A stretch of DNA of 64,000 nt from the NCBI GenBank assembly GCA_040326155.1, contig JBEQLE010000007.1, forward strand, positions 16,990 through 80,989. Direction: 5' to 3'. Position numbers and translations under genes: made by a program. The DNA is from Leptospirales bacterium (GTDB lineage: Bacteria > Spirochaetota > Leptospiria > Turneriellales > JAOUFE01). Below, one piece after another: positions 1-64,000 of this stretch. Under the pieces are notes generated by a model that was given only the letters and a program-made list of their open reading frames with translations, was not told the origin of the DNA and ran no database searches. Numbering within the stretch: position 1 is the stretch's first letter; every line of letters starts with the position of its first letter.

Positions 1-812
1 ATACCGGCGATCATGACGGACACCGCTTGTGAAATTCCCACTTTCTCGGGTTTTCGTAGTTTTAAAAACGAGTAAACAACCACCGCTGCCAACGCCACCA
101 TCAGCGAAACAACACTGTAGACGTTTATGGCCCGAAAAATATGAATATCCATGAAAAGCAGAAAATAAAGCGCGAAGCACAAAGGAGTAAACAAAAAGAG
201 AAGAGGCCACAGGTTTTTTACCTTCGAGAGGTTCTCTTGCCTGGCTATGTAACTTAAACCGATAATGTAACACCATAAAGCAAGCGGCGCCAACCATAGA
301 CCGGGTTGATGAAACAAAGTTACTTTCGTCAATGCAAATGCCACGCTGGCATAAACGAGCGCGCGACACAACCCCATCACCACCGGACCGAACCGATTCT
401 TCTTGTGACGCATATCGTAAAAAACAATGGCTGCGCCAAGCAATAACGCAAACAGAGGGCCGACTAAAACAGAGCCATGAAAAAACGCCGTTAAAGAGAG
501 GCCGAACATCCCCGAAATCAACAGGAGATAACCGACAATAAAAACAGTTTTTGCTGAAACTTTTCCCGAAGGAATCGGTCGCGACGGTTTTTCGACGGCA
601 TCGATATTTCGATCGTAGGCATCGTTTAGATACATACCGCCAATATATAATAAGGAGATTGAAAAACAGGCGACCAGCAATAGCGGCCAATCAGTCAGGG
701 AAAAGGACAAAGACGCTGTTTTTCGACTAATTATGGCGGCGGCAAGTACGTTTGTCCAGACCGTGGGCAGGTTAGAAACGCGTCCCAATGTAAACGCTGT
801 TTTCCAGATCAT
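1..812 (-). CDS. eboC: UbiA-family prenyltransferase (EboC-like), runs off the left edge
   Basis: Hand translation from ATG at 812 (overlaps eboE stop, ATGA): MIWKTAFTLGRVSNLPTVWTNVLAA..., with Asp-rich NDAYDRNIDAVEKPSRPIPSG motif and hydrophobic helices; downstream of eboD/eboE. Confidence 0.8.
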   Translation of the reverse strand, partial: MIWKTAFTLGRVSNLPTVWTNVLAAAIISRKTASLSFSLTDWPLLLVACFSISLLYIGGMYLNDAYDRNIDAVEKPSRPIPSGKVSAKTVFIVGYLLLISGMFGLSLTAFFHGSVLVGPLFALLLGAAIVFYDMRHKKNRFGPVVMGLCRALVYASVAFALTKVTLFHQPGLWLAPLALWCYIIGLSYIARQENLSKVKNLWPLLFLFTPLCFALYFLLFMDIHIFRAINVYSVVSLMVALAAVVVYSFLKLRKPEKVGISQAVSVMIAG

Positions 813-2119
813 TTTTCCATCTCTTGTTTCGCCCAGAGAATCTCTTTTGCAATACTCTGTTCAATCGGCAGATTTTGAAGCCTGGCGGGCAATACATTCC
901 AGGTGTAGGTTTCCACTTCAAAATGATCTGAAAGCGGAGTTCTCTTGTGCAGGGCCAGAATTTTCGACGTATAATGAGACGTTGTTTGCAGCGCGTTCCT
1001 ATTCCCTTTTGCCTGGTAAAATAACGGAACATGGTAATGAACACGCCATGTCGCAGCTTCGGTTGATGAAATTTCAGAAGAGGCATTCTCAGATGCCAAA
1101 GCGTCTGGAAGATCTAAATATTGTTTCAAGACGCCTGTTTTTTTCAAGACGCCTGTTTTTTTCACGACGACCTGGTGTAGATAAACGGGGTCGATAAAAT
1201 CGCGTATCGCCTCAAACTCAGTTCTATCGAATTCAAATTCTAGACCGGCGCTTAACTGAATTTTTCCAATTTGTATGTCCGAAGCCTGCAACGCTCGAAT
1301 CGACTCTGTGGGGTCTTCAAACATCACCGCCATGTGACAACAGTCGAGGCAGATGCCCAGGTGTTCGCGAATGGTTTGCCGCGCCTGTTCAGATGAGATG
1401 CCTGACTCTTTTTGTATTTTTTCAATATGATTCGGCGTAAAAATATATTTTTGCATAAATTGAATACATTCTGCGGTTGTTTCTAACGCGCAGGCAGGTT
1501 CGGGTTCCAGAGTGAGCATTATAGAGCACCCGGTTTCTTCTTTCAGTTTTCGAAGCTCAATAACCATTTTTATTAAGTTTTGCGCTGCTTTGTCGAAATC
1601 TGTTTCGTTTTTAAAATCTTCGCGAAAACCCAGGGGAACACTACTAATTGAGCCATCCACTGTAGATATTTTCTTTGCGCCCGTATTATAAACAGGAACC
1701 ATTTTGGCTAAAAGTCTGGCCAGATTAAGAGTGTAGTCGTAGCGCTCTTTTGTGCACCAATCGGGTCGATACACATTTTCTTTAATTTTTTGCCCGTGAA
1801 AAGCGCCATATGGAAAACCATTTAAAGTAAAAACATAGAGACCTTCTTCTTGTAAAAAAGACAAAAATGAATCGAGAACGCTTTGTTTACTTAAAGCATT
1901 TGCCGCAATAGCCGAAATTCGCAGGCCAAACCCGAAATTATCGTTCGGACTCACCCTTTTTTTCACCAGGGGAAGTTTTTCACGTAAATGGCGAAAATGC
2001 TCGTCCCACTCTTCGCCGGGGTGAATATTAGAACAATATCCCAGGTGAATATTCTCTACCAACAAATGATTTACCTTAACTACCCTCGTGAATTGAATTG
2101 CCAACTTGAGAGATGGCAA
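809..2119 (-). CDS. eboE: EboE-family TIM-barrel (xylose isomerase-like) metabolite traffic protein; true start probably near 2060
   Basis: Motifs HLGYCSNIHPGE, TLNGFPYGAFH, KENVYRPDW, LEPEP, WRVHYHVPL, EVETYTW. Confidence 0.85.
   Translation of the reverse strand: MPSLKLAIQFTRVVKVNHLLVENIHLGYCSNIHPGEEWDEHFRHLREKLPLVKKRVSPNDNFGFGLRISAIAANALSKQSVLDSFLSFLQEEGLYVFTLNGFPYGAFHGQKIKENVYRPDWCTKERYDYTLNLARLLAKMVPVYNTGAKKISTVDGSISSVPLGFREDFKNETDFDKAAQNLIKMVIELRKLKEETGCSIMLTLEPEPACALETTAECIQFMQKYIFTPNHIEKIQKESGISSEQARQTIREHLGICLDCCHMAVMFEDPTESIRALQASDIQIGKIQLSAGLEFEFDRTEFEAIRDFIDPVYLHQVVVKKTGVLKKTGVLKQYLDLPDALASENASSEISSTEAATWRVHYHVPLFYQAKGNRNALQTTSHYTSKILALHKRTPLSDHFEVETYTWNVLPARLQNLPIEQSIAKEILWAKQEMEK
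1124..1164. repeat. 18-bp in-frame tandem duplication in eboE (KKTGVL x2)
   Basis: tttcaagacgcctgtttt at 1124-1141 and 1142-1159, plus a partial third unit. Confidence 0.9.
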
Positions 2120-3284
2120 GCGACATTGTCTCTTGTTCTATATGGTTCACTTCACAACTTTGACCTAAAGCTGTTAACAGAGTAATACTCAGCTCACCGC
2201 CTAAGTGCTCCCGAAAATCTTCAAGGCCCTGTAACAAATCTTCCAGGCTTTGCTCCACCAAAAGAAGGGGATGATGAAGCGGCAGTCCCAACTTTTTTAA
2301 AGTATGGTAAACTCTTAGCTCGTCTTTTTCGCTCAACATTCCCATTAAAACCGCATATCGATTGTCAATGACTATACCCATCGCCACAGCCTCCCCATGA
2401 CGAATTTCAAACGAACTCAAGGTTTCCAGACGGTGGGCAATCCAATGACCAAAGTCCAGTGGACGGGAATTGCCCACCTCAAAAGGATCACCGTTTTGAG
2501 CGATATGCTCCATGTGAAGTTGCGCGCAGTGACGAATCATATGCGACGAAGCATTCGGGTCAAAACTACGCAACAAAGCGGCGCTCTCTTCCAGCCAGTA
2601 AAAAAAATTAACGTCACGTATAAGGGCGACTTTCAGAGCTTCGGATAAACCCGCAATTCGATCTCGGGGTGGCAATGTTGCTAAAAACGTAAAGTCGTTC
2701 AAAACCGCAAAAGGCGGCGCAAAAGTTCCCATAAGATTTTTAGTCCCAAAGGCGTTTATTCCATTTTTTACCCCCACCCCAGCATCATTCTGCGAAAGAA
2801 CAGTCGTTGGAACTCTGACCAGACGAACACCCCGATGAAACAGAGCGGCGGCAAAGCCAACAAGATCGAGAATAGCCCCTCCCCCAATGGCAATTAAGTA
2901 AGAGTGACGGTCCATGGAGTTTTCGTGCAGCAAAGAGAGTATTTGCTTCAATCGTTCTGGACTGTTTTTCGCCGCTTCCCCTCCCGGTATCACCAAAGTA
3001 GCCATCAGGTCGATCTGATCGCGGTAACGTTCTGCATAATCCGACACTCTGGTTAACAATTCGGGGGTAGTTTTAGCGACACCCTCATCCAGGACAATTA
3101 CACATTTCGATATTCCAGCATGCTTATCGTGTCGCCCCGCTTCCGATGACACCGCGTTTAAAATATTCGCAAACAAAGGGTCATCCACATCAAACAGCGA
3201 ATGACAAAAACAGACTTTAAATTCATAAGCGACTTGAAACTTTTGTGTGTAGGTGAATGTGGTTTCAGTAAATCCGGTATTCAT
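2076..3284 (-). CDS. eboD: 3-dehydroquinate synthase-like sugar phosphate cyclase (EboD)
   Basis: GGEAAKN, IGGGAILD, PTTVLSQNDAGVGVKNG, RPLDFGHWIAH, HGEAV motifs; adjacent to eboE and eboC. Confidence 0.85.
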   Translation of the reverse strand: MNTGFTETTFTYTQKFQVAYEFKVCFCHSLFDVDDPLFANILNAVSSEAGRHDKHAGISKCVIVLDEGVAKTTPELLTRVSDYAERYRDQIDLMATLVIPGGEAAKNSPERLKQILSLLHENSMDRHSYLIAIGGGAILDLVGFAAALFHRGVRLVRVPTTVLSQNDAGVGVKNGINAFGTKNLMGTFAPPFAVLNDFTFLATLPPRDRIAGLSEALKVALIRDVNFFYWLEESAALLRSFDPNASSHMIRHCAQLHMEHIAQNGDPFEVGNSRPLDFGHWIAHRLETLSSFEIRHGEAVAMGIVIDNRYAVLMGMLSEKDELRVYHTLKKLGLPLHHPLLLVEQSLEDLLQGLEDFREHLGGELSITLLTALGQSCEVNHIEQETMSLAISQVGNSIHEGS

Positions 3285-3314
3285 TTTCCCCTTCTAAACC
3301 ATCAACAAGTGGTA

Positions 3315-3342
3315 ATTATAATACGGATAAACATTTTGTCAA
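3315..3342 (-). promoter_or_regulatory. Consensus sigma70 promoter for the ebo operon
   Basis: Minus strand TTGACA-N16-TATAAT, ~30 bp upstream of the eboD ATG. Confidence 0.7.
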
Positions 3343-3384
3343 AGATTTACAGTATGAAAAACCGGTCTTTCAGAAGACTATTGC

Positions 3385-4122
3385 TTAAATCTCAGAAAAC
3401 ACTTTGTCGTCCAAGTCGAGGTTGAATTTAACCTTGATAAACTCGTTTCTTTTTAACATTTTGCCGTTTTTGTCATACTCTGTGCGCTGAAAAGGGAAGA
3501 ACGTGCGAGGGTTGATCAGAAAGTGGGAGTATTTTATAGAGTTACTTTGTTCCGGGTCGCTGGAGGAAACAATAAAAAGGTATGCCTTTTTGCCTTTAAA
3601 GTCCACCACACCTTTATTTTCAAATGAATAAATATTGTTGGTTAACATTTTCTTGTGGGTCTTTATAAGATACCCCCAGTCGGCGTGTTCAATACCATAT
3701 CCACGTAGATCATGCAGCTTTGCATCGGTAACATCAAGCTCTTCCATGGAAAAAAGTTTTTGCATAAACCGGGTAACTTTACCTCCGGCTCGCACCTTGA
3801 CTTTACTTTTGTCTCCGTTGTGATCATAAAGCATGATCGTACCTTTATCTTTTCCACTTAGTATTTCCATGCGCACCTTGCCCGGATTTTTATAATAAAG
3901 GTGGTAAGTTTCTGACTGCTTGGAATTGCGTTTCGACGAATAAGAGTTACTGTACATCTCGTAGTCAACCAGTCTCGCAAACCTTTTTTCCATATTGCTA
4001 AGCATTTTTTTAAATGAAATCTTACTTGAACCCTCCGGCGAATGAATGCCAGCAAAGCCACCAGGAACAAATAAGAAAAGTATTAGAGTAAGATATTTTA
4101 GTTTCACAATGTTATTATACAT
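3385..4122 (-). CDS. Secreted LolA/outer-membrane lipoprotein-sorting-fold protein
   Basis: Signal peptide; YKNPGKVRME and C-terminal NLDLDDKVF pattern typical of LolA-like proteins. Confidence 0.6.
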   Translation of the reverse strand: MYNNIVKLKYLTLILFLFVPGGFAGIHSPEGSSKISFKKMLSNMEKRFARLVDYEMYSNSYSSKRNSKQSETYHLYYKNPGKVRMEILSGKDKGTIMLYDHNGDKSKVKVRAGGKVTRFMQKLFSMEELDVTDAKLHDLRGYGIEHADWGYLIKTHKKMLTNNIYSFENKGVVDFKGKKAYLFIVSSSDPEQSNSIKYSHFLINPRTFFPFQRTEYDKNGKMLKRNEFIKVKFNLDLDDKVFSEI

Positions 4123-4156
4123 TCTGTTCTGGCAACAGAAGTCCCTGATTTAACAC

Positions 4157-4185
4157 ACTATACACAAATTTCGATCTATTGTCAA
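4157..4185 (-). promoter_or_regulatory. sigma70 promoter (extended -10) for the LolA-like gene
   Basis: Minus strand TTGACA-N17-TATAGT with TG upstream of the -10. Confidence 0.6.
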
Positions 4186-4303
4186 TATTAATTTTCAATT
4201 ATACCAGACCGTTCACCAATGGTGCGCATAAGAAACTATGGCAAAGCTGTCTTCTCCCCGGGTTTTCGTTCGAAAAACCACGTACTTACCGTTCACCATA
4301 TCC

Positions 4304-4397
4304 CAATCCTGTAAATCATGTTAATCCTGTCTACCCCTCTTAAACCACGAAAATACAAAAGCAAAGAAAAGAAAATTCGACAGGATTTACAGGATTG
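4304..4397. repeat. Inverted repeat built from AATCCTGT units (REP/MITE-like)
   Basis: caatcctgtaaatc..aatcctgtc (4304-4331) versus gacaggatttacaggattg (4379-4397). Confidence 0.7.
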
Positions 4398-4435
4398 TGC
4401 ATGATTAAAGATCCACACCTTGTTTTTTTCGGAAA

Positions 4436-4462
4436 AAACTTCAAACGTTAATCGAACGAAGC
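4436..4462 (+). repeat. Dispersed intergenic repeat, copy A (partial)
   Basis: aaacttcaaac-N3-aatcgaacgaagc core shared with 4674-4700 and 11658-11684. Confidence 0.75.
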
Positions 4463-4651
4463 AAAATAAACCGGTATTCTGCAGTATATTGACGAGTTTT
4501 GTTAAAGATTCAACAACCAAAAAAACAAAAAGATTTTTAGTGGTCTTCTTGATCGGATTGGGGGGTGATGAAGGCTCTTCCCGAATGGGAAAGCCGGAGT
4601 CAGGGGGGTTTGTACTCAACACCAAGTGTAAAAAAACCGACCCCCCACCTG

Positions 4652-4756
4652 AACCACGTTTTTTGGCTGTGAAAAACTTCAAACTACAATCGAACGAAGC
4701 GATGCTCAAAAAACCGAAGGATTTTTTGAGCCACTAAAGAAATAAGTTGCCTATCT
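4652..4756 (+). repeat. Dispersed intergenic repeat, copy B
   Basis: aaccacgtttttt..aaacttcaaactacaatcgaacgaagc..gctcaaaaaaccgaaggattttttgagc, aligns with 11637-11735. Confidence 0.85.
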
Positions 4757-4789
4757 CGTTCGCTGACGCATTTTGGCTAAGTAGACATT

Positions 4790-5935
4790 ATGGATAAAAA
4801 AATTTTAATAATCGAAGATGATGAAACCCAGCGTGAACTGATGGTACAGATGATCTCTCACCTCGGATATCAGGTGAAATCAGCTGGCACAGGAAAAGAA
4901 GGGCTTGATTTGCTCACAGCCGAGGAATTTGACCTCACAATGATCGACATTCACCTTCCTGACACATCTGGTTTTCAGGTGATGAACGATATTCAGACCG
5001 GATCAGCTCCGGCATCTAAAAATACCATTATATTGCTTATGAGCGTCGACACTTCTGATGAGAGCGCTATTTTAGGAATTTCTAGCGGAGCCGATGGATA
5101 CATTGGCAAACCCATACGTTTAAACGAACTAGCCCAGAAATTAGGCTCGCTGATGAAAATCGAAGTTACGGGAGAGCAGATAAAAGAAATAAGCGAGGAA
5201 ATTCGTAAAGTAGAAAATTCTTCAAGTACCTGGTCTAGAGATCTGCTCAACTACATGCTGGAAGATGGGGCGGGACGAAAAAATGACTATCTGGTGACCT
5301 TTGCCTCTGTTTTGACTATACGGGTGAACGGCCTCGACGAGATGACAGACACCCTTGAATCGGACGCATTTCATAAAGAGCTGCGAACGCTTATTGACGA
5401 CCTCTCGAGAATTGTTTATAAAAATCGTGGTTCTATGAATCACATTGTAAATGAAACTATAATGTCAACTTTCGGAACACCTGTTGTTTACGACCTCGAT
5501 ACTTTAAATGCCTTAATTTGCGCCGGTGAACTTTTAGAGTTTTTTCAAACGTACCGGGAACGTGTAAAGGCAACGTATAAAATTGAACCAAAAATCACCA
5601 TTGGAATTACATCGGGTAAAATCTACTCAGGCAGTATATCCGGGGTCCGCCGTTTGAACCACGCCGTTTTAGGGCAACCCGTTCGCCGAGCCCAGTTATT
5701 AATCAGTCTAGACCATCAAGAGGGTAACCGGTTATTAATAGACCAGGAAACGAAAAAAGTCATCGAAGATTATGCCGAACTGGTAGAATTCGACCCTTCG
5801 AATACCAGCTTTAAAAAAGACGATCTCTTTGAGTTGAAATCTATTGATTACGAAAAGGTGTACGCTCTTCCAAATTTCAAGAAACAATACACACCGAAAG
5901 ATTCGATTAGCGATGAAGGGTATGAAAAACTTTAA
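4790..5935 (+). CDS. Response regulator with a degenerate class III nucleotide cyclase domain
   Basis: N-terminal REC (EDD, DLTMID, KP); C-terminal cyclase-like fold (IGITSGKIYSG) lacking catalytic residues. Confidence 0.75.
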   Translation: MDKKILIIEDDETQRELMVQMISHLGYQVKSAGTGKEGLDLLTAEEFDLTMIDIHLPDTSGFQVMNDIQTGSAPASKNTIILLMSVDTSDESAILGISSGADGYIGKPIRLNELAQKLGSLMKIEVTGEQIKEISEEIRKVENSSSTWSRDLLNYMLEDGAGRKNDYLVTFASVLTIRVNGLDEMTDTLESDAFHKELRTLIDDLSRIVYKNRGSMNHIVNETIMSTFGTPVVYDLDTLNALICAGELLEFFQTYRERVKATYKIEPKITIGITSGKIYSGSISGVRRLNHAVLGQPVRRAQLLISLDHQEGNRLLIDQETKKVIEDYAELVEFDPSNTSFKKDDLFELKSIDYEKVYALPNFKKQYTPKDSISDEGYEKL

Positions 5936-5937
5936 GG

Positions 5938-6489
5938 CTATTTCCAGACCGTTCGTCTGTACCGAATAAAATAAGAAATAATTCCGCCTGTAAGTAGAAA
6001 AAGAACCGGAATATTTGTCCACTCCTTGTGCGGCCAGTCCATCAGATACCAGACCCCGGAAATAGCTATTGCAAAAACCCCTACTTTACCCCAGTAGTTG
6101 GGTTTACCAAGCAGGTTTCTTTTCGTCAATAAGAACATGCCATAAAAAGTTCCAACAACTTCACGTAAAAAAATGAAAAGAAAAATCGCCAGTGGATAAT
6201 CTCTTTTTGCATATAAAAGATAAAGACCAATTAAAATTGCAATTTTATCGGCAACCGGATCGAGATATTGCCCGAGTGGAGTCTCTTGCCCAAGCTTACG
6301 CGCTAAAGCCCCATCAAAATAATCAGACGCTACCATTAGGCTGACAATTAAAAGTGCATAATAATTATAATTTTCGCCTTCGTATAAAATAAAATAAGAA
6401 AGTGGAAGAATGAATATTATACGTGAAAGTGATAAAAAATTAGAGAGGGTAAAAACTCGATGGGTAATAAAAAGTTCTATGATTTTCAT
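5938..6489 (-). CDS. CDP-alcohol phosphatidyltransferase (PgsA-like)
   Basis: Signature DYFDGALARKLGQETPLGQYLDPVADK. Confidence 0.9.
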   Translation of the reverse strand: MKIIELFITHRVFTLSNFLSLSRIIFILPLSYFILYEGENYNYYALLIVSLMVASDYFDGALARKLGQETPLGQYLDPVADKIAILIGLYLLYAKRDYPLAIFLFIFLREVVGTFYGMFLLTKRNLLGKPNYWGKVGVFAIAISGVWYLMDWPHKEWTNIPVLFLLTGGIISYFIRYRRTVWK

Positions 6490-6513
6490 TTGTATTTATC
6501 TCAAAACTTTTAA

Positions 6514-7788
6514 TCATTTTCTTACTATCGTACTCTCCCGCCCCGGTCCAACTGAAATCCAGCGAATTGGTACACCCGCGAATTTTTCGATGGCTTGAAC
6601 ATACTTTCTTGCATTTTTAGGCAGATCGAGAAAATTCCGACACTCGGTAATGGGTTCTTTCCACCCTGGGAATTCATCATATATGACTTCAATTTTATCG
6701 TACTCAGAAGCTGGAAAATGGTTAATTCGAGTTTTATTGAGTTCATAACCCACACCGATTTTTATCGAATCGTATTCATCCAATACATCTAATTTGGTCA
6801 ACACGAGTCCGTTCAATCCGTTTACCCTCGCCGCATGGCGAATAACCTCAACATCGAGCCAACCCACCCGGCGTGGACGCCCTGTAGTTGCCCCGTACTC
6901 ACCGCCCACTTTACGCAAGTGTTCCGCCTCATCGCCGAATACTTCGGTCGGAAAAGGCCCCTCGCCCACTCTTGTGGTGTATGCTTTTGTTATTCCTATA
7001 ACATCGTTTATATGACGAAAATTTACGCCTGTGCCGGCAATTGCCCCACCCGTTGTCGGGTTTGAGCTGGTAACAAAAGGGTATGTGCCGTGGTCAAGGT
7101 CGAGCATCGTTCCCTGGGCTCCTTCTAACAAAACCCTTTTTTCGGAAGATAACTCCATGTTTAAATAGTAGGAGCCGTTTACTACAAATTTCTTCATTCT
7201 CTCACCGACACTTTGTAAGTGCTCGGTGACCTTTTTCAAGTCAAGGGGCTCCAGGTTGTATACTTTTTCAAGAATTTCGGATTTTTTTTGTACAATATGA
7301 GGAAGGCGAATTTCATAAAACGACTTGGAGTATAGATCGCCGACACGAATTCCAATACGATCGACTTTATCGGCATAACACATACCGATACCCCTTTTGG
7401 TCGTTCCAATTTTATTATCAGCCGAAGAACGTTCTTCTATTTTTCGGTCCATTAAACTGTGGTGTTCTAATAGTATATGAGCATTATCGGAAATTCTCAA
7501 TCGGTCTTCATATTGAATTCCTTTCGATTCGAGTTCCCCTAACTCTTCAAAAAAGGCTTCGGGATCAATCGCCATCCCCCCACCTAAAACACAAATTACA
7601 TTTGGATATAAGATTCCCGATGGTATTAAGTGAAAAACATACGTTTTTCCGTCTACTTTTACAGTATGTCCGGCGTTTGCTCCACCCTGGTAACGAACAA
7701 CAATGTCCATGTCATTGGCTAAAAAATCAATAACTTTGGCTTTTCCCTCGTCACCCCACTGTGTACCTATGATAATTGTTGCAGGCAT
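6514..7788 (-). CDS. purA: Adenylosuccinate synthetase
   Basis: QWGDEGK, GGANAGHT, EGAQG, GATTGRPRR, TKLDVL; start trimmed to MPATIIIG. Confidence 0.97.
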   Translation of the reverse strand: MPATIIIGTQWGDEGKAKVIDFLANDMDIVVRYQGGANAGHTVKVDGKTYVFHLIPSGILYPNVICVLGGGMAIDPEAFFEELGELESKGIQYEDRLRISDNAHILLEHHSLMDRKIEERSSADNKIGTTKRGIGMCYADKVDRIGIRVGDLYSKSFYEIRLPHIVQKKSEILEKVYNLEPLDLKKVTEHLQSVGERMKKFVVNGSYYLNMELSSEKRVLLEGAQGTMLDLDHGTYPFVTSSNPTTGGAIAGTGVNFRHINDVIGITKAYTTRVGEGPFPTEVFGDEAEHLRKVGGEYGATTGRPRRVGWLDVEVIRHAARVNGLNGLVLTKLDVLDEYDSIKIGVGYELNKTRINHFPASEYDKIEVIYDEFPGWKEPITECRNFLDLPKNARKYVQAIEKFAGVPIRWISVGPGRESTIVRK

Positions 7789-7829
7789 AAGGTCAAAAAC
7801 CGTTTCGGCTATAGACAAACAAACTTTTT

Positions 7830-8606
7830 TTACCCACCTTGTATATGCAAACGAGTTTTTCCATATCTGTACATGACAAACCCGATAAAATAAATTATAA
7901 CAATAACCAGCACCTGCCGCAAAAGGGCGTATTCAAAAGGAAAATCGTCACGTAAAAGTTTCATAGAGGGTAAATAAAAGAGATATGGATACGGAGTAAA
8001 TATGGCAAATTTTTGAACAGACTCCGGCAATATCTGTAAAGGCAATATGGAACCCGATAACAGGGAAACAGCAGAAGAATTTAATAACCAGAGAGGGAAA
8101 TTATCGGTTATATAAAAAGAAGCCACCCCGAACATGAAAAGCAGACCGTGAAAAATAAAAAAACTAAAAACATAGCTGAGTAAAAACTCAATATCAAACC
8201 CTTTTGGCGGGGAAATCTCGAAAAAATAAATGGCAAGGGCAATTAACGGAATTCCTCTTGAAAAAATCTGAAAAATCCAGGAGCCTACGGCGTCGGCAAG
8301 GGTCATCATTGGCAGCGAAAAGGGTTTAAGTAGGTCAACCGCGATCTCGCCGGTACGAACCCTCTGGCCGATAAAGTCTCTGGTTTTAACCACCGTAACC
8401 TTAATCAAGGTGGCAAAAATTGCGTAGTTGATCATTAACTCTCTGGTAAGGCCATTTTTAGTCTGCCCCTCGACGAATACAGCGCCCCAGATCGAGGTAA
8501 AAATAAACATATAAAGCAGAGCGTTCAACAGGGAAACAAAATACTCAAGCCGATAGGCCATATTGCGCTGGAAGCTTTTAATCGTCCACTTCCAGAAAAC
8601 GATCAT
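7830..8606 (-). CDS. ABC-2 family transporter permease (DUF990-like)
   Basis: MAYRLEY, GEIAVDLLKP, LLSGSILPL, C-terminal IQGG. Confidence 0.85.
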   Translation of the reverse strand: MIVFWKWTIKSFQRNMAYRLEYFVSLLNALLYMFIFTSIWGAVFVEGQTKNGLTRELMINYAIFATLIKVTVVKTRDFIGQRVRTGEIAVDLLKPFSLPMMTLADAVGSWIFQIFSRGIPLIALAIYFFEISPPKGFDIEFLLSYVFSFFIFHGLLFMFGVASFYITDNFPLWLLNSSAVSLLSGSILPLQILPESVQKFAIFTPYPYLFYLPSMKLLRDDFPFEYALLRQVLVIVIIYFIGFVMYRYGKTRLHIQGG

Positions 8607-9604
8607 TTAACGTCCTTGTAAATGCGGGTAAGAACCTCTTCCAGAGAACCCGACTCCATAATCATATCTTTGAGTTCCCCCCAGGACCCAAGGGCGGCGA
8701 GCATTTTTTCATAATTCACTTCCCGACGATTCAATTCAAACTCGTATGTACTACCCCGTTTTTCAATAATAGTCACACCAGGGGGAAGCTTTCGCTCTGT
8801 AATTTTATCGCCAAATGTTATAATCATTCGGGTATGAAAAGAGTGCTTATTTATAAAACTTTTTAGAGCCCCGTCATATAAAACAGAACCTTTATCAATT
8901 AGAATAAGACGATTTGCGATATTTTCAATATCTCCAAGGTCGTGGCTGGTAATTAAAATGGTTGTTTGTCGTTCTTGGTTAATCTTTTTTATCAGAGTTC
9001 GGAACTTCTCTCTGGCCAGAATATCAAGCCCGATGGTGGGTTCGTCCAGAAAAAGCACCGAGGGGTTATGTATAAGGGAGGCGGCAAGGTCGGCGCGAAC
9101 CCGTTGTCCCAGAGATAAACGACGAACAGGTTGACTCCAAAAGTCGAATATACCGAGCGTTTCGTTAAAATAGTCGAGATTTTTTTTATATTCGGTTTTA
9201 TCTACCCGATAAATTGCCTGTAAAAGATCGAAAGATTCGCTTACGGGAAGGTCCCACCAGAGTTGGGTTCTTTGACCAAACATTACGCCAAGTTTCATGG
9301 CATATTTCTTCTTGTGTTTGAAGGGGTTTAACCCATTTACCCTGATTTGGCCATTCGTTGGATATAAAATACCCGACATCATTTTAATTGTAGTCGATTT
9401 ACCGGCCCCGTTTGGACCCACATAACCTACAAGTTCACCCCGGTTAATATTAAAAGAGACGTCTTTTACCGCTTCAATATGGTTGTAATAAGGGGAAAAA
9501 AGAGCTTTTACTGCGCCCCAGACTCCTGGATTTTTCTTTAAAACACGAAAGGTCTTTTTTAAACTGGAGACCTGTATCAGTGGTTCACCGCCAGAATCAT
9601 CCAT
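8603..9604 (-). CDS. ABC transporter ATP-binding protein
   Basis: GPNGAGKST, LSLGQR, LFLDEPTIGLD, SHD. Confidence 0.92.
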   Translation of the reverse strand: MDDSGGEPLIQVSSLKKTFRVLKKNPGVWGAVKALFSPYYNHIEAVKDVSFNINRGELVGYVGPNGAGKSTTIKMMSGILYPTNGQIRVNGLNPFKHKKKYAMKLGVMFGQRTQLWWDLPVSESFDLLQAIYRVDKTEYKKNLDYFNETLGIFDFWSQPVRRLSLGQRVRADLAASLIHNPSVLFLDEPTIGLDILAREKFRTLIKKINQERQTTILITSHDLGDIENIANRLILIDKGSVLYDGALKSFINKHSFHTRMIITFGDKITERKLPPGVTIIEKRGSTYEFELNRREVNYEKMLAALGSWGELKDMIMESGSLEEVLTRIYKDVK

Positions 9605-9936
9605 TATTTTAGAAATAATGAGATTATATCATCAGGCAATTCACCGATATCGAAAACTTTATTGAGCATGGTAACGTTAAACAGTTCCTGAAGTTGCGGA
9701 GTATCGATTATTAATTTTAAATCTCCGCCATTTTCTGATAATGTTCTTTTATAAGATACCAGTATTCCCAGCGCAGAGCTGCACAAATTTTCCACTTTAC
9801 GCATATCGACTACAGCCTTGTATTCTTTTATTTCATAGAGGCCATGTAGTGCATGTTCAAGTTCGTCAGTTTCATTTTGCGTTATATTTCCAACTGGTTC
9901 AATGACGTGTACCCCTGAAACATTTTCTATATTCAT
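9604..9936 (-). CDS. STAS-domain anti-sigma-factor antagonist
   Basis: VVDMRKVENLCSSALG phospho-Ser motif, 110 aa. Confidence 0.85.
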   Translation of the reverse strand: MNIENVSGVHVIEPVGNITQNETDELEHALHGLYEIKEYKAVVDMRKVENLCSSALGILVSYKRTLSENGGDLKLIIDTPQLQELFNVTMLNKVFDIGELPDDIISLFLK

Positions 9937-10047
9937 TATATATTCCCCACTTTAGCCTTTGGTAAGTCAACGTCTGCCAATCAAAACTAGTCTGTCAATG
10001 ATAAACCCAGTCGAAATAAAAAAACCGAAAAGAGCTGACCGCTTCTA

Positions 10048-11226
10048 TTAAATGAAATCTTGCAATACTTTTCCCATTATGCGAATCCCCTTTTCAATGG
10101 TTTCTTCATCAACACAGGAATAATTCAACCGTAACGTATTTACATTGGTCTTATTTATATAAAAAGGGTCGCCAGGTACAAACGCTATCTTTTCAGCCAC
10201 GGCTTTATGAAAAAGGTCGATCGCAGAAATATGAGCAGGCAAACTCACCCAAAGAAACATTCCCCCTTCGGGTTGCGTAAACTGAACAGAGTCGGGAAAA
10301 TATTTACGAATAGCTTGGACCATAGAGTCCCTTTGTTTTCCATACGATTCGGTAATTTTACGTATATGAGCATCAATATCAGCGTCTTCCAGAAAATGAC
10401 ATATGACCTTCTGGCAAAAATAATTTGTATGTAAATCGGATGCCTGTTTTGCAATAATTAATTTTTCGATGAGGCTTTCATCTGCAACTAACCACCCTAT
10501 TCGAAAAGAGGGAACGATGGTTTTTGAAAATGAACCCAATAAAACCGTATTTTTCGGCATAAACGTGAAAAAAGACTTTTTAGCCGAACCTTTAAAGCGC
10601 AAATCGCCATAAGGGTTATCTTCAATTAGAATTGTATCTGTATTTCCGATAATATTTGCAACTTGTTCCCGGTTTTCATCAGTATATGTAATGCCGGATG
10701 GATTCTGAAAATTCGGTACTGTATAACAAAGTTTTACTCTGTTATTTTCAATAACCTGCTTCAAGACCTCTAAATTCATACCGTTTTCATTCACAGGCAC
10801 CGGATGAAAACGCGGTCTATACAGAGAAAAAGCCTGAATAGCCCCAAGGTATCCGGGTTCTTCAATGATCAAATTATCATTTTCGTTGAGAATTGTTTTA
10901 CCGAGAAGGTCTAAACCCTGCTGGGAACCAGTCGTTATAATAATATTCTCCGGTGTAATATCTATATTCTGGTTCTTCGAATACCTTTCAACGATCCATT
11001 TTCTTAAACCGAGATCACCCTCTGATGTATTATACTGAAGAGCGTCACGACCTTCATTTTCAAATACCTTTAAAGTAGCCTTTTTCAGCTCCTCGACCGG
11101 AAACAATTTTCTATTCGGCAAACCCCCGGCAAAAGAGATGATATCTTTTTCATTTGTAACCTTTAGAATTTCCCGTATAAAAGATTTCGGTACATCTGTT
11201 ATTCGATCAGAAAAAATACTTCCCAT
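10048..11226 (-). CDS. PLP-dependent class I aminotransferase (LysN/ARO8-like)
   Basis: ISFAGGLP, NFQNPSG, EDNPY, GSFSK, PEGGMFLW. Confidence 0.92.
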   Translation of the reverse strand: MGSIFSDRITDVPKSFIREILKVTNEKDIISFAGGLPNRKLFPVEELKKATLKVFENEGRDALQYNTSEGDLGLRKWIVERYSKNQNIDITPENIIITTGSQQGLDLLGKTILNENDNLIIEEPGYLGAIQAFSLYRPRFHPVPVNENGMNLEVLKQVIENNRVKLCYTVPNFQNPSGITYTDENREQVANIIGNTDTILIEDNPYGDLRFKGSAKKSFFTFMPKNTVLLGSFSKTIVPSFRIGWLVADESLIEKLIIAKQASDLHTNYFCQKVICHFLEDADIDAHIRKITESYGKQRDSMVQAIRKYFPDSVQFTQPEGGMFLWVSLPAHISAIDLFHKAVAEKIAFVPGDPFYINKTNVNTLRLNYSCVDEETIEKGIRIMGKVLQDFI

Positions 11227-11292
11227 AAAGGTAAAAAATATCGTGGCGATATCTTGTCATTGCCTATTTTAGAGTTTTACTGCCACAAATAT

Positions 11293-11529
11293 TTATTTTA
11301 TTTTCACTATATATATAAATTTATCATCCTGCTTCGAAGTCTCCATTATTTTATTTCCGGTTCTGCGAGACCACGCAGGCATATCTTTTTCGGAACCTGG
11401 GTCGGTAGCTATGACCTTCAAGATATTCCCTTTTTTTAAAGTTTTTGCCATCTGTGCCGTCTTAACCACCGGAAGCGGGCAGTTCATTCCCGAACAATCC
11501 AGCTCTTGCGTTACTTTTATTTCACTCAT
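11293..11529 (-). CDS. tusA: TusA/SirA-family sulfurtransferase
   Basis: LDCSGMNCPLPVV and ATDPGS motifs. Confidence 0.88.
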   Translation of the reverse strand: MSEIKVTQELDCSGMNCPLPVVKTAQMAKTLKKGNILKVIATDPGSEKDMPAWSRRTGNKIMETSKQDDKFIYIVKIK

Positions 11530-11636
11530 AATTTCTATTACTATATTTTACCCGGCTGTCAACAATTTTAAACGGAAACACCGCATACTTCGGTCGCGCA
11601 CAACACCAAGAGAATACCTCGAAGCGGTCGAAAATA

Positions 11637-11735
11637 AACCACGTTTTTTTTCGAAATAAACTTCAAACTATAATCGAACGAAGCAACACAAAAAAACCGA
11701 AGGATTTTTTTGTGCAATAAAGATTGCCTGATCTT
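11637..11735 (+). repeat. Dispersed intergenic repeat, copy C
   Basis: Aligns with 4652-4756, including the hairpin cacaaaaaaa-ccgaagga-tttttttgtg. Confidence 0.85.
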
Positions 11736-11776
11736 TTTACAATTGACAATGAAGCTCGAATTAGAAGATCTAATGT

Positions 11777-13075
11777 ATGAATAACTTGCACCCCTCGGAC
11801 TTTCATGTGGAGACACTCGGCAAGCCGACTATTTTGTCTCCGATCAAGATGAATGATTATATTGGTGAGGACGAAAAAATACTTTTTGATATAAACCCCG
11901 AAACAATCGAAGAGTGTAAAAAAAACGGTAAAGGGGTAATTACTCTGGAACGCAGCGGGCCTCGGGAGAAGATTTTTTTTGACCCGAAAAATTCCAAGGC
12001 GGCAATTGTAACATGCGGGGGGTTGTGTCCTGGAATTAATAATGTAATTCGTTCTGTCTCGCTGGAGCTGCTTTTTCAATATGAGATTAAATCTGTTACG
12101 GGGTACCAATATGGGTTTAAAGGAATTGCAGATGAGAGAATTGAGACCATAGATCTCAACTCGAACACCCTTGCCGGTATTTCAGAAAGAGGAGGGTCTA
12201 TTCTTTCCTCTTCGCGCGGACCCCAGGATGTTGTTAAAATGGTCGACCGCCTCGAAAAAGACAATATAAATCTTCTTTTTGTAATCGGGGGAGACGGGAC
12301 GTTACGAGGTGGCGCCGATCTAACCCGCGAAATCAAAAAGAGAAAAGTGAACATTGGTATTATTGGAATTCCAAAAACCATTGATAACGACCTCAGCTTT
12401 ATTTCAAAATCGTTTGGTTTTGAAACTGCCTATTCAAAAGCAGTGGAAACAATTCAGGCTGTGCACACGGAGAGTCTGGGAGCTTATAATTGTATCGGTA
12501 TTGTCAAAGTGATGGGGCGTCACTCGGGAGCCATCGCTTGCCACGCCAGTATCGCCTCTCTCGACGTGAACTTCTGTCTTATTCCCGAGGTTCCTTTTAG
12601 CCTGGATGATCCGGGTGGTTTTCTACCCGCTCTGAAAAACCGTATTTTGACAACAGGCCACGCTGTTATCGTCATCGCCGAGGGCGCCGCCCGTGAACAT
12701 ATTCCGGACACGGGACGCACCGACGCTTCGGGTAACATTCGTCTCGGTGACTCTGGCACCTGGCTTAAAGAACTCATAGAAAATTATATGTCTACAGAAA
12801 ATGTTATGTCGAATGTAAAATACATTGACCCGAGTTATCTACTTCGGGCGATTCCCGCTGACCCGAACGACGCCCTGTATTGCACCTTGCTTGGTCAATA
12901 CGCAGTTCATGCGGCCATGTCCGGTAGAACCAACATGGTAATTGGGCAATGGAACCACTACTTTATTAATCTACCTATTGAGATTGTTACTCGCGAGAGA
13001 AAAATGGTAAACACAAACGGCTCTATCTGGAAAGCCGTACTCGAAAGCACCGGTCAAAATATTACGCCTCTATAA
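11777..13075 (+). CDS. pfkA: ATP-dependent 6-phosphofructokinase (group X type)
   Basis: TCGGLCPG, GGDGT (Gly indicates ATP use), PKTIDND, MGRHSG, YIDPSY. Confidence 0.92.
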   Translation: MNNLHPSDFHVETLGKPTILSPIKMNDYIGEDEKILFDINPETIEECKKNGKGVITLERSGPREKIFFDPKNSKAAIVTCGGLCPGINNVIRSVSLELLFQYEIKSVTGYQYGFKGIADERIETIDLNSNTLAGISERGGSILSSSRGPQDVVKMVDRLEKDNINLLFVIGGDGTLRGGADLTREIKKRKVNIGIIGIPKTIDNDLSFISKSFGFETAYSKAVETIQAVHTESLGAYNCIGIVKVMGRHSGAIACHASIASLDVNFCLIPEVPFSLDDPGGFLPALKNRILTTGHAVIVIAEGAAREHIPDTGRTDASGNIRLGDSGTWLKELIENYMSTENVMSNVKYIDPSYLLRAIPADPNDALYCTLLGQYAVHAAMSGRTNMVIGQWNHYFINLPIEIVTRERKMVNTNGSIWKAVLESTGQNITPL

Positions 13076-13108
13076 TTGCAAAGTACTGTATGGATTTTGT
13101 ATATGTAG

Positions 13109-13128
13109 AGGGGGCGATCTCGCCCCCT
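13109..13128. terminator. GC hairpin between convergent pfk and clpA (possible terminator or REP-like element)
   Basis: agggggcga-tc-tcgccccct, flanked by direct repeat tatgtagag. Confidence 0.5.
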
Positions 13129-13312
13129 TGTATGTAGAGTTTATTTTACTTCGCTGTCTTTGCCTTTTTTCTATCGCATTGCGATGTTTTAACTGGCAAT
13201 CCTCTTAAAAAAAAGCAGAGATGCGAGTGTTGCATATTTGAAATATTATCATAGGCACCTCTTATATTGTTATAATAATCGTATATTTCGGTTTCGGCAA
13301 TATATTATTCAT

Positions 13313-15544
13313 TTAATATTGAATTACCAGTTTACCAGCTTCTACCGTGACTTTCATCGATCCGCCGTTTTGTAATTTTCCAAACAGAATTTCATCGACG
13401 ACAGGGGTTTTAATTTCTTCCTGAATCAACCTTTCAACCGGACGAGCCCCGCTTGCCGGGTCATAACCTTTTTTTGCAAGATACTCAACCACCGAGTCGG
13501 TCATTTCCACTCTAATTTTTTTCTTCTCCATCTCACTCTTAAAAATATTTATATTTTTTGTAACGATCTTCTTCATCAAACGAGAATCTAAATGAGAAAA
13601 AATTACAATTCTGTCCAGGCGATTTAAAAACTCCGGACTAAAAAAAGTTTTAATCTCTCGGGTCGGGTCGCCGCCCATTTTCAAATCTTCCGAAAATCCT
13701 ATTTTTAAAGAACTTAACGCCCGCGAACCAGCGTTAGACGTCATTATTATGATTAAATTACTGAAATCTGCCGACCTTCCGGTCGTATCGGTAACTCTCG
13801 CCGAATCCATCGCTTGTAGCAACGTATTAAATATATCGGGATGGGCCTTTTCTATTTCATCGAGCAACAATACACAATGGGGATGTTTGCGAACCGAATC
13901 GGTTAATAGCGCCCCCTGGTCATAACCCACATAGCCCGGTGGGGACCCAAGAAAACGAGCCACGGAATGTTTTTCCGAATACTCCGACATGTCAAACCGG
14001 ACCAAAGGAATATTCATCTGTTCAGAAAGAGCCTTACTCAAGGCAGTTTTGCCAACGCCGGTTGGTCCCGCAAAAAGAAAACTGCCAACAGGTTTTTCCG
14101 CATTCGATAAACCAGCCATATGCCTCTTTATGGATACCGTTAATGCATGTATTGCCTTTTCCTGACCGAAAATAACTTCACCCAACCGTGTTTCCAGACT
14201 TGCAAGAGCGGCGCGTTCATTTTTTTCACCTTTGCCGGCCGGAACCCTGGCTATTCTCGAAACCAGCTTTCTAATATCACCTTCGGAAACTGTTCTTTTC
14301 ATGGGTCTGTAAATAGCCTGAGAAGCCCCTGCCTCATCCATTAAATCAATAGCTTTGTCGGGCAGGCGCCGATCGGGCAAATACCTCTGTGAAAGTTCAG
14401 CGCAACCTCGTATGGCCGGGCCGCTGTAATGCACCTCATGATATTGTTCATATCTGTGTTTTAGCCCTTTTAAAATCTCAACCGTATCTTCCACCGAAGG
14501 TTCCGGTATATCGACCTTTTGAAATCTACGCGCGAGAGCCCGATCTTTTTCGAGATACTGGCGAAATTCCTCAATGGTTGTTGCGCCAATGCATTGTACT
14601 TCGCCTGTTGTTAAAAACGGCTTAAGAATATTCGAAGCGTCCATACTGCCGCCCGAAACCGACCCCGCTCCGACAATGGTATGTATTTCGTCTATAAACA
14701 GTATTACATTTTGCTCTTTAATGACACTTTCGAGAACAGCTTTTAACCGTTTTTCAAAATCGCCTCTGTATTTTGTTCCAGCCAGCAAAAGACCCATGTC
14801 AAGAGAAAGCACTCTTTTACCTTTCAATTTATCAGGAACATCCCCGCGTGAAATTTTTGCGGCCAACCCCTGGGTAATCGCAGTTTTCCCTACGCCGGGG
14901 TCTCCCACATGAACGGGATTATTTTTTTTACGTCTGCATAATACTTCAATGGTTCGTTTCAACTCCGGGTCACGACCAATCAGTTCATCAAAACGACCCT
15001 GCGATGCCATCTCAGTAAAATCTGACGTGTATTTTTCTAGAGCATTCGACCGGGAAGAATTGTCATCGGAACGATCATCTTCATATTCTTCACTTCCTTC
15101 GTCCATCTGTTCAGATGAAAATCCATGAGAGATGTAATCAAGAAGACCCAGCCGTTCAACGCCTGACTTCTCTAAAAAGTACTTCGCCTCAAGTTCTTCT
15201 TCAGCGAAAATCGACACAAGAATGTCCCCAATCTTTACCTCTTGTTTTTCGGCACTTTGTAAATGTATAATTGCCCTTTGTAATATTCTCTGAAAAGTAA
15301 CTGTCTGTGCCGGACCATCTGCCGAACCAAAACTACCGTTATACTCTTCCAGGGTTTCAAGGTATTCCAGGGTATCTTTCTTCAAAGCTTCGAGATCGCC
15401 ACCCGCATGCTCCAATATAACCGCGCCCGCATCGCTCAATGTAATGGCATAAAGTAAATGCTCTGCGGTGAGAAACAAATGGTTTCGATTTTGAGCTTCG
15501 TTGTAAGCTTCGGACAATACCTTTTCAAGATCTCTATGAATCAT
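13313..15544 (-). CDS. clpA: ATP-dependent Clp protease ATP-binding subunit ClpA
   Basis: Two AAA modules (GDPGVGKT, GPTGVGKT), FIDEIH, LLDEIEKAH; follows clpS; start trimmed to MIHRDLEK. Confidence 0.93.
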   Translation of the reverse strand: MIHRDLEKVLSEAYNEAQNRNHLFLTAEHLLYAITLSDAGAVILEHAGGDLEALKKDTLEYLETLEEYNGSFGSADGPAQTVTFQRILQRAIIHLQSAEKQEVKIGDILVSIFAEEELEAKYFLEKSGVERLGLLDYISHGFSSEQMDEGSEEYEDDRSDDNSSRSNALEKYTSDFTEMASQGRFDELIGRDPELKRTIEVLCRRKKNNPVHVGDPGVGKTAITQGLAAKISRGDVPDKLKGKRVLSLDMGLLLAGTKYRGDFEKRLKAVLESVIKEQNVILFIDEIHTIVGAGSVSGGSMDASNILKPFLTTGEVQCIGATTIEEFRQYLEKDRALARRFQKVDIPEPSVEDTVEILKGLKHRYEQYHEVHYSGPAIRGCAELSQRYLPDRRLPDKAIDLMDEAGASQAIYRPMKRTVSEGDIRKLVSRIARVPAGKGEKNERAALASLETRLGEVIFGQEKAIHALTVSIKRHMAGLSNAEKPVGSFLFAGPTGVGKTALSKALSEQMNIPLVRFDMSEYSEKHSVARFLGSPPGYVGYDQGALLTDSVRKHPHCVLLLDEIEKAHPDIFNTLLQAMDSARVTDTTGRSADFSNLIIIMTSNAGSRALSSLKIGFSEDLKMGGDPTREIKTFFSPEFLNRLDRIVIFSHLDSRLMKKIVTKNINIFKSEMEKKKIRVEMTDSVVEYLAKKGYDPASGARPVERLIQEEIKTPVVDEILFGKLQNGGSMKVTVEAGKLVIQY

Positions 15545-15546
15545 AA

Positions 15547-15855
15547 TTACTCTTTTTCCATCGTACACAAAAGCGGAAAACCCGCGTCCTGCGCATTTTG
15601 CATTGTGATGTCAACTTTCGTCTCTGCAATCTCTTTACTGTAAACTCCCGCAATTCCAATTCCATTTTTATGAACATCATGCATAATTCTTATAGCTTCT
15701 TCCTGGTTTTTTTGAAAAATTTCTACCAACACCTGAACAACAAATTCCATTGTCGTATAATCATCATTATGTAATATTACTTTGTATTTGGAAGGTATTT
15801 TAACTTCAACTCTTCTCTTAACGGCAACATCACCTGAAATGTCCTCTTCACCCAT
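15547..15855 (-). CDS. clpS: Clp protease adaptor ClpS
   Basis: YKVILHNDDYTTMEFVV, GFPL. Confidence 0.96.
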   Translation of the reverse strand: MGEEDISGDVAVKRRVEVKIPSKYKVILHNDDYTTMEFVVQVLVEIFQKNQEEAIRIMHDVHKNGIGIAGVYSKEIAETKVDITMQNAQDAGFPLLCTMEKE

Positions 15856-15869
15856 AAAATACCCCTCGT

Positions 15870-16247
15870 TTACGGAAAATAGGAAGCATGGTTATTTGGA
15901 CCTTCCCATACTCTAACTTCATAAATGAAAGATCCCTCAGCAATGGAATTCCCCAGTTTATCGAAAAAGTGCCGGGCCAGATTTTCCGCCGTCGGATTTA
16001 TCTCTTTAAATGGTGCTACCGCATTAATACATTTGTGGTCCAACTCTCCGGTTAAAACATCGAGTTTTTTTTGTACTTTTACAAAATCAACGCCAATTCC
16101 ATTTTCCAGTGTGACACTGCGTATAAAAATTTCAACTTTATAGGAGTGACCATGCAACGATTCGTTTTTACCCGGACCGTGGTAATCATACAGATAATGA
16201 GCACTCTCAAAAGTTCCGTGAATTCGTATTTGATATTTTCCAGCCAT
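15870..16247 (-). CDS. 6-pyruvoyltetrahydropterin synthase-family protein, PTPS-III (ExxHGH) type
   Basis: FESAH, NESLHGHSY, LDH, NPTAENLA, VWE; no Cys in the active-site motif. Confidence 0.8.
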   Translation of the reverse strand: MAGKYQIRIHGTFESAHYLYDYHGPGKNESLHGHSYKVEIFIRSVTLENGIGVDFVKVQKKLDVLTGELDHKCINAVAPFKEINPTAENLARHFFDKLGNSIAEGSFIYEVRVWEGPNNHASYFP

Positions 16248-16248
16248 A

Positions 16249-18012
16249 TTACATTTTTTCCGGAGCCGAAACGCCAAGTAAATCTAAACCGTCTTGTAGA
16301 ACCATTTTAGTCCATTGGCATATGCGCAACAAAAATTTTCCTTCTTCCGGATTTTCTTTCAATTTATCCAGAATTCTATTCTCTTTATCATGATAATAAC
16401 CGGTAAAAAGACTTGCCGTTTCATATAAATAATCTGTTAAAATATGAACCTCAAAAGAGCGCGAAATATCACCCACAACTTCAAAATACCGCCACAAGTG
16501 AAGTAACAGTTTTTCCCGAACAGGACTTAACATTTCATGCGAATCTTGCCCCATTTCGAATAAAACCGGTTTTTCAATATCGACATTGGCTTCGCGAAAA
16601 ATGGAATTAATTCTAGCGTAAGCATACTGAATATAATAAACCGGATTCTTATTTGATTGTGTCATTGCCAGGTCAATGTCAAAATCGAGATGAGAAGTTT
16701 GCGAGCGCATTAAAAAGAAGTACCGAACCACATCGACCGGCAATTGAACCAGAAGGTCTTTCATGGTATGAAACTTTCCCAGACGCTTACTCATAACTAC
16801 CGGAACGCCATCTTCAATCATATTTACCTGTTGCACTATAATTACGCCAAAAGTTTCCCGCGCTTTTTCACCAAAACCCATTGCTGTAATGGCCCCGCTT
16901 AACCTTGCTATATACCCATGGTGATCGGGTCCCCAGATATCGTATATTTGTTCAAACCCACGGTCTATTTTACTTTTATGATAGGCAATATCGGCCAATA
17001 AGTAGGTAGGTCGTCCGTCGCTTCGCACGACAACCCTGTCCTTATCGTCCCCGTACTTTGTACTTTTAAAAAGAGATGCCCCTTCTTGTTCATACAACAC
17101 CCCTTTTTCTTCCAGAAAAGTTCGGGCTTCTTCGACCTGGCCCCCCTCATGTAGAGTTTTCTCCGAAAAAAAGGTGTCAAATTCCACACCAAAAGATTTC
17201 AGATCAGCCTCATGAGTGGAGCGAATTTTTTCAATAGCCAGGGGACCAAAATAATCACCCAGCGCCTGTAGGTATTTTGCCCACTGCTCGTTTTCTATAG
17301 AACACTCTTTTACATCTGTCGGCGTATTTGCCAAAACTTCTGGAAGTCCGGTTTCTTTTACAATTTCAGAGCGCAATTCTTCAATATACCCTCCCTGGTA
17401 ACAATCATCCGGTAGGGTAACCGAAGCCCCCAGTGCTTGTAAATGGCGGTACCCAAAAGAGAGGCCCAGAAGTCGCACCTGGTTGCCATAATCGTTTACA
17501 TAATATTCCCTTGTCACCCGATAACCTGTTTTCTTTAAAACTCTACAGATACAGTCACCCACAGCCGCAGATCTTGCTGAAACAATATTTAACGGCCCCG
17601 TAGGGTTTGCCGATACAAACTCAAAATTTACTTTTTCTTTCGCTTCTTCCTTATATAAGAGTTTTTCTAACGCTTCGGGCTCATATTCTTGTAATAATTT
17701 AAAATGAAGTTGGTGAGAGAGGAAAAAGTTCAAAAATCCAGGTCCCTCAATTTTAATATCCCGAAAAAGTTCTTTTATTTCTTTATTTTCACCTAACTGC
17801 TCCAGAATAGATTCTGCTATTTTTCGCGGATTATCTTTAAATACTTTCGCAAGCTCCATCGCTATCGGGGTGGCGTAGTGACCCATCTGTGTATTGGGAG
17901 GATATTCAACTTTTACCGGTTGCTCAGAAACCGTAATATTTCTTGACAAGGCAAGATTTTTTATAGTCTTAGAGAGTAGGTTTGCCAGCTGATCTTTTAT
18001 AGTAGATTGCAT
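16249..18012 (-). CDS. argS: Arginine--tRNA ligase
   Basis: EFVSANPTGP, EYYVNDYGNQ, WGPDHHGY, MSKR, NPVYYIQYAYAR, GVSAPEKM. Confidence 0.96.
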   Translation of the reverse strand: MQSTIKDQLANLLSKTIKNLALSRNITVSEQPVKVEYPPNTQMGHYATPIAMELAKVFKDNPRKIAESILEQLGENKEIKELFRDIKIEGPGFLNFFLSHQLHFKLLQEYEPEALEKLLYKEEAKEKVNFEFVSANPTGPLNIVSARSAAVGDCICRVLKKTGYRVTREYYVNDYGNQVRLLGLSFGYRHLQALGASVTLPDDCYQGGYIEELRSEIVKETGLPEVLANTPTDVKECSIENEQWAKYLQALGDYFGPLAIEKIRSTHEADLKSFGVEFDTFFSEKTLHEGGQVEEARTFLEEKGVLYEQEGASLFKSTKYGDDKDRVVVRSDGRPTYLLADIAYHKSKIDRGFEQIYDIWGPDHHGYIARLSGAITAMGFGEKARETFGVIIVQQVNMIEDGVPVVMSKRLGKFHTMKDLLVQLPVDVVRYFFLMRSQTSHLDFDIDLAMTQSNKNPVYYIQYAYARINSIFREANVDIEKPVLFEMGQDSHEMLSPVREKLLLHLWRYFEVVGDISRSFEVHILTDYLYETASLFTGYYHDKENRILDKLKENPEEGKFLLRICQWTKMVLQDGLDLLGVSAPEKM

Positions 18013-18068
18013 AAGAACGAGAAAGAGGCCAAAGACCGGATGTCAACAAACATTAAACTGAAAATATC

Positions 18069-18995
18069 ATGAGCACAAATTATACAAAAATCGAATCGTT
18101 GAAAGATATAGACCTGAGTAAGATAAATCTGGGTAATATCAACGATCGTTATATTGATGAGAGTGGAAACCGTTTTGCCACACGATTTAATATACGATCC
18201 AGGAAAATTCAAATTGTTCGTATTGCGCTTGGCCAAGACGAAGCAATGAATTCAAAAGGTCGTATAATAAAAGATCTCGTTAAAAAAAGAATCGGAAACG
18301 ACGATGAAGAAGAAGAAGAACCGCTCGGTCCCTTGGCCTCCCCTACTGCCGACAGTGTGGAAGAACCAGTTAGTGAAGAAAAAATCAACGAAATTCAAGT
18401 ACAACACCCTGATATACCAAAATGGATATTTACCGCAGACATCCCCATCAATGAAGAAGTCGATATTGGTACCCTGCTCGTGACTTTAAATGAACATGTT
18501 AAAACCGAATCGGAACGGTTGTTTGGCATTATTGGAAATATGAAAAATGCAGGTCTTTTAGACCAGTCAGATAAAACAAGCGGCGACCCCTTACTCGAAT
18601 TGACGAATATTTACGACAAACAGATCTCTCCTGCCTATGAAGAGACCCAGGCCAAGCTGGAGGAAATTACAAAATACCCCAAAGAAATACATGACTATGA
18701 AACTTTAATAGAACATAAACATGTAAGTAAACTGGCAAACCTGCAACCACATGAACAGTGGGATTTCGTTAAAGCTTATATTGTCGGTAACCAATACCTT
18801 GTAGGGCTGGAAGCTACAGTACAGTTTTTAGAAACCTGCTCTGAAAAACTCGGTCAGGCCAATGAAGAAGCATTAGAAGGAACGCAAATTCGCGCCTTTG
18901 AAGACGCCAAGGTTTCTGTCAGCTTTGTAAAAGATACGACGGAACGAACAATTGGAGATATGATTGGCTGGCAAATTCAAACGGGAGTGTATTAG
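18069..18995 (+). CDS. Hypothetical protein (resembles spirochaete-specific proteins); acidic linker and helical C-terminus
   Basis: 308-aa ORF divergent from argS. Confidence 0.7.
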   Translation: MSTNYTKIESLKDIDLSKINLGNINDRYIDESGNRFATRFNIRSRKIQIVRIALGQDEAMNSKGRIIKDLVKKRIGNDDEEEEEPLGPLASPTADSVEEPVSEEKINEIQVQHPDIPKWIFTADIPINEEVDIGTLLVTLNEHVKTESERLFGIIGNMKNAGLLDQSDKTSGDPLLELTNIYDKQISPAYEETQAKLEEITKYPKEIHDYETLIEHKHVSKLANLQPHEQWDFVKAYIVGNQYLVGLEATVQFLETCSEKLGQANEEALEGTQIRAFEDAKVSVSFVKDTTERTIGDMIGWQIQTGVY

Positions 18996-20212
18996 TTTCG
19001 GGAACCCGCTTCTCGCTTTTTCGCCATCTGGGCTTTTTTCTTATAGAATTGAACCACTTTCTCTAGTTCAACAAGGTTTACACAAAAGATTTTCCCTTCT
19101 TGTAATCTGAAATTCTTGTCTTCGAGTAAAGTCATCAAATAACCTTCCCCTTTCTCCGGTGTAAAACTCAACATTTTTGCAAGTTCCTGCCCAGAAATGT
19201 CGAATACATGACTGGATTTTGGAGCAATTGTTACTTTTTTCTGGTATACCAGAGTCAATAACATATCGTACATTCTTCCAATTGGATCTTCAATCAAGAG
19301 GTTCGCCAATTGCCGGTTCGAAGTCCAGATACGTTCTGATAAGATCGTAATTAGTTTAACGGCCAGCGCTGGCTGAGCCTGTACCATTGCTTCAAAGTTA
19401 GTCTTGTTAATCGCCAGTGTGCTAACTTTTCCATTTGCCACAGCTGAAGCCGAACGTGGTTTATTTTCAAGCAAAGCCATTTCACCGAAAATATCACCGG
19501 GTTTTAAAACCGCAAGTAAAACCTCGTTTTGGTCTACAATTTTTGTAATTTTGACCCGTCCCTGTTGAATAATATAAAGTTCCGTACCAGGTTCATGCTC
19601 AATAAAGATCATTTCCCTGTCTTGAAAACTCCGATTCAGTCCCTGTCTATTTTCTTTAGGCGCTTCAAACGGAAAGTTCATCTCTTGCAGACGCGATTTA
19701 CACTGGGTCGCAAGCGGCCCATTGGGAATATGCTGTAAATACCGTTGAAATGCATAGGCTGCATGGTTCGTTTCACCATTCGAATGGTAATAATCGCCTA
19801 CTTTGTGCATAAACTCTGGATTTTCTTCAGAGGTACTATGAAAAGATAGTTTTGTTATAGCTTTATCAATTGCGCGAAGTTTCCATGAGAAATACCGAAT
19901 AATCTTCATGGCTATGGGAGCGCTTTTTTGAATCATTGCTGGAAATTGGTCTCGCTGAACCGAGATTAAAGCTACAGGAGACAATGTTTGCACTGTTTCA
20001 ATGTGAGGGTGAGCACTCATCGCCGACACCACTCCAAAAAAGTCTCCAGGCCCCAGCATTGTATTGGGGTCTTCGCCTGGAATCGGCGTATCTACTGTAA
20101 GCCTGACGCTGCCTTGTCTTAGGATATAAAAAGCGTCTGCTTCTTTTTTACCTTCAACGATTACAAACGCATTTGGCTGAAAATTTGCTATTTTAAATGG
20201 TGAACCCGACAT
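18992..20212 (-). CDS. Tandem cyclic-nucleotide-binding protein (Crp/Fnr-like)
   Basis: Two cNMP domains (GPGDFFGV..PH; GDIFGEMALLENKPRSAS), a TPR-like linker and a C-terminal HTH-like region. Confidence 0.85.
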   Translation of the reverse strand: MSGSPFKIANFQPNAFVIVEGKKEADAFYILRQGSVRLTVDTPIPGEDPNTMLGPGDFFGVVSAMSAHPHIETVQTLSPVALISVQRDQFPAMIQKSAPIAMKIIRYFSWKLRAIDKAITKLSFHSTSEENPEFMHKVGDYYHSNGETNHAAYAFQRYLQHIPNGPLATQCKSRLQEMNFPFEAPKENRQGLNRSFQDREMIFIEHEPGTELYIIQQGRVKITKIVDQNEVLLAVLKPGDIFGEMALLENKPRSASAVANGKVSTLAINKTNFEAMVQAQPALAVKLITILSERIWTSNRQLANLLIEDPIGRMYDMLLTLVYQKKVTIAPKSSHVFDISGQELAKMLSFTPEKGEGYLMTLLEDKNFRLQEGKIFCVNLVELEKVVQFYKKKAQMAKKREAGSRN

Positions 20213-20393
20213 ACTTTTATATCACTTTTAAGTAAATTTCCTCATCCCTTTCAGCTATTGGTGTTATATGTTTTGACTTTACCAATGCTGCTTTATCATT
20301 AGCTTCGGTATGTTTACCCAAATTGTCAACAAATATATTGACAAATACAGTATATTCTGTTTGACGAGGGGTAAAAACTGCAATTCTTGAGCT

Positions 20394-20828
20394 ATGAAAA
20401 AAGGATTCTCGTCATATGAACTAACAAACTTCCTTACTGACTTTCTAAAGTCAAAGGATGTTGATGTAGAGAAGAAAGTAAACAATGTTCTTGTATTAGA
20501 CTCCATTCGTAATTCCTGGAAAACTGTCGCTCCACCCGCTCTTTTTGAACATACGGTTATTGCAAAATTCACAAATAAAACGGTCTATTTGCAGGCTGAC
20601 CATGGTATTTATGCCCAGGAAATTCAACTCTTAAGCAGCCAATTGTGTAAGGCTTTATCGAAAGAGACCGCATTAGAAATTCGCGATATGAAAATAAGAG
20701 TCGGCCCGTTATATCATAAAAGTGGTAAAAGAACAGACATTATGTCTCAGAGTCAAAATATGTCCACAATTGAGGAGCATCCGAACAAATCAGTGCTCGA
20801 TAAACTCATTAGAAAAACAAAAAAATAA
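20394..20828 (+). CDS. DUF721/DciA-family protein
   Basis: W..VAP..L..HT and YAQEI pattern; immediately upstream of gyrB. Confidence 0.75.
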   Translation: MKKGFSSYELTNFLTDFLKSKDVDVEKKVNNVLVLDSIRNSWKTVAPPALFEHTVIAKFTNKTVYLQADHGIYAQEIQLLSSQLCKALSKETALEIRDMKIRVGPLYHKSGKRTDIMSQSQNMSTIEEHPNKSVLDKLIRKTKK

Positions 20829-20848
20829 GATCAATCGCGGAGTTTTGA

Positions 20849-22792
<1,944 letters not shown>

Positions 22793-22841
22793 CCTTAAAC
22801 GATCTATTTCCATTGATTCAGATTCCACCTCTATAAAAAAC

Positions 22842-22877
22842 AGTTGACTTATGCAACGGTTGCTGCATAAGTCAACT
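22842..22877. promoter_or_regulatory. Putative TetR operator 1 overlapping the -35 (TTGACT)
   Basis: Perfect 14-bp inverted repeat agttgacttatgca-N8-tgcataagtcaact. Confidence 0.8.
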
Positions 22878-22889
22878 AGGAAAAGAAAT

Positions 22890-23450
22890 ATGGCGCGGCC
22901 CATTGAGTTCAATAAAGAAGCAGTGTTAATGAATGCTATGAAGGTTTTCTGGCTGAAAGGCTATGAATCGACTTCCATGGCAGATTTAATAGAAGCGACC
23001 GGGCTGACAAGTAGAAGCATGTACAATGTTTTTGGCTCTAAAAACGGTTTTTTTAAGGCGACGTTGGATAAATATTACGAAGGCTTAATCGGTCCGCTGG
23101 CAAAATTAGAACATGGCGAAGGTGCAAAAGCCATAAGAACTTATGTGGAGACAATCAGCGCAATGGAACCATTGAACGGGTGTTTATATGTCAACACCTT
23201 ATCTGAGAAAAACAGTGTTGAAGATGATTGTGTCAGAAAAGTTATGAGACATTTTGAAAGACTTGAATCAGCTTTTCGATCGAAATTAGAGTATGCAAAA
23301 GAACACGAGAACTTTACCGCCGAACCAAAACTTAGAGCGAAGCAACTCGTGTCCATGCTGCAAGGGCTCGCGGTCTATTCGAAGATAAACTTTTCTGTAG
23401 AAGAGCAGAAAGAGATGGCGCAAGATTCATTGAGGATGATTGGAATTTGA
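22890..23450 (+). CDS. TetR/AcrR-family regulator
   Basis: MARPIEF..AMKVFWLKGYESTSMADL..MYNVFGSK HTH; start trimmed to MARP. Confidence 0.93.
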   Translation: MARPIEFNKEAVLMNAMKVFWLKGYESTSMADLIEATGLTSRSMYNVFGSKNGFFKATLDKYYEGLIGPLAKLEHGEGAKAIRTYVETISAMEPLNGCLYVNTLSEKNSVEDDCVRKVMRHFERLESAFRSKLEYAKEHENFTAEPKLRAKQLVSMLQGLAVYSKINFSVEEQKEMAQDSLRMIGI

Positions 23451-23472
23451 ATATGCCCGTTTTTTTGGGGCA

Positions 23473-23496
23473 GTTATGCAACGAACGATGCATAAC
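23473..23496. promoter_or_regulatory. Putative TetR operator 2 upstream of the SDR gene
   Basis: gttatgca-N8-tgcataac, same core and spacing as operator 1. Confidence 0.8.
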
Positions 23497-23562
23497 AATT
23501 GAATAAAATGAAACTGTCGCAGTTAGACAGGAACTGAGTATAAAAATTTAAAGGAGATAATT

Positions 23563-24486
23563 ATGATAAAAAGTGTACTGATAACAGGCGCGAACGCAGG
23601 GTTGGGTAAAGAGTGTGCAAGACAGATGGCGCTCTTGCCGACAACGCAACGCGTATACCTTGCGTGTAGAAATGAGACAAAGGCAAAAGAGGCTAAAGCA
23701 TCGCTCGAAGAATCTACCGGAAGATCAATCTTCGAAATTATTATTCTGGATACTTCAGACCTGAGTTCAGTCAAGTCAGCGGTTCAATCGCTGAAAGAAC
23801 CTGTAGACGGGCTGGTCTTGAACGCCGGTGGAATGGGTGGAAAAGAGTTCGCTAACCTGAGCAAAGAAGGAGTAATACACCAGGTAGCGGTGAATGTTCT
23901 CGGAAACGTGTTTCTACTGGAAGAAATACTAAAGACAAAAAAGCTTACAAAAGTAGCCATGTATGCCGGTTCGGAAGCTGCGAGAGGCGTATCGAAAATG
24001 GGTATGAAACAACCAGATCTAAAAACATCCTCCGTAGAAGAGTTCATTTCTGTATGCAATGGTACTTTCTTTGGAGACAAAATTGACGGTATGGCTACCT
24101 ATGGATATACAAAATATCTGGGCGCTTTGTATATGTCCTCGTTAGCACGCAAACACCCGAACATTCGCCTGGTCACGATGAGCCCCGGTGGAACCTCCGG
24201 TACGAATGTGATGCAAGATGCGCCGACCGCCATGAAAATAATGCTAAAAGTGATGATGGCTTTGCGACTGACTACACTGCTTGGCTTATTCCACAAGCTT
24301 GAACTCGGGGCGAAAAGATATGTAAATGCATTGAATGACGACTCGTTTAAAAGCGGCATCTTTTATGGCAGCAAAAAACCCGTTCTGGTTGGTCCAGTAA
24401 TTGACCAGGCAACGATTTTTGAAGATTTAAACAACGCTGAATTCCAGGACAATGCGTACAAAGCGGTTCAAAGTTTTCTACCCTGA
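23563..24486 (+). CDS. Short-chain dehydrogenase/reductase
   Basis: TGANAGLG, LNAG, YGYTK (YxxxK); RBS AAGGAG. Confidence 0.9.
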   Translation: MIKSVLITGANAGLGKECARQMALLPTTQRVYLACRNETKAKEAKASLEESTGRSIFEIIILDTSDLSSVKSAVQSLKEPVDGLVLNAGGMGGKEFANLSKEGVIHQVAVNVLGNVFLLEEILKTKKLTKVAMYAGSEAARGVSKMGMKQPDLKTSSVEEFISVCNGTFFGDKIDGMATYGYTKYLGALYMSSLARKHPNIRLVTMSPGGTSGTNVMQDAPTAMKIMLKVMMALRLTTLLGLFHKLELGAKRYVNALNDDSFKSGIFYGSKKPVLVGPVIDQATIFEDLNNAEFQDNAYKAVQSFLP

Positions 24487-24528
24487 TTTTTTTATCTGTC
24501 TTTTAAGGTAAAAACGTAACCATATTTG

Positions 24529-24562
24529 CCACAGCCATTTTTATCTTATAAAATGGCTGTGG
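24529..24562. terminator. Hairpin after the SDR gene
   Basis: ccacagccatttt-N8-aaaatggctgtgg. Confidence 0.65.
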
Positions 24563-24683
24563 TGATTACGCCTAATCATAAAGAATTAGAGTAAACTTGC
24601 AAAATTGGGCCCTTATTCAACTCTTGCAGGTATTAAAATAATTGCCTTATTCGTGAATTATTATTGCCGCCTGAGCGCTTATT

Positions 24684-24702
24684 ACCTACTTTGCAGGTAG
24701 GT
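24684..24702. promoter_or_regulatory. Putative Rrf2 autoregulatory palindrome
   Basis: acctac-N7-gtaggt directly before the Rrf2 ATG. Confidence 0.5.
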
Positions 24703-24707
24703 TTTAT

Positions 24708-25109
24708 ATGAAACTAACTACAAAAAGCGAATACACTCTTCTTTTACTTTTAGAGCTTGCACGCAAAAAAAATGAAGTGTATGTAGACTTGCAGACACTT
24801 TGCAAAGAAACGGAAGTACCGCATAAGTATGCGGAACATCTTTTTTCGGTTCTAAAAAAACAACATATCGTAAAAGGTAAAAGAGGCAGCAAAGGCGGAT
24901 ATTTACTGGCAAGACCTGCCGAAAAAATATCTTTAGCGGAAATTATTCGACTGATGGACGGAGCGCTTGCGGCTACGGATACGGTAAGCGATCATTTTTA
25001 CTCTTTAACACCCATCGCTAAAGAAAAAAAAGTTCTAAAAGTCTTTCGAGAAATTCGCGATTATGTTTCGAACAAACTCGAAAATATTACCATCGCCGAT
25101 CTGGCATAA
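24708..25109 (+). CDS. Rrf2-family regulator lacking Fe-S cysteines (CymR-like)
   Basis: MKLTTKSEY, RGSKGGYLLARP, ISLAEIIR; no Cys triad. Confidence 0.9.
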   Translation: MKLTTKSEYTLLLLLELARKKNEVYVDLQTLCKETEVPHKYAEHLFSVLKKQHIVKGKRGSKGGYLLARPAEKISLAEIIRLMDGALAATDTVSDHFYSLTPIAKEKKVLKVFREIRDYVSNKLENITIADLA

Positions 25110-25137
25110 TAGACATTATAAATAATCAGGAATATAA

Positions 25138-25893
25138 ATGGAAATACTAATTGGTTTTTTTATAGCTCTGGCTATTACAATGACAGGCTCTGGGGCCGGC
25201 ACAATTACAGCTCCTGTAATGATGATCTTTCTTGGGATTTCTCCTGAAATAGCCGTGGGTACAACTCTGCTTTTTTCTCTTCTGGTAAAAATACCAGTTG
25301 GTATATCATACACAATGAAAGGTCAGGTTGATAAGAAAATTTTATCGCATATGGCTACAGGAGGAATAGCGGGAGTAATTATTGGTTCATACCTGCTTAA
25401 GTCATTAACGAGTAACGAAGAGTTGAAGTCAGTTGTTCTCGGTGTTGTAGGTGTAATTGTCTTATTTTCGGCATCTCTGAACGTAATTTTTATGCTCAAA
25501 AATGGAAACGCGGTAAAGCTTGACGAAAGGCTGCAAAAACTTATTCCATTATTTACTTTTTTTATCGGCCTTGAAGTTGGCTTTTCTTCCGCAGGCGCCG
25601 GGGTTCTAGGAACTCTTTTATTGATGTATACTACATCGCTTGTGCCGCGTCAAATTATTGGCACAGACATAATGTTTGGCCTTATACTCTCGGCTGTAGG
25701 CGGCGGCTTGTACCTTGCTATGGGGAATGTAGATTTCTACCTATTGGGAAAACTCCTGGCCGGAGCCGTAATTGGTATTCCACTTGGACTTTACGGGGCA
25801 TTAAAAATACCGGCAAAGCCCTTAAAAATCGGCTTGCTCGTTTGGATTTTCTTTATTGGAACCCAGCTTATTTACCACTCCCTTCGAACCTAG
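25138..25893 (+). CDS. TauE/SafE (TSUP) sulfite/organosulfur exporter-family protein
   Basis: TGSGAG..P, AVGT, GFSSAGAG, IIGTD; multiple TM helices. Confidence 0.88.
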   Translation: MEILIGFFIALAITMTGSGAGTITAPVMMIFLGISPEIAVGTTLLFSLLVKIPVGISYTMKGQVDKKILSHMATGGIAGVIIGSYLLKSLTSNEELKSVVLGVVGVIVLFSASLNVIFMLKNGNAVKLDERLQKLIPLFTFFIGLEVGFSSAGAGVLGTLLLMYTTSLVPRQIIGTDIMFGLILSAVGGGLYLAMGNVDFYLLGKLLAGAVIGIPLGLYGALKIPAKPLKIGLLVWIFFIGTQLIYHSLRT

Positions 25894-26987
25894 AAAAATT
25901 CTGTCTCGTTTACATCAGATGAGTTATTTACAGTTACAGAATAAATGTCAACAACATTGGCTTTACCTTTTACGGACTTAATTTCAATTTCATGAAAGAT
26001 AAAACCAGGGCCGGCCAGGTCCATCGTATTTTTATCAACCAAAATAGATGCATCCACTTCTTTTGTCATAGATTCCAGTCGGCTCGCAATATTTACTGTA
26101 TCGCCAATTACTGTATACTCTTTTCTTCGATAAGAACCAATATTACCCGCAAAAACTTTCCCGCTGGCTACGCCAACTCCAATTTCAATGTCCGAATCCA
26201 GGTAATCCGGCAACGCTTTATTGAATAGCGAAATCATCTTTTGTATTGCTATAGCACATTTTATACTATTTTCTGCATCTTTTGTAGAGGGGGTAGGAGC
26301 TCCGAATGTAGCCAAAATTGCATCCCCGATAATTTTATTTACCGACCCATGATTCGCAAAAATAATATCCATAATATCCGTAAACAGGCGATTTAACAGA
26401 TTTGCCACAAGGTTCGGTTCCAGGTTTTCACTGATGGTGGTAAAACGTCTAATGTCCAAAAAAAGAACTGAAACGGGTAGAATTTCTCCGGTAAGCTGGT
26501 TTTGCATCCCTTTTTCAATGAGAGCGTCGGCCACATCTTCCGAAAAATATTGCAATAAAGTATTTCTATCTTTGAGTAATTTTTCATTCTCTTTTTTCAA
26601 AAGTTCTTTATGTCGTTTCAAATCTAAATGTGTTTTTACCCGAATTAAAAGCTCCGCCGAATGCGCCGGCTTGACTAAATAATCCACAGCGCCAAGTTCA
26701 AACCCTTTTACAATATCACTGGTTTGATCCTTCGCTGTTAGAAAAATAACTGGAATATCTTTGGTTGCCGTATCTGCCTTTAACCTTTTGCATGTCTCAA
26801 AACCGTCCATTTCTGGCATCATAATATCCAGTAAGATCAAATCTGGTTTTGATTTGTTTATTAAATTTAGAGCCTGTACGCCGTTATGTGCGATACTAAT
26901 ATTGAATTTTTCCTTTTCCAGGGCCTTCGCCAAAACCTGTATATTTTTTTTATTATCTTCTACTATTAAAATAGACGCATCATTCAT
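25890..26987 (-). CDS. Response regulator-adenylate cyclase (REC + class III cyclase)
   Basis: REC (DLILLDIMMP); LFLDIRRFT, NKIIGDA, YTVIGDTVNIASRLE intact. Confidence 0.92.
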   Translation of the reverse strand: MNDASILIVEDNKKNIQVLAKALEKEKFNISIAHNGVQALNLINKSKPDLILLDIMMPEMDGFETCKRLKADTATKDIPVIFLTAKDQTSDIVKGFELGAVDYLVKPAHSAELLIRVKTHLDLKRHKELLKKENEKLLKDRNTLLQYFSEDVADALIEKGMQNQLTGEILPVSVLFLDIRRFTTISENLEPNLVANLLNRLFTDIMDIIFANHGSVNKIIGDAILATFGAPTPSTKDAENSIKCAIAIQKMISLFNKALPDYLDSDIEIGVGVASGKVFAGNIGSYRRKEYTVIGDTVNIASRLESMTKEVDASILVDKNTMDLAGPGFIFHEIEIKSVKGKANVVDIYSVTVNNSSDVNETEFF

Positions 26988-26999
26988 ATAAATTCCTTA

Positions 27000-28118
27000 T
27001 TATTTAGCTTTCTGCAAATATATTTTTATTTCTGTACCGTGATCTTCATTAGATTCATCTGTTTCATTGATTTCTGTCGAACTCACATCAAGGCTGCCCC
27101 CGTATAAGTTTATAAATTGTTTCACCAGAGGCATTCCAAAGCCCGTACCTCTTTCTTTTTCAGTACCAGGTCTGGAAGTTTTTTTGGTGACATCAAATAT
27201 ATCAACTAGAAATTCACTCGGCATTCCAATGCCATAGTCTTTAATGCTTATACATATTTGGCCAGAAGAGTTTTCAGGCTCATCAATCAATTCTTTTATT
27301 TCAATTTTCGAATCAGGAAAACTAAATTTTACAGCGTTCGTGAGCAAGTTATTGACCACTGTGTTTATAAAAGAAGTTCGCTCAACTGAAACTGTCGTGT
27401 TTTCTGAAACATTCATCTCTACCTTTATATTTTTCTTCTCTAATTTGAACTTAACAAGACCCAATGATACATGAAGCATATCCAATAACCCTTCGGAACT
27501 CATGGCGGGCTTGTATTTTTCTTCGTTAATGGCCATCATTTTTCTGGTAAGTTCGATGACTTCTAATCCATTATCTACTGCTTTTTCTATTAATGGTTTC
27601 ATTGAATTTATTGTACCAGGGTCATCATTATCCAAATCCAGGATCATTTTCACCTGTCCGACCGGATTTAATAAATCATGGCATAAAATATGTAATAAAC
27701 TTTTGCGGTCTTCGCTTATTTTACGAATGGCATCGCGGTTATTTTTTATCTCAATATGCGTTTTAATTCGAGCTAACAATTCAACTTCTTGAAACGGCTT
27801 TGTAATATAATCTTGAGCCCCAAGTTCAAAACCTTTGACAATATCTTCTGACTCGGTTTTAGCGGTTAAGAATATAATAGGCGTATCTACGGTATCCGGT
27901 CTTTTTCTAATAATCGAACAAGCTTCATAGCCATCCATTACCGGCATCATAATATCAAGAAGTATTAAAATGGGAGATAGTTTATCGAGAAGTTTAATTG
28001 CTTCTTTTCCATTTTTGGCGATTGCTATACTATATTCTTTTTTTTCAAGAATTGTTGCCAGAACCTGAATGTTTTTTGCATTATCATCGACAATTAATAT
28101 ACAAACATCTTTTTTCAT
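27000..28118 (-). CDS. REC-histidine kinase
   Basis: REC plus H-box LCHDLLNP, N-box NLLTNAVKFS, DYGIG, GTGFG. Confidence 0.92.
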   Translation of the reverse strand: MKKDVCILIVDDNAKNIQVLATILEKKEYSIAIAKNGKEAIKLLDKLSPILILLDIMMPVMDGYEACSIIRKRPDTVDTPIIFLTAKTESEDIVKGFELGAQDYITKPFQEVELLARIKTHIEIKNNRDAIRKISEDRKSLLHILCHDLLNPVGQVKMILDLDNDDPGTINSMKPLIEKAVDNGLEVIELTRKMMAINEEKYKPAMSSEGLLDMLHVSLGLVKFKLEKKNIKVEMNVSENTTVSVERTSFINTVVNNLLTNAVKFSFPDSKIEIKELIDEPENSSGQICISIKDYGIGMPSEFLVDIFDVTKKTSRPGTEKERGTGFGMPLVKQFINLYGGSLDVSSTEINETDESNEDHGTEIKIYLQKAK

Positions 28119-28120
28119 AA

Positions 28121-29167
28121 TTACTTTTCCCTGAATTCCTTCATTATTTTTTCAATGTCTTTTCTGTTTTCTAGAAACTTCTCAGCTAAATATGGATCAA
28201 AATGTTTACCGGCTTCATTGTGAATAAAGTCTAGAGCTTTATCAAAAGGCCACGGTTCCTTGTACGGTCTTTTTGAACATAAAGCGTCAAACACATCTGC
28301 AATAGCTACAATTCGTCCTTCGAATGGAATATCTTCACCTTTCAATTGTCCGGGGTAACCGGTTCCATCCCATTTTTCATGATGTGTTAAAGCTATTTTT
28401 TCTGCCATCACGATTAATTCAGAATCAATTCCGGAGAGTAGTCTGGCACCGATGGTAGTATGTGATTTCATCACTTCAAATTCTTCGGGTTCATATTTTC
28501 CCGGCTTTAATAATATATGGTCGGGAATTCCAATTTTCCCGACATCATGCATCATACTTGCCGGAACAAGAATTTTTATTTCTTGTTCATTCATTTTTAG
28601 GCTATGCACAATAAGTTGAGTATATTTTGATATTCGCGTCAGGTGTAATCCGGTTTCATTATCTCTGATCTCCGCAGCCAGTCCCAGGCGGTTTATAATC
28701 TCAAAATGAGAATTTTCAAGTCTTTGCAATGTCATTTGCACTTCATTGGTTCTTTCTTGAACTTTCTGCTCCAGGTTGCTTCGATGATCTACTATTTCGA
28801 GATGAGTGGCAACTCGTCTTAATAACTCTGCGGCCTGAAATGGTTTTGTTACATAATCTACAGCGCCAAGATCAAATCCTTTCACAATATCTTCAATATC
28901 AGTTTTTGCGGTCAAAAATAAAACAGGTATATCTTTTGTCTTATCAGAAGATTTTAAAATTTGACAAGTCTCAAACCCATCCATTCCCGGCATCATCACA
29001 TCTAGTAATATAATATGAGGTTGTGTCTTATCCACCATTTTTAACGCCGCTTCGCCCGATGTGGCCACGGCAATATCATACCCTTTTTCACCTAAAATAG
29101 TACCCAACACTTGAATGTTTTTTGGGTTATCATCTACGATTAAAATTTTTTGTGAGCTATCTGTCAT
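28121..29167 (-). CDS. REC-HD-GYP cyclic-dinucleotide phosphodiesterase (RpfG-like)
   Basis: REC plus RDNETGLH, HDVGKIG, HHEKWDGTGYP, ADVFDAL. Confidence 0.93.
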   Translation of the reverse strand: MTDSSQKILIVDDNPKNIQVLGTILGEKGYDIAVATSGEAALKMVDKTQPHIILLDVMMPGMDGFETCQILKSSDKTKDIPVLFLTAKTDIEDIVKGFDLGAVDYVTKPFQAAELLRRVATHLEIVDHRSNLEQKVQERTNEVQMTLQRLENSHFEIINRLGLAAEIRDNETGLHLTRISKYTQLIVHSLKMNEQEIKILVPASMMHDVGKIGIPDHILLKPGKYEPEEFEVMKSHTTIGARLLSGIDSELIVMAEKIALTHHEKWDGTGYPGQLKGEDIPFEGRIVAIADVFDALCSKRPYKEPWPFDKALDFIHNEAGKHFDPYLAEKFLENRKDIEKIMKEFREK

Positions 29168-29731
29168 AATTTAACCAATCTCTGGGAAATATTAATTAAC
29201 CGGGCTGGTTTGCAAGTAGTTTTTGGGTTTCCCTTCATCGTTCGGGGGGAGTTAGTTGCCCGTATTTCCTGTGTACATAAACAAAAATTCCTGCAAAAAG
29301 TAAAGCTGATAAATAGAGCTTGCATTGTACGTGAGTTTCTTCTTCGAGAACAATAAAGGGTACACAACGTCAGATAATAGCCCAAAATAGTATGTCGATC
29401 ATATGACACTTCAGAATCAATGCAGGAACAATGAGAATTAAACCTAAAAATTATAAAGACAATCAATTTTCTTGTGACCTAACAAGAAGGGAATTAGGTC
29501 AGCGGTGGGTTACGAACGTGTGGCGAAAGAAGTTTTGAAAGTACATTGGTCACTCCAGAGCGATGTTGTTTAGAAAATGAGGATGAACCATCGAAACATG
29601 CCTACAGGGAATTGTTTTAAATCACATCAAACTATTTTAGTAAAGGGGTAGGATCTTTAGTGGCATCTTGAAAGTCTCATTACTAATCTATCTCAATCCG
29701 ACTTTAATTTGTTTTCGTATGTAACTTCATT

Positions 29732-30075
29732 CTATTCTTTACTCATATCAATGACTATTCTGCCTTTGACTTTTGATAGTAATGAAAAAAACAGCTCCGT
29801 TCGATTTTACCGCGTCAATATTTCTCGTGCTACACAAACTTGTCACAATTGCACCTTTCGCTTTTAACATTTGAATATAAAAGCATTCCATAGGCAACAC
29901 AACCGGCAATGATCATGGCGACGACTTCTTGATGAGATAATTCCGTTGGCTTTAATCGGATGTGTTTCTTGTCTAAACATCGATACGTTGCCCATGACCC
30001 ATGTTCACCTTTAGCAATAATAACCCCTGAAAAATTGGAACCCATAACAGAGGGCTTTTCTTTTGAAACCTGCTT
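29732..30075 (-). pseudogene. MDR/quinone-oxidoreductase-like dehydrogenase remnant, copy 1 (multiple internal deletions)
   Basis: Collinear with 32294-32945 but lacks 60-bp, 68-bp and ~170-bp segments. Confidence 0.85.
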
Positions 30076-30221
30076 GTTCGCTCTAATGTAATATAAAAAA
30101 AGGCCTCCGAGGTCTGGGGTTGACGTCTGAAGTTGTGTGCCAGTAAAATATGCAGCTAAATTATTATTCTATATATTTTTTTTGATTGCCAGCCGACAAG
30201 AGCATATTTTTTTGAATTAAC

Positions 30222-32132
30222 TTGAACGTAAAGATTAAGAAATATATTCTGCAAAAAAGAAAAGCAATTATACTTGTATCAATGAGTGCTGCTTCAGTCG
30301 CCCTGATACTTCTTGCTCCATTGGCTGGTTCTATAGATTATAACAAGCTAAATTCGACACGGGTATATAACACAAATCAACCCCAGGAAGTTACTTCATT
30401 AATGCATACTTTTCTGGATGAAAAAGGAAACTTACCCGTCGAAAAAGTTGTTATGCAATTACAGCATGAAAATTTTACCGCTATCTCACGCCCAGGATTT
30501 TCAAGCGGGCTTACCACAGGCGCCCGTTGGTTTACTTTTAAACTGTATAATGATAGTGCACAGTCTGTTTCAAAAATCATTGAGTACACTGAAGCCCGAG
30601 TTGGTTTAATTCAATTTTACGAATGGGACGTCGAATCTGGCTATAGCGGGGAACCTGCCCAAGTCTTTGATTTAACAAAACCCTCTATAATACGCCCCGT
30701 TCAGGGCATTCGACCCGGATTTTTATTGAACCTGGATAAAAAACAAACTAAGCAAATACTAATTCGTGTCAGATATAACTCTGAAGGTAAAATCAGCGGC
30801 CCCATATTTACCTCATTTAGAATTTGGAAACCTGAAGCATATATGAATCGGCAATACGCTGAGACCATGATTCACGGCAGCGTTTCAGGAGCGATGATCT
30901 TGCTGGCAATCGTTTCATTTTTTATATTCATTATGAATCGAGATTTGGCCTTTCTATATTATGCGCTATATATGCCAAGCGTTGTTTTTACAATGAACAT
31001 TGCCTCGGGCATGTTTCATGCTCTCGTGACCCCCGCATCTTCTGATTTCGAATGGTTAAATGCCGGTGTAGGACTGGGTTATGTTTTAGCAGTTTTTTAT
31101 GTTCGGGCATTTTTGCGATTAAAAAAGACAGAACCGATCGTGGATAAACTGTTACTTGCCCTCGCTGGTTCAGGGCTTATCGTAATAATCAGTGAATTTA
31201 CCGGGTTCCACGGAATCGCCTTTAAGGTTATGGAAATTACAGGATCTGCTTATATTCTGTTTATCATCGTTGGAATCAGGTCGGCCCTAAAAGATGTGAC
31301 CGGGGCGGCTTTAATGGCGATCTCCTGGGCAATTTTTCAAACATCCATGGTGGTAACGTATCCACTTCGCGACATGGGAATAATTCAAGACAATGTATAT
31401 TCATATTGGGCTGTCTTCGCCGGTCTATCTGTAGATATTGTGTTGCTGGGTTCTGCGATGGCAATGAGGTTACTTGAAATTCAGAAGGCCCGTCATATTG
31501 CAGAAAAAAATAGCCAGTTTCTTGCCGAAAAGACTCTTAAATTACAAGAAGAAGAAAGAGGTCGTATTTCACGATTGCTACATGATGATATCGGTCAATC
31601 TCTTTCATCATTAAAGTTTAAAATCGGCGGTCTACCTAAGAGAATACTGAAAGATTATAACTTAGTGGAACAAACTGATTTAATCAACACCATTATTCAA
31701 AGCACTCGTAAATTATCTCATAGCCTGATACCTGCGTCATTACAGGCAGGCGGTCTTGAGGCTGCGCTCAGTGAATTGGTTCAAACGACCGATATGCCCG
31801 AAAGTCTGAAAATTGAAATGGATATATCACTACTTAATGGCAGGTTTAATACTCAAGTGAATATAGAAATTTTCAGAATTATTCAAGAAGCTTTGTACAA
31901 TACTATTCGACATTCTGATGCCAGTTTCTTCCGGTTGAGAGCGCAGGAAAAAAATAAAGAAATAACAATCACTATCGAAGATAACGGCAAAGGCTTTTCA
32001 CAAAGTAGCTGGAGAACGCCAGGTTTAGGGCTACTACTTATAAAAGAACGAGCCCGTCTATTGGGAGCAAATATTTTTATAGAATCCGATTTAGGAGCGG
32101 GAGTCAAGATAATTCTAAAAATATCAAATTAA
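30222..32132 (+). CDS. 7TM-DISM sensor histidine kinase (NarX/HisKA_3 type), orphan
   Basis: Extracellular domain, 7TM region, EEERGRISRLLHDDIGQ, RIIQEAL, DNGKGF, GLGL; start codon uncertain. Confidence 0.88.
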   Translation: MNVKIKKYILQKRKAIILVSMSAASVALILLAPLAGSIDYNKLNSTRVYNTNQPQEVTSLMHTFLDEKGNLPVEKVVMQLQHENFTAISRPGFSSGLTTGARWFTFKLYNDSAQSVSKIIEYTEARVGLIQFYEWDVESGYSGEPAQVFDLTKPSIIRPVQGIRPGFLLNLDKKQTKQILIRVRYNSEGKISGPIFTSFRIWKPEAYMNRQYAETMIHGSVSGAMILLAIVSFFIFIMNRDLAFLYYALYMPSVVFTMNIASGMFHALVTPASSDFEWLNAGVGLGYVLAVFYVRAFLRLKKTEPIVDKLLLALAGSGLIVIISEFTGFHGIAFKVMEITGSAYILFIIVGIRSALKDVTGAALMAISWAIFQTSMVVTYPLRDMGIIQDNVYSYWAVFAGLSVDIVLLGSAMAMRLLEIQKARHIAEKNSQFLAEKTLKLQEEERGRISRLLHDDIGQSLSSLKFKIGGLPKRILKDYNLVEQTDLINTIIQSTRKLSHSLIPASLQAGGLEAALSELVQTTDMPESLKIEMDISLLNGRFNTQVNIEIFRIIQEALYNTIRHSDASFFRLRAQEKNKEITITIEDNGKGFSQSSWRTPGLGLLLIKERARLLGANIFIESDLGAGVKIILKISN

Positions 32133-32293
32133 TATTCATTTTTCTTGGCACCAAGAAAACTTCATAGCGCCAGACTCAGTGCAAACCTCTCAAACAGTAA
32201 GCATTTCTAAAGGTAATAGAATCCAAATATCATAGAATTAAAAATAATCTGAAAGAGCTTTATTGAAATGTTATCTGTTTCGGATATCTAACA

Positions 32294-33012
32294 TTATTCA
32301 GAATATTCTTTACTCATATCAATGACTATTCTGCCTGTGGCTTTATGCGCCGCAAGATGTTTCAGGGCATCTTTCAACTCTTCGAATTTCAATGGTATGA
32401 CTCTATCAAATGGAATTTTAATATCATGTTGAATGACGAAACTCAACATTTCATCAATGATCGTTGAAGGAGCCTTCTCGGAAAACTGATATGTTGGACC
32501 TTTTACTTTTGGTAGTCAATGATAAAATCAGCTCCGTTAGACTTTACCGCTGCCACATTTCTTGTGCTGCACAAACTTGTCACAATTGCGCCTTTCGCTT
32601 TTAACATTTGAACAACTACACTGCCAATACCACCGGAGGCTCCGAGAACTAAACATTGATCACCTTTTTTGATTTCTGAATACAAGATCATTCCATAAGC
32701 AACGCAACCGGCAATGATCATGGCGACGACTTCTTGATGAGATAATTCCGTTGGCTTTAATCGGATGTGTTTCTTGTCTAAACATCTATACGTTGCCCAT
32801 GACCCATGTTCATCTGTTGTGCCTGGGATACCAATCACTTCATCGCCAATTTTAAATTCAGTAACCTTTTCGCCTTTTGCAATTATAACTCCTGAAAAAT
32901 TGGAACCCATAACATAAGCATTTTCTTTCGAAACCTGCTTGGGGCCATAGAATCTTCCAAGCGCTGTACCCTGAGCTAATGCAATATCATCCACATGAAG
33001 TGTGGATGCCAA
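32294..33012 (-). pseudogene. MDR/quinone-oxidoreductase-like dehydrogenase remnant, copy 2
   Basis: GSNFSG, FKIGDEV, LVLGASGGIG, GADFIIDY; N-terminus missing, stop after DYQK, C-terminus (ATGRIVIDM) in another frame. Confidence 0.85.
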
Positions 33013-33439
33013 TGTAGTAAAAAAGCATCGAATATAAAATAACGGCTATCGTGAACATTCCGTATTGAAACGATAGGCCTTTACCCGCGATCGCTATTCC
33101 AAAGCTGCACAGCAAAGCCAAAGTCGTCAAGGCGATACCTCTTGCGGCCAATTTAATCGCTGGGTTCATCGGTGTCACCATTTGCGCTTGCATCACGTTT
33201 TGATTTTTATCGTATAACACCAACACGCCCGTGAACATAAAACCCATCATCACGGGATCCGAAAAAACGGTCAAAATGATCAAGTCATCATAGTGCAAGT
33301 TCAGTATATAAAATATCGCCGTATAGGTTCCCGCGATAAAAATACTCATTGTGACGATCGGGTAACGGGCGATCAGTATAAATTCCCATTTGATCGACGA
33401 GAGAAGGTTTTGCCAGTTTTGCAACACCAGGGTTTTCAT
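33013..33439 (-). pseudogene. ABC transporter permease, 3'-truncated (fluoroquinolone-export type)
   Basis: DPVMMGFMFTGVLVLYDK..VTP motif; fused to the dehydrogenase remnant. Confidence 0.75.
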
Positions 33440-34247
33440 AACAACGCCTGCCCGGTGGTTTCGATAAAAACCTGGTCTAAGCTGGCCTCTTCCGTATGTA
33501 TGGTGCGAATATCTTGTTTGTTTAATAGGTCTGCAAATTCTTTATTGTGACCGAGATCTTTCATGTCGAATTTTTTTACTTTTATTTTTTCACCAGAATT
33601 TAAATATTCGACTTTAATCGTTTTTTTACCATAGCGCAGTTTGAGCTCTTGAGCTCTTGAGGTGAATCGATGAGTTTTATTTCTCCGTCGATCAAAAAAG
33701 CTACCTCGTCGCAAAGTTCGTCAGCATCAATCATGTTGTGCGTGGTCAAGAAAATCGTTTTGCCCCGAGATTTTAGATCTAGAATAATATCTTTGATGTT
33801 GCGCGCATTCGATGGGTCAAGACCCGAAGTCGGTTCATCGAGGAATAGAACCTCTGAGTCGTGTAACAAAGCGCGAACAAAGTTTAGACGCATTTTCATG
33901 TCTTTGGAGTACTCGGCGACTTTCCGATCTTTGTCTGCTGAAAGTCCGACCATATCTAGTAACTCGATACCTTTGTATTTTGGTTTTTCATACAAAGAAG
34001 AAAACAGTTCGAGGTTCTCCAGAGTGCTCAGTTTCATGTAGTGATTTGGCAACTCAAAAAAGACACCAATTTTGTTAAACACCTCCCTGCCCCATTGTTC
34101 GAGACTTTTGCCCAGCATCGAAACCGAACCGCTAAAGCCGTCTAAAATTTGCCGGGTAAGTATGGCCTGCGTCGTACTTTTCCCAGAGCCGCTTGGCCCC
34201 AGAAATCCAAATATCTGTCCGACCCCCACAGAAAAATCAAAACCTTT
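33436..34247 (-). pseudogene. ABC transporter ATPase pseudogene
   Basis: GPSGSGKST, LFLDEPTSGLDP; 5' end lost, signature YSKDMK (G to D), frameshift from an 8-bp duplication (ttgagctc x2, 33641-33656). Confidence 0.88.
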
Positions 34248-35993
34248 CTAAATATTAATCGTAAATTCCGTAAACTTTCCAGGGTCAGATTTTACAGTCA
34301 ATTTTCCGCCGTGTTTTTTATTAATAATATCGTGGGCAATGCTAAGGCCCAGACCAATCCCCTGGCCCGATGGTTTTGTTGTAAAAAATGGGTCAAATAT
34401 TTTACGAATTTTGTCTTTTTCTATTCCATCGCCATTATCCTTTATTTTGATTAGGGTATTCTTTTTATTTTTTTCCAGAGTTACTTCTATTACAGGAGTG
34501 TATGTCTTGTTCTTGATTTTATTGCTCTGAGTTACTGCATAGCATGCATTGGATAAAATAATGACAAGACTGATCGATAAATTACCCGGAAAAACATCAG
34601 CAAAGACCTCATTTTGATAATTATTTTTGAATTTTATGTTATTTTTTGCTTTCTTTGAATCAAGAGAGGCCAATGCTATAATGATAGAATCATTTATTAT
34701 TGTTTCAATTTTTACGTTAGATAGATTATCGTTAATATCTCGGGACAGATAAAGCATATTATTAATAATAGCATTGGCACGTTTCCCGTGCTTTTCTATT
34801 TTTAACGTGTTGTTTTCAATCAGGTCAAAATCATCTCTAAGCTCTTGTAATTCAGCTTTTGTAATATTGGATTTTTTTGCCAGCTCCATTTTTTTTGAAT
34901 TAATGATATCATATATTAAACGTGAAAAATTATTTATAAAATTCAATGGGTTTTTCAATTCGTGCGCAATACCTGAAGTCATGTTTCCCAGCGACGCGAG
35001 CTTTTCCTGTTGAACCAATTGATCTCTTGTTTTATTCAGGGTTTTAATTGTTTTCTCCAGCTCTTTTCTTTGCTGAACTTTTTCGGTTACATCATAAAAT
35101 GTAGCGACAGCACCGTTTGACTTGGTCGGGAGTGGTAATTGCACCAGGCCAATGTCAATCGTTTTTGTTACACCTGTAATAAATGACTTATAGGGAACTT
35201 CTTTGAGATCAATGCAATCTTTCTGGCCGGACAATACCGATTCCAGATAAGGGGCCAGGCCGGTATTGTGTTTTTTGTGCGCTTCGAGAACATTCAGACC
35301 CACTCCGGGTTTACTACCGGGAGTGTCAGAGTATCCAAAAAGTTCATTGCTGGCATTGTTGTGATCTACGACAATGCCCTCGCTGTTTACAATAAATATT
35401 GGTACAGATGATTTGTTAAAGATGGCATGAAAAAATGATTTTGTTCTTTCCAATTCACGAACAATCATAGAGACCAGGATTGCCAATAAAAGACACATTG
35501 ATAGAAACATAATCGTGGTATCAAGGTACCATCGAAAGTTATCAGGTTTTACCGGCAGATATTCCGGATGCTGGTATTCTAACGATATTATAAATATATC
35601 AGCAAGGACACAGATAAACAGAAATGATATTCGAGTGGCGCCTTTTAATAGCAGTACCGGGAATAAAAATACGAAAAATTGGGCAGACATGACCCAGGAA
35701 AAAAGGCCGCCCTCAGATATATGAACCGATGTTATTGCAATGATTGCAATCATACACAATGTTTTTTTTAAATAAATATATTTCAATCTTGCGAACAGAT
35801 ATAGAGAAACAAAGGTACTTGATATTATAACGGACTGTATATTCGTGATTGTATCGTTAAAATTCGATGTAAATTTATATAGTCCTACTCCAAATGTCCC
35901 AATAACCGTATTGACGATAATGAATATAAAAATTTTATCCTGTAAATTAAGTTCCCGCAATTCGCCAAATATAAAATATGAAAATTTTTTCAT
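34248..35993 (-). CDS. Membrane PAS sensor histidine kinase (NtrB-like), orphan
   Basis: TM helices, PAS, EKLASLG..IAHELKNPL, DNGDGI, FDPFFTTK, GLGLSI. Confidence 0.9.
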   Translation of the reverse strand: MKKFSYFIFGELRELNLQDKIFIFIIVNTVIGTFGVGLYKFTSNFNDTITNIQSVIISSTFVSLYLFARLKYIYLKKTLCMIAIIAITSVHISEGGLFSWVMSAQFFVFLFPVLLLKGATRISFLFICVLADIFIISLEYQHPEYLPVKPDNFRWYLDTTIMFLSMCLLLAILVSMIVRELERTKSFFHAIFNKSSVPIFIVNSEGIVVDHNNASNELFGYSDTPGSKPGVGLNVLEAHKKHNTGLAPYLESVLSGQKDCIDLKEVPYKSFITGVTKTIDIGLVQLPLPTKSNGAVATFYDVTEKVQQRKELEKTIKTLNKTRDQLVQQEKLASLGNMTSGIAHELKNPLNFINNFSRLIYDIINSKKMELAKKSNITKAELQELRDDFDLIENNTLKIEKHGKRANAIINNMLYLSRDINDNLSNVKIETIINDSIIIALASLDSKKAKNNIKFKNNYQNEVFADVFPGNLSISLVIILSNACYAVTQSNKIKNKTYTPVIEVTLEKNKKNTLIKIKDNGDGIEKDKIRKIFDPFFTTKPSGQGIGLGLSIAHDIINKKHGGKLTVKSDPGKFTEFTINI

Positions 35994-36348
35994 GTCGCCT
36001 CCAGGTTTAAATATTTATCTATAATATTGTAGGTAACGCATATCGTGTAGTTACGTCAACTTGTTTAATCTTATGTTGCCGGGGAATTAGAAATTTCATG
36101 TATCTACAGTCTTTATAACTTTACTTCCCAAACAAAATAGTCTGTCGCTGCTTTTTGCTCTCCTTGTATTTTAGCTTGCCTTGTATTTTCCTTTTATAAC
36201 TTTCAATCCCCAAAAAAATAAAAAAACACAAAAAGGGGTGATATTTACAATACACAAACAAAAATTCATGTTATATGTATAGTTAAAGATGGGAACCTCA
36301 AAATACGATTAGGGATCCGGTCATTATAAAAAGTTATAATGAGGAGAA

Positions 36349-36768
36349 ATGATAAAGAGATAGACAATTTCAAAAATGGCTATTATGTTTGCAAGTGTTA
36401 TGATGGTGGCAAACTGTGCCAATGATGGCGGATCGACTGGCGATTCGAGCAACCAAACCATCACCAACACAGTGGGCAGTGTTAACTTTAACATGATCTA
36501 TGTGCCGGGCGGTTTAACAACACCAACAGCAGAAGATGATTCTACAACAGCTACTGTTGCGAATGCGTATGAAGTTGGTGAAACGGAAGTTACTTACGAG
36601 CTTTGGAGTGCAGTGTACGCATGGGCTACTGCCGGTGCTGGTGGAGCTACAGGTGAAGGTAGTTACACTTTTGAAAATCCCGGTCATCAGGGTAGCATAT
36701 TGAATGGTTGCGCCCGTGCCTCAGTGGGAACAAACCAGCAGCCAGTAACCTGCATGAACTGGCGAGAT
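36349..36768 (+). pseudogene. FGE-sulfatase (SUMF1)-domain lipoprotein remnant
   Basis: RBS GAGGAG + ATG 36349 out of frame with lipobox MVANC; MIYVPGG, ETEVTYELW, QPVTCMNWRD, then homology ends. Confidence 0.75.
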
Positions 36769-36858
36769 ACCTTTGGTTTCAATGGCATTTTCCTGTACCA
36801 GGTACTATTTTATAAATTTTTTAAGATGCTTAGGTGGTTCGACTTTACATGTTTCCAT
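36769..36858 (-). pseudogene. 5' fragment of a probable second AraC-type gene
   Basis: Hand translation METCKVEPPKHLKKFIK*YLVQ, resembling the N-terminus of the adjacent AraC (HSPSLYLSQYILGYYMVE). Confidence 0.4.
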
Positions 36859-36886
36859 AAGTTTTTTCCGTTTATTATAAGGGTAG

Positions 36887-37717
36887 TTAATTCAATCGAT
36901 TTGCAAAAATAGCAGCAAGGCATTCGAAACCAGTTTGTCTGTTTAGTTCAAGGGGACTTAGGCCTGTTGCACTCTTTATGCTGTGGTTGAAATGAGATTG
37001 ATCGTAATAATTCAGATCATAAACCAGGTCAGAGATCTCTAGTTTGTCTTCTTTAGAATGTAATATTCGCGCAATAGCGAACTCCGTTCGAATAATTTTT
37101 GCATATTGCATCGGACTTGTGCCGCATAATTGATTATATTTTTTTATCAAAGTATTTTTTGATAATCCGGTTTTATCTTTTAATTCTTTCATTCTGAGAA
37201 TACCCCTGGTCTTTTGCATGATATCCAGGAGATGTACTTCCGATGATTTGATATTCAAGGATTGCTTTGACAAAAAAGTTGTAATTTCTGTATTCAACAA
37301 TTCTAATTTCGTTTTGCTGTCGGGAATATCACTCAATGCATCGCAAAGCCACAGAAGTGATTTAAACATTTGTTGGTTATCGGCAACTGATTCTACCAAA
37401 TTTACCATATCCTCTCTGAAAACATGTGTAGCTACTTCGGGTATAAACTCCACGGCAACAAAGCGGACGTTTTCACAGTTTTTTCCAAACTCCTTTGGGC
37501 TGGTAAAAACACCCGAATAGGATATGCCTTTACTGTATTCGAGATAATTTTTTTCATCAGAAAAAACTTTTAAATTATCGCCATAGTTTATGATTAAAAA
37601 GGGACGACTCCAGAGTGATAATTTCTGAGAGAACTCACTCAAGTTGCCTTCGACCATGTAATATCCCAAGATATATTGACTCAAGTATAAGGAGGGGCTA
37701 TGATACTCCATTTTCAT
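36887..37717 (-). CDS. AraC-family transcriptional regulator
   Basis: C-terminal HTH GTSPMQY..R, YYDQSHFNHSIKSATGLSP. Confidence 0.88.
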   Translation of the reverse strand: MKMEYHSPSLYLSQYILGYYMVEGNLSEFSQKLSLWSRPFLIINYGDNLKVFSDEKNYLEYSKGISYSGVFTSPKEFGKNCENVRFVAVEFIPEVATHVFREDMVNLVESVADNQQMFKSLLWLCDALSDIPDSKTKLELLNTEITTFLSKQSLNIKSSEVHLLDIMQKTRGILRMKELKDKTGLSKNTLIKKYNQLCGTSPMQYAKIIRTEFAIARILHSKEDKLEISDLVYDLNYYDQSHFNHSIKSATGLSPLELNRQTGFECLAAIFANRLN

Positions 37718-37822
37718 AATAGATTAACTAACTTTTTATAAGTACTCTGTCAATGATTAAAATGATACATAAGTCGAAAGTTTCGAGTTCTGGTTCGCAG
37801 GTATCTACTGATCAATATGAAA

Positions 37823-40800
37823 TCACTGTCTTTCCACGAAATACATATCTAATTCCCCTTTATTTTTAGCTTTTATTTTTCCTCTTGAAGTATAATTAAA
37901 ACTTTCGGGAACCAGACTACGTACTGTAGCAGATACATTGACCTTTCCTTTCTCTCCTGAACTCTCAATTCTGGATGCAATGTTGACAGTATCTCCCCAT
38001 ATGTCATAGGCGAATTTTTTTAAACCGACGACACCGGCCACAACCGAACCGCTGTGAATGCCTATTCTGGCAGAAAACCCGGTCTCTCCTTTTTCTTTTT
38101 TGGAGACCATGTAAGAGTCCAAAAAGTCTCGTATATCAAGCCCGGCATTTATAATGTCTTGTGCATGATTATCCGTTTCAACCGGAAGACCGCTGGCGCA
38201 CATATAAGCATCCCCGATTGTTTTTATTTTTTCAATGCCATACGATTCGATGATCATATCAAATTTACTAAAGCAGGTATCAATTTCATACACCAATTCA
38301 TGCGGGCTCATTAGCTCTGAAATTTTGGTAAAATCGATAAAATCTATAAACATAATAGATGCATTTTCATATTTTTTAACTCGCGCTTTGCCATACTTTT
38401 TTAATTCATTGGCAGTTTCTTCTGGAAGAATATTCAGTAATAAATCATCAGATTTTTTCTTTTCAATCTCAATTTCTTTGGTTCTTGTTTTTACTTTTTC
38501 TTCGAGATTTTCATATAACATGGCATTGTTGATGGAAACTGCAATTTGCCCTGAAAGCAGTTTTAACAATTCGAGGCGATTTTCAGAAAAGGCTTGTTCA
38601 ATAAGATTGTTTTCCAGATATAACATGGCATTAATTTCGCCAAAATGCTTTATTGGCAAACACAGAACAGACTTGGTGCCAGCGCTCTGGATATAAGTAT
38701 CCCTTCCAAAAAGTTTGTCTGTGGTGGCATTGCCCACTACAACGATTTCCCCGGTTCGCGCACAAAACTGCACAATAGAATCAGCCAAAGAGTTTTCCTG
38801 CTTTTCAGAAATTGCTAATAATTGTATACGATCTTCTTTAACCTCAGCCCCTGCAAATACTTTGAAACCCGATTCGTTTTTAATTAAAATAAAACCCCTG
38901 CTCGCGCCTGCATTTTCCAGAGATATCTCCAGCAAATCAGAAGCAAGTTTGTCAAGTAGAAGTGAGCGGCTGATCACCTCTGAAGCTTTTAGTACGGTTT
39001 GTATGTCAAGAGATGAAAACCCCGTACTCGTACTTGTCGATAAACCTTGCTGATCGCCTGGCAAGTTGTCTGTAGCGATAACGTTTTTAGGTGAGACTTC
39101 TTTTTTATACAACGTAGAAATCATCTCGGGCAGCAAGTCGCTGCCCCAGGTCTCATATTTTGATTTAGCGATGCTCTGGTACTCGATGGATTTTTTATCG
39201 CTTTTGTTGTTCTTGTAAAAGTCGGCGAGCCTTTCGCAAATCATTGCTTCAATATGAATATAGTTGTTTTTTTCAGCTGCTTTGATGGCATCTTTATAAA
39301 GCTCTTCTGCGATGCTGTTTTTACCTTGGTACCTTGCGAATTCAGCGTCCATCAATAGAGTAAAGTGCAAAAGATTTTCACCTGCAAAGTCGGCAAGTTT
39401 TTGCAACTTTTTGAAATCTTTTTTAACTTTATTTAAATTCGATTTTTTTTGAACAGTTGAATTTTCAGAGATATAGACAATTCTTGAAAAACAATTGTAT
39501 GCAAAATAGAGTGTGGTGAACATTGTTCCCGGAACACTTGCCAGGTGTTTTTCCATTTCATCGGCGTACATCGTCGCTGTGTGGTATTGTTTAAAGTGTA
39601 CAGCAAGAATCAGTTTACTGATAAATAATTGAGCCAGCTCTGCGAGTTGGTTACTCTTTTTTAAAGCAGGAATCATATCTTCTTCATTGTAGTGCTCCCC
39701 CAATAATACCCAAGGGGTTTGGCTCTTTGATTTAAAATTTAGTACAACCTGGTGCCATAGATGCAACTTACTAAGAACTGATTCTTGATTCAATTTTGAT
39801 ATAATCTCGTTATATTTGGCTATGTCTTGGAGCAGAGGTTCCAGAGGATCTCCGCAGAAAAAACGGGTATAAGTCGTTCCTAGAATTGACCAGGATGTAT
39901 ATTCAAAATCTCCCGTTTCCAGTCCGGTTTTATAGGCTTCCATCAAAAGGGGAATAGTTTCTCTCGGGTGTAGTTTTAGATGCTTTATAAATGAATAAAC
40001 AGAGAAAATTGTCTTTGTTTCAATGAAACGGGTATCGTATTTTTCCAAAATTCCAAGTGCGAGATCGCTAAATGCATATCCTTTGGCAAGCTTTCCCAGA
40101 ATGCCTGACAAGATCAATCCGTAATTCGCATAGGCAAAGGCCGACAGAGGGCTATTCCCTTTTTTGGCAGATAATTCAACCTGGCGCATGACAAATATGG
40201 GCATAAGTGGCGGCAAACTTATATAGGCTGCAGAAAATACCCCTGTCATGATTCTCATCGCAGCCAGAGTTTCAGGACTTTTCATCTCAGGAATAGTTGC
40301 CAATTTTTCAACAGGGTACTTTCTTAAAATAAAATGCGTTCTTACAATGGCCTTTAACACATCAAGATTACCCGGTTTTTTGGGAAACTTTTGTCCCAGT
40401 ATATTCAAGGCAGCAACGGCTACTTGAACAGCTTCAAAGAGTAAATTCTGGGCAATGAGCGCTTCAATTCGTATTTCATAGGCAGCGACTTTGTCAATAT
40501 TAGCTTGAGAATTTTTTTCTAAAATAGTCGTATATTCGTCCATGGAGGAGTAATCTGCGCAGTACAGGGAGCTTTGAGCCGCATAACGGTATAGGTTAAA
40601 AACAGACTCGTAGTGATGTTTCCAGTCAGAACTATCCAGAAGCGAGATCGCTGTTTGACAATATTGTAGACAAGCGCTGAATGCGTTACAAGAGTCGGCT
40701 TTCTTCGCTGCGGCGAGATTCAATTCTATCAGTTCATATTTTTCAACCTCCTTGCTGACGAGATCTTTAGCATGGTTATACTGATTCACAATATCAAACA

Positions 40801-42988
40801 GATATTCGCTACGTTTCTGGTCGTCGTACATTTTCATGTACAAACGGGCGAGTTTCAAATGAGACTTTTTTTGATTCTCTGGCGTCATTATAGAATACGC
40901 CGCTTGCTGAATCCTGTCATGGGCAAACACATACTCTACATTAAGTTCACCACCGGATTCATCTCCAAGATCAATCCCGGCATCAGAAAACCGGTAATAG
41001 TCCCCCTTGGGTATTATCATTCCTTCTGTTATGACTTTTTTAAGATAGCTGGCGACTCGAACAGGTTCCCTGTCAATAAGACTCGCCAGGGTCGCAAGGT
41101 TAAATGTACTCCCAATCACAGCTGCAATGGAGAGTGTTTGCTGGTTGATTTTGGGTAGAGAGTTTACTTTCTCTGTAATGAAATCAAGTACATTGTCAGT
41201 AACATTCGATGCGACAATTTGTTCTAGTTCAATCTTCCATATATAATCGTCAGCAATAAAATGAATCAAACCTGATGCATGTATCGATTTAAAAAACTCA
41301 TTCACAAAAAATGGATTTCCATTTGTTTTTTGTATTATAATTTCCGCAAGTTGCTCCGCCTCGGATGATTCACATCGTATGGAGTTTGAAATTAAGTCAT
41401 TTACGCCACTCTTATCGAGTGGTCCGACTTCTATATAATCAGGATGTATTCCAAGTCCGGCTAGCTCATGGAGAGTTGACATTAAAATATGGTTCTGGTC
41501 CACCTCGTTATTACGATAAGCTCCGATAATCATCAAACCGGTTTGAGATGCTGAACTCATTAATGATTTGATCAACTTGAGTGATGCTGAATCCGCCCAT
41601 TGCAGATCGTCAAAAAACATAACAAGGGGTTTTCCGGGGCGTGAAAAAACTTGAATCAGATTCTGAAAAACCAACAGAAAACGATTTTGTGTTTCTTGGG
41701 AAGAGAGCTCCGGAACGGGTGGTTGATCTCCCAGAATAAATTCAGATTCCGGAATGACGTCAACGACAATCCGGCCATTTGAACCCAGTGCCTCCAATAA
41801 TTTAATTTTCCATTCGTTGATCTCTGTCGCATTGAGTAGTAACAACTGTAGAAACAAGTCACGCAGGGATTCAATCACAGCCGCATAGGGCAGATCTTTT
41901 TTATACTGGTCATATTTGCCCTGGACAAAATACCCGTTATGCAAGGTAAGTGGCTGATGAATTTCATGAATTAGAGAAGTTTTACCAATCCCTGATAATC
42001 CGGTTACCAGCAGCAAACGGGGATCCCCCTCTATTACTTCATTGTATACAGCAAGAAGAGATGCTATCTCTTTCTCCCGTCCAAAAAGACGCTGTGATAT
42101 CATAAATATATTCGCGGTATCATGACGGCCTACCTCAAAAGGCTCGTCAATTTTATCAGATTCAAAATTTTTCAGAATTTTTTCGATATCATACTCCAGA
42201 CCTTCTGCGCTCTGATATCGATCTTCCGGGTTTTTTTCTAATAGTTTGATTATTACTTGAGAAATTACCAGGGGAATATTACTATCAACCTCATGTGGTG
42301 GTACCGGAATTTTGGCAATATGGGAATGTATTGTCTGCATGGGATCATCAAATACAAAAGGAGGTTTTCCACAAAATAGTTCATATAAAGTAGCGCCAAC
42401 AGAATAGAGGTCACTTCGAAAATCCACAGATCGGTTGATTCTACCGGTTTGCTCGGGCGAAATGTAATACACAGAACCGCCCAACCTATCAAAGGCGCTG
42501 AAGTTAACTGTCTCGCGGGTTAAAAAACCAGACAGACCAAAATCAGTAACTTTTAACTCTTTTCGATCATAATTAAATATTAAATTGGAAGGCTTGATGT
42601 CTTTATGTAAAATTCCAAGCTCATGTAATTTTTTTGTTATATTTGCTAGAGAAAGAGATAATTCAATTTTTCGTAGCATTGTAAAATCTGCTTCAAAGTC
42701 CCAGGCATTTAACGCCTTGCCCCCGGGGTTCTCTTTTACCAGAGCCCATTGGTTGCCATGTTGTTCTACCGAAATAACTTTGACGACTTCAGGGATTTTT
42801 ATTTCTCGGGTGATAGCATATTCATATTTTAATATGGCAATATCTTCTTGCCGGGGATTTTCCTGTTTGAGTAATTTTATGATTACTGAAGAACCTGTCG
42901 TTTCTTGAATTCCCTCGTAGACATCCGCAATGGGACCTTCAAATATTTTTTTTTGTAAAATACAATTTCCGATTGTAAGTTCTTCCAT
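37823..42988 (-). CDS. Ser/Thr kinase-AAA/STAND ATPase-TPR-like-GAF-adenylate cyclase
   Basis: HKDIKPSN, DFG, YISPEQTGR; GLSGIGKT, FDDLQWAD; GAF SVLCLPI..LYLEN; KTIGDAYM, YDIWGDTVNIASR. Confidence 0.92.
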   Translation of the reverse strand: MEELTIGNCILQKKIFEGPIADVYEGIQETTGSSVIIKLLKQENPRQEDIAILKYEYAITREIKIPEVVKVISVEQHGNQWALVKENPGGKALNAWDFEADFTMLRKIELSLSLANITKKLHELGILHKDIKPSNLIFNYDRKELKVTDFGLSGFLTRETVNFSAFDRLGGSVYYISPEQTGRINRSVDFRSDLYSVGATLYELFCGKPPFVFDDPMQTIHSHIAKIPVPPHEVDSNIPLVISQVIIKLLEKNPEDRYQSAEGLEYDIEKILKNFESDKIDEPFEVGRHDTANIFMISQRLFGREKEIASLLAVYNEVIEGDPRLLLVTGLSGIGKTSLIHEIHQPLTLHNGYFVQGKYDQYKKDLPYAAVIESLRDLFLQLLLLNATEINEWKIKLLEALGSNGRIVVDVIPESEFILGDQPPVPELSSQETQNRFLLVFQNLIQVFSRPGKPLVMFFDDLQWADSASLKLIKSLMSSASQTGLMIIGAYRNNEVDQNHILMSTLHELAGLGIHPDYIEVGPLDKSGVNDLISNSIRCESSEAEQLAEIIIQKTNGNPFFVNEFFKSIHASGLIHFIADDYIWKIELEQIVASNVTDNVLDFITEKVNSLPKINQQTLSIAAVIGSTFNLATLASLIDREPVRVASYLKKVITEGMIIPKGDYYRFSDAGIDLGDESGGELNVEYVFAHDRIQQAAYSIMTPENQKKSHLKLARLYMKMYDDQKRSEYLFDIVNQYNHAKDLVSKEVEKYELIELNLAAAKKADSCNAFSACLQYCQTAISLLDSSDWKHHYESVFNLYRYAAQSSLYCADYSSMDEYTTILEKNSQANIDKVAAYEIRIEALIAQNLLFEAVQVAVAALNILGQKFPKKPGNLDVLKAIVRTHFILRKYPVEKLATIPEMKSPETLAAMRIMTGVFSAAYISLPPLMPIFVMRQVELSAKKGNSPLSAFAYANYGLILSGILGKLAKGYAFSDLALGILEKYDTRFIETKTIFSVYSFIKHLKLHPRETIPLLMEAYKTGLETGDFEYTSWSILGTTYTRFFCGDPLEPLLQDIAKYNEIISKLNQESVLSKLHLWHQVVLNFKSKSQTPWVLLGEHYNEEDMIPALKKSNQLAELAQLFISKLILAVHFKQYHTATMYADEMEKHLASVPGTMFTTLYFAYNCFSRIVYISENSTVQKKSNLNKVKKDFKKLQKLADFAGENLLHFTLLMDAEFARYQGKNSIAEELYKDAIKAAEKNNYIHIEAMICERLADFYKNNKSDKKSIEYQSIAKSKYETWGSDLLPEMISTLYKKEVSPKNVIATDNLPGDQQGLSTSTSTGFSSLDIQTVLKASEVISRSLLLDKLASDLLEISLENAGASRGFILIKNESGFKVFAGAEVKEDRIQLLAISEKQENSLADSIVQFCARTGEIVVVGNATTDKLFGRDTYIQSAGTKSVLCLPIKHFGEINAMLYLENNLIEQAFSENRLELLKLLSGQIAVSINNAMLYENLEEKVKTRTKEIEIEKKKSDDLLLNILPEETANELKKYGKARVKKYENASIMFIDFIDFTKISELMSPHELVYEIDTCFSKFDMIIESYGIEKIKTIGDAYMCASGLPVETDNHAQDIINAGLDIRDFLDSYMVSKKEKGETGFSARIGIHSGSVVAGVVGLKKFAYDIWGDTVNIASRIESSGEKGKVNVSATVRSLVPESFNYTSRGKIKAKNKGELDMYFVERQ

Positions 42989-43193
42989 TTCTTTTCACCT
43001 CTTAATTTGCAACGATCGCCCACGGCGTATTAGGATAACAATCGAAGAAAGTACCATAAATATGGTAACCTGTATTGTAAAAAAGTACCAAAATATATGT
43101 TTCTCGAGAAAAAAAGCCTCAAATACCTGAAATTTGAAATCAAAACGAGGCAGAAACGAAACTGCGGTATTACATTTTCTTGGTTCGTTGTAA

Positions 43194-43409
43194 CTATTTA
43201 GCCTCAACCAATTTTTTAATTTTTATAGCTTTCTCAAAATGGTCTAATTTATGAGTCAATATCCACCATTTTGCAGCCTCCATTAATAGTTGAGGGTCAT
43301 CGTTTTTGTTTGCGAAAAATGCATAAAATGAAAGCCCTACATTGATTCCTTTTGATTCAATTTTTTTGTTGCAGACTTCAATTATTTTGTTTTTTAATAT
43401 TTTATTCAT
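43194..43409 (-). CDS. Small conserved protein (DUF6500-like)
   Basis: VGLSFYAFFANKNDDP..EAAKWWI..HKLDHFEKA; start trimmed to MNKIL. Confidence 0.65.
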   Translation of the reverse strand: MNKILKNKIIEVCNKKIESKGINVGLSFYAFFANKNDDPQLLMEAAKWWILTHKLDHFEKAIKIKKLVEAK

Positions 43410-43474
43410 ACTTCCTGGCTTTCTCATTTTAGTTCTATTATGCCAAGGCTAGACGGTTCTGCCAGTGTTTAATC

Positions 43475-46400
43475 CTATAAATATTTTTTCATTATAGCAA
43501 TTTCATCGGGAAATTTTCGAAGTGTGATATTAATGCCTTCTGTATCATACATCGATGCATGTTTTAATAATTTTTGAGCCCATCCTTGAATCGAGGGGTA
43601 TTCATATTTCTCAGAAGTTTCCATAATATCCGTAGCAAACTTTTTAATGTCGTTGATAATAATGCCATCTGATAAAGACTTCCATTGATTATAAAAGTCA
43701 CCTTCCATTTGTTCTATGAGCTTAGGTAACATCTTTTTTGTTTCTATAGAAATCTCAAATGTAGACTCAACAACATCGGCTGATTCTTCAGGTTCGGAAT
43801 CTGATTCTTTGTACGGCAAATACTTCATTAAAGTGTGAAACAGTTGATCTCTAGTGAAGGGTTTATGTAAAGAATCGTCGGTGACTTTATTTATATCTGA
43901 AGAGCTTGGTACAATCGTTGAAGCTGTCACAGCAACAATGGGAATACTGTGTGTATTTTTATCTTCCTTAATTTTCAAAGTGGCATTATAACCGTTCATT
44001 ACCGGCATTTTCATATCCATCAAAATCAAATTTGGCTTTTCGTTTGTAGCAGCCTCCCATGCCTGTTGACCATTTTCAACCTCAATAAGTATTAAATTCG
44101 TTTCCTGTAAATAACCCTTGATTAAATCACGATTACTTTTAATGTCATCAGCCACGAGCACAGTGGCTTTTTCAAATGTTATCGAAGAATAATTGATCGG
44201 TGGTTTTGTATTTTCGATTACGGATGCATCTGAAATTTCGACATCATGTAGCGTTACTGAAAAGGTCGACCCTTTACCCAATGTACTTTGCAGATTAATT
44301 TCTCCCCCCATCAGATTGACCAAACGAGTGGTGATGGCAAGACCCAAACCGGTTCCCCCATACTCCTTATTATTTTGTCCCTCATTTTGTACAAAGGCAT
44401 TGAAGATTAATTTTTGTTGGTTATCCGGTATTCCGATACCAGTGTCTTCCACACGAATGAGCAAGTCGATATACTTTTTCTTTTCTTTCTTTGTGATGTT
44501 ACCTTGTTGGGATACCATTATTTTGATATAGCCATCTTCCGTAAATTTCATGGCATTGCCAATGAGGTTTAACAAAACTTGTCGAACCCTGGTCTCATCC
44601 AAAATGACATTACCTGGCAAATTCTCATCTATATCGATCTCAAATGCCAAAGTTTTTTCTAACATTTTTTGTAAGAAAACTTGCTTTATATCTAAAAATA
44701 TTTGTTCCAGGTTAACTGGTTCTTTTTGAACATTTAATTTCCCAGCTTCGACTTTTGAAAGATCAAGTATATCGTTGATTAAATGCAATAACGTTTTACC
44801 AGATGATGCTATGGAAGAAACATATTCTTTGATCGTTTCATCTTTTACCATCCCGCCCAATATTTCTGTAAAACCCAAAATGGCATTCATGGGTGTTCGT
44901 ATCTCATGACTCATATTGGATAAAAATTCCGACTTGGTCTGATTTGCCGCCTCGGCCTGTTGTTTGGCATGTTCCAATTGTTCCTGGGTCTTTTTCAAGG
45001 CCTCAATATCCGTTATTACGGCGACCATACCGAGAAAATTGTCATTGTCATCATAAAGAAATCTTGCAGAGTTTCTGGCCACCATAATCGACTTATCTTT
45101 TCTTATAAAATGATTCTCGTTAATAATATCAGGCAGGCGTACTCCGGTTTTTGCCATCTGTATAGCCCCATCAAACCGCTTACGGTCTTCTAGATTTTCC
45201 CAATGAGTACTACTGGGTTTGCCAATCATCTCTTCCACAGTATACCCTAACATTTCGAGGCCTTTTTGGTTCACATAAGTATACAACCCATTTTCATCAA
45301 GTGTTACAACACCCTCATTCATGGTTTCTACAATGCCGCGATATTTCATCTCTTGATCGGCAATTTTTTTCAAACTCTTTTCTAGTTCTATTTTTTGCAA
45401 AGCTTGTTTTGTCATGTCTATAGTGACACCATGCATACGAACATTTTTTCCTTTGTCGTCTTGTTCAAACTCTGAGAGGGAGTGTACATATTTCAGTTCA
45501 CCATCGGCAGCGATGATACGGTATTCTGCATCATTCTGGCCATGAATTTTATAGCTTTCTTCAAATGATTTGACATGCGCTTGAACATCGTCGGGATGAA
45601 CGAACTTTTGATATGCCTCATTATCTGGTGGTGTTTCTCCTACGGTTAACCCAAACAATCTGTACATTTGATCAGACCATGTTGATGAATTGGTACGCAT
45701 GTCCCATGTCCAGTCTCCCATATTAGCAATTTCCTGGGCTCGGGCTAGGCTGTGACGACTTTCTTCCAGTTCTTTTTCTACTTTTTTGCGTTCTGTTAGA
45801 TCGCGAATCATAACCATATCGGCGGGCAATCCTTTTAAATCAATAATAGAAGCGTTCACCTCGACGGGTATACTATCCCCATTATTATTCTTGAAATCCA
45901 GTTGATAAATACTGGGTACTTTCTTTCCTGACATTCGATCTGCATATCTCTTGGCAACCAACTCTCGACTGGAGTCAGCAACATATTGCATAAATTCAGA
46001 TTCCAACAACTGCTCTTTTCTATATCCAAGCAACTGTGAAGCGGAATCATTTACAAAAAGAACCTTCCCATCTTGAAGAATAAGAATTGTATCCTTTGAC
46101 TTTTCGATGAGAGTTGAATATTTATTTTCTTGTTCTGCAAGCTTTTGTAAGCTATTTTCAAGTTCTTGTTTTTGTTGTTCTTGTTTGGTGATATCATCGA
46201 AGATGCAGACAGCACCCATTTTAATACCTTTGATGACGAATTCATTCACAGAAAAATTTACAAATTGTTGATGATTCGGCAATGGGCAAAAATCTCCCGT
46301 GTATTTACCGCTTGATTCCTTTCCGGAAATAATATTAACAATCAACTCGGCCATAACAGTACCTGATTCTGTTTCTTTCAAATGATCAATGGCACTGATT

Positions 46401-47134
46401 CCAATAAGAGAATGATTGTTTGCACCATCCAAAACTTTCGGTGCCGTCTTGTTATAATCAATAATGATGCCATCATTGTTCACCACAATCATAGCCAAAG
46501 GAGCATTCTGAAAAATGCTCTGAAAATAAGTAAAAGAATCCAGTGTTTGCAAAGCTTCTTTTGGTTTCATTCTTTGGGCGTAGTCCATGGAAATAAAGCG
46601 ACTTCGAATAACACCATTAGTATCAATAATAAAAGTGGCAGGCACCGGAAGGTTCCAACTATGATCCGCATTTTGTTTCGCCAGATCGACCTTAAATTTT
46701 TCTTGATAAATCTGCTTAAGCTCAGGAGTAAAGGTGAATTGAATTTTATAATCTTGAATTACTTTTTGTTCAGGATCGCTTAAAACTTCAAAATGCAAAT
46801 CCATTTGCGTTGCCAGTTTTCTTGCATGTGCAACATCCTGGGGGCTAATGGCAACGAGAGTGCCACCGGAGGCGGAAATTTCATTTTGTATGGCGTGGTA
46901 GCCTTCCAGTTCTTCGGAACAATACTCGCACCAATCCCCCCGAAAAAACGATAAAATAACCGGTCCCTTTTTTAAAAAGTCATGCAGGCATACTTCTTTG
47001 TTATTGGAGTTTTGCAAACAAAAATCGGGCGCAACGTCTCCAATCTGAAGCCCTGGCGCTATATTTGTTGCTTCAATTTTCTTTAGTTCGGCGGCAACGC
47101 TTGTTTGTTTGCCCGATGTTTTTTTAGAGGCCAT
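43475..47134 (-). CDS. Hybrid histidine kinase with N-terminal peroxiredoxin-like (AhpC/TSA) domain, four PAS domains, HisKA, HATPase and REC
   Basis: GDVAPDF..GPVILSFFRGDWCEYC..LVAISPQ..VLSD..LPVPATFIID; FLSNMSHEIRTPMN; NLIGNAMKFT; GGTGLGL; LILMDMKMP. Confidence 0.9.
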   Translation of the reverse strand: MASKKTSGKQTSVAAELKKIEATNIAPGLQIGDVAPDFCLQNSNNKEVCLHDFLKKGPVILSFFRGDWCEYCSEELEGYHAIQNEISASGGTLVAISPQDVAHARKLATQMDLHFEVLSDPEQKVIQDYKIQFTFTPELKQIYQEKFKVDLAKQNADHSWNLPVPATFIIDTNGVIRSRFISMDYAQRMKPKEALQTLDSFTYFQSIFQNAPLAMIVVNNDGIIIDYNKTAPKVLDGANNHSLIGISAIDHLKETESGTVMAELIVNIISGKESSGKYTGDFCPLPNHQQFVNFSVNEFVIKGIKMGAVCIFDDITKQEQQKQELENSLQKLAEQENKYSTLIEKSKDTILILQDGKVLFVNDSASQLLGYRKEQLLESEFMQYVADSSRELVAKRYADRMSGKKVPSIYQLDFKNNNGDSIPVEVNASIIDLKGLPADMVMIRDLTERKKVEKELEESRHSLARAQEIANMGDWTWDMRTNSSTWSDQMYRLFGLTVGETPPDNEAYQKFVHPDDVQAHVKSFEESYKIHGQNDAEYRIIAADGELKYVHSLSEFEQDDKGKNVRMHGVTIDMTKQALQKIELEKSLKKIADQEMKYRGIVETMNEGVVTLDENGLYTYVNQKGLEMLGYTVEEMIGKPSSTHWENLEDRKRFDGAIQMAKTGVRLPDIINENHFIRKDKSIMVARNSARFLYDDNDNFLGMVAVITDIEALKKTQEQLEHAKQQAEAANQTKSEFLSNMSHEIRTPMNAILGFTEILGGMVKDETIKEYVSSIASSGKTLLHLINDILDLSKVEAGKLNVQKEPVNLEQIFLDIKQVFLQKMLEKTLAFEIDIDENLPGNVILDETRVRQVLLNLIGNAMKFTEDGYIKIMVSQQGNITKKEKKKYIDLLIRVEDTGIGIPDNQQKLIFNAFVQNEGQNNKEYGGTGLGLAITTRLVNLMGGEINLQSTLGKGSTFSVTLHDVEISDASVIENTKPPINYSSITFEKATVLVADDIKSNRDLIKGYLQETNLILIEVENGQQAWEAATNEKPNLILMDMKMPVMNGYNATLKIKEDKNTHSIPIVAVTASTIVPSSSDINKVTDDSLHKPFTRDQLFHTLMKYLPYKESDSEPEESADVVESTFEISIETKKMLPKLIEQMEGDFYNQWKSLSDGIIINDIKKFATDIMETSEKYEYPSIQGWAQKLLKHASMYDTEGINITLRKFPDEIAIMKKYL

Positions 47135-47285
47135 AGTGGTAATCCTGTTTCACTTGCTTCTTTAGTAGATGTTACATCAAGCAATTATTTTCCTGGGTCA
47201 CGGCTTCAGGCGCAAAGACAACTTTCTATAATTGCCTTTATAAATTTTATTGACGCGTCAACCTGACCAAAGTAGGTTCAACCCT

Positions 47286-49871
47286 ATGGCAAAAGACACT
47301 GCAAACCCGAAGCCCGGCGGACCGCGCCCGCAAATTTTCATCAGTTACGCGCACAAAGACAACGACCCGGAAACATCTGAAGTTTTGTGGCTGAATCGCG
47401 TTCTGGATCACCTGACGGTTTTACAACTCCAGGATAAGACGACCCTTTGGACAGATAAGAACATCAAACCGGGCCAGGAATGGCACAACGAGGTTAACAC
47501 AGCGTTAGAGTCGGCAAATGTTGCCCTTTTGTTGATCAGCCAACATTTTATCGGTTCGGAGTTCATTCAAAACAGCGAGTTACCGGTTTTACTCCGAAGG
47601 GCAAAAGATGAAAAAAGTCTAACTATCATTCCCATTCATATCCGCGCATGTAACTGGGAGCTTGTCGAATGTAATTATCCCGACCCGAGAAATGGACCAA
47701 ATATTTTTTTATTGAGTGACTTTCAAAGCGCCAACAAACCGCATAAACCATTCAACGTCCTTGACGAAGGTGAAGTAGATAGAATATTAAAAGAGATTGT
47801 TCGCCAAGTGGCAGAAGTCCTGAAAAACATCGGCCCCACTGCACTCGCCCAACCCCAACCCAAATCGGTCCACCACAACCTGCCCTGGGAGAAAAACCCC
47901 TGGTTTACCGGCCGCGCCAAAGAGCTCGCTGCTATTCAAACGCAACTCGTCCAAACTCAAAAAGCCGCTATTTACGGAATCGGCGGCGTCGGAAAAACAC
48001 AAACGGCTGTGCAGTATGGCTATAACCACTTGGACGACTACAACCACATTTTCTGGGTTCGCGCCCAGAACGAAAATGATATTCTCGACGGCTACGGCCA
48101 GATTGCAACGATACTCGGTCTTGGTGTCGCAAGCGAGGCCAACATTGAACACCGCGCCAGGGTCGTTAAAGCCCATCTTGAAAACCCCGAGGCGATTCAA
48201 GACTACCTTGTCATCTACGATAACGGCGACGACGTAGCGCCGGTCGAAACCTGGCGGCCCCACAACGCGGGTCATATATTGCTCACCTCGCGTGCCACAA
48301 ACTTTGACAAGCTCAACATTGTCTCTCCTGTTGAGATTAAAACTCTGCCCCCGGATGACGCCAAAACATTTTTATTAAAACGGGCCGGCATCGACTTAGA
48401 AAAATTAAGCAAGCAAGAACACAGCACAGTAAAGAGCCTTGTTCAAAAACTCGACGCCCTGCCGCTGGCTTTGGAACAAGCCGGGGCTTATATAAAAGAA
48501 AAAAAAGTCAACATACAAACCTACGCCGAAGCCTATGAAAATCGCCGTTTGAAAATTCTGGAAAAAGGCAAAAAGCATCTTAGTACGCACCCCGAGTCGG
48601 TCGCCACCACATGGCTCTTAAACTTTGAGCAGATTAAAAAGAACGCAGCCGCCGCAGAGGTTCTCTATTTTAGCGCCTTTACCCAGCCCGATCAAATACC
48701 CTTTGAACTCTTAAGCACCGCCCCCGAAGAGATTGGCCCCGCCTTTACCAGGCTATACCAGGAAGAAGATGAACTTGCCGTAAACGAGGCGCTCTCTAAA
48801 ATCGAACGCTTTTCGCTGGTCAGAGTCGACCCCCAAGAGAAGAGCTACACAATTCACCGGCTCGTGCAAGAGGTGATTCGCTCGCAATTAAGCAACGATG
48901 AAAATGAAAACAAGCATTGGGCCGAACGTTTTGTGAAGGCATTTACTGAGGCTTTTCCAGAGCCTGATTTTGAAAACTGGGCCGGGTGTGAACGGCTGAT
49001 TGAACAGGCCCCGGCGCTCTTGCGGTGGGTAGAAGAGTTTGACCTGGAGTCTGCCGAGGCGGCTCGTAGTTTAAACCAGGTTGGTTACTATTTAAAAGAA
49101 AGAGGGCGCTACCAGGATGTGGAGGGATATTATCAAAAAGCACTTTCGATACACAAAAACACTCTGGGCGAAGAGCACCAAAATACAGCCACGAGCTTGA
49201 ATAACCTGGCAGACTTGTATATAACACAAGGGCGGTATGATGAAGCGGAACCTCTTTATAAGCAGGCTCTGGAGATTCGAAAAAGGTTATTTGGTCTGGA
49301 ACACACCGCTACGGCCACGAGTTTAAATAACCTGGCGGCTCTTTTTTATGTTCAAGGCCGGTATGATGAAGCCGAGCCTCTTTTTGCTCAGGTCGTGGAG
49401 ATACAAAAAAAAGTATCAGGTCTGGAACACCCCATTACAGCCACGAGCTTGAATAATCTGGCGTTGCTATATAAAACAGCGGGGCGTTATGATGAAGCCG
49501 AACCTCTCTATAAGCAGGCCTTGGAGATTCGAAAAAGGTTATTTGGTCTGGAGCATCCTGATATGGCCGCGAGCTTGAATAATCTGGCTGAGTTGTACCG
49601 AGTTCAGGACCGATATTCCGAAGCTGAGCCTCTCTATGAACAGGCTCTGGAGATTGATAGAAAGACGCTTGGACCGGAACACACCGATACAGCCACGGAT
49701 ATGAATAATCTGGCGAGTTTGTATGAGTCGCAGGGCCGGTATGATGAAGCCGAGCCTATGTATAAACAAGCAGTCGAGATTCTTGAAAAAAGCGTAGGGC
49801 CGGATCATCCCAATACCATTGCGGGTCATGAAAATTGGGAGCTTTGCCGGAAGAAGATGTCAGGTGAATAA
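47286..49871 (+). CDS. TIR-NB-ARC(STAND)-TPR NLR-like protein
   Basis: TIR IFISYAHKD..IKPGQEW..SEFIQNSELP; Walker A GIGGVGKT, Walker B YLVIYDN, LPLALEQAGAY, HRLVQ; six ~42-aa TPR units; start trimmed to MAKDTAN. Confidence 0.9.
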   Translation: MAKDTANPKPGGPRPQIFISYAHKDNDPETSEVLWLNRVLDHLTVLQLQDKTTLWTDKNIKPGQEWHNEVNTALESANVALLLISQHFIGSEFIQNSELPVLLRRAKDEKSLTIIPIHIRACNWELVECNYPDPRNGPNIFLLSDFQSANKPHKPFNVLDEGEVDRILKEIVRQVAEVLKNIGPTALAQPQPKSVHHNLPWEKNPWFTGRAKELAAIQTQLVQTQKAAIYGIGGVGKTQTAVQYGYNHLDDYNHIFWVRAQNENDILDGYGQIATILGLGVASEANIEHRARVVKAHLENPEAIQDYLVIYDNGDDVAPVETWRPHNAGHILLTSRATNFDKLNIVSPVEIKTLPPDDAKTFLLKRAGIDLEKLSKQEHSTVKSLVQKLDALPLALEQAGAYIKEKKVNIQTYAEAYENRRLKILEKGKKHLSTHPESVATTWLLNFEQIKKNAAAAEVLYFSAFTQPDQIPFELLSTAPEEIGPAFTRLYQEEDELAVNEALSKIERFSLVRVDPQEKSYTIHRLVQEVIRSQLSNDENENKHWAERFVKAFTEAFPEPDFENWAGCERLIEQAPALLRWVEEFDLESAEAARSLNQVGYYLKERGRYQDVEGYYQKALSIHKNTLGEEHQNTATSLNNLADLYITQGRYDEAEPLYKQALEIRKRLFGLEHTATATSLNNLAALFYVQGRYDEAEPLFAQVVEIQKKVSGLEHPITATSLNNLALLYKTAGRYDEAEPLYKQALEIRKRLFGLEHPDMAASLNNLAELYRVQDRYSEAEPLYEQALEIDRKTLGPEHTDTATDMNNLASLYESQGRYDEAEPMYKQAVEILEKSVGPDHPNTIAGHENWELCRKKMSGE

Positions 49872-49922
49872 ACCGCACGAAAATTTGACGTGTGGTTAAT
49901 ACGCAGGGGGTAGCGAAGAATC

Positions 49923-49954
49923 TTTTATTTTATTTTTATAAAAATAAAATAAAA
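49923..49954. repeat. Perfect 32-bp A/T-only palindrome
   Basis: ttttattttatttttataaaaataaaataaaa. Confidence 0.9.
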
Positions 49955-50092
49955 ATTCGGAGCGAGGGGGAAGGCTTTCACCCTCTAACTTTCCATGTTC
50001 TTGTGCAGGATTTTTAAAGCGGTTTCTCTATCCACAACATAATTAATTAAGATTTGTTATTGGCAGTTATTTGACCGGCGCTTCTTATATCG

Positions 50093-50284
50093 TTATTTCG
50101 CCAAGGGGGGCGAAATAACATGAACTCCTCTATCTGTAATAAGTTCTTTATACAATTGTGATTCATGCACCTCTTTAGACATGTTTTCTGCATAATCAGA
50201 TAAACTTAAATGCTTATTCTTTTCATATTCTGAATTTCTAATATTTCGAACCCAGTCGACACAATCAAATTTTTTATTCGTCAT
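50093..50284 (-). CDS. Small hypothetical protein
   Basis: 63-aa ORF, N-terminal KKFDCV..R.IR motif. Confidence 0.5.
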   Translation of the reverse strand: MTNKKFDCVDWVRNIRNSEYEKNKHLSLSDYAENMSKEVHESQLYKELITDRGVHVISPPLAK

Positions 50285-50800
50285 ATAAACTTATTTCTCA
50301 ACCCTTTCGAGAGATTTTTCAAAAATCGTTTGCATTTCCGGCAAATTAATTTCCAATCTTTTTCGGAGTAATTTGTTTTCTAAGTTGAGCGTTATCTTTA
50401 TAATATCCAGAAAAATTTTTTCCAAACCTCTATAAAATAAATACACTATTGATTTATGGGATATTTCAATTTTTATGACATCATTCATAAAGCGAAGCAC
50501 AATATATCAAACTAGCTAATTGTATCATTAAGTCAAGATTGTTTTTATATCCAATTAGAGTGAGTCTTTCTAGACCGACAGGGACGTCGGTTTTTCGATC
50601 TTGCGCCGGTCAAATTATTGCATCTAACTCTATTTGCGTATATTCAATATAAAATTATGAAACAAATACCAAAACTAATAGTATTCACGATCTGCGTTAC
50701 ACTGCTTCAGGCAGAAAGACAGCCTTCTGATATTATCAAAATACAGAATTGTGTTACTCCGGTTACAAAGCAAAATCATGTCATTATTTAAAACGGAACT

Positions 50801-51160
50801 TTAGTGAATGCCTGCACCTTCTGAAATTTCTTTAACAACTTTCTCCGTATCTCCAAAATGATATGCTACAATATTTTTTACATGGGCAAACGAATCAATA
50901 TCAATTTTTGTAAACTCAACGGCAAATCCATCCGAACAGTTGCGTATAATTCTGGCCTCAGCCCGAATAATAGTAGACTGATTCTCACTCAAGGGAATCT
51001 CGATCGAAATTTCAGCGCCGACAACCGGGGTATTTAAAACCTCAATAAACAGCCCTCTAACCGAAATATCACGAATTTTAACCGGAAATTTTTCTCCAAT
51101 AAATTCATATTGCCCTTCAATTGGAAATTCCACTCTGGTAAACCTTCTTTTACCCTTCAT
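50801..51160 (-). CDS. PilZ-domain protein
   Basis: RRFTR (RxxxR) and DISVRG (DxSxxG); start trimmed to MKGKRR. Confidence 0.88.
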   Translation of the reverse strand: MKGKRRFTRVEFPIEGQYEFIGEKFPVKIRDISVRGLFIEVLNTPVVGAEISIEIPLSENQSTIIRAEARIIRNCSDGFAVEFTKIDIDSFAHVKNIVAYHFGDTEKVVKEISEGAGIH

Positions 51161-51260
51161 AATAACCCCCGTCCGGCTAACAATAAGTGAGGGCCACATT
51201 TTGTCAAATGAAAACATCGAAACTATTGACAAGGAGAGGGGTAACTGGTTATGAACTCCT

Positions 51261-51815
51261 ATGAAACATCTAATTACACCGTTATTTATTTTAGCATCTT
51301 TTATTCTGGCAGGTTGTGGACCTTCCGTTCCTGTATGGCAACCAACGACTCAATTCCCGTTGCTCAATAGCGATGGAAGCGTATCCGAAAAAATCGAAAA
51401 CAGCATCTCGATTACAGGAGTTCCTGACAACGTTGAAATTCTTGTCTTAAACTTTTTTGCGCCGCATTGTCCTCCCTGTATTGCTGAATTACCCGAACTA
51501 AAAGAGATTTCAAAGATTATTGATTCACGCGAGAAGGTTGCCTTTTACGCAATCGGGTCCACGTTAACCTCGGTCAATAATCCCACACCGCCTTCCAAAG
51601 AACAAATTGTGAAAGAACTACTGGAATTTATCGAATTATATAAAATCGATTATCCCGTCTACCTTGCCGAAAGTAACAAATTACAAGACTTTGGAATTAC
51701 GGGATTTCCAGAAACGATTATTTTATACAGAAACGAAGAGCGTAAATGGTACATAAAAAGAAAATATGTATCGAGCATTAATCTCGGTAACGTACTCGAT
51801 TTTATAAAACTCTAA
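51261..51815 (+). CDS. TlpA/ResA-like thioredoxin-fold lipoprotein
   Basis: Lipobox LAGC, LNFFAPHCPPC, GFPET cis-Pro. Confidence 0.85.
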   Translation: MKHLITPLFILASFILAGCGPSVPVWQPTTQFPLLNSDGSVSEKIENSISITGVPDNVEILVLNFFAPHCPPCIAELPELKEISKIIDSREKVAFYAIGSTLTSVNNPTPPSKEQIVKELLEFIELYKIDYPVYLAESNKLQDFGITGFPETIILYRNEERKWYIKRKYVSSINLGNVLDFIKL

Positions 51816-51819
51816 GCCT

Positions 51820-52548
51820 ATGTTTGGCCGGGATGAAATATTAAGGCAATACGAAAAGCTCGGCGATGAGCTAAAAAGCATATCTGCCGAGCAGGTTCAA
51901 ATTATTGCGGTAACAAAAGCCCATGAACCTGAAATATTTCAAATATGTTCCGAGCTGAAAATTAAACACGTTGGGGAAAACCGCATTCAGGAATTAAAAA
52001 CAAAGTGTGAACAATTTCCCGCCGAAAGAGAGAATCTGTATATACACTTTATTGGAAACCTCCAGAGCAATAAGGCAAAATATCTTCCAGGTCGCATAAA
52101 CAGCCTCGACACCCTCGATTCACTTGATGTGGTCGAAAAGTTGACGCAACGATTAGACCCCAAAAGCGGCCCGATCTCCGCTCTGGTTCAGCTGAACACC
52201 AGCGGGGAACAGAGCAAATCGGGTCTTGGCGCCGAAAACTATCAGCCCATTCTGGAATTTGCTTCGGTTGTGCAAAAAACGGAAATGATAAACCTCGAAG
52301 GGGTAATGACCATGGGCCCTACCCCATCGGCAGACTTTTCAATGGAGAACCCGCAGTATCGAAAACAGACGGCGAACGCTTTCCAAAAAGCAAGTGAAGT
52401 TCGAAAACGCCTCGAAGAAGATCTCGGTTGCCAACTTCCCAGACTCTCCATGGGGATGAGCCACGACTACGAAATTGCCATAGAAAACGGAGCTACCGAA
52501 ATTCGGGTCGGGTCACTGCTTTTCGGCGCCCGCCCCGCTCGACACTGA
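51820..52548 (+). CDS. yggS: PLP homeostasis protein (YggS)
   Basis: IAVTK, GENRIQE, HFIGNLQSNK, LSMGMSHDYEIAIENGATEIRVG. Confidence 0.93.
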   Translation: MFGRDEILRQYEKLGDELKSISAEQVQIIAVTKAHEPEIFQICSELKIKHVGENRIQELKTKCEQFPAERENLYIHFIGNLQSNKAKYLPGRINSLDTLDSLDVVEKLTQRLDPKSGPISALVQLNTSGEQSKSGLGAENYQPILEFASVVQKTEMINLEGVMTMGPTPSADFSMENPQYRKQTANAFQKASEVRKRLEEDLGCQLPRLSMGMSHDYEIAIENGATEIRVGSLLFGARPARH

Positions 52549-52570
52549 AGCTTTAAGATGCTTTAATAAT

Positions 52571-53656
52571 TTAAGAAACGCCGGCAGTTTTCTCCACCGG
52601 AATTACTTTTTCCGCTTCATCTTCAGATTTTTCAGCCACTTTCTCGGGTTCTTCTAGAACCACAAGGGCAGCGCGTATTTTAGCTTCAATTTCATTTGCC
52701 ATCTCAGGATGTTGTAAAAAGAACTGACGGGCGTTCTCTTTCCCTTGTCCTAAACGAGTTTCACCGTAAGAGTACCAGGTACCGGCTTTCTTGACAAATT
52801 CACCTTTAACCCCTTCGTCTAAAATACAGGCCTCTCGTGAAATACCCTGGTCAAACATAATATCAAATTCAACCTTACGAAAAGGCGGCGCCACCTTGTT
52901 TTTTACAACTTTGACACGAACCCGGTTACCAATAGGTTCATCGCCCTTCGTTAACGATTCAATTCTACGAATGTCCAGTCGAACAGAGGCGTAAAACTTT
53001 AAAGCGTTCCCGCCGGTAGTTGTTTCGGGCGAACCAAACATAACCCCGATTTTCATCCGAATCTGATTAATAAAAATTATAATTGTATTACTTTTTTGAA
53101 TTACAGCGGTAAGTTTTCGCAGGGCCTGGCTCATTAGTCGAGCCTGAAGCCCCATGTGAGCGTCGCCCATATCACCTTCAATTTCAGCTTTTGGTACCAG
53201 AGCGGCCACAGAATCAATGACAATAACATCAAGTGCATTGGAACGAACCAGCGACTCCACAATTTCGAGAGCCTGTTCACCGGAATCGGGCTGAGAAACT
53301 AAAAGTTCATCGACATTTACCCCGAGTTTTTTTGCATAAGATGGATCTAGTGCGTGTTCTGCGTCAATAAAAGCAGCCATTCCGCCAAGTTTCTGAGCTT
53401 CTGCAATTACATGCAGAGTAAGCGTAGTTTTACCGGAAGACTCAGGACCATAAATTTCAACAACACGGCCGCGCGGTAGTCCGCCAATTCCAAGAGCCAT
53501 ATCGAGTGGAAGTGCTCCTGTAGAAATAGCTTCCATAGGGGCAATCGCCGATGAATCCATTTTCATTACGGCCCCCTTTCCAAACTGTTTTTCAATATTT
53601 AAAAGGGCCTGTGACAGGGCTTGTTTCTTATCTGTATCGCTTTTCGTGGCTTTCAT
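52571..53656 (-). CDS. recA: Recombinase A
   Basis: [33 protein letters not shown]. Confidence 0.98.
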
Positions 53657-54044
53657 AGTGATTGTGTTTCTCCGAGCTGAATTTGTACTAATCTATATTT
53701 TAAAACATCTAGCTGTTTAAGAGGGGCTTTGTCAAATACTTTAATATGTCTCATTTTCTTTTCATGCATAACTACTCCATAAATAAATTACCTGTTTCTA
53801 TAAGGGTAATAGCCGTTTTTTGGTTTTTATTTCACAAATCACCAAATTTTTTGCCAGAATCGATAAAATAAAGAAAAAAATGATAAAAAGGGGAAGTCTC
53901 CCCTTCCGCATCGGCTGCCCTGCGGGCGAGCCTACGCTTAACCCCTCGATATTATAGATTTCAGGTATGCAAACTTTAAAGAATAAATTGACAATAAGGA
54001 GAGGTTGTATTCATTAGATTAAAAACGTACTTAAGGAGAACATT

Positions 54045-54389
54045 ATGAGTCATTTCATGAAAACAGTTACCAAAACAATTATCATCACAATTCTTGCTAT
54101 GGGTATAAACATGTCGACATTTGGTATTGATGCCAAAGAATTTAAAAAATTCTGGAGTGGCATCGATCAAAGTAAGATAGCAGATATTTTCATTTCGGGA
54201 CCAAGTGATCAGTTTTTAGGTGCACTTAAATACTCAGATACGCTTAAATTCGAAATCACAGAAAAAAGTTTACTTATAATAAGTCCGCAAGAAAAAATTA
54301 GAACATTAATCAACCTTGACGATATTATTTCAGTCAGTTACCGAGAAAAAGGCAACGGCAAAGGGATTCTTGCATTACGTATAAATTAA
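54045..54389 (+). CDS. Hypothetical secreted protein
   Basis: RBS AAGGAG, signal-peptide-like N-terminus. Confidence 0.6.
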   Translation: MSHFMKTVTKTIIITILAMGINMSTFGIDAKEFKKFWSGIDQSKIADIFISGPSDQFLGALKYSDTLKFEITEKSLLIISPQEKIRTLINLDDIISVSYREKGNGKGILALRIN

Positions 54390-54676
54390 AAAAATGTGGG
54401 TAGACTTACTTTTTTGCCACCAAAAAAGTAACAATAAACCGCCCGGACACGCCAACATCCCAACATTGATTTAATTATTCAAACTATTCTTGTGATTGGA
54501 TATTATGGTTAAGCCGCTGGTAAGATTATTCATAATATTATCAATTTGACTAACAAAAACCTTAGCCATAGTAGCCATAGACAATCTCAAACGGTATTCT
54601 AGTAATTCGATTTCGCAATGATTCTGTAAATTTAATGCTGGACAGGTATTTTTGCCTTCATTAAAGTGATCATGCT

Positions 54677-54889
54677 ATGGGTATCCCGGAAAGAATAATG
54701 GAAAGTATTAATGAATTGCCTGAAGGCAAGCAATTAGAAGTCCTAGATTTTGTTGAGTATCTTAAATTGAAAACCGAAAAGGAAGAAAATCGGGAATGGA
54801 CAGATTTATCAATTTCATCTGCAATGCATGGAATGGCTGATGAGCCCTCTCCGTATTCAATACAAGATTTAAAAGAAACTTTTTCATGA
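54677..54889 (+). CDS. DUF2281-like putative antitoxin
   Basis: LPEGKQLEVLDFVEYLK..YSIQDLKE; ATGA overlap with a toxin gene. Confidence 0.75.
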   Translation: MGIPERIMESINELPEGKQLEVLDFVEYLKLKTEKEENREWTDLSISSAMHGMADEPSPYSIQDLKETFS

Positions 54890-55065
54890 TTTCTGAAGGC
54901 AAAGTTGTATTATTTAAATTTCCGCAAACAGATCTTGTTGACGGTAAATTGAGGCCGGCTCTTATTCTACGTAAGCTCCCAGGAAAATTTGACGATTGGC
55001 CGGGGCCAACTGGCCAACGGCTCACGCGCGCCTTCGGGTCTCACATTCGTTCAACCACATTTTGA
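54886..55065 (+). pseudogene. PemK/MazF-family toxin, truncated after ~38 codons
   Basis: Hand translation MISEGKVVLFKFPQTDLVDGKLRPALILRKLPGKFDDW, then unrelated GC-rich sequence and a stop. Confidence 0.75.
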
Positions 55066-55146
55066 GACTACCTGAGTTTAACCGCCAAGCTCGCACCCAG
55101 AAGGTTGGTAAACCTTCCCGGGAGGTTAGTTTGGTGCTCGTTAGGC
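55004..55146 (+). other. Structured GC-rich element ending in GTTAGGC (attC-like)
   Basis: Nested hairpins gtctca/tgagac and gaaggtt/aaccttc; GTTRRRY at 55140-55146. Confidence 0.35.
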
Positions 55147-55301
55147 GGGTCGAGGCAACCCAAAACATCAGATAAAATTGAAATGTTATCTGAAAAAATC
55201 ATGTATATCCATTATCTAAGCTCACCATCCTTGGTTCGCTAATTTTTGTTGTAAAGGCATCTCAATATGGTTATTATGTCACTATAATTATTGGAATTCA
55301 G

Positions 55302-56309
55302 ATGGAATACGTTCGATATATTAATAAAACATTGCAGCCTAAAGTAGATTCAGACCTGAATATTAAGGTCTTAGACCTATTTGCCGGTTGTGGGGGTTTA
55401 TCTTTGGGTTTCGAAGCAGCCGGTTTTGAGACTTACGGTTATGAAATGGACGAAACAGCAGCTACAACCTACAATAATAATCTAATCGGTCATTGTGAAC
55501 ATACTACACTTTCCACCGAAATAGAATATCCCGATGCAGATATCGTCATTGGAGGCCCACCATGTCAGCCCTTCAGTGTTAGAGGTAAGCAAAGTGGATT
55601 GTCTGACTCAAGAGACGGTTTTCCTATTTTCATTGATGCAATTGCTAAGGTTAATCCTGAAATTTGGTTATTCGAAAATGTACGAGGTATGCTTTATAAA
55701 AACAAAGAGTATCTCAATGAGGTTATAAGCTCATTATCAAAATTAGGTTATAACATTTATTATAAATTATTGAATGCAAAATCTTATGGGGTTCCACAGA
55801 ATAGAGAACGAGTTATCGTGATCGGTAGCAAAAAAACATTTTCCTTTCCAAAAGAAAAGGACAACTATGTTACTGTTAATGAAGCAATAGAAGACCTTGC
55901 TGCACAAGATTATCCGGAATCAAAAGTACTCACACCGAATATGGACAAGTATATTAAAAAATATGAAATCGCTTCCAAGTGTATTAATCCGAGGGATCTT
56001 TGGTTTGATCGCCCCGCTAGAACATTGACATGCAGGAACCTAGCTGGTCAAACTAGTGATATGCAAAGAATAAGATTAAAAAATGGAGAGCGCAGAATGT
56101 TGTTAACTAATGAAGCGGCTCGCCTGCAAAGTTTTCCCGATTGGTTTAAATTTTCGGGTTCAGAAACACAAGTTTTTAATCAAATTGGTAACTCTGTTGC
56201 ACCTTTATTTAGCTACCATCTAGCCTCGCGTATGAAAGAATATATTTTACAGAATGGTCTTACAGAAAGGGATAACCAATATGCAATGCAAATGGTAATG
56301 TTTGAATGA
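55302..56309 (+). CDS. DNA (cytosine-5)-methyltransferase
   Basis: Motifs I LFAGCGG, IV GGPPCQ, VI ENV, VIII QNRER, X QIGNSV. Confidence 0.95.
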   Translation: MEYVRYINKTLQPKVDSDLNIKVLDLFAGCGGLSLGFEAAGFETYGYEMDETAATTYNNNLIGHCEHTTLSTEIEYPDADIVIGGPPCQPFSVRGKQSGLSDSRDGFPIFIDAIAKVNPEIWLFENVRGMLYKNKEYLNEVISSLSKLGYNIYYKLLNAKSYGVPQNRERVIVIGSKKTFSFPKEKDNYVTVNEAIEDLAAQDYPESKVLTPNMDKYIKKYEIASKCINPRDLWFDRPARTLTCRNLAGQTSDMQRIRLKNGERRMLLTNEAARLQSFPDWFKFSGSETQVFNQIGNSVAPLFSYHLASRMKEYILQNGLTERDNQYAMQMVMFE

Positions 56310-57319
56310 ATATAATCGAACGGTTGCAAAATACAGACACATTTAAATCGAAACCTGTCAAAACTCAAGAGCTCATTCTTTCCATTTTAAAATTCTTAGA
56401 AATTACTGGTCTACCAATAGATCAAACCCCTCGGCGAGTCGAACGTATGTGTCTAGTCTTTCTAGCATGTAGTGATATAAAACAAACTTCCGATTTAAAA
56501 CATCCTAAAACACTATCAGAAGGATATTCTTTGAAAACCCGCGATGTCATCAATTTTGTAAATGAACACTTAGGAGAAAATATATCTTCTGGGTCGTATG
56601 ACGATATTCGAAGGAAAGATTTAAAATTCTTGGTGCTCAGCAATATAATAGTTCAATCTTCGCCAAACTCCGCTACAAATGATTCCACACGCGGTTATTC
56701 ATTAAATCCAGATTACAAAAAATTCGTAAAAATGATTGGCTCAAAAAACTGGGAAAAAGTTCTCTTAAAGAAAATTCCAAAAGTACAGCCTTTGTCAGAA
56801 CTACTAGCCAGAAAGCGTGATCTAAACAGAATACCTTTGATTTTACCAGATGGTCAAGCTTTATCACTCTCACCCGGCAAACATAATCAACTCCAAAAAC
56901 TTATTGTAGAAGATTTTTTACCAGTATATGGGTTTGGTGCTGAAGTACTTTATGTAGGTGACACTGATAATAAATACTTGCTAGTAAATCAAAAATCATT
57001 GGATAAGTTAAATCTATTTGAAATTGCACATGATGAATTACCTGATGTCATCGCGTACTCAAAGAAAAAGAATTGGTTGTTCTTTATTGAAGCAGTGCAT
57101 TCATCAGGCCCAATTTCTGAAACAAGGCTGCTACGATTAAAGAAATTGTCAAAAAAAAGTAAAGCTGATATTGTTTTCGTGACTGCATTCTTAGGGAAAT
57201 CTGATTTTAGGAAATTCATTGCCGATATAGCTTGGGAAACAGAAGTTTGGATTGCGGATAATCCGGAACACATAATTCACTTCAACGGAGATAAATTCTT
57301 AGGACCATACTCGTCATAA
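56306..57319 (+). CDS. Type II restriction endonuclease, BsuBI/PstI family
   Basis: GSYDDIRRK, LSPGKHNQL, LPDVI, WLFFIEAVHSSGPI, IAWETEVW, IHFNGDKFL; overlaps the MTase stop. Confidence 0.88.
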   Translation: MNIIERLQNTDTFKSKPVKTQELILSILKFLEITGLPIDQTPRRVERMCLVFLACSDIKQTSDLKHPKTLSEGYSLKTRDVINFVNEHLGENISSGSYDDIRRKDLKFLVLSNIIVQSSPNSATNDSTRGYSLNPDYKKFVKMIGSKNWEKVLLKKIPKVQPLSELLARKRDLNRIPLILPDGQALSLSPGKHNQLQKLIVEDFLPVYGFGAEVLYVGDTDNKYLLVNQKSLDKLNLFEIAHDELPDVIAYSKKKNWLFFIEAVHSSGPISETRLLRLKKLSKKSKADIVFVTAFLGKSDFRKFIADIAWETEVWIADNPEHIIHFNGDKFLGPYSS

Positions 57320-57423
57320 ATTTCACTCGCCCTCCTATATATAAACTGACCGCAATGCTCAAGCCCTTATATGAAAAGCTACCCCATAAGGGTGCAGCAG
57401 AAGAGTTTTAATGGAGGTACATC

Positions 57424-57522
57424 ATGAAACATTACATAGGTATTGACAACTCGAAATTGACGCACTCCGTTTCTATTATCGATGCAAACGGAACTAAACT
57501 ATATGTTCTTTCTATTTTTTAA
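57424..57522 (+). mobile_element. IS110-family transposase 5' remnant
   Basis: RBS GGAGG + MKHYIGIDNSKLTHSVSIIDANG (GID first DEDD Asp), then stop. Confidence 0.65.
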
Positions 57523-57704
57523 AAACAAAAGGGGTGGTGGAGAACTTTTTTTGTACACAAAAAACGGTCGGAGCCAGGGGAAACAGATATTTACTCTGGG
57601 TGGTTAAACCCCTTTCCCCCTTGATTTAAATCTTGAAATTCAGACAACCGCTTCTCGACGAACTGTTCGCTGAGAAACGGTTATCTGTTTATCTCTGGAA
57701 GAAT

Positions 57705-60700
57705 TTAAGGATTAATTCTTCTGATAATGGCGTCAAAATTCAATCCAGAAATTGTTACACCGGAAGTTATTATTATGTGGTTTGTCTGGTCGATGGCAAC
57801 TCCTGCGCCCAGGTTATTTCTAAAGTCATCGTATTTACGTGACCCACCTGCTGCAAAAGTTGTATCGAGAGTTCCACTGAATGGATTTACACGCCAGACT
57901 CCCGCAAAAATCGAATATTTACCGGCAACCACCAGTCGACCGGAATTATCGATTGTAATTCGTTGTCCAATGCTGTAGTCTTGAAATGTAGCTCTTCCGT
58001 TTACACCAAAGCCATTTAAAGCGCCTCCGTTAGATGCGTCCCATGCCTGTACTATCATACTTTGTACCGTTCCAAATCTGCTGGAACCTGTAGCATAAAG
58101 TACTAAAGATGCATCATCAAAATGCAGGCCATACAAATAGGCATTTGGAACAATTACACCCCGGTTTTGTCCGTCGTTCGGGAAGGCGGTGTCTGGCCTT
58201 CCGTTATTCTTGTAACGCATGATAAAACCCGTAGGCATACCACCGGTTTTCGGGGTGTGGTATCCGGTCAAGTAGACGTCGTCTGCATTTCCAAAAGCGA
58301 CATCGTATGCATATGTGTAGATGTTGGGGTCGTTATGTTTGTGAGTGACATACCCAAGTCCATTGTTAAAAGTAGTGTCGGTCTGGCCGCTTCGAGTCAA
58401 TTTCCATACCACGGCGATAACCGGCCCGTTTAGTATTTTAGCAAAACCAGAAACAAGAAATCGGTTACTTCGTTTGCTGAATACAAATCCAGAGCTCGAT
58501 TGTGCCGGTATGCCCATACTTAAAATCGCCATACCGTTTGTACCGAAAGCGGTATCTAGAGTGCCGTTCGATATATATTTCCAGACGGTCAGGTTTTGTC
58601 CGCTCACTTGCGAGAAGCCCGAGACAAAGATAGCATCGTTTTGGTCGATATAAACACCGGCGCTCTTTTCGACACCATTCATTTGATAAATTACCAGTCC
58701 GTTGCCGTTCGGTCCGAAAGTTCCGTCGAGAGTTCCATCGGGGTTAAATCTCCATATTGCGATGTCAAAATAGGTTGGAGCGGCATTTTGAACCGTTCCC
58801 ACCATTATAATTCGACCCTGAGAGTCAACAGCTACGTCAGCCCCTTGATCTTGTTCCCCGGTATGGTCATATGTGTATATTCCCGTTGCGTTAAAAGTTT
58901 TATCGTAGGCGCCGCTAATTACGGTCGGAACACAAGTGACCGATATTGCGCTGACATGCCCGCCTGCTATGGTTCCAGTTGTAGGCGTTGCCGGTAAATT
59001 ACACGAAAAACCAACCGGTTGTTGTAAAATTGTGACGGAATATGAATCTCCATCATAATATAACGGAGCAAAGGCAAAAGCTCCATCGGCGGTTACGGTT
59101 ACATCGTCGTAACCACTTGGTACGGTATTTCGCACTACCAGAGTTCCACTGGTTAGTCCCGTTACATTACCGCCAACATTGTAAGAAGGGGAAATACAAT
59201 TTATGTCAATGTTCGTTACAGGGCTCGTACCTACGGTTCCATTGTTTACCGGGTTCACAAAATTACACCGGTGGTTTAACGGTAGTAAGGAGAATGTTAC
59301 ACTGTAGGCGCCGCCGCTGAATACAGACTGGGTAAACTGATAAGGACCATTTGCCGTAAGATTTAAAGTTTCGAAATTATTTTTAATGGTTAACTGACCA
59401 CTTTGTAAACCGGTCAAGGTACCGCCAATGGTGAAAAGCGGGTTGTCGGCCAGGTTGGGGTCGGTTCCATTTTGATATTCGGTGAGGTTGTCCCACCCAT
59501 CTCCATCGGTGTCTAGTGTTCCATCGGCAGAACCGACACTTGCAGGGTCTGCGTCCAGTCCGTTTTCAATTTCCCAACGGTCGTTCATTCCGTCGGCGTC
59601 AACATCAGTGTTAAACAGGCCGCCGGGGCCCGCTAAAGCCCCGGTTTCAGCTCCGGGATTACTGCCTGTTACCGGGGCATACGAAACTAACGATCCGTTT
59701 CTGTCACTATCTACCGCTTTAATATAGACTTCTAATGTAGAAGCTGCAGTTATGTCGGCTAATATATAAGCAAAATCAGCAGAAACGGCGCTTGTTAAAT
59801 CTACGCTGTATACGTTTCTGGCCCCTGGAACCATAGGCAAAGAGGAGAATGCGGCCATGCTTGGTGTTTTATAAAACAGGGTCGCGGTAATTGCTGTCGT
59901 GTCCATGATGGTGGCACTTATTCGGGTGGGAGTTTGTGAAACATAACCGGTTACGGCGTCGGTAGCATACTCTATCTGCGCGGGGTTTATTTTAGGGGCC
60001 TTGGTAGGGCCGGTCGTTTTAACGCCAAATAAAGTAAAGTGGTCTACCTGTGCTGATACCGTTTTTGTGGTTGTGTTTACAACACCTCCGATAGCTACCC
60101 ATTCGTTTCGCGCGGTATCAAAATAGGCTATTTCAAGTAAATTTTCGTCAGAGCCAAGCGCTTGCACCTCAGCTGGATTATAATTTAAAGTAATTGTAAT
60201 GTCCTGATTAAACTGAGTTCCATCTGGAAGCATGTCGTATGTATTCGATAATATCTGCCCCGAAGAGAAACTCTGGGTTTTGGACGCTCCCATAGGGACA
60301 ATTTCAATAGAGGCGTCAACGTTTAAAGCCCCCGCTGGTATGGAAAGCTCGGCTTCGCCGATTAATGATACGTTTCCTCCACTGGCTGCGGTAATCGGAA
60401 CTGCTGCACCTTGCGTAGTCGTTGCATCAATAACCGATATGACCGGTTTCAACATATACCCTTGACCCTTGTTATAATGCACCGATTTTTCAGCGTTAAA
60501 ATCTATTGTTAGTGATGTATAACCTTGTTCGAGTACTTCAAATTCTCGGTTTAATTTTATTCCTGTCTGAGTTCCAGAAGGAACCTTAAGAGGTTCTATG
60601 TTTGTAGAACCATTCAAAGTAACTTCAATGGTGTTTTCATCATTCAGGTAAAGCCTCATCTGCTTGTAAACGCCAGGTTCGAGATTAAAATAACCGAGTT

Positions 60701-61016
60701 CAGCGGTTGTTCCATTTTGCAATGTCAGCAGGTCAAAGTTTCGACCAGCGTCGCCATAATCGATTACGTTTATCCAACCGGCCGTTTCGGAATAGATTTC
60801 AATTTTATTTATATTTACATTTACAGCAGTAACATCTTGATTAGCGATAGGAAAGTCGGTTAGAAAGAAACCCACGAGACCTTGATCGGAATTCTCTCCG
60901 TACGCTGTGTCCGGATGCGAAGTAATATTTTGATTGCTTGTGCCTGTGCAGGAAATTGCAAACAGAGTAAACCAGACAATCGCCATAGATTTTAAAACTT
61001 TTTGAATTTGTACCAT
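57705..61016 (-). CDS. Large surface lipoprotein: DUF4382, ZU5-like, Ca-binding DxDxDG, Ig-like repeats and delta-60 beta-propeller repeats
   Basis: Lipobox FAISC; LTDFP..LKVPSGTQTGIK..DFNAEKS; LSIPAGAL..HFT; DVDADG/DTDGDG; GGTLTGL/GGNVTGL; repeated GTLDTAFG. Confidence 0.8.
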   Translation of the reverse strand: MVQIQKVLKSMAIVWFTLFAISCTGTSNQNITSHPDTAYGENSDQGLVGFFLTDFPIANQDVTAVNVNINKIEIYSETAGWINVIDYGDAGRNFDLLTLQNGTTAELGYFNLEPGVYKQMRLYLNDENTIEVTLNGSTNIEPLKVPSGTQTGIKLNREFEVLEQGYTSLTIDFNAEKSVHYNKGQGYMLKPVISVIDATTTQGAAVPITAASGGNVSLIGEAELSIPAGALNVDASIEIVPMGASKTQSFSSGQILSNTYDMLPDGTQFNQDITITLNYNPAEVQALGSDENLLEIAYFDTARNEWVAIGGVVNTTTKTVSAQVDHFTLFGVKTTGPTKAPKINPAQIEYATDAVTGYVSQTPTRISATIMDTTAITATLFYKTPSMAAFSSLPMVPGARNVYSVDLTSAVSADFAYILADITAASTLEVYIKAVDSDRNGSLVSYAPVTGSNPGAETGALAGPGGLFNTDVDADGMNDRWEIENGLDADPASVGSADGTLDTDGDGWDNLTEYQNGTDPNLADNPLFTIGGTLTGLQSGQLTIKNNFETLNLTANGPYQFTQSVFSGGAYSVTFSLLPLNHRCNFVNPVNNGTVGTSPVTNIDINCISPSYNVGGNVTGLTSGTLVVRNTVPSGYDDVTVTADGAFAFAPLYYDGDSYSVTILQQPVGFSCNLPATPTTGTIAGGHVSAISVTCVPTVISGAYDKTFNATGIYTYDHTGEQDQGADVAVDSQGRIIMVGTVQNAAPTYFDIAIWRFNPDGTLDGTFGPNGNGLVIYQMNGVEKSAGVYIDQNDAIFVSGFSQVSGQNLTVWKYISNGTLDTAFGTNGMAILSMGIPAQSSSGFVFSKRSNRFLVSGFAKILNGPVIAVVWKLTRSGQTDTTFNNGLGYVTHKHNDPNIYTYAYDVAFGNADDVYLTGYHTPKTGGMPTGFIMRYKNNGRPDTAFPNDGQNRGVIVPNAYLYGLHFDDASLVLYATGSSRFGTVQSMIVQAWDASNGGALNGFGVNGRATFQDYSIGQRITIDNSGRLVVAGKYSIFAGVWRVNPFSGTLDTTFAAGGSRKYDDFRNNLGAGVAIDQTNHIIITSGVTISGLNFDAIIRRINP

Positions 61017-61132
61017 GTCAAAGACCTCTCTTTTTTTTACTGCTTACACGACTTGATCAATAGTGTCAAACATTTAATTTAAAATATATATTTTTATATA
61101 GTTTTTTGACATGTTGAAATTATATAAATATT

Positions 61133-61247
61133 GCATAACGCCTATTGGTAATATTGTTTTCTTTACTAATGAAGTATCTGCTTTTTACTCAACTTGCAAA
61201 TGTCCTGCCATCTACTCTTTTTTAAGAGCTTCAGTGAGAAGTTATGC
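61133..61247 (+). other. attC-like remnant bounded by GCATAAC...GTTATGC
   Basis: Complementary 7-mers 115 bp apart, followed by a gene-tail fragment (DRLMIWMFSLAVTSAGVVIAILR*). Confidence 0.3.
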
Positions 61248-61382
61248 GCAACCAACTAGAAGGGATGAAATAACTCTGCTCGACGCCATGACAAAACGGA
61301 CAGACCGGTTAATGATCTGGATGTTCAGCCTTGCTGTAACCAGTGCCGGTGTAGTCATCGCAATTTTAAGATAAAGAAGAAA

Positions 61383-63146
61383 CTACATCGGCCGTACAAC
61401 TACATATGGCGAAGGTTTTGATTCGTGATCGGTGCGCTCGGAAGATTCGCTCCAGGCGTTGTCGCAGGCGGTTATCCAGAAATAGTAGGGGATGTCGCGT
61501 TGCAACAATGGGTATTCATAAAGCATTTCGGGACGGGAACTGAAGTAGCTGAAGTTCTGGCGTATCATTTCATTGGTTATGGTTATTTTAATTCGGTTCT
61601 GGTTGCGCGGGTCTATCGCGTACTCTTTCGGACCTAGTTTATCGGAGTCGGTGATGGGTATTCCCACCTGAATACCATTTTGAAGTTTTACCTGTTTAAA
61701 ACGAAGTACCCCCAGAGGTTCGTACGGGTTCAGGCCGTAATAAATATGGTATCGCCCTTTTTGAATGACGTCCATTTCTAAAGACCTTGAAAAAATTAAC
61801 GTTACCTGCTGAGCGCCTATTTTATCTACCGCAAGATAATTCGGTGGTATGGGGGGCGGATTATCGGAATATCGCAACGAAACTTTTTGTAATACCGGGG
61901 TTGTGTTACCCGCAGAGTCGGCAAATAGTTCGGCTTTCCACTGAATATATTTACCGAGTTTGTCTATATAACCCCCTTCTGGAAGAGGAATAAATCGCGG
62001 GTTCTTACCGCCTTGCTCGTCTTCGCCTTCTCTCGATTCTGAAAACGGAATGTCGGAATAACGATAATACAGACGAATTTTTGTACCTTCGGGTTCAATA
62101 CTTTTAAAAGTAAGACTCTCGATGGTCGAAGCCGATGTTGGCAATTGAATGCGTTTGCTGATGGCAATGCCGGGTTGCTGACGAAATCTCTGCCCTACAC
62201 TTCGCACGGGTTCAAACTTTCCCGATATAAGACGGGGTGGTAACAGAGCGTTGCTGAAGATCATATCATCGAGCGCTCCGAGGTAATCTCTGCCAATAAT
62301 GAGCGGTGAGCGATCCCATCTATGAAACCGGGGTGTCATTATGGTCCCCTCTCTGGTAAAGTCGGAGGTCATATAATGAATTTCCTGGTCAACACCATCT
62401 AAATAAAGAGCCAGCGAACCGTCGGACTGGCGGTATTGCAACATTACAGATTGAAACCGGGTGGAGTAAAAAGGATCTCTGGTTGAAATGCGCACCCTCT
62501 CGACAGGCACCCCATTGTGCCAGAAAAAGTTAATAAATTCAAAGTAGAGTTTATCGCCTTCCCAGATGGCGGCAATACCCTGTTTTCTGCCCTCAAAAAT
62601 ACCAACTTTTTGGATAATCTCCATTCGTCTTTTAAGCTGGTAAGGGCGTATACGAAAATAGATGGAAAAATTGCCTGTATTTTCAGAGTTGTTTAAAAAG
62701 AGATACTCCGAGGGAGCCACCCAGAACTGGTGGGCGGGTTGTTCAAAACTGGCGGCCTCGCGTATGGAGTCTTCAAAAACTTTGAGTTTGTAGTCGGTTT
62801 TCAATATTTCGCCGGCTTTTAAATCAGTAAATTGGCGATCAAACGATATATAAAGACTTTCGAGTTGTTGTTTGTATGTTAATGGATAACCCAGTCGACC
62901 AAGGCGAACCCCCCGGGCCTCCCTTCCATACCGGGTTTCCAGCCCCGACATTCTGGTAAAAGCGAAATTTTCTTTTTCTTCGCCCCAGACAAGAGTGTTG
63001 ACACCACTTAAACCGCTTACGCTCGATATGAAAATGAAAAATACAAAAGCACAAAAAGCGGTCAGCTTAATGCGATACTTAGTTTTATGTTTGGTCCAGT
63101 TTATTAACCCGTCTTTCATGGCGGCCGCCGTCAAATGGTATTTCAA
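61383..63146 (-). CDS. Secreted LamG/ConA-like plus FN3-like domain protein; start uncertain
   Basis: Signal-like hydrophobic segment, FSIYFRIRP, LYLDG, LIIG..GALDD, PPIPP..YHIYYG..YYFWITACD. Confidence 0.65.
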   Translation of the reverse strand: MKYHLTAAAMKDGLINWTKHKTKYRIKLTAFCAFVFFIFISSVSGLSGVNTLVWGEEKENFAFTRMSGLETRYGREARGVRLGRLGYPLTYKQQLESLYISFDRQFTDLKAGEILKTDYKLKVFEDSIREAASFEQPAHQFWVAPSEYLFLNNSENTGNFSIYFRIRPYQLKRRMEIIQKVGIFEGRKQGIAAIWEGDKLYFEFINFFWHNGVPVERVRISTRDPFYSTRFQSVMLQYRQSDGSLALYLDGVDQEIHYMTSDFTREGTIMTPRFHRWDRSPLIIGRDYLGALDDMIFSNALLPPRLISGKFEPVRSVGQRFRQQPGIAISKRIQLPTSASTIESLTFKSIEPEGTKIRLYYRYSDIPFSESREGEDEQGGKNPRFIPLPEGGYIDKLGKYIQWKAELFADSAGNTTPVLQKVSLRYSDNPPPIPPNYLAVDKIGAQQVTLIFSRSLEMDVIQKGRYHIYYGLNPYEPLGVLRFKQVKLQNGIQVGIPITDSDKLGPKEYAIDPRNQNRIKITITNEMIRQNFSYFSSRPEMLYEYPLLQRDIPYYFWITACDNAWSESSERTDHESKPSPYVVVRPM

Positions 63147-63516
63147 AGAATTTACGCACCATTTCCAGTACGAGTTCTTTCTTTAGTATTCGACCGCCTA
63201 AGGCTAAAATATTAGCATTATTATGCCTGCGGGCCATTTCTACCGTTTGTACATCGTGACAAAGAGCCGCGCGAATCTTTTTATACCGATTCAAAGAGAT
63301 CGAAATACCGATACCGGTTCCGCAAATAGCAATTCCCTTTTCGACTTCACCCGCTAAAACACCTTTCGCCAACATCTGACCCATATCCGGGTAGTCGACG
63401 GAGTCTTCCGAAAAGCACCCATAATCTTTCCACTGTAACTCAGGAAAATTCTCCCGAATAAACTCTTTCATTTCAAAACCACCGTGGTCCGAGACTATAC
63501 CTATCATAAATTCCAT
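63085..63516 (-). CDS. rpiB: Ribose-5-phosphate isomerase B
   Basis: SDHGG, SVDYPD, ICGTGIG, RRHNNAN, FDGGRH. Confidence 0.95.
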   Translation of the reverse strand: MEFMIGIVSDHGGFEMKEFIRENFPELQWKDYGCFSEDSVDYPDMGQMLAKGVLAGEVEKGIAICGTGIGISISLNRYKKIRAALCHDVQTVEMARRHNNANILALGGRILKKELVLEMVRKFFEIPFDGGRHERRVNKLDQT

Positions 63517-64000
63517 ATACTATATGTTTTATACTCTGGCAAGGAAAAGAGGAAAGAACGAAGTAGCGATAAATTAGACGACTTACTTAAAAACGGTCTA
63601 TAAGACACAACTAAGTGTACGGTACCCTAAATACCTGCAATGCGGTTGAAAAAGATAATACCGATACGAAATGCGAAGGCGGATTAAAATCTGCCATATC
63701 AACCCAACGCCGCCTCGCCTTCCTTGCGATCATCGACTCGCTCAAAAATCATCCGTAAAAAAATTGCGCTATCCCGGTTTGTTTTTTGGGTCTCTTCCAG
63801 AATTCTTTTGGATTCTCTCGAATCGGCCGCCCGTTCAAGGCGCATTTGTTGCAATAAAAGAGGGGCCAGGCCCCTGGTTGCAGCCGGCTACGCCGTCTTC
63901 CACCACCCCAGGGTATTGTTGCCTTTATATAAATACCTTGCAGAAAATTCCGGATTCGAGGTGGGGAAAAACCGACCACGACGCCCCAAAAATATCGTAT

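What the first reader, a model, noticed from the sequence alone, without database searches (positions are those of the whole stretch)
43475..47134. Peroxiredoxin-like CxxC domain fused to a four-PAS hybrid histidine kinase: candidate thiol-redox sensor
Seen: one 1219-aa ORF whose first ~200 aa (46535-47134) read as a complete AhpC/TSA peroxiredoxin-like domain with FFRGDWCEYC (C69/C72), continuing in frame into four PAS domains, HisKA, HATPase, REC and a helical tail; no TM segment. Known: this Prx-like family usually occurs as a standalone protein with WCPYC, and known redox-sensing kinases (ArcB, RegB) use other mechanisms. Inference: a cytoplasmic kinase whose activity is gated by the oxidation state of a fused thioredoxin-fold domain. 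I know of no characterised example.
Basis: partly seen in the sequence, partly recalled or inferred. Interest (0 to 1): 0.8.

Follow-up and report, generated by a model that had tools for sequence, protein, structure and literature searches.

The report
Thiol-switch domain fused to sensor kinase
A bacterial signalling kinase carries at its front end a thioredoxin-type domain with two reactive cysteines; the same fusion recurs in a small unstudied protein family, so it is a good candidate for a new kind of built-in sensor of the cell's thiol and oxidant state.

Summary
Window 43475-47134 (-) is one uninterrupted 1219-aa ORF with this domain order:
- AhpC/TSA-fold domain (aa 31-178, WCEYC at C69/C72)
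- four PAS domains
- HisKA (H743), HATPase and REC (D1040)
- a helical tail with no family match

It has no membrane segment.

The fusion is not an assembly artefact. Twelve protein clusters carry the same Prx-like domain in front of histidine-kinase domains. They come in three architectures: Prx-DHp-CA, Prx-PAS-DHp-CA(-REC), and the long multi-PAS form. Whole-genome searches found the long form in four spirochaete-type genomes of two families.

All 12 clusters keep the CxxC and a Glu three residues after it. Eleven of the 12 sit in one 13-row subclade of the Prx-like tree.

The domain is not a working peroxiredoxin by motif. Cys replaces the Prx Thr and Arg replaces the Prx Pro. It resembles the CxxC "PRX-like2" and ResA type.

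The best reading is a cytoplasmic thiol-disulfide switch that gates the kinase through the helix joining it to PAS1 or DHp (confidence about 0.5, biochemically untested). My six literature searches for such a fusion found no description of it.

The parts
43475..47134 (-). Whole gene: 1219-aa cytoplasmic hybrid histidine kinase with an N-terminal Prx-like CxxC domain (P0001)
   Evidence: ORF list and translation; Pfam architecture; no hydrophobic segment
46538..47053 (-). Prx-like (AhpC/TSA fold, PRX-like2/ResA-like) domain, aa 28-199
   Evidence: Pfam AhpC-TSA 1.8e-27. AlphaFold2 pLDDT 95-98 over this part. Foldseek best matches are BcpB 5epf and Bcp4 3hjp with target TM 0.87-0.92. PDB profile hits are BCP 2ywn/2cx3 and ResA.
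46919..46930 (-). CxxC motif C69-E70-Y71-C72 at the N-cap of helix 70-81, followed by E75
   Evidence: CxxC and the Glu at +3 are kept in 12 of 12 kinase-fused clusters. C72 aligns with the peroxidatic Cys of BCP and C69 with the Prx Thr. Helix position is from DSSP.
46988..47020 (-). N-terminal beta-hairpin carrying a second Cys pair, C39 and C49
   Evidence: Strands 39-41 and 47-49 in the model. Both Cys are present in 6 of 12 kinase-fused clusters, against 1 (P0023) of the other proteins aligned.
46514..46564 (-). Junction helix aa 191-207 running from the Prx-like domain into PAS1, with the conserved YF[QE] junction
   Evidence: Helix H191-207. The junction is conserved in 7 PAS1-bearing clusters. 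It is the core of the predicted dimer interface.
46175..46528 (-). PAS1, aa 203-320 (divergent); C310 lies at the predicted dimer interface
   Evidence: Pfam PAS 4.2e-5 when scanned alone. PAS-like strands and helices in the model. Interface residues 309-311. Cys at this column in 4 of 7 PAS1-bearing clusters.
45785..46123 (-). PAS2, aa 338-450
   Evidence: Pfam PAS 338-431; TIGR00229 333-456
45410..45727 (-). PAS3, aa 470-575
   Evidence: Pfam PAS_3 485-570
44990..45346 (-). PAS4, aa 597-715
   Evidence: Pfam PAS_9 607-710 and PAS_8 597-653
44741..44935 (-). HisKA/DHp, aa 734-798, with H-box SHEIRTP (H743)
   Evidence: Pfam HisKA 1.6e-20; motif position
44246..44599 (-). HATPase_c catalytic domain, aa 846-963 (N box at 856, G1 at 897, G2 at 927)
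   Evidence: Pfam 2.1e-26; motifs
43832..44161 (-). Receiver domain, aa 992-1101 (D996/D997, D1040, VAVTA from residue 1067 holding the conserved Thr, and HKPF from 1090 holding the conserved Lys)
   Evidence: Pfam Response_reg 1.3e-18; motifs
43478..43747 (-). C-terminal helical bundle, aa 1130-1219, no family and no conserved His (not a canonical HPt)
   Evidence: No Pfam hit at E up to 10 apart from a chance-level one. Five helices with block pLDDT 81-93 in a model built on only 4 sequences. Alignment with P0002, P0003 and P0158 shows no conserved His.
27000..28118 (-). Possible downstream partner: REC-controlled histidine kinase (REC + HATPase, 372 aa), inside a three-gene REC operon at 25890-29167
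   Evidence: Best own-genome match (53% identity, E 1.4e-122) to the REC-HATPase gene that directly follows the Prx-kinase in G001. Pfam of the trio: REC-cyclase, REC-HATPase, REC-HD. Partnership is inferred, not shown.

Best explanation
The gene encodes a soluble, dimeric hybrid histidine kinase whose primary input module is a thioredoxin-fold, Prx-like domain with a redox-active CxxC (C69/C72).

Proposed mechanism (inferred):
- The CxxC cycles between dithiol and disulfide. The driver could be cytoplasmic oxidants or thiol-disulfide exchange with the cell's thiol pool or a partner protein.
- The change at the N-cap of the active-site helix passes through the Prx-like domain's C-terminal helix. 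That helix is continuous with the PAS1 cap in this protein, and with the DHp helix in the short relatives.
- This alters the dimer geometry and so the autophosphorylation at H743.
- The three further PAS domains integrate other signals.
- Phosphate then goes to the protein's own receiver (D1040) and probably on to a REC-controlled kinase or other REC proteins.

Shown here: the architecture, its conservation, the conserved cysteines and the fold. Inferred: the redox switch, its coupling to kinase activity, and the partners.
For: 1. The fusion is real and recurrent.
- Of the best 150 of 7810 representative hits, 9 are Prx-like plus histidine-kinase proteins.
- A profile search of longer proteins adds 3 more, P0151 to P0153.
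- Long-form orthologues occur in G001 and in G065 and G104.

2. In five clusters of 463-471 aa the Prx-like domain is the only domain in front of the kinase core. About 45 helical residues link it to the H-box. It therefore sits where sensor domains sit.

3. The CxxC and the Glu at +3 are kept in 12 of 12 fused clusters. The family's other invariant residues (R65, G66, W68, D120, P163, P165, A166, T167, R188) are kept in 9 of 9. The active site is thus under selection and has not decayed.

4. The fused domains cluster on the tree. All 12 lie in a 32-row clade (SH-aLRT 96), and 11 of 12 lie in a 13-row subclade. They also carry traits that are rare in stand-alone members:
- an acidic residue before W68 in 8 of 9, against 25 of 145;
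- P121 in 8 of 9, against 20 of 145;
- R179 in 7 of 9, against 22 of 145;
- the C39/C49 pair.

5. The AlphaFold2 model of aa 1-335 has pLDDT 92.6 and pTM 0.85, with one helix (191-207) bridging the Prx-like domain and PAS1.

6. The homodimer test of aa 1-335 passed.
- Score 0.63, best of 3 controls 0.00.
- The mark was reached by 20 of 30 proteins solved as pairs of one chain and by 1 of 23 solved as single chains.
- Runs agree in at least 92% of contacts, and partner pLDDT is at least 83.
- My own alignment was used, so these counts hold only roughly.
- The interface is the junction helix, the PAS1 sheet and helix 315-333, plus Prx residues 57, 88-91, 169 and 177-178.
- PAS dimers have been solved, so the pass may partly be from memory.

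7. No membrane segment was found.
Against: - No experiment or expression data exist, and no sequencing run could be listed.
- The domain lacks the Prx Thr and Pro. By pattern it has a Pro where Prx enzymes have the catalytic Arg (the Arg position is recalled). Fast direct reaction with peroxide is therefore doubtful, and the physiological oxidant is unknown.
- The CxxC itself is not named in the predicted dimer interface.
- The tree needs at least 4 changes of the kinase label. P0008 sits apart, and two short proteins (P0043, P0013) nest inside the fused clade.
- The second Cys pair and C310 are each kept in only about half of the family.
- The protein has three more PAS domains, any of which could be the dominant sensor in this long form.
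Confidence: 0.5

Rival explanations
1. Direct peroxide receptor. C72 sits at the position of the peroxidatic Cys. It would react with H2O2 or an organic hydroperoxide to give a sulfenic acid, which C69 resolves to a disulfide. The kinase would then be a dedicated peroxide sensor, a fused version of the peroxiredoxin redox relays of eukaryotes.
For: - C72 aligns with the peroxidatic Cys of BCP/PrxQ.
- The fold is closest to BCP and AhpE peroxidases, with target TM 0.87-0.92.
- An invariant Arg (R65) lies four residues before the CxxC in 9 of 9 fused and 142 of 145 other rows. It could activate the thiolate; this is inference.
Against: - The PxxxTxxC Pro and Thr are replaced by R65 and C69.
- The segment LPVPATF has a Pro where Prx enzymes have the catalytic Arg (pattern recalled).
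- Passages of PMC3514251 state that PRX-like2 proteins lack the typical Prx catalytic trait and have a thioredoxin-type CXXC.
- NCBIfam peroxidase models score far below their cut-offs: BCP 44.1 against 140.
Confidence: 0.2
2. The Prx-like domain is not the sensor. It would be a tethered enzyme or a docking or dimerisation module, for example one that reduces a client protein or recruits a partner. The signals would be read by the PAS domains.
For: - The long form has four PAS domains.
- The same Prx-like family is fused to many non-signalling partners: thioredoxin, MsrB/SelR, YceI, dienelactone hydrolase, ArsH-like and tandem copies. It therefore often acts as an enzyme module.
- Some Prx residues lie in the predicted dimer interface.
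Against: - Five clusters have no other domain in front of the kinase core.
- The active-site residues are fully conserved in the fused forms.
- The Prx-PAS1 junction is conserved as one cassette in 7 clusters.
Confidence: 0.15
3. Metal or iron-sulfur site. The four cysteines C39, C49, C69 and C72 would bind Zn or an Fe-S cluster, and the sensor would read metal or O2/NO status, as NreB or AirS do.
For: Four Cys lie within 34 residues. The extra pair is nearly specific to kinase-fused members: both Cys occur in 6 of 12 fused clusters, against 1 of the other proteins aligned.
Against: - Half of the fused clusters lack one or both extra Cys, including the orthologue P0002.
- C39 and C49 face each other across a hairpin, which suits a local disulfide better than a shared site with the CxxC.
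- No distance could be measured.
Confidence: 0.07
4. Assembly or annotation artefact that joins a stand-alone Prx-like gene to a kinase gene.
For: The contig comes from a draft genome of 171 contigs. No reads could be laid.
Against: - Collinear fusions with a conserved junction occur in three other genomes and in metagenome-derived clusters.
- There is no stop or frameshift.
- There is no sharp GC break at the junction: 0.36-0.44.
Confidence: 0.01

Closest known systems
Stand-alone PRX-like2 / SelL-related CxxC redox proteins (about 210-230 aa 'peroxiredoxin-like family protein')
   Same: - Same domain family: 36-49% identity to the best stand-alone hits.
- Same WCxxC motif and the same invariant R65, G66, W68, D120, P163 and T167.
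- The NCBIfam SelL_rel_redox profile is covered end to end, positions 2-172 of 173.
   Different: - Here the domain is fused to a kinase.
- The CxxC dipeptide is EY instead of the usual PY or PF.
- There is an extra Cys pair in the hairpin.
- The score is below the SelL_rel_redox cut-off (49.4 against 120).

The mechanism of the stand-alone family is itself called unclear in PMC3514251 (passages read). The CDD model cd02970 could not be run here, so the name PRX-like2 rests on recall plus that paper's description.
BCP/PrxQ and AhpE peroxiredoxins (PDB 5epf, 3hjp, 2ywn, 2cx3, 1xvw)
   Same: Closest solved folds and sequences. C72 aligns with their peroxidatic Cys.
   Different: - The Thr and Pro of PxxxTxxC are replaced.
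- A helical insert of about 30 residues is present at aa 130-160.
- These enzymes are free-standing and are not fused to signalling domains.
ResA / TlpA / CcmG thiol-disulfide oxidoreductases
   Same: - WCxxC with a Glu three residues after the second Cys, and a Pro-Thr loop before the next strand.
- ResA is the top NCBIfam hit and among the top PDB hits.
- The role of that Glu in ResA is recalled, not tested here.
   Different: Those are membrane-anchored extracytoplasmic reductases. This domain is cytoplasmic and scores 55.5 against a cut-off of 170.
Thiol-based redox-sensing kinases ArcB and RegB/PrrB; SenC/PrrC signalling to PrrB in trans (recalled)
   Same: What it would work like: kinase output set by cysteine oxidation. 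ArcB is also a PAS-containing hybrid kinase.
   Different: - In ArcB and RegB the cysteines lie in the PAS or DHp region of membrane kinases and respond to quinones.
- No thioredoxin-fold input domain is fused in them.
- The ArcB NCBIfam score is 274 against a cut-off of 838.
- SenC/PrrC is a separate Sco-type protein.
Peroxiredoxin/Gpx redox relays of yeasts (Tpx1-Pap1/Sty1, Orp1-Yap1) and engineered roGFP2-Orp1/Tsa2 probes (recalled; only search listings seen)
   Same: Same concept: a thioredoxin-fold thiol enzyme acts as the receptor and passes its oxidation state to a signalling protein.
   Different: Those work in trans or are man-made fusions. They use true peroxidases. Their outputs are transcription factors, MAP kinases or fluorescence.
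Lvr system of Leptospira: hybrid kinase LvrA plus REC-controlled kinase LvrB (PMC5863495, PMC13269768; listing and abstract starts only)
   Same: - In G001 and G065 the Prx-kinase is directly followed by a REC-HATPase gene.
- The G065 copy covers the LvrB profile end to end, positions 3-376 of 377.
   Different: - All scores are far below the cut-offs: LvrA 156.7 against 1200 and LvrB 86.3 against 500.
- In this window the REC-kinase lies 15 kb away.
- Whether LvrA has any Prx-like domain was not tested.

Membership tests
Peroxiredoxin (catalytically competent Prx; Pfam AhpC-TSA PF00578) | Sequence match to AhpC/TSA above the gathering score | tested here: met
   96.2 bits against a cut-off of 26, aa 31-178
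Peroxiredoxin (catalytically competent Prx; Pfam AhpC-TSA PF00578) | Prx/thioredoxin fold | tested here: met
   Model pLDDT 92.6; Foldseek target TM 0.87-0.92 to BcpB, Bcp4 and AhpE
Peroxiredoxin (catalytically competent Prx; Pfam AhpC-TSA PF00578) | PxxxTxxC active-site motif (Pro, Thr, peroxidatic Cys) | tested here: not met
   In the HMMER alignment to 2ywn and 2cx3, FyRGdWCpfC lies over FYPAAFTQVC. The Cys is kept (C72), Thr is replaced by C69, and Pro by R65.
Peroxiredoxin (catalytically competent Prx; Pfam AhpC-TSA PF00578) | Conserved catalytic Arg before the strand xTFxID | tested here: inconclusive
   The invariant segment is LPVPATFIID, with no Arg. The expected Arg position is recalled from BCP sequences and was not aligned residue by residue here.
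PRX-like2 (CDD cd02970) / SelL-related CxxC proteins | Thioredoxin-type CxxC whose second Cys lies at the Prx peroxidatic position; Prx triad absent | tested here: met
   alignment; description of the subfamily in PMC3514251 (passages)
PRX-like2 (CDD cd02970) / SelL-related CxxC proteins | Match to the curated model | not testable with these tools
   CDD is not available. The nearest NCBIfam model, SelL_rel_redox, gives 49.4 bits against a cut-off of 120.
Hybrid sensor histidine kinase | H-box His, N/G1/G2 boxes, and a receiver with the acidic pocket, phospho-Asp, Thr and Lys | tested here: met
   H743; N box 856, G1 897, G2 927; D996/D997, D1040, VAVTA from 1067, HKPF from 1090
Hybrid sensor histidine kinase | C-terminal HPt domain with a phospho-accepting His (tripartite type: ArcB, BarA, TorS) | tested here: not met
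   No HPt hit. No His is conserved among 4 aligned tails. The tail is a helical bundle of unknown family.
ArcB, BarA, TorS, LuxQ, LvrA equivalogs (NCBIfam) | Score above the curated cut-off | tested here: not met
   BarA 317.6 against 890, TorS 310.2 against 676.5, LuxQ 301.1 against 1200, ArcB 274.4 against 838, LvrA 156.7 against 1200
ResA / DsbE thiol-disulfide oxidoreductases | Score above the curated cut-off; extracytoplasmic anchoring | tested here: not met
   ResA 55.5 against 170 and DsbE 31.9 against 123; no signal or membrane segment

The most novel reading that the evidence does not exclude
These proteins would define a previously unrecognised family of cytoplasmic 'redoxin-kinases'. 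A thioredoxin-fold CxxC domain is the receptor and passes its oxidation state in cis to a histidine kinase, either directly through the helix into DHp or through a Prx-PAS1 cassette. In some members an interface cysteine (C310) may form an ArcB-like intermolecular disulfide. The family would be a natural bacterial counterpart of eukaryotic peroxiredoxin redox relays. It would feed a REC-controlled kinase cascade with second-messenger outputs.
Probability: 0.3. Interest if true: 0.75.

Novelty: new variant of a known kind. Interest (0 to 1): 0.58.

Why it matters
Known thiol-based sensor kinases use isolated cysteines in PAS or DHp regions. How a complete thioredoxin-fold redox module could drive a kinase has no studied example.

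The family offers a very simple test system: about 465 aa, soluble, Prx-like domain, one helix, kinase core. It could be used to study how disulfide formation is turned into a phosphorylation signal. It could also provide parts for genetically encoded redox biosensors.

It would also give the first functional handle on the large, uncharacterised PRX-like2 group of proteins.

Tried and rejected
- **Read support at the junction.** The look-up of sequencing runs listed no run, so none was listed and no RNA holder was listed.
- **The search for related loci on genome contigs.** The single protein query returned only a PAS1-level match in Crocinitomix algicola. This was not informative.
- **First word-index search.** One search found only P0002. 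The exhaustive representative search was needed.
- **ESM Atlas.** One search gave only generic PAS clusters.
- **HPt reading of the tail.** There is no Pfam match and no conserved His. No fold search of the tail model was run, because the receiver domain would dominate the hits.
- **Model coordinates.** They are not exposed to scripts. The distances C39-C49, C69-C72 and C310-C310' could not be measured.
- **Split-gene check.** A close stand-alone relative in G104 (227 aa) lies among dehydrogenase genes, not next to a kinase.
- **Promoter and terminator scan.** Nothing stood out: 19 promoter-like sites against 13.8 +/- 3.6 in shuffles, and 1 terminator-like site against 3.2 +/- 1.9.
- **Earlier notes of this scan.** There was nothing at this place or by sequence.
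- **Defence-system scan of the two neighbours.** PADLOC gave only generic TIR and kinase-domain matches.


Full report
**Observation.** Window 43475-47134 on the minus strand is a single ATG-initiated ORF of 1219 aa without internal stops. The frame is open for only five more codons upstream (1224-aa frame). The Prx-like part therefore cannot belong to an upstream gene.

Pfam gives these domains:
- AhpC-TSA at aa 31-178 (E 1.8e-27, 96.2 bits against a cut-off of 26) and Redoxin
- PAS families at 338-431, 485-570 and 597-715
- HisKA 734-798, HATPase_c 846-963 and Response_reg 992-1101

A fourth, divergent PAS (PAS1, about 203-320) just passes the Pfam PAS cut-off when scanned alone (24.0 against 22.6 bits). 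It folds as a PAS domain in the model.

The catalytic signatures are intact:
- H-box SHEIRTP with H743
- N box at 856, G1 at 897, G2 at 927
- receiver D996/D997 and D1040, with VAVTA from residue 1067 holding the Thr and HKPF from 1090 holding the Lys

The highest 19-residue hydropathy mean is 1.28, so there is no membrane segment.

**What the N-terminal domain is.** A profile of the fused domains finds BCP/PrxQ peroxiredoxins (2ywn 3.8e-21, 2cx3) and ResA (4nmu and others) as the nearest solved sequences. The AlphaFold2 model (pLDDT 92.6, pTM 0.85) superposes best on BcpB 5epf, Bcp4 3hjp (target TM 0.92), AhpE and ResA. These matches cover only the roughly 175 columns of the Prx part.

In the HMMER alignment, FyRGdWCpfC lies over the BCP motif FYPAAFTQVC. 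C72 occupies the peroxidatic-Cys position, C69 replaces the Prx Thr, and R65 replaces the Prx Pro. The invariant LPVPATF segment carries a Pro where, as I recall, Prx enzymes have their catalytic Arg and thioredoxin-like oxidoreductases have their cis-Pro.

No curated NCBIfam model claims the domain:
- ResA 55.5 against a cut-off of 170
- SelL-related redox protein 49.4 against 120, though covered end to end
- BCP 44.1 against 140

This fits the PRX-like2 group. Passages of PMC3514251 say this group lacks the typical Prx catalytic trait, has the thioredoxin CXXC motif, and is of unclear mechanism. The CDD model itself could not be run.

The domain is therefore better called a Prx-fold CxxC oxidoreductase-like domain than a peroxiredoxin.

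**The fusion is real and recurrent.**
- Representative search. An exhaustive HMMER search of 1.84 billion representatives with aa 1-335 gave 7810 hits at E up to 0.001, and the best 150 were listed. Of these, 109 are 262 aa or shorter, 6 are 263-300 aa, and 35 are longer than 300 aa. I scanned 34 of those 35 against Pfam; P0147 was not scanned. Nine are histidine kinases: P0001 to P0004, P0006, P0007, P0008, P0011 and P0018.
- Other fusions. The rest are tandem Prx-like repeats or fusions to thioredoxin, MsrB/SelR, YceI, dienelactone hydrolase, a polyketide-cyclase-like domain and, once, a Ser/Thr kinase (P0085).
- Profile search. A profile search restricted to longer proteins returned 9 proteins at E up to 1e-10. 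Seven carry kinase domains, and three of these are new: P0151 (a fragment on a 2.3-kb contig), P0152 and P0153. The search missed several fusions already known, so it is not a complete census.

Twelve clusters are known so far, in three architectures:
- Prx-DHp-CA, 463-471 aa, five clusters
- Prx-PAS1-DHp-CA with or without REC, 586 and 709 aa
- the long multi-PAS or GAF form, 1219-1288 aa

**Genomes.**
- Relatives. Among 61 genomes searched (relatives plus G000 itself), the long fusion is in G000 and in G001, which is of the same family but another genus (45% identity, 1309-aa frame). It was not found in the two other genomes of that family.
- Phylum sample. In a sample of 401 genomes it is in G000, G065 and G104, the last two from another family.
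- Taxon. Members of the P0003 cluster are labelled Spirochaetota MAGs by their source. P0003 appears to be the G104 gene, judged by contig and ORF length. Earlier notes of this scan call this genome spirochaete- or Leptospira-like (unchecked notes).
- Paralogue. G000 also has a stand-alone paralogue of 220 aa with 29% identity.

**Conservation and family-specific traits.**
- All 12 fused clusters keep the CxxC and a Glu three residues after it.
- The nine aligned in A2 keep the family's invariant R65, G66, W68, D120, P163, P165, A166, T167 and R188.
- The dipeptide inside the CxxC varies in the long forms: EY here, RY in P0002, HF in P0004, and PF, PV or PI elsewhere. By general knowledge of thioredoxin-fold proteins this dipeptide tunes redox potential (inference).
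- A second Cys pair, C39 and C49, lies on facing strands of the N-terminal hairpin (strands 39-41 and 47-49). Both residues are present in 6 of 12 fused clusters but in only one (P0023) of the other proteins aligned.
- On a maximum-likelihood tree of 154 domains, all 12 fused domains lie in a 32-row clade (SH-aLRT 96). Eleven of the 12 lie in a 13-row subclade that also holds two short proteins. P0008 lies apart, and the label needs at least 4 changes.
- This is compatible with one main origin followed by domain shuffling, but it does not prove a single origin.

**Structure and coupling.** In the model the Prx-like domain ends in a helix (191-207) that runs straight into PAS1. The junction motif YF[QE]-[SAN]-[IVF]-F is conserved in the seven PAS1-bearing clusters. 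In the short forms the same C-terminal helix is followed by about 45 helical residues and the H-box HEIKNLLNPI.

The complex test of two copies of aa 1-335 passed:
- Score 0.63, best of 3 controls 0.00.
- The mark was reached by 20 of 30 proteins solved as pairs of one chain and by 1 of 23 solved as single chains.
- Runs agree in at least 92% of contacts, and partner pLDDT is at least 83.
- My own alignment was used, so the counts hold only roughly.
- The interface is the junction helix 196-213, the PAS1 sheet, helix 315-333 and a few Prx residues (57, 88-91, 169, 177-178).

Solved PAS dimers look like this, so the pass may reflect likeness. The pass supports binding but does not show it.

Residues 88-91 end the helix pair that begins at the CxxC. 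This gives a plausible mechanical path from the redox site to the dimer interface (inference). C310 lies in the interface next to the two-fold contact, and this column holds Cys in 4 of 7 PAS1-bearing clusters.

**Tail and partners.** The last roughly 90 residues model as a helical bundle. The model was built on only four sequences; overall pLDDT is 80, and blocks in the tail are 81-93. The tail has no family match and no conserved His. It is therefore not a canonical HPt.

In G001 and G065 the gene directly downstream, after a gap of about 24 nt and 7 nt respectively, encodes a REC-HATPase protein. This is the 'Rec-controlled kinase' architecture whose prototype is LvrB (PMC13269768, abstract start only).

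The best match to the G001 protein in this genome (53% identity) is at window 27000-28118. That is 15 kb downstream on the same strand, inside an operon of REC-cyclase, REC-kinase and REC-HD genes.

All LvrA and LvrB scores are far below their cut-offs. The resemblance is of architecture only.

**Mechanism and rivals.**
- Best-supported reading: a cytoplasmic thiol-disulfide switch kinase, confidence about 0.5.
- A dedicated peroxide receptor is possible, but it is weakened by the missing Prx catalytic residues (0.2).
- A non-sensing enzyme or scaffold role is weakened by the short forms, which have no other input domain (0.15).
- A four-Cys metal site is weakened by loss of the extra pair in half the family (0.07).
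- An assembly artefact is excluded by the homologous fusions.

**Literature.** Six searches aimed at such a fusion found no paper describing a Prx-like or thioredoxin-fold domain fused to a histidine kinase, nor did a search on the PRX-like2 family itself. I judged this from listings only. A review of Leptospira oxidant defences has no mention of such a kinase in a term search.

Subscription journals and domain-architecture databases were not searchable, so 'undescribed' holds only for these searches. Earlier notes of this scan report a Prx-Ser/Thr-kinase fusion and a Trx/Prx-like membrane protein paired with a kinase in other genomes. These are unchecked leads which suggest that redoxin-kinase coupling recurs.

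**Verdict.** This is a real, conserved and rare architecture. It is a new variant of redox-sensing kinase with a clear and cheap experimental test. The function is inferred, not shown.

Noticed in passing
window 37823-42988 (-): The gene directly downstream of the kinase (486-nt gap, same strand) encodes a 1721-aa giant signalling protein: Ser/Thr kinase, AAA_16 ATPase, GAF and an adenylate/guanylate cyclase domain.
   Followed up: partly
window 47250-49871 (+): The divergent neighbour is an 873-aa TIR, NB-ARC, DUF7779 and TPR protein, a STAND-type architecture. PADLOC gives only TIR and TPR domain hits. Its GC is 0.47-0.52, against 0.32-0.44 in the kinase gene, which suggests foreign origin.
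   Followed up: partly
window 25890-29466 (-): A tight operon of three receiver-output proteins: REC-cyclase (365 aa), REC-HATPase kinase (372 aa) and REC-HD/HD_5 phosphodiesterase-like (348 aa). A 100-aa ORF without a family precedes them.
   Followed up: partly
window 32503-34229 (-): Short ORFs look like pieces of larger genes: an ADH_N fragment of 169 aa, a permease-like piece of 150 aa scoring below the family cut-off, and a 209-aa ABC ATPase. This may be a decayed or rearranged stretch between the REC operon and the kinase.
   Followed up: no
window 24708-25893 (+) and 30222-32132 (+): An Rrf2-family regulator lies next to a TauE/SafE sulfite-exporter-like gene. Further along is a 7TMR-DISM membrane kinase with HisKA_3.
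   Followed up: no
P0085, P0110, P0127, P0154 (relatives, not in the window): The same Prx-like family is also fused to a Ser/Thr kinase domain (P0085), to thioredoxin plus MsrB/SelR, and to an ArsH-like flavoprotein. The family appears to be a frequent fusion partner.
   Followed up: partly
L023 (G104:C288) 1456-2139 (-): A 227-aa stand-alone WCPYC protein very close to the kinase-fused clade (E 3.8e-74) sits among short-chain dehydrogenase, quinone-oxidoreductase-like and DNA-glycosylase-like genes. It is in the same genome that has a long fusion.
   Followed up: partly
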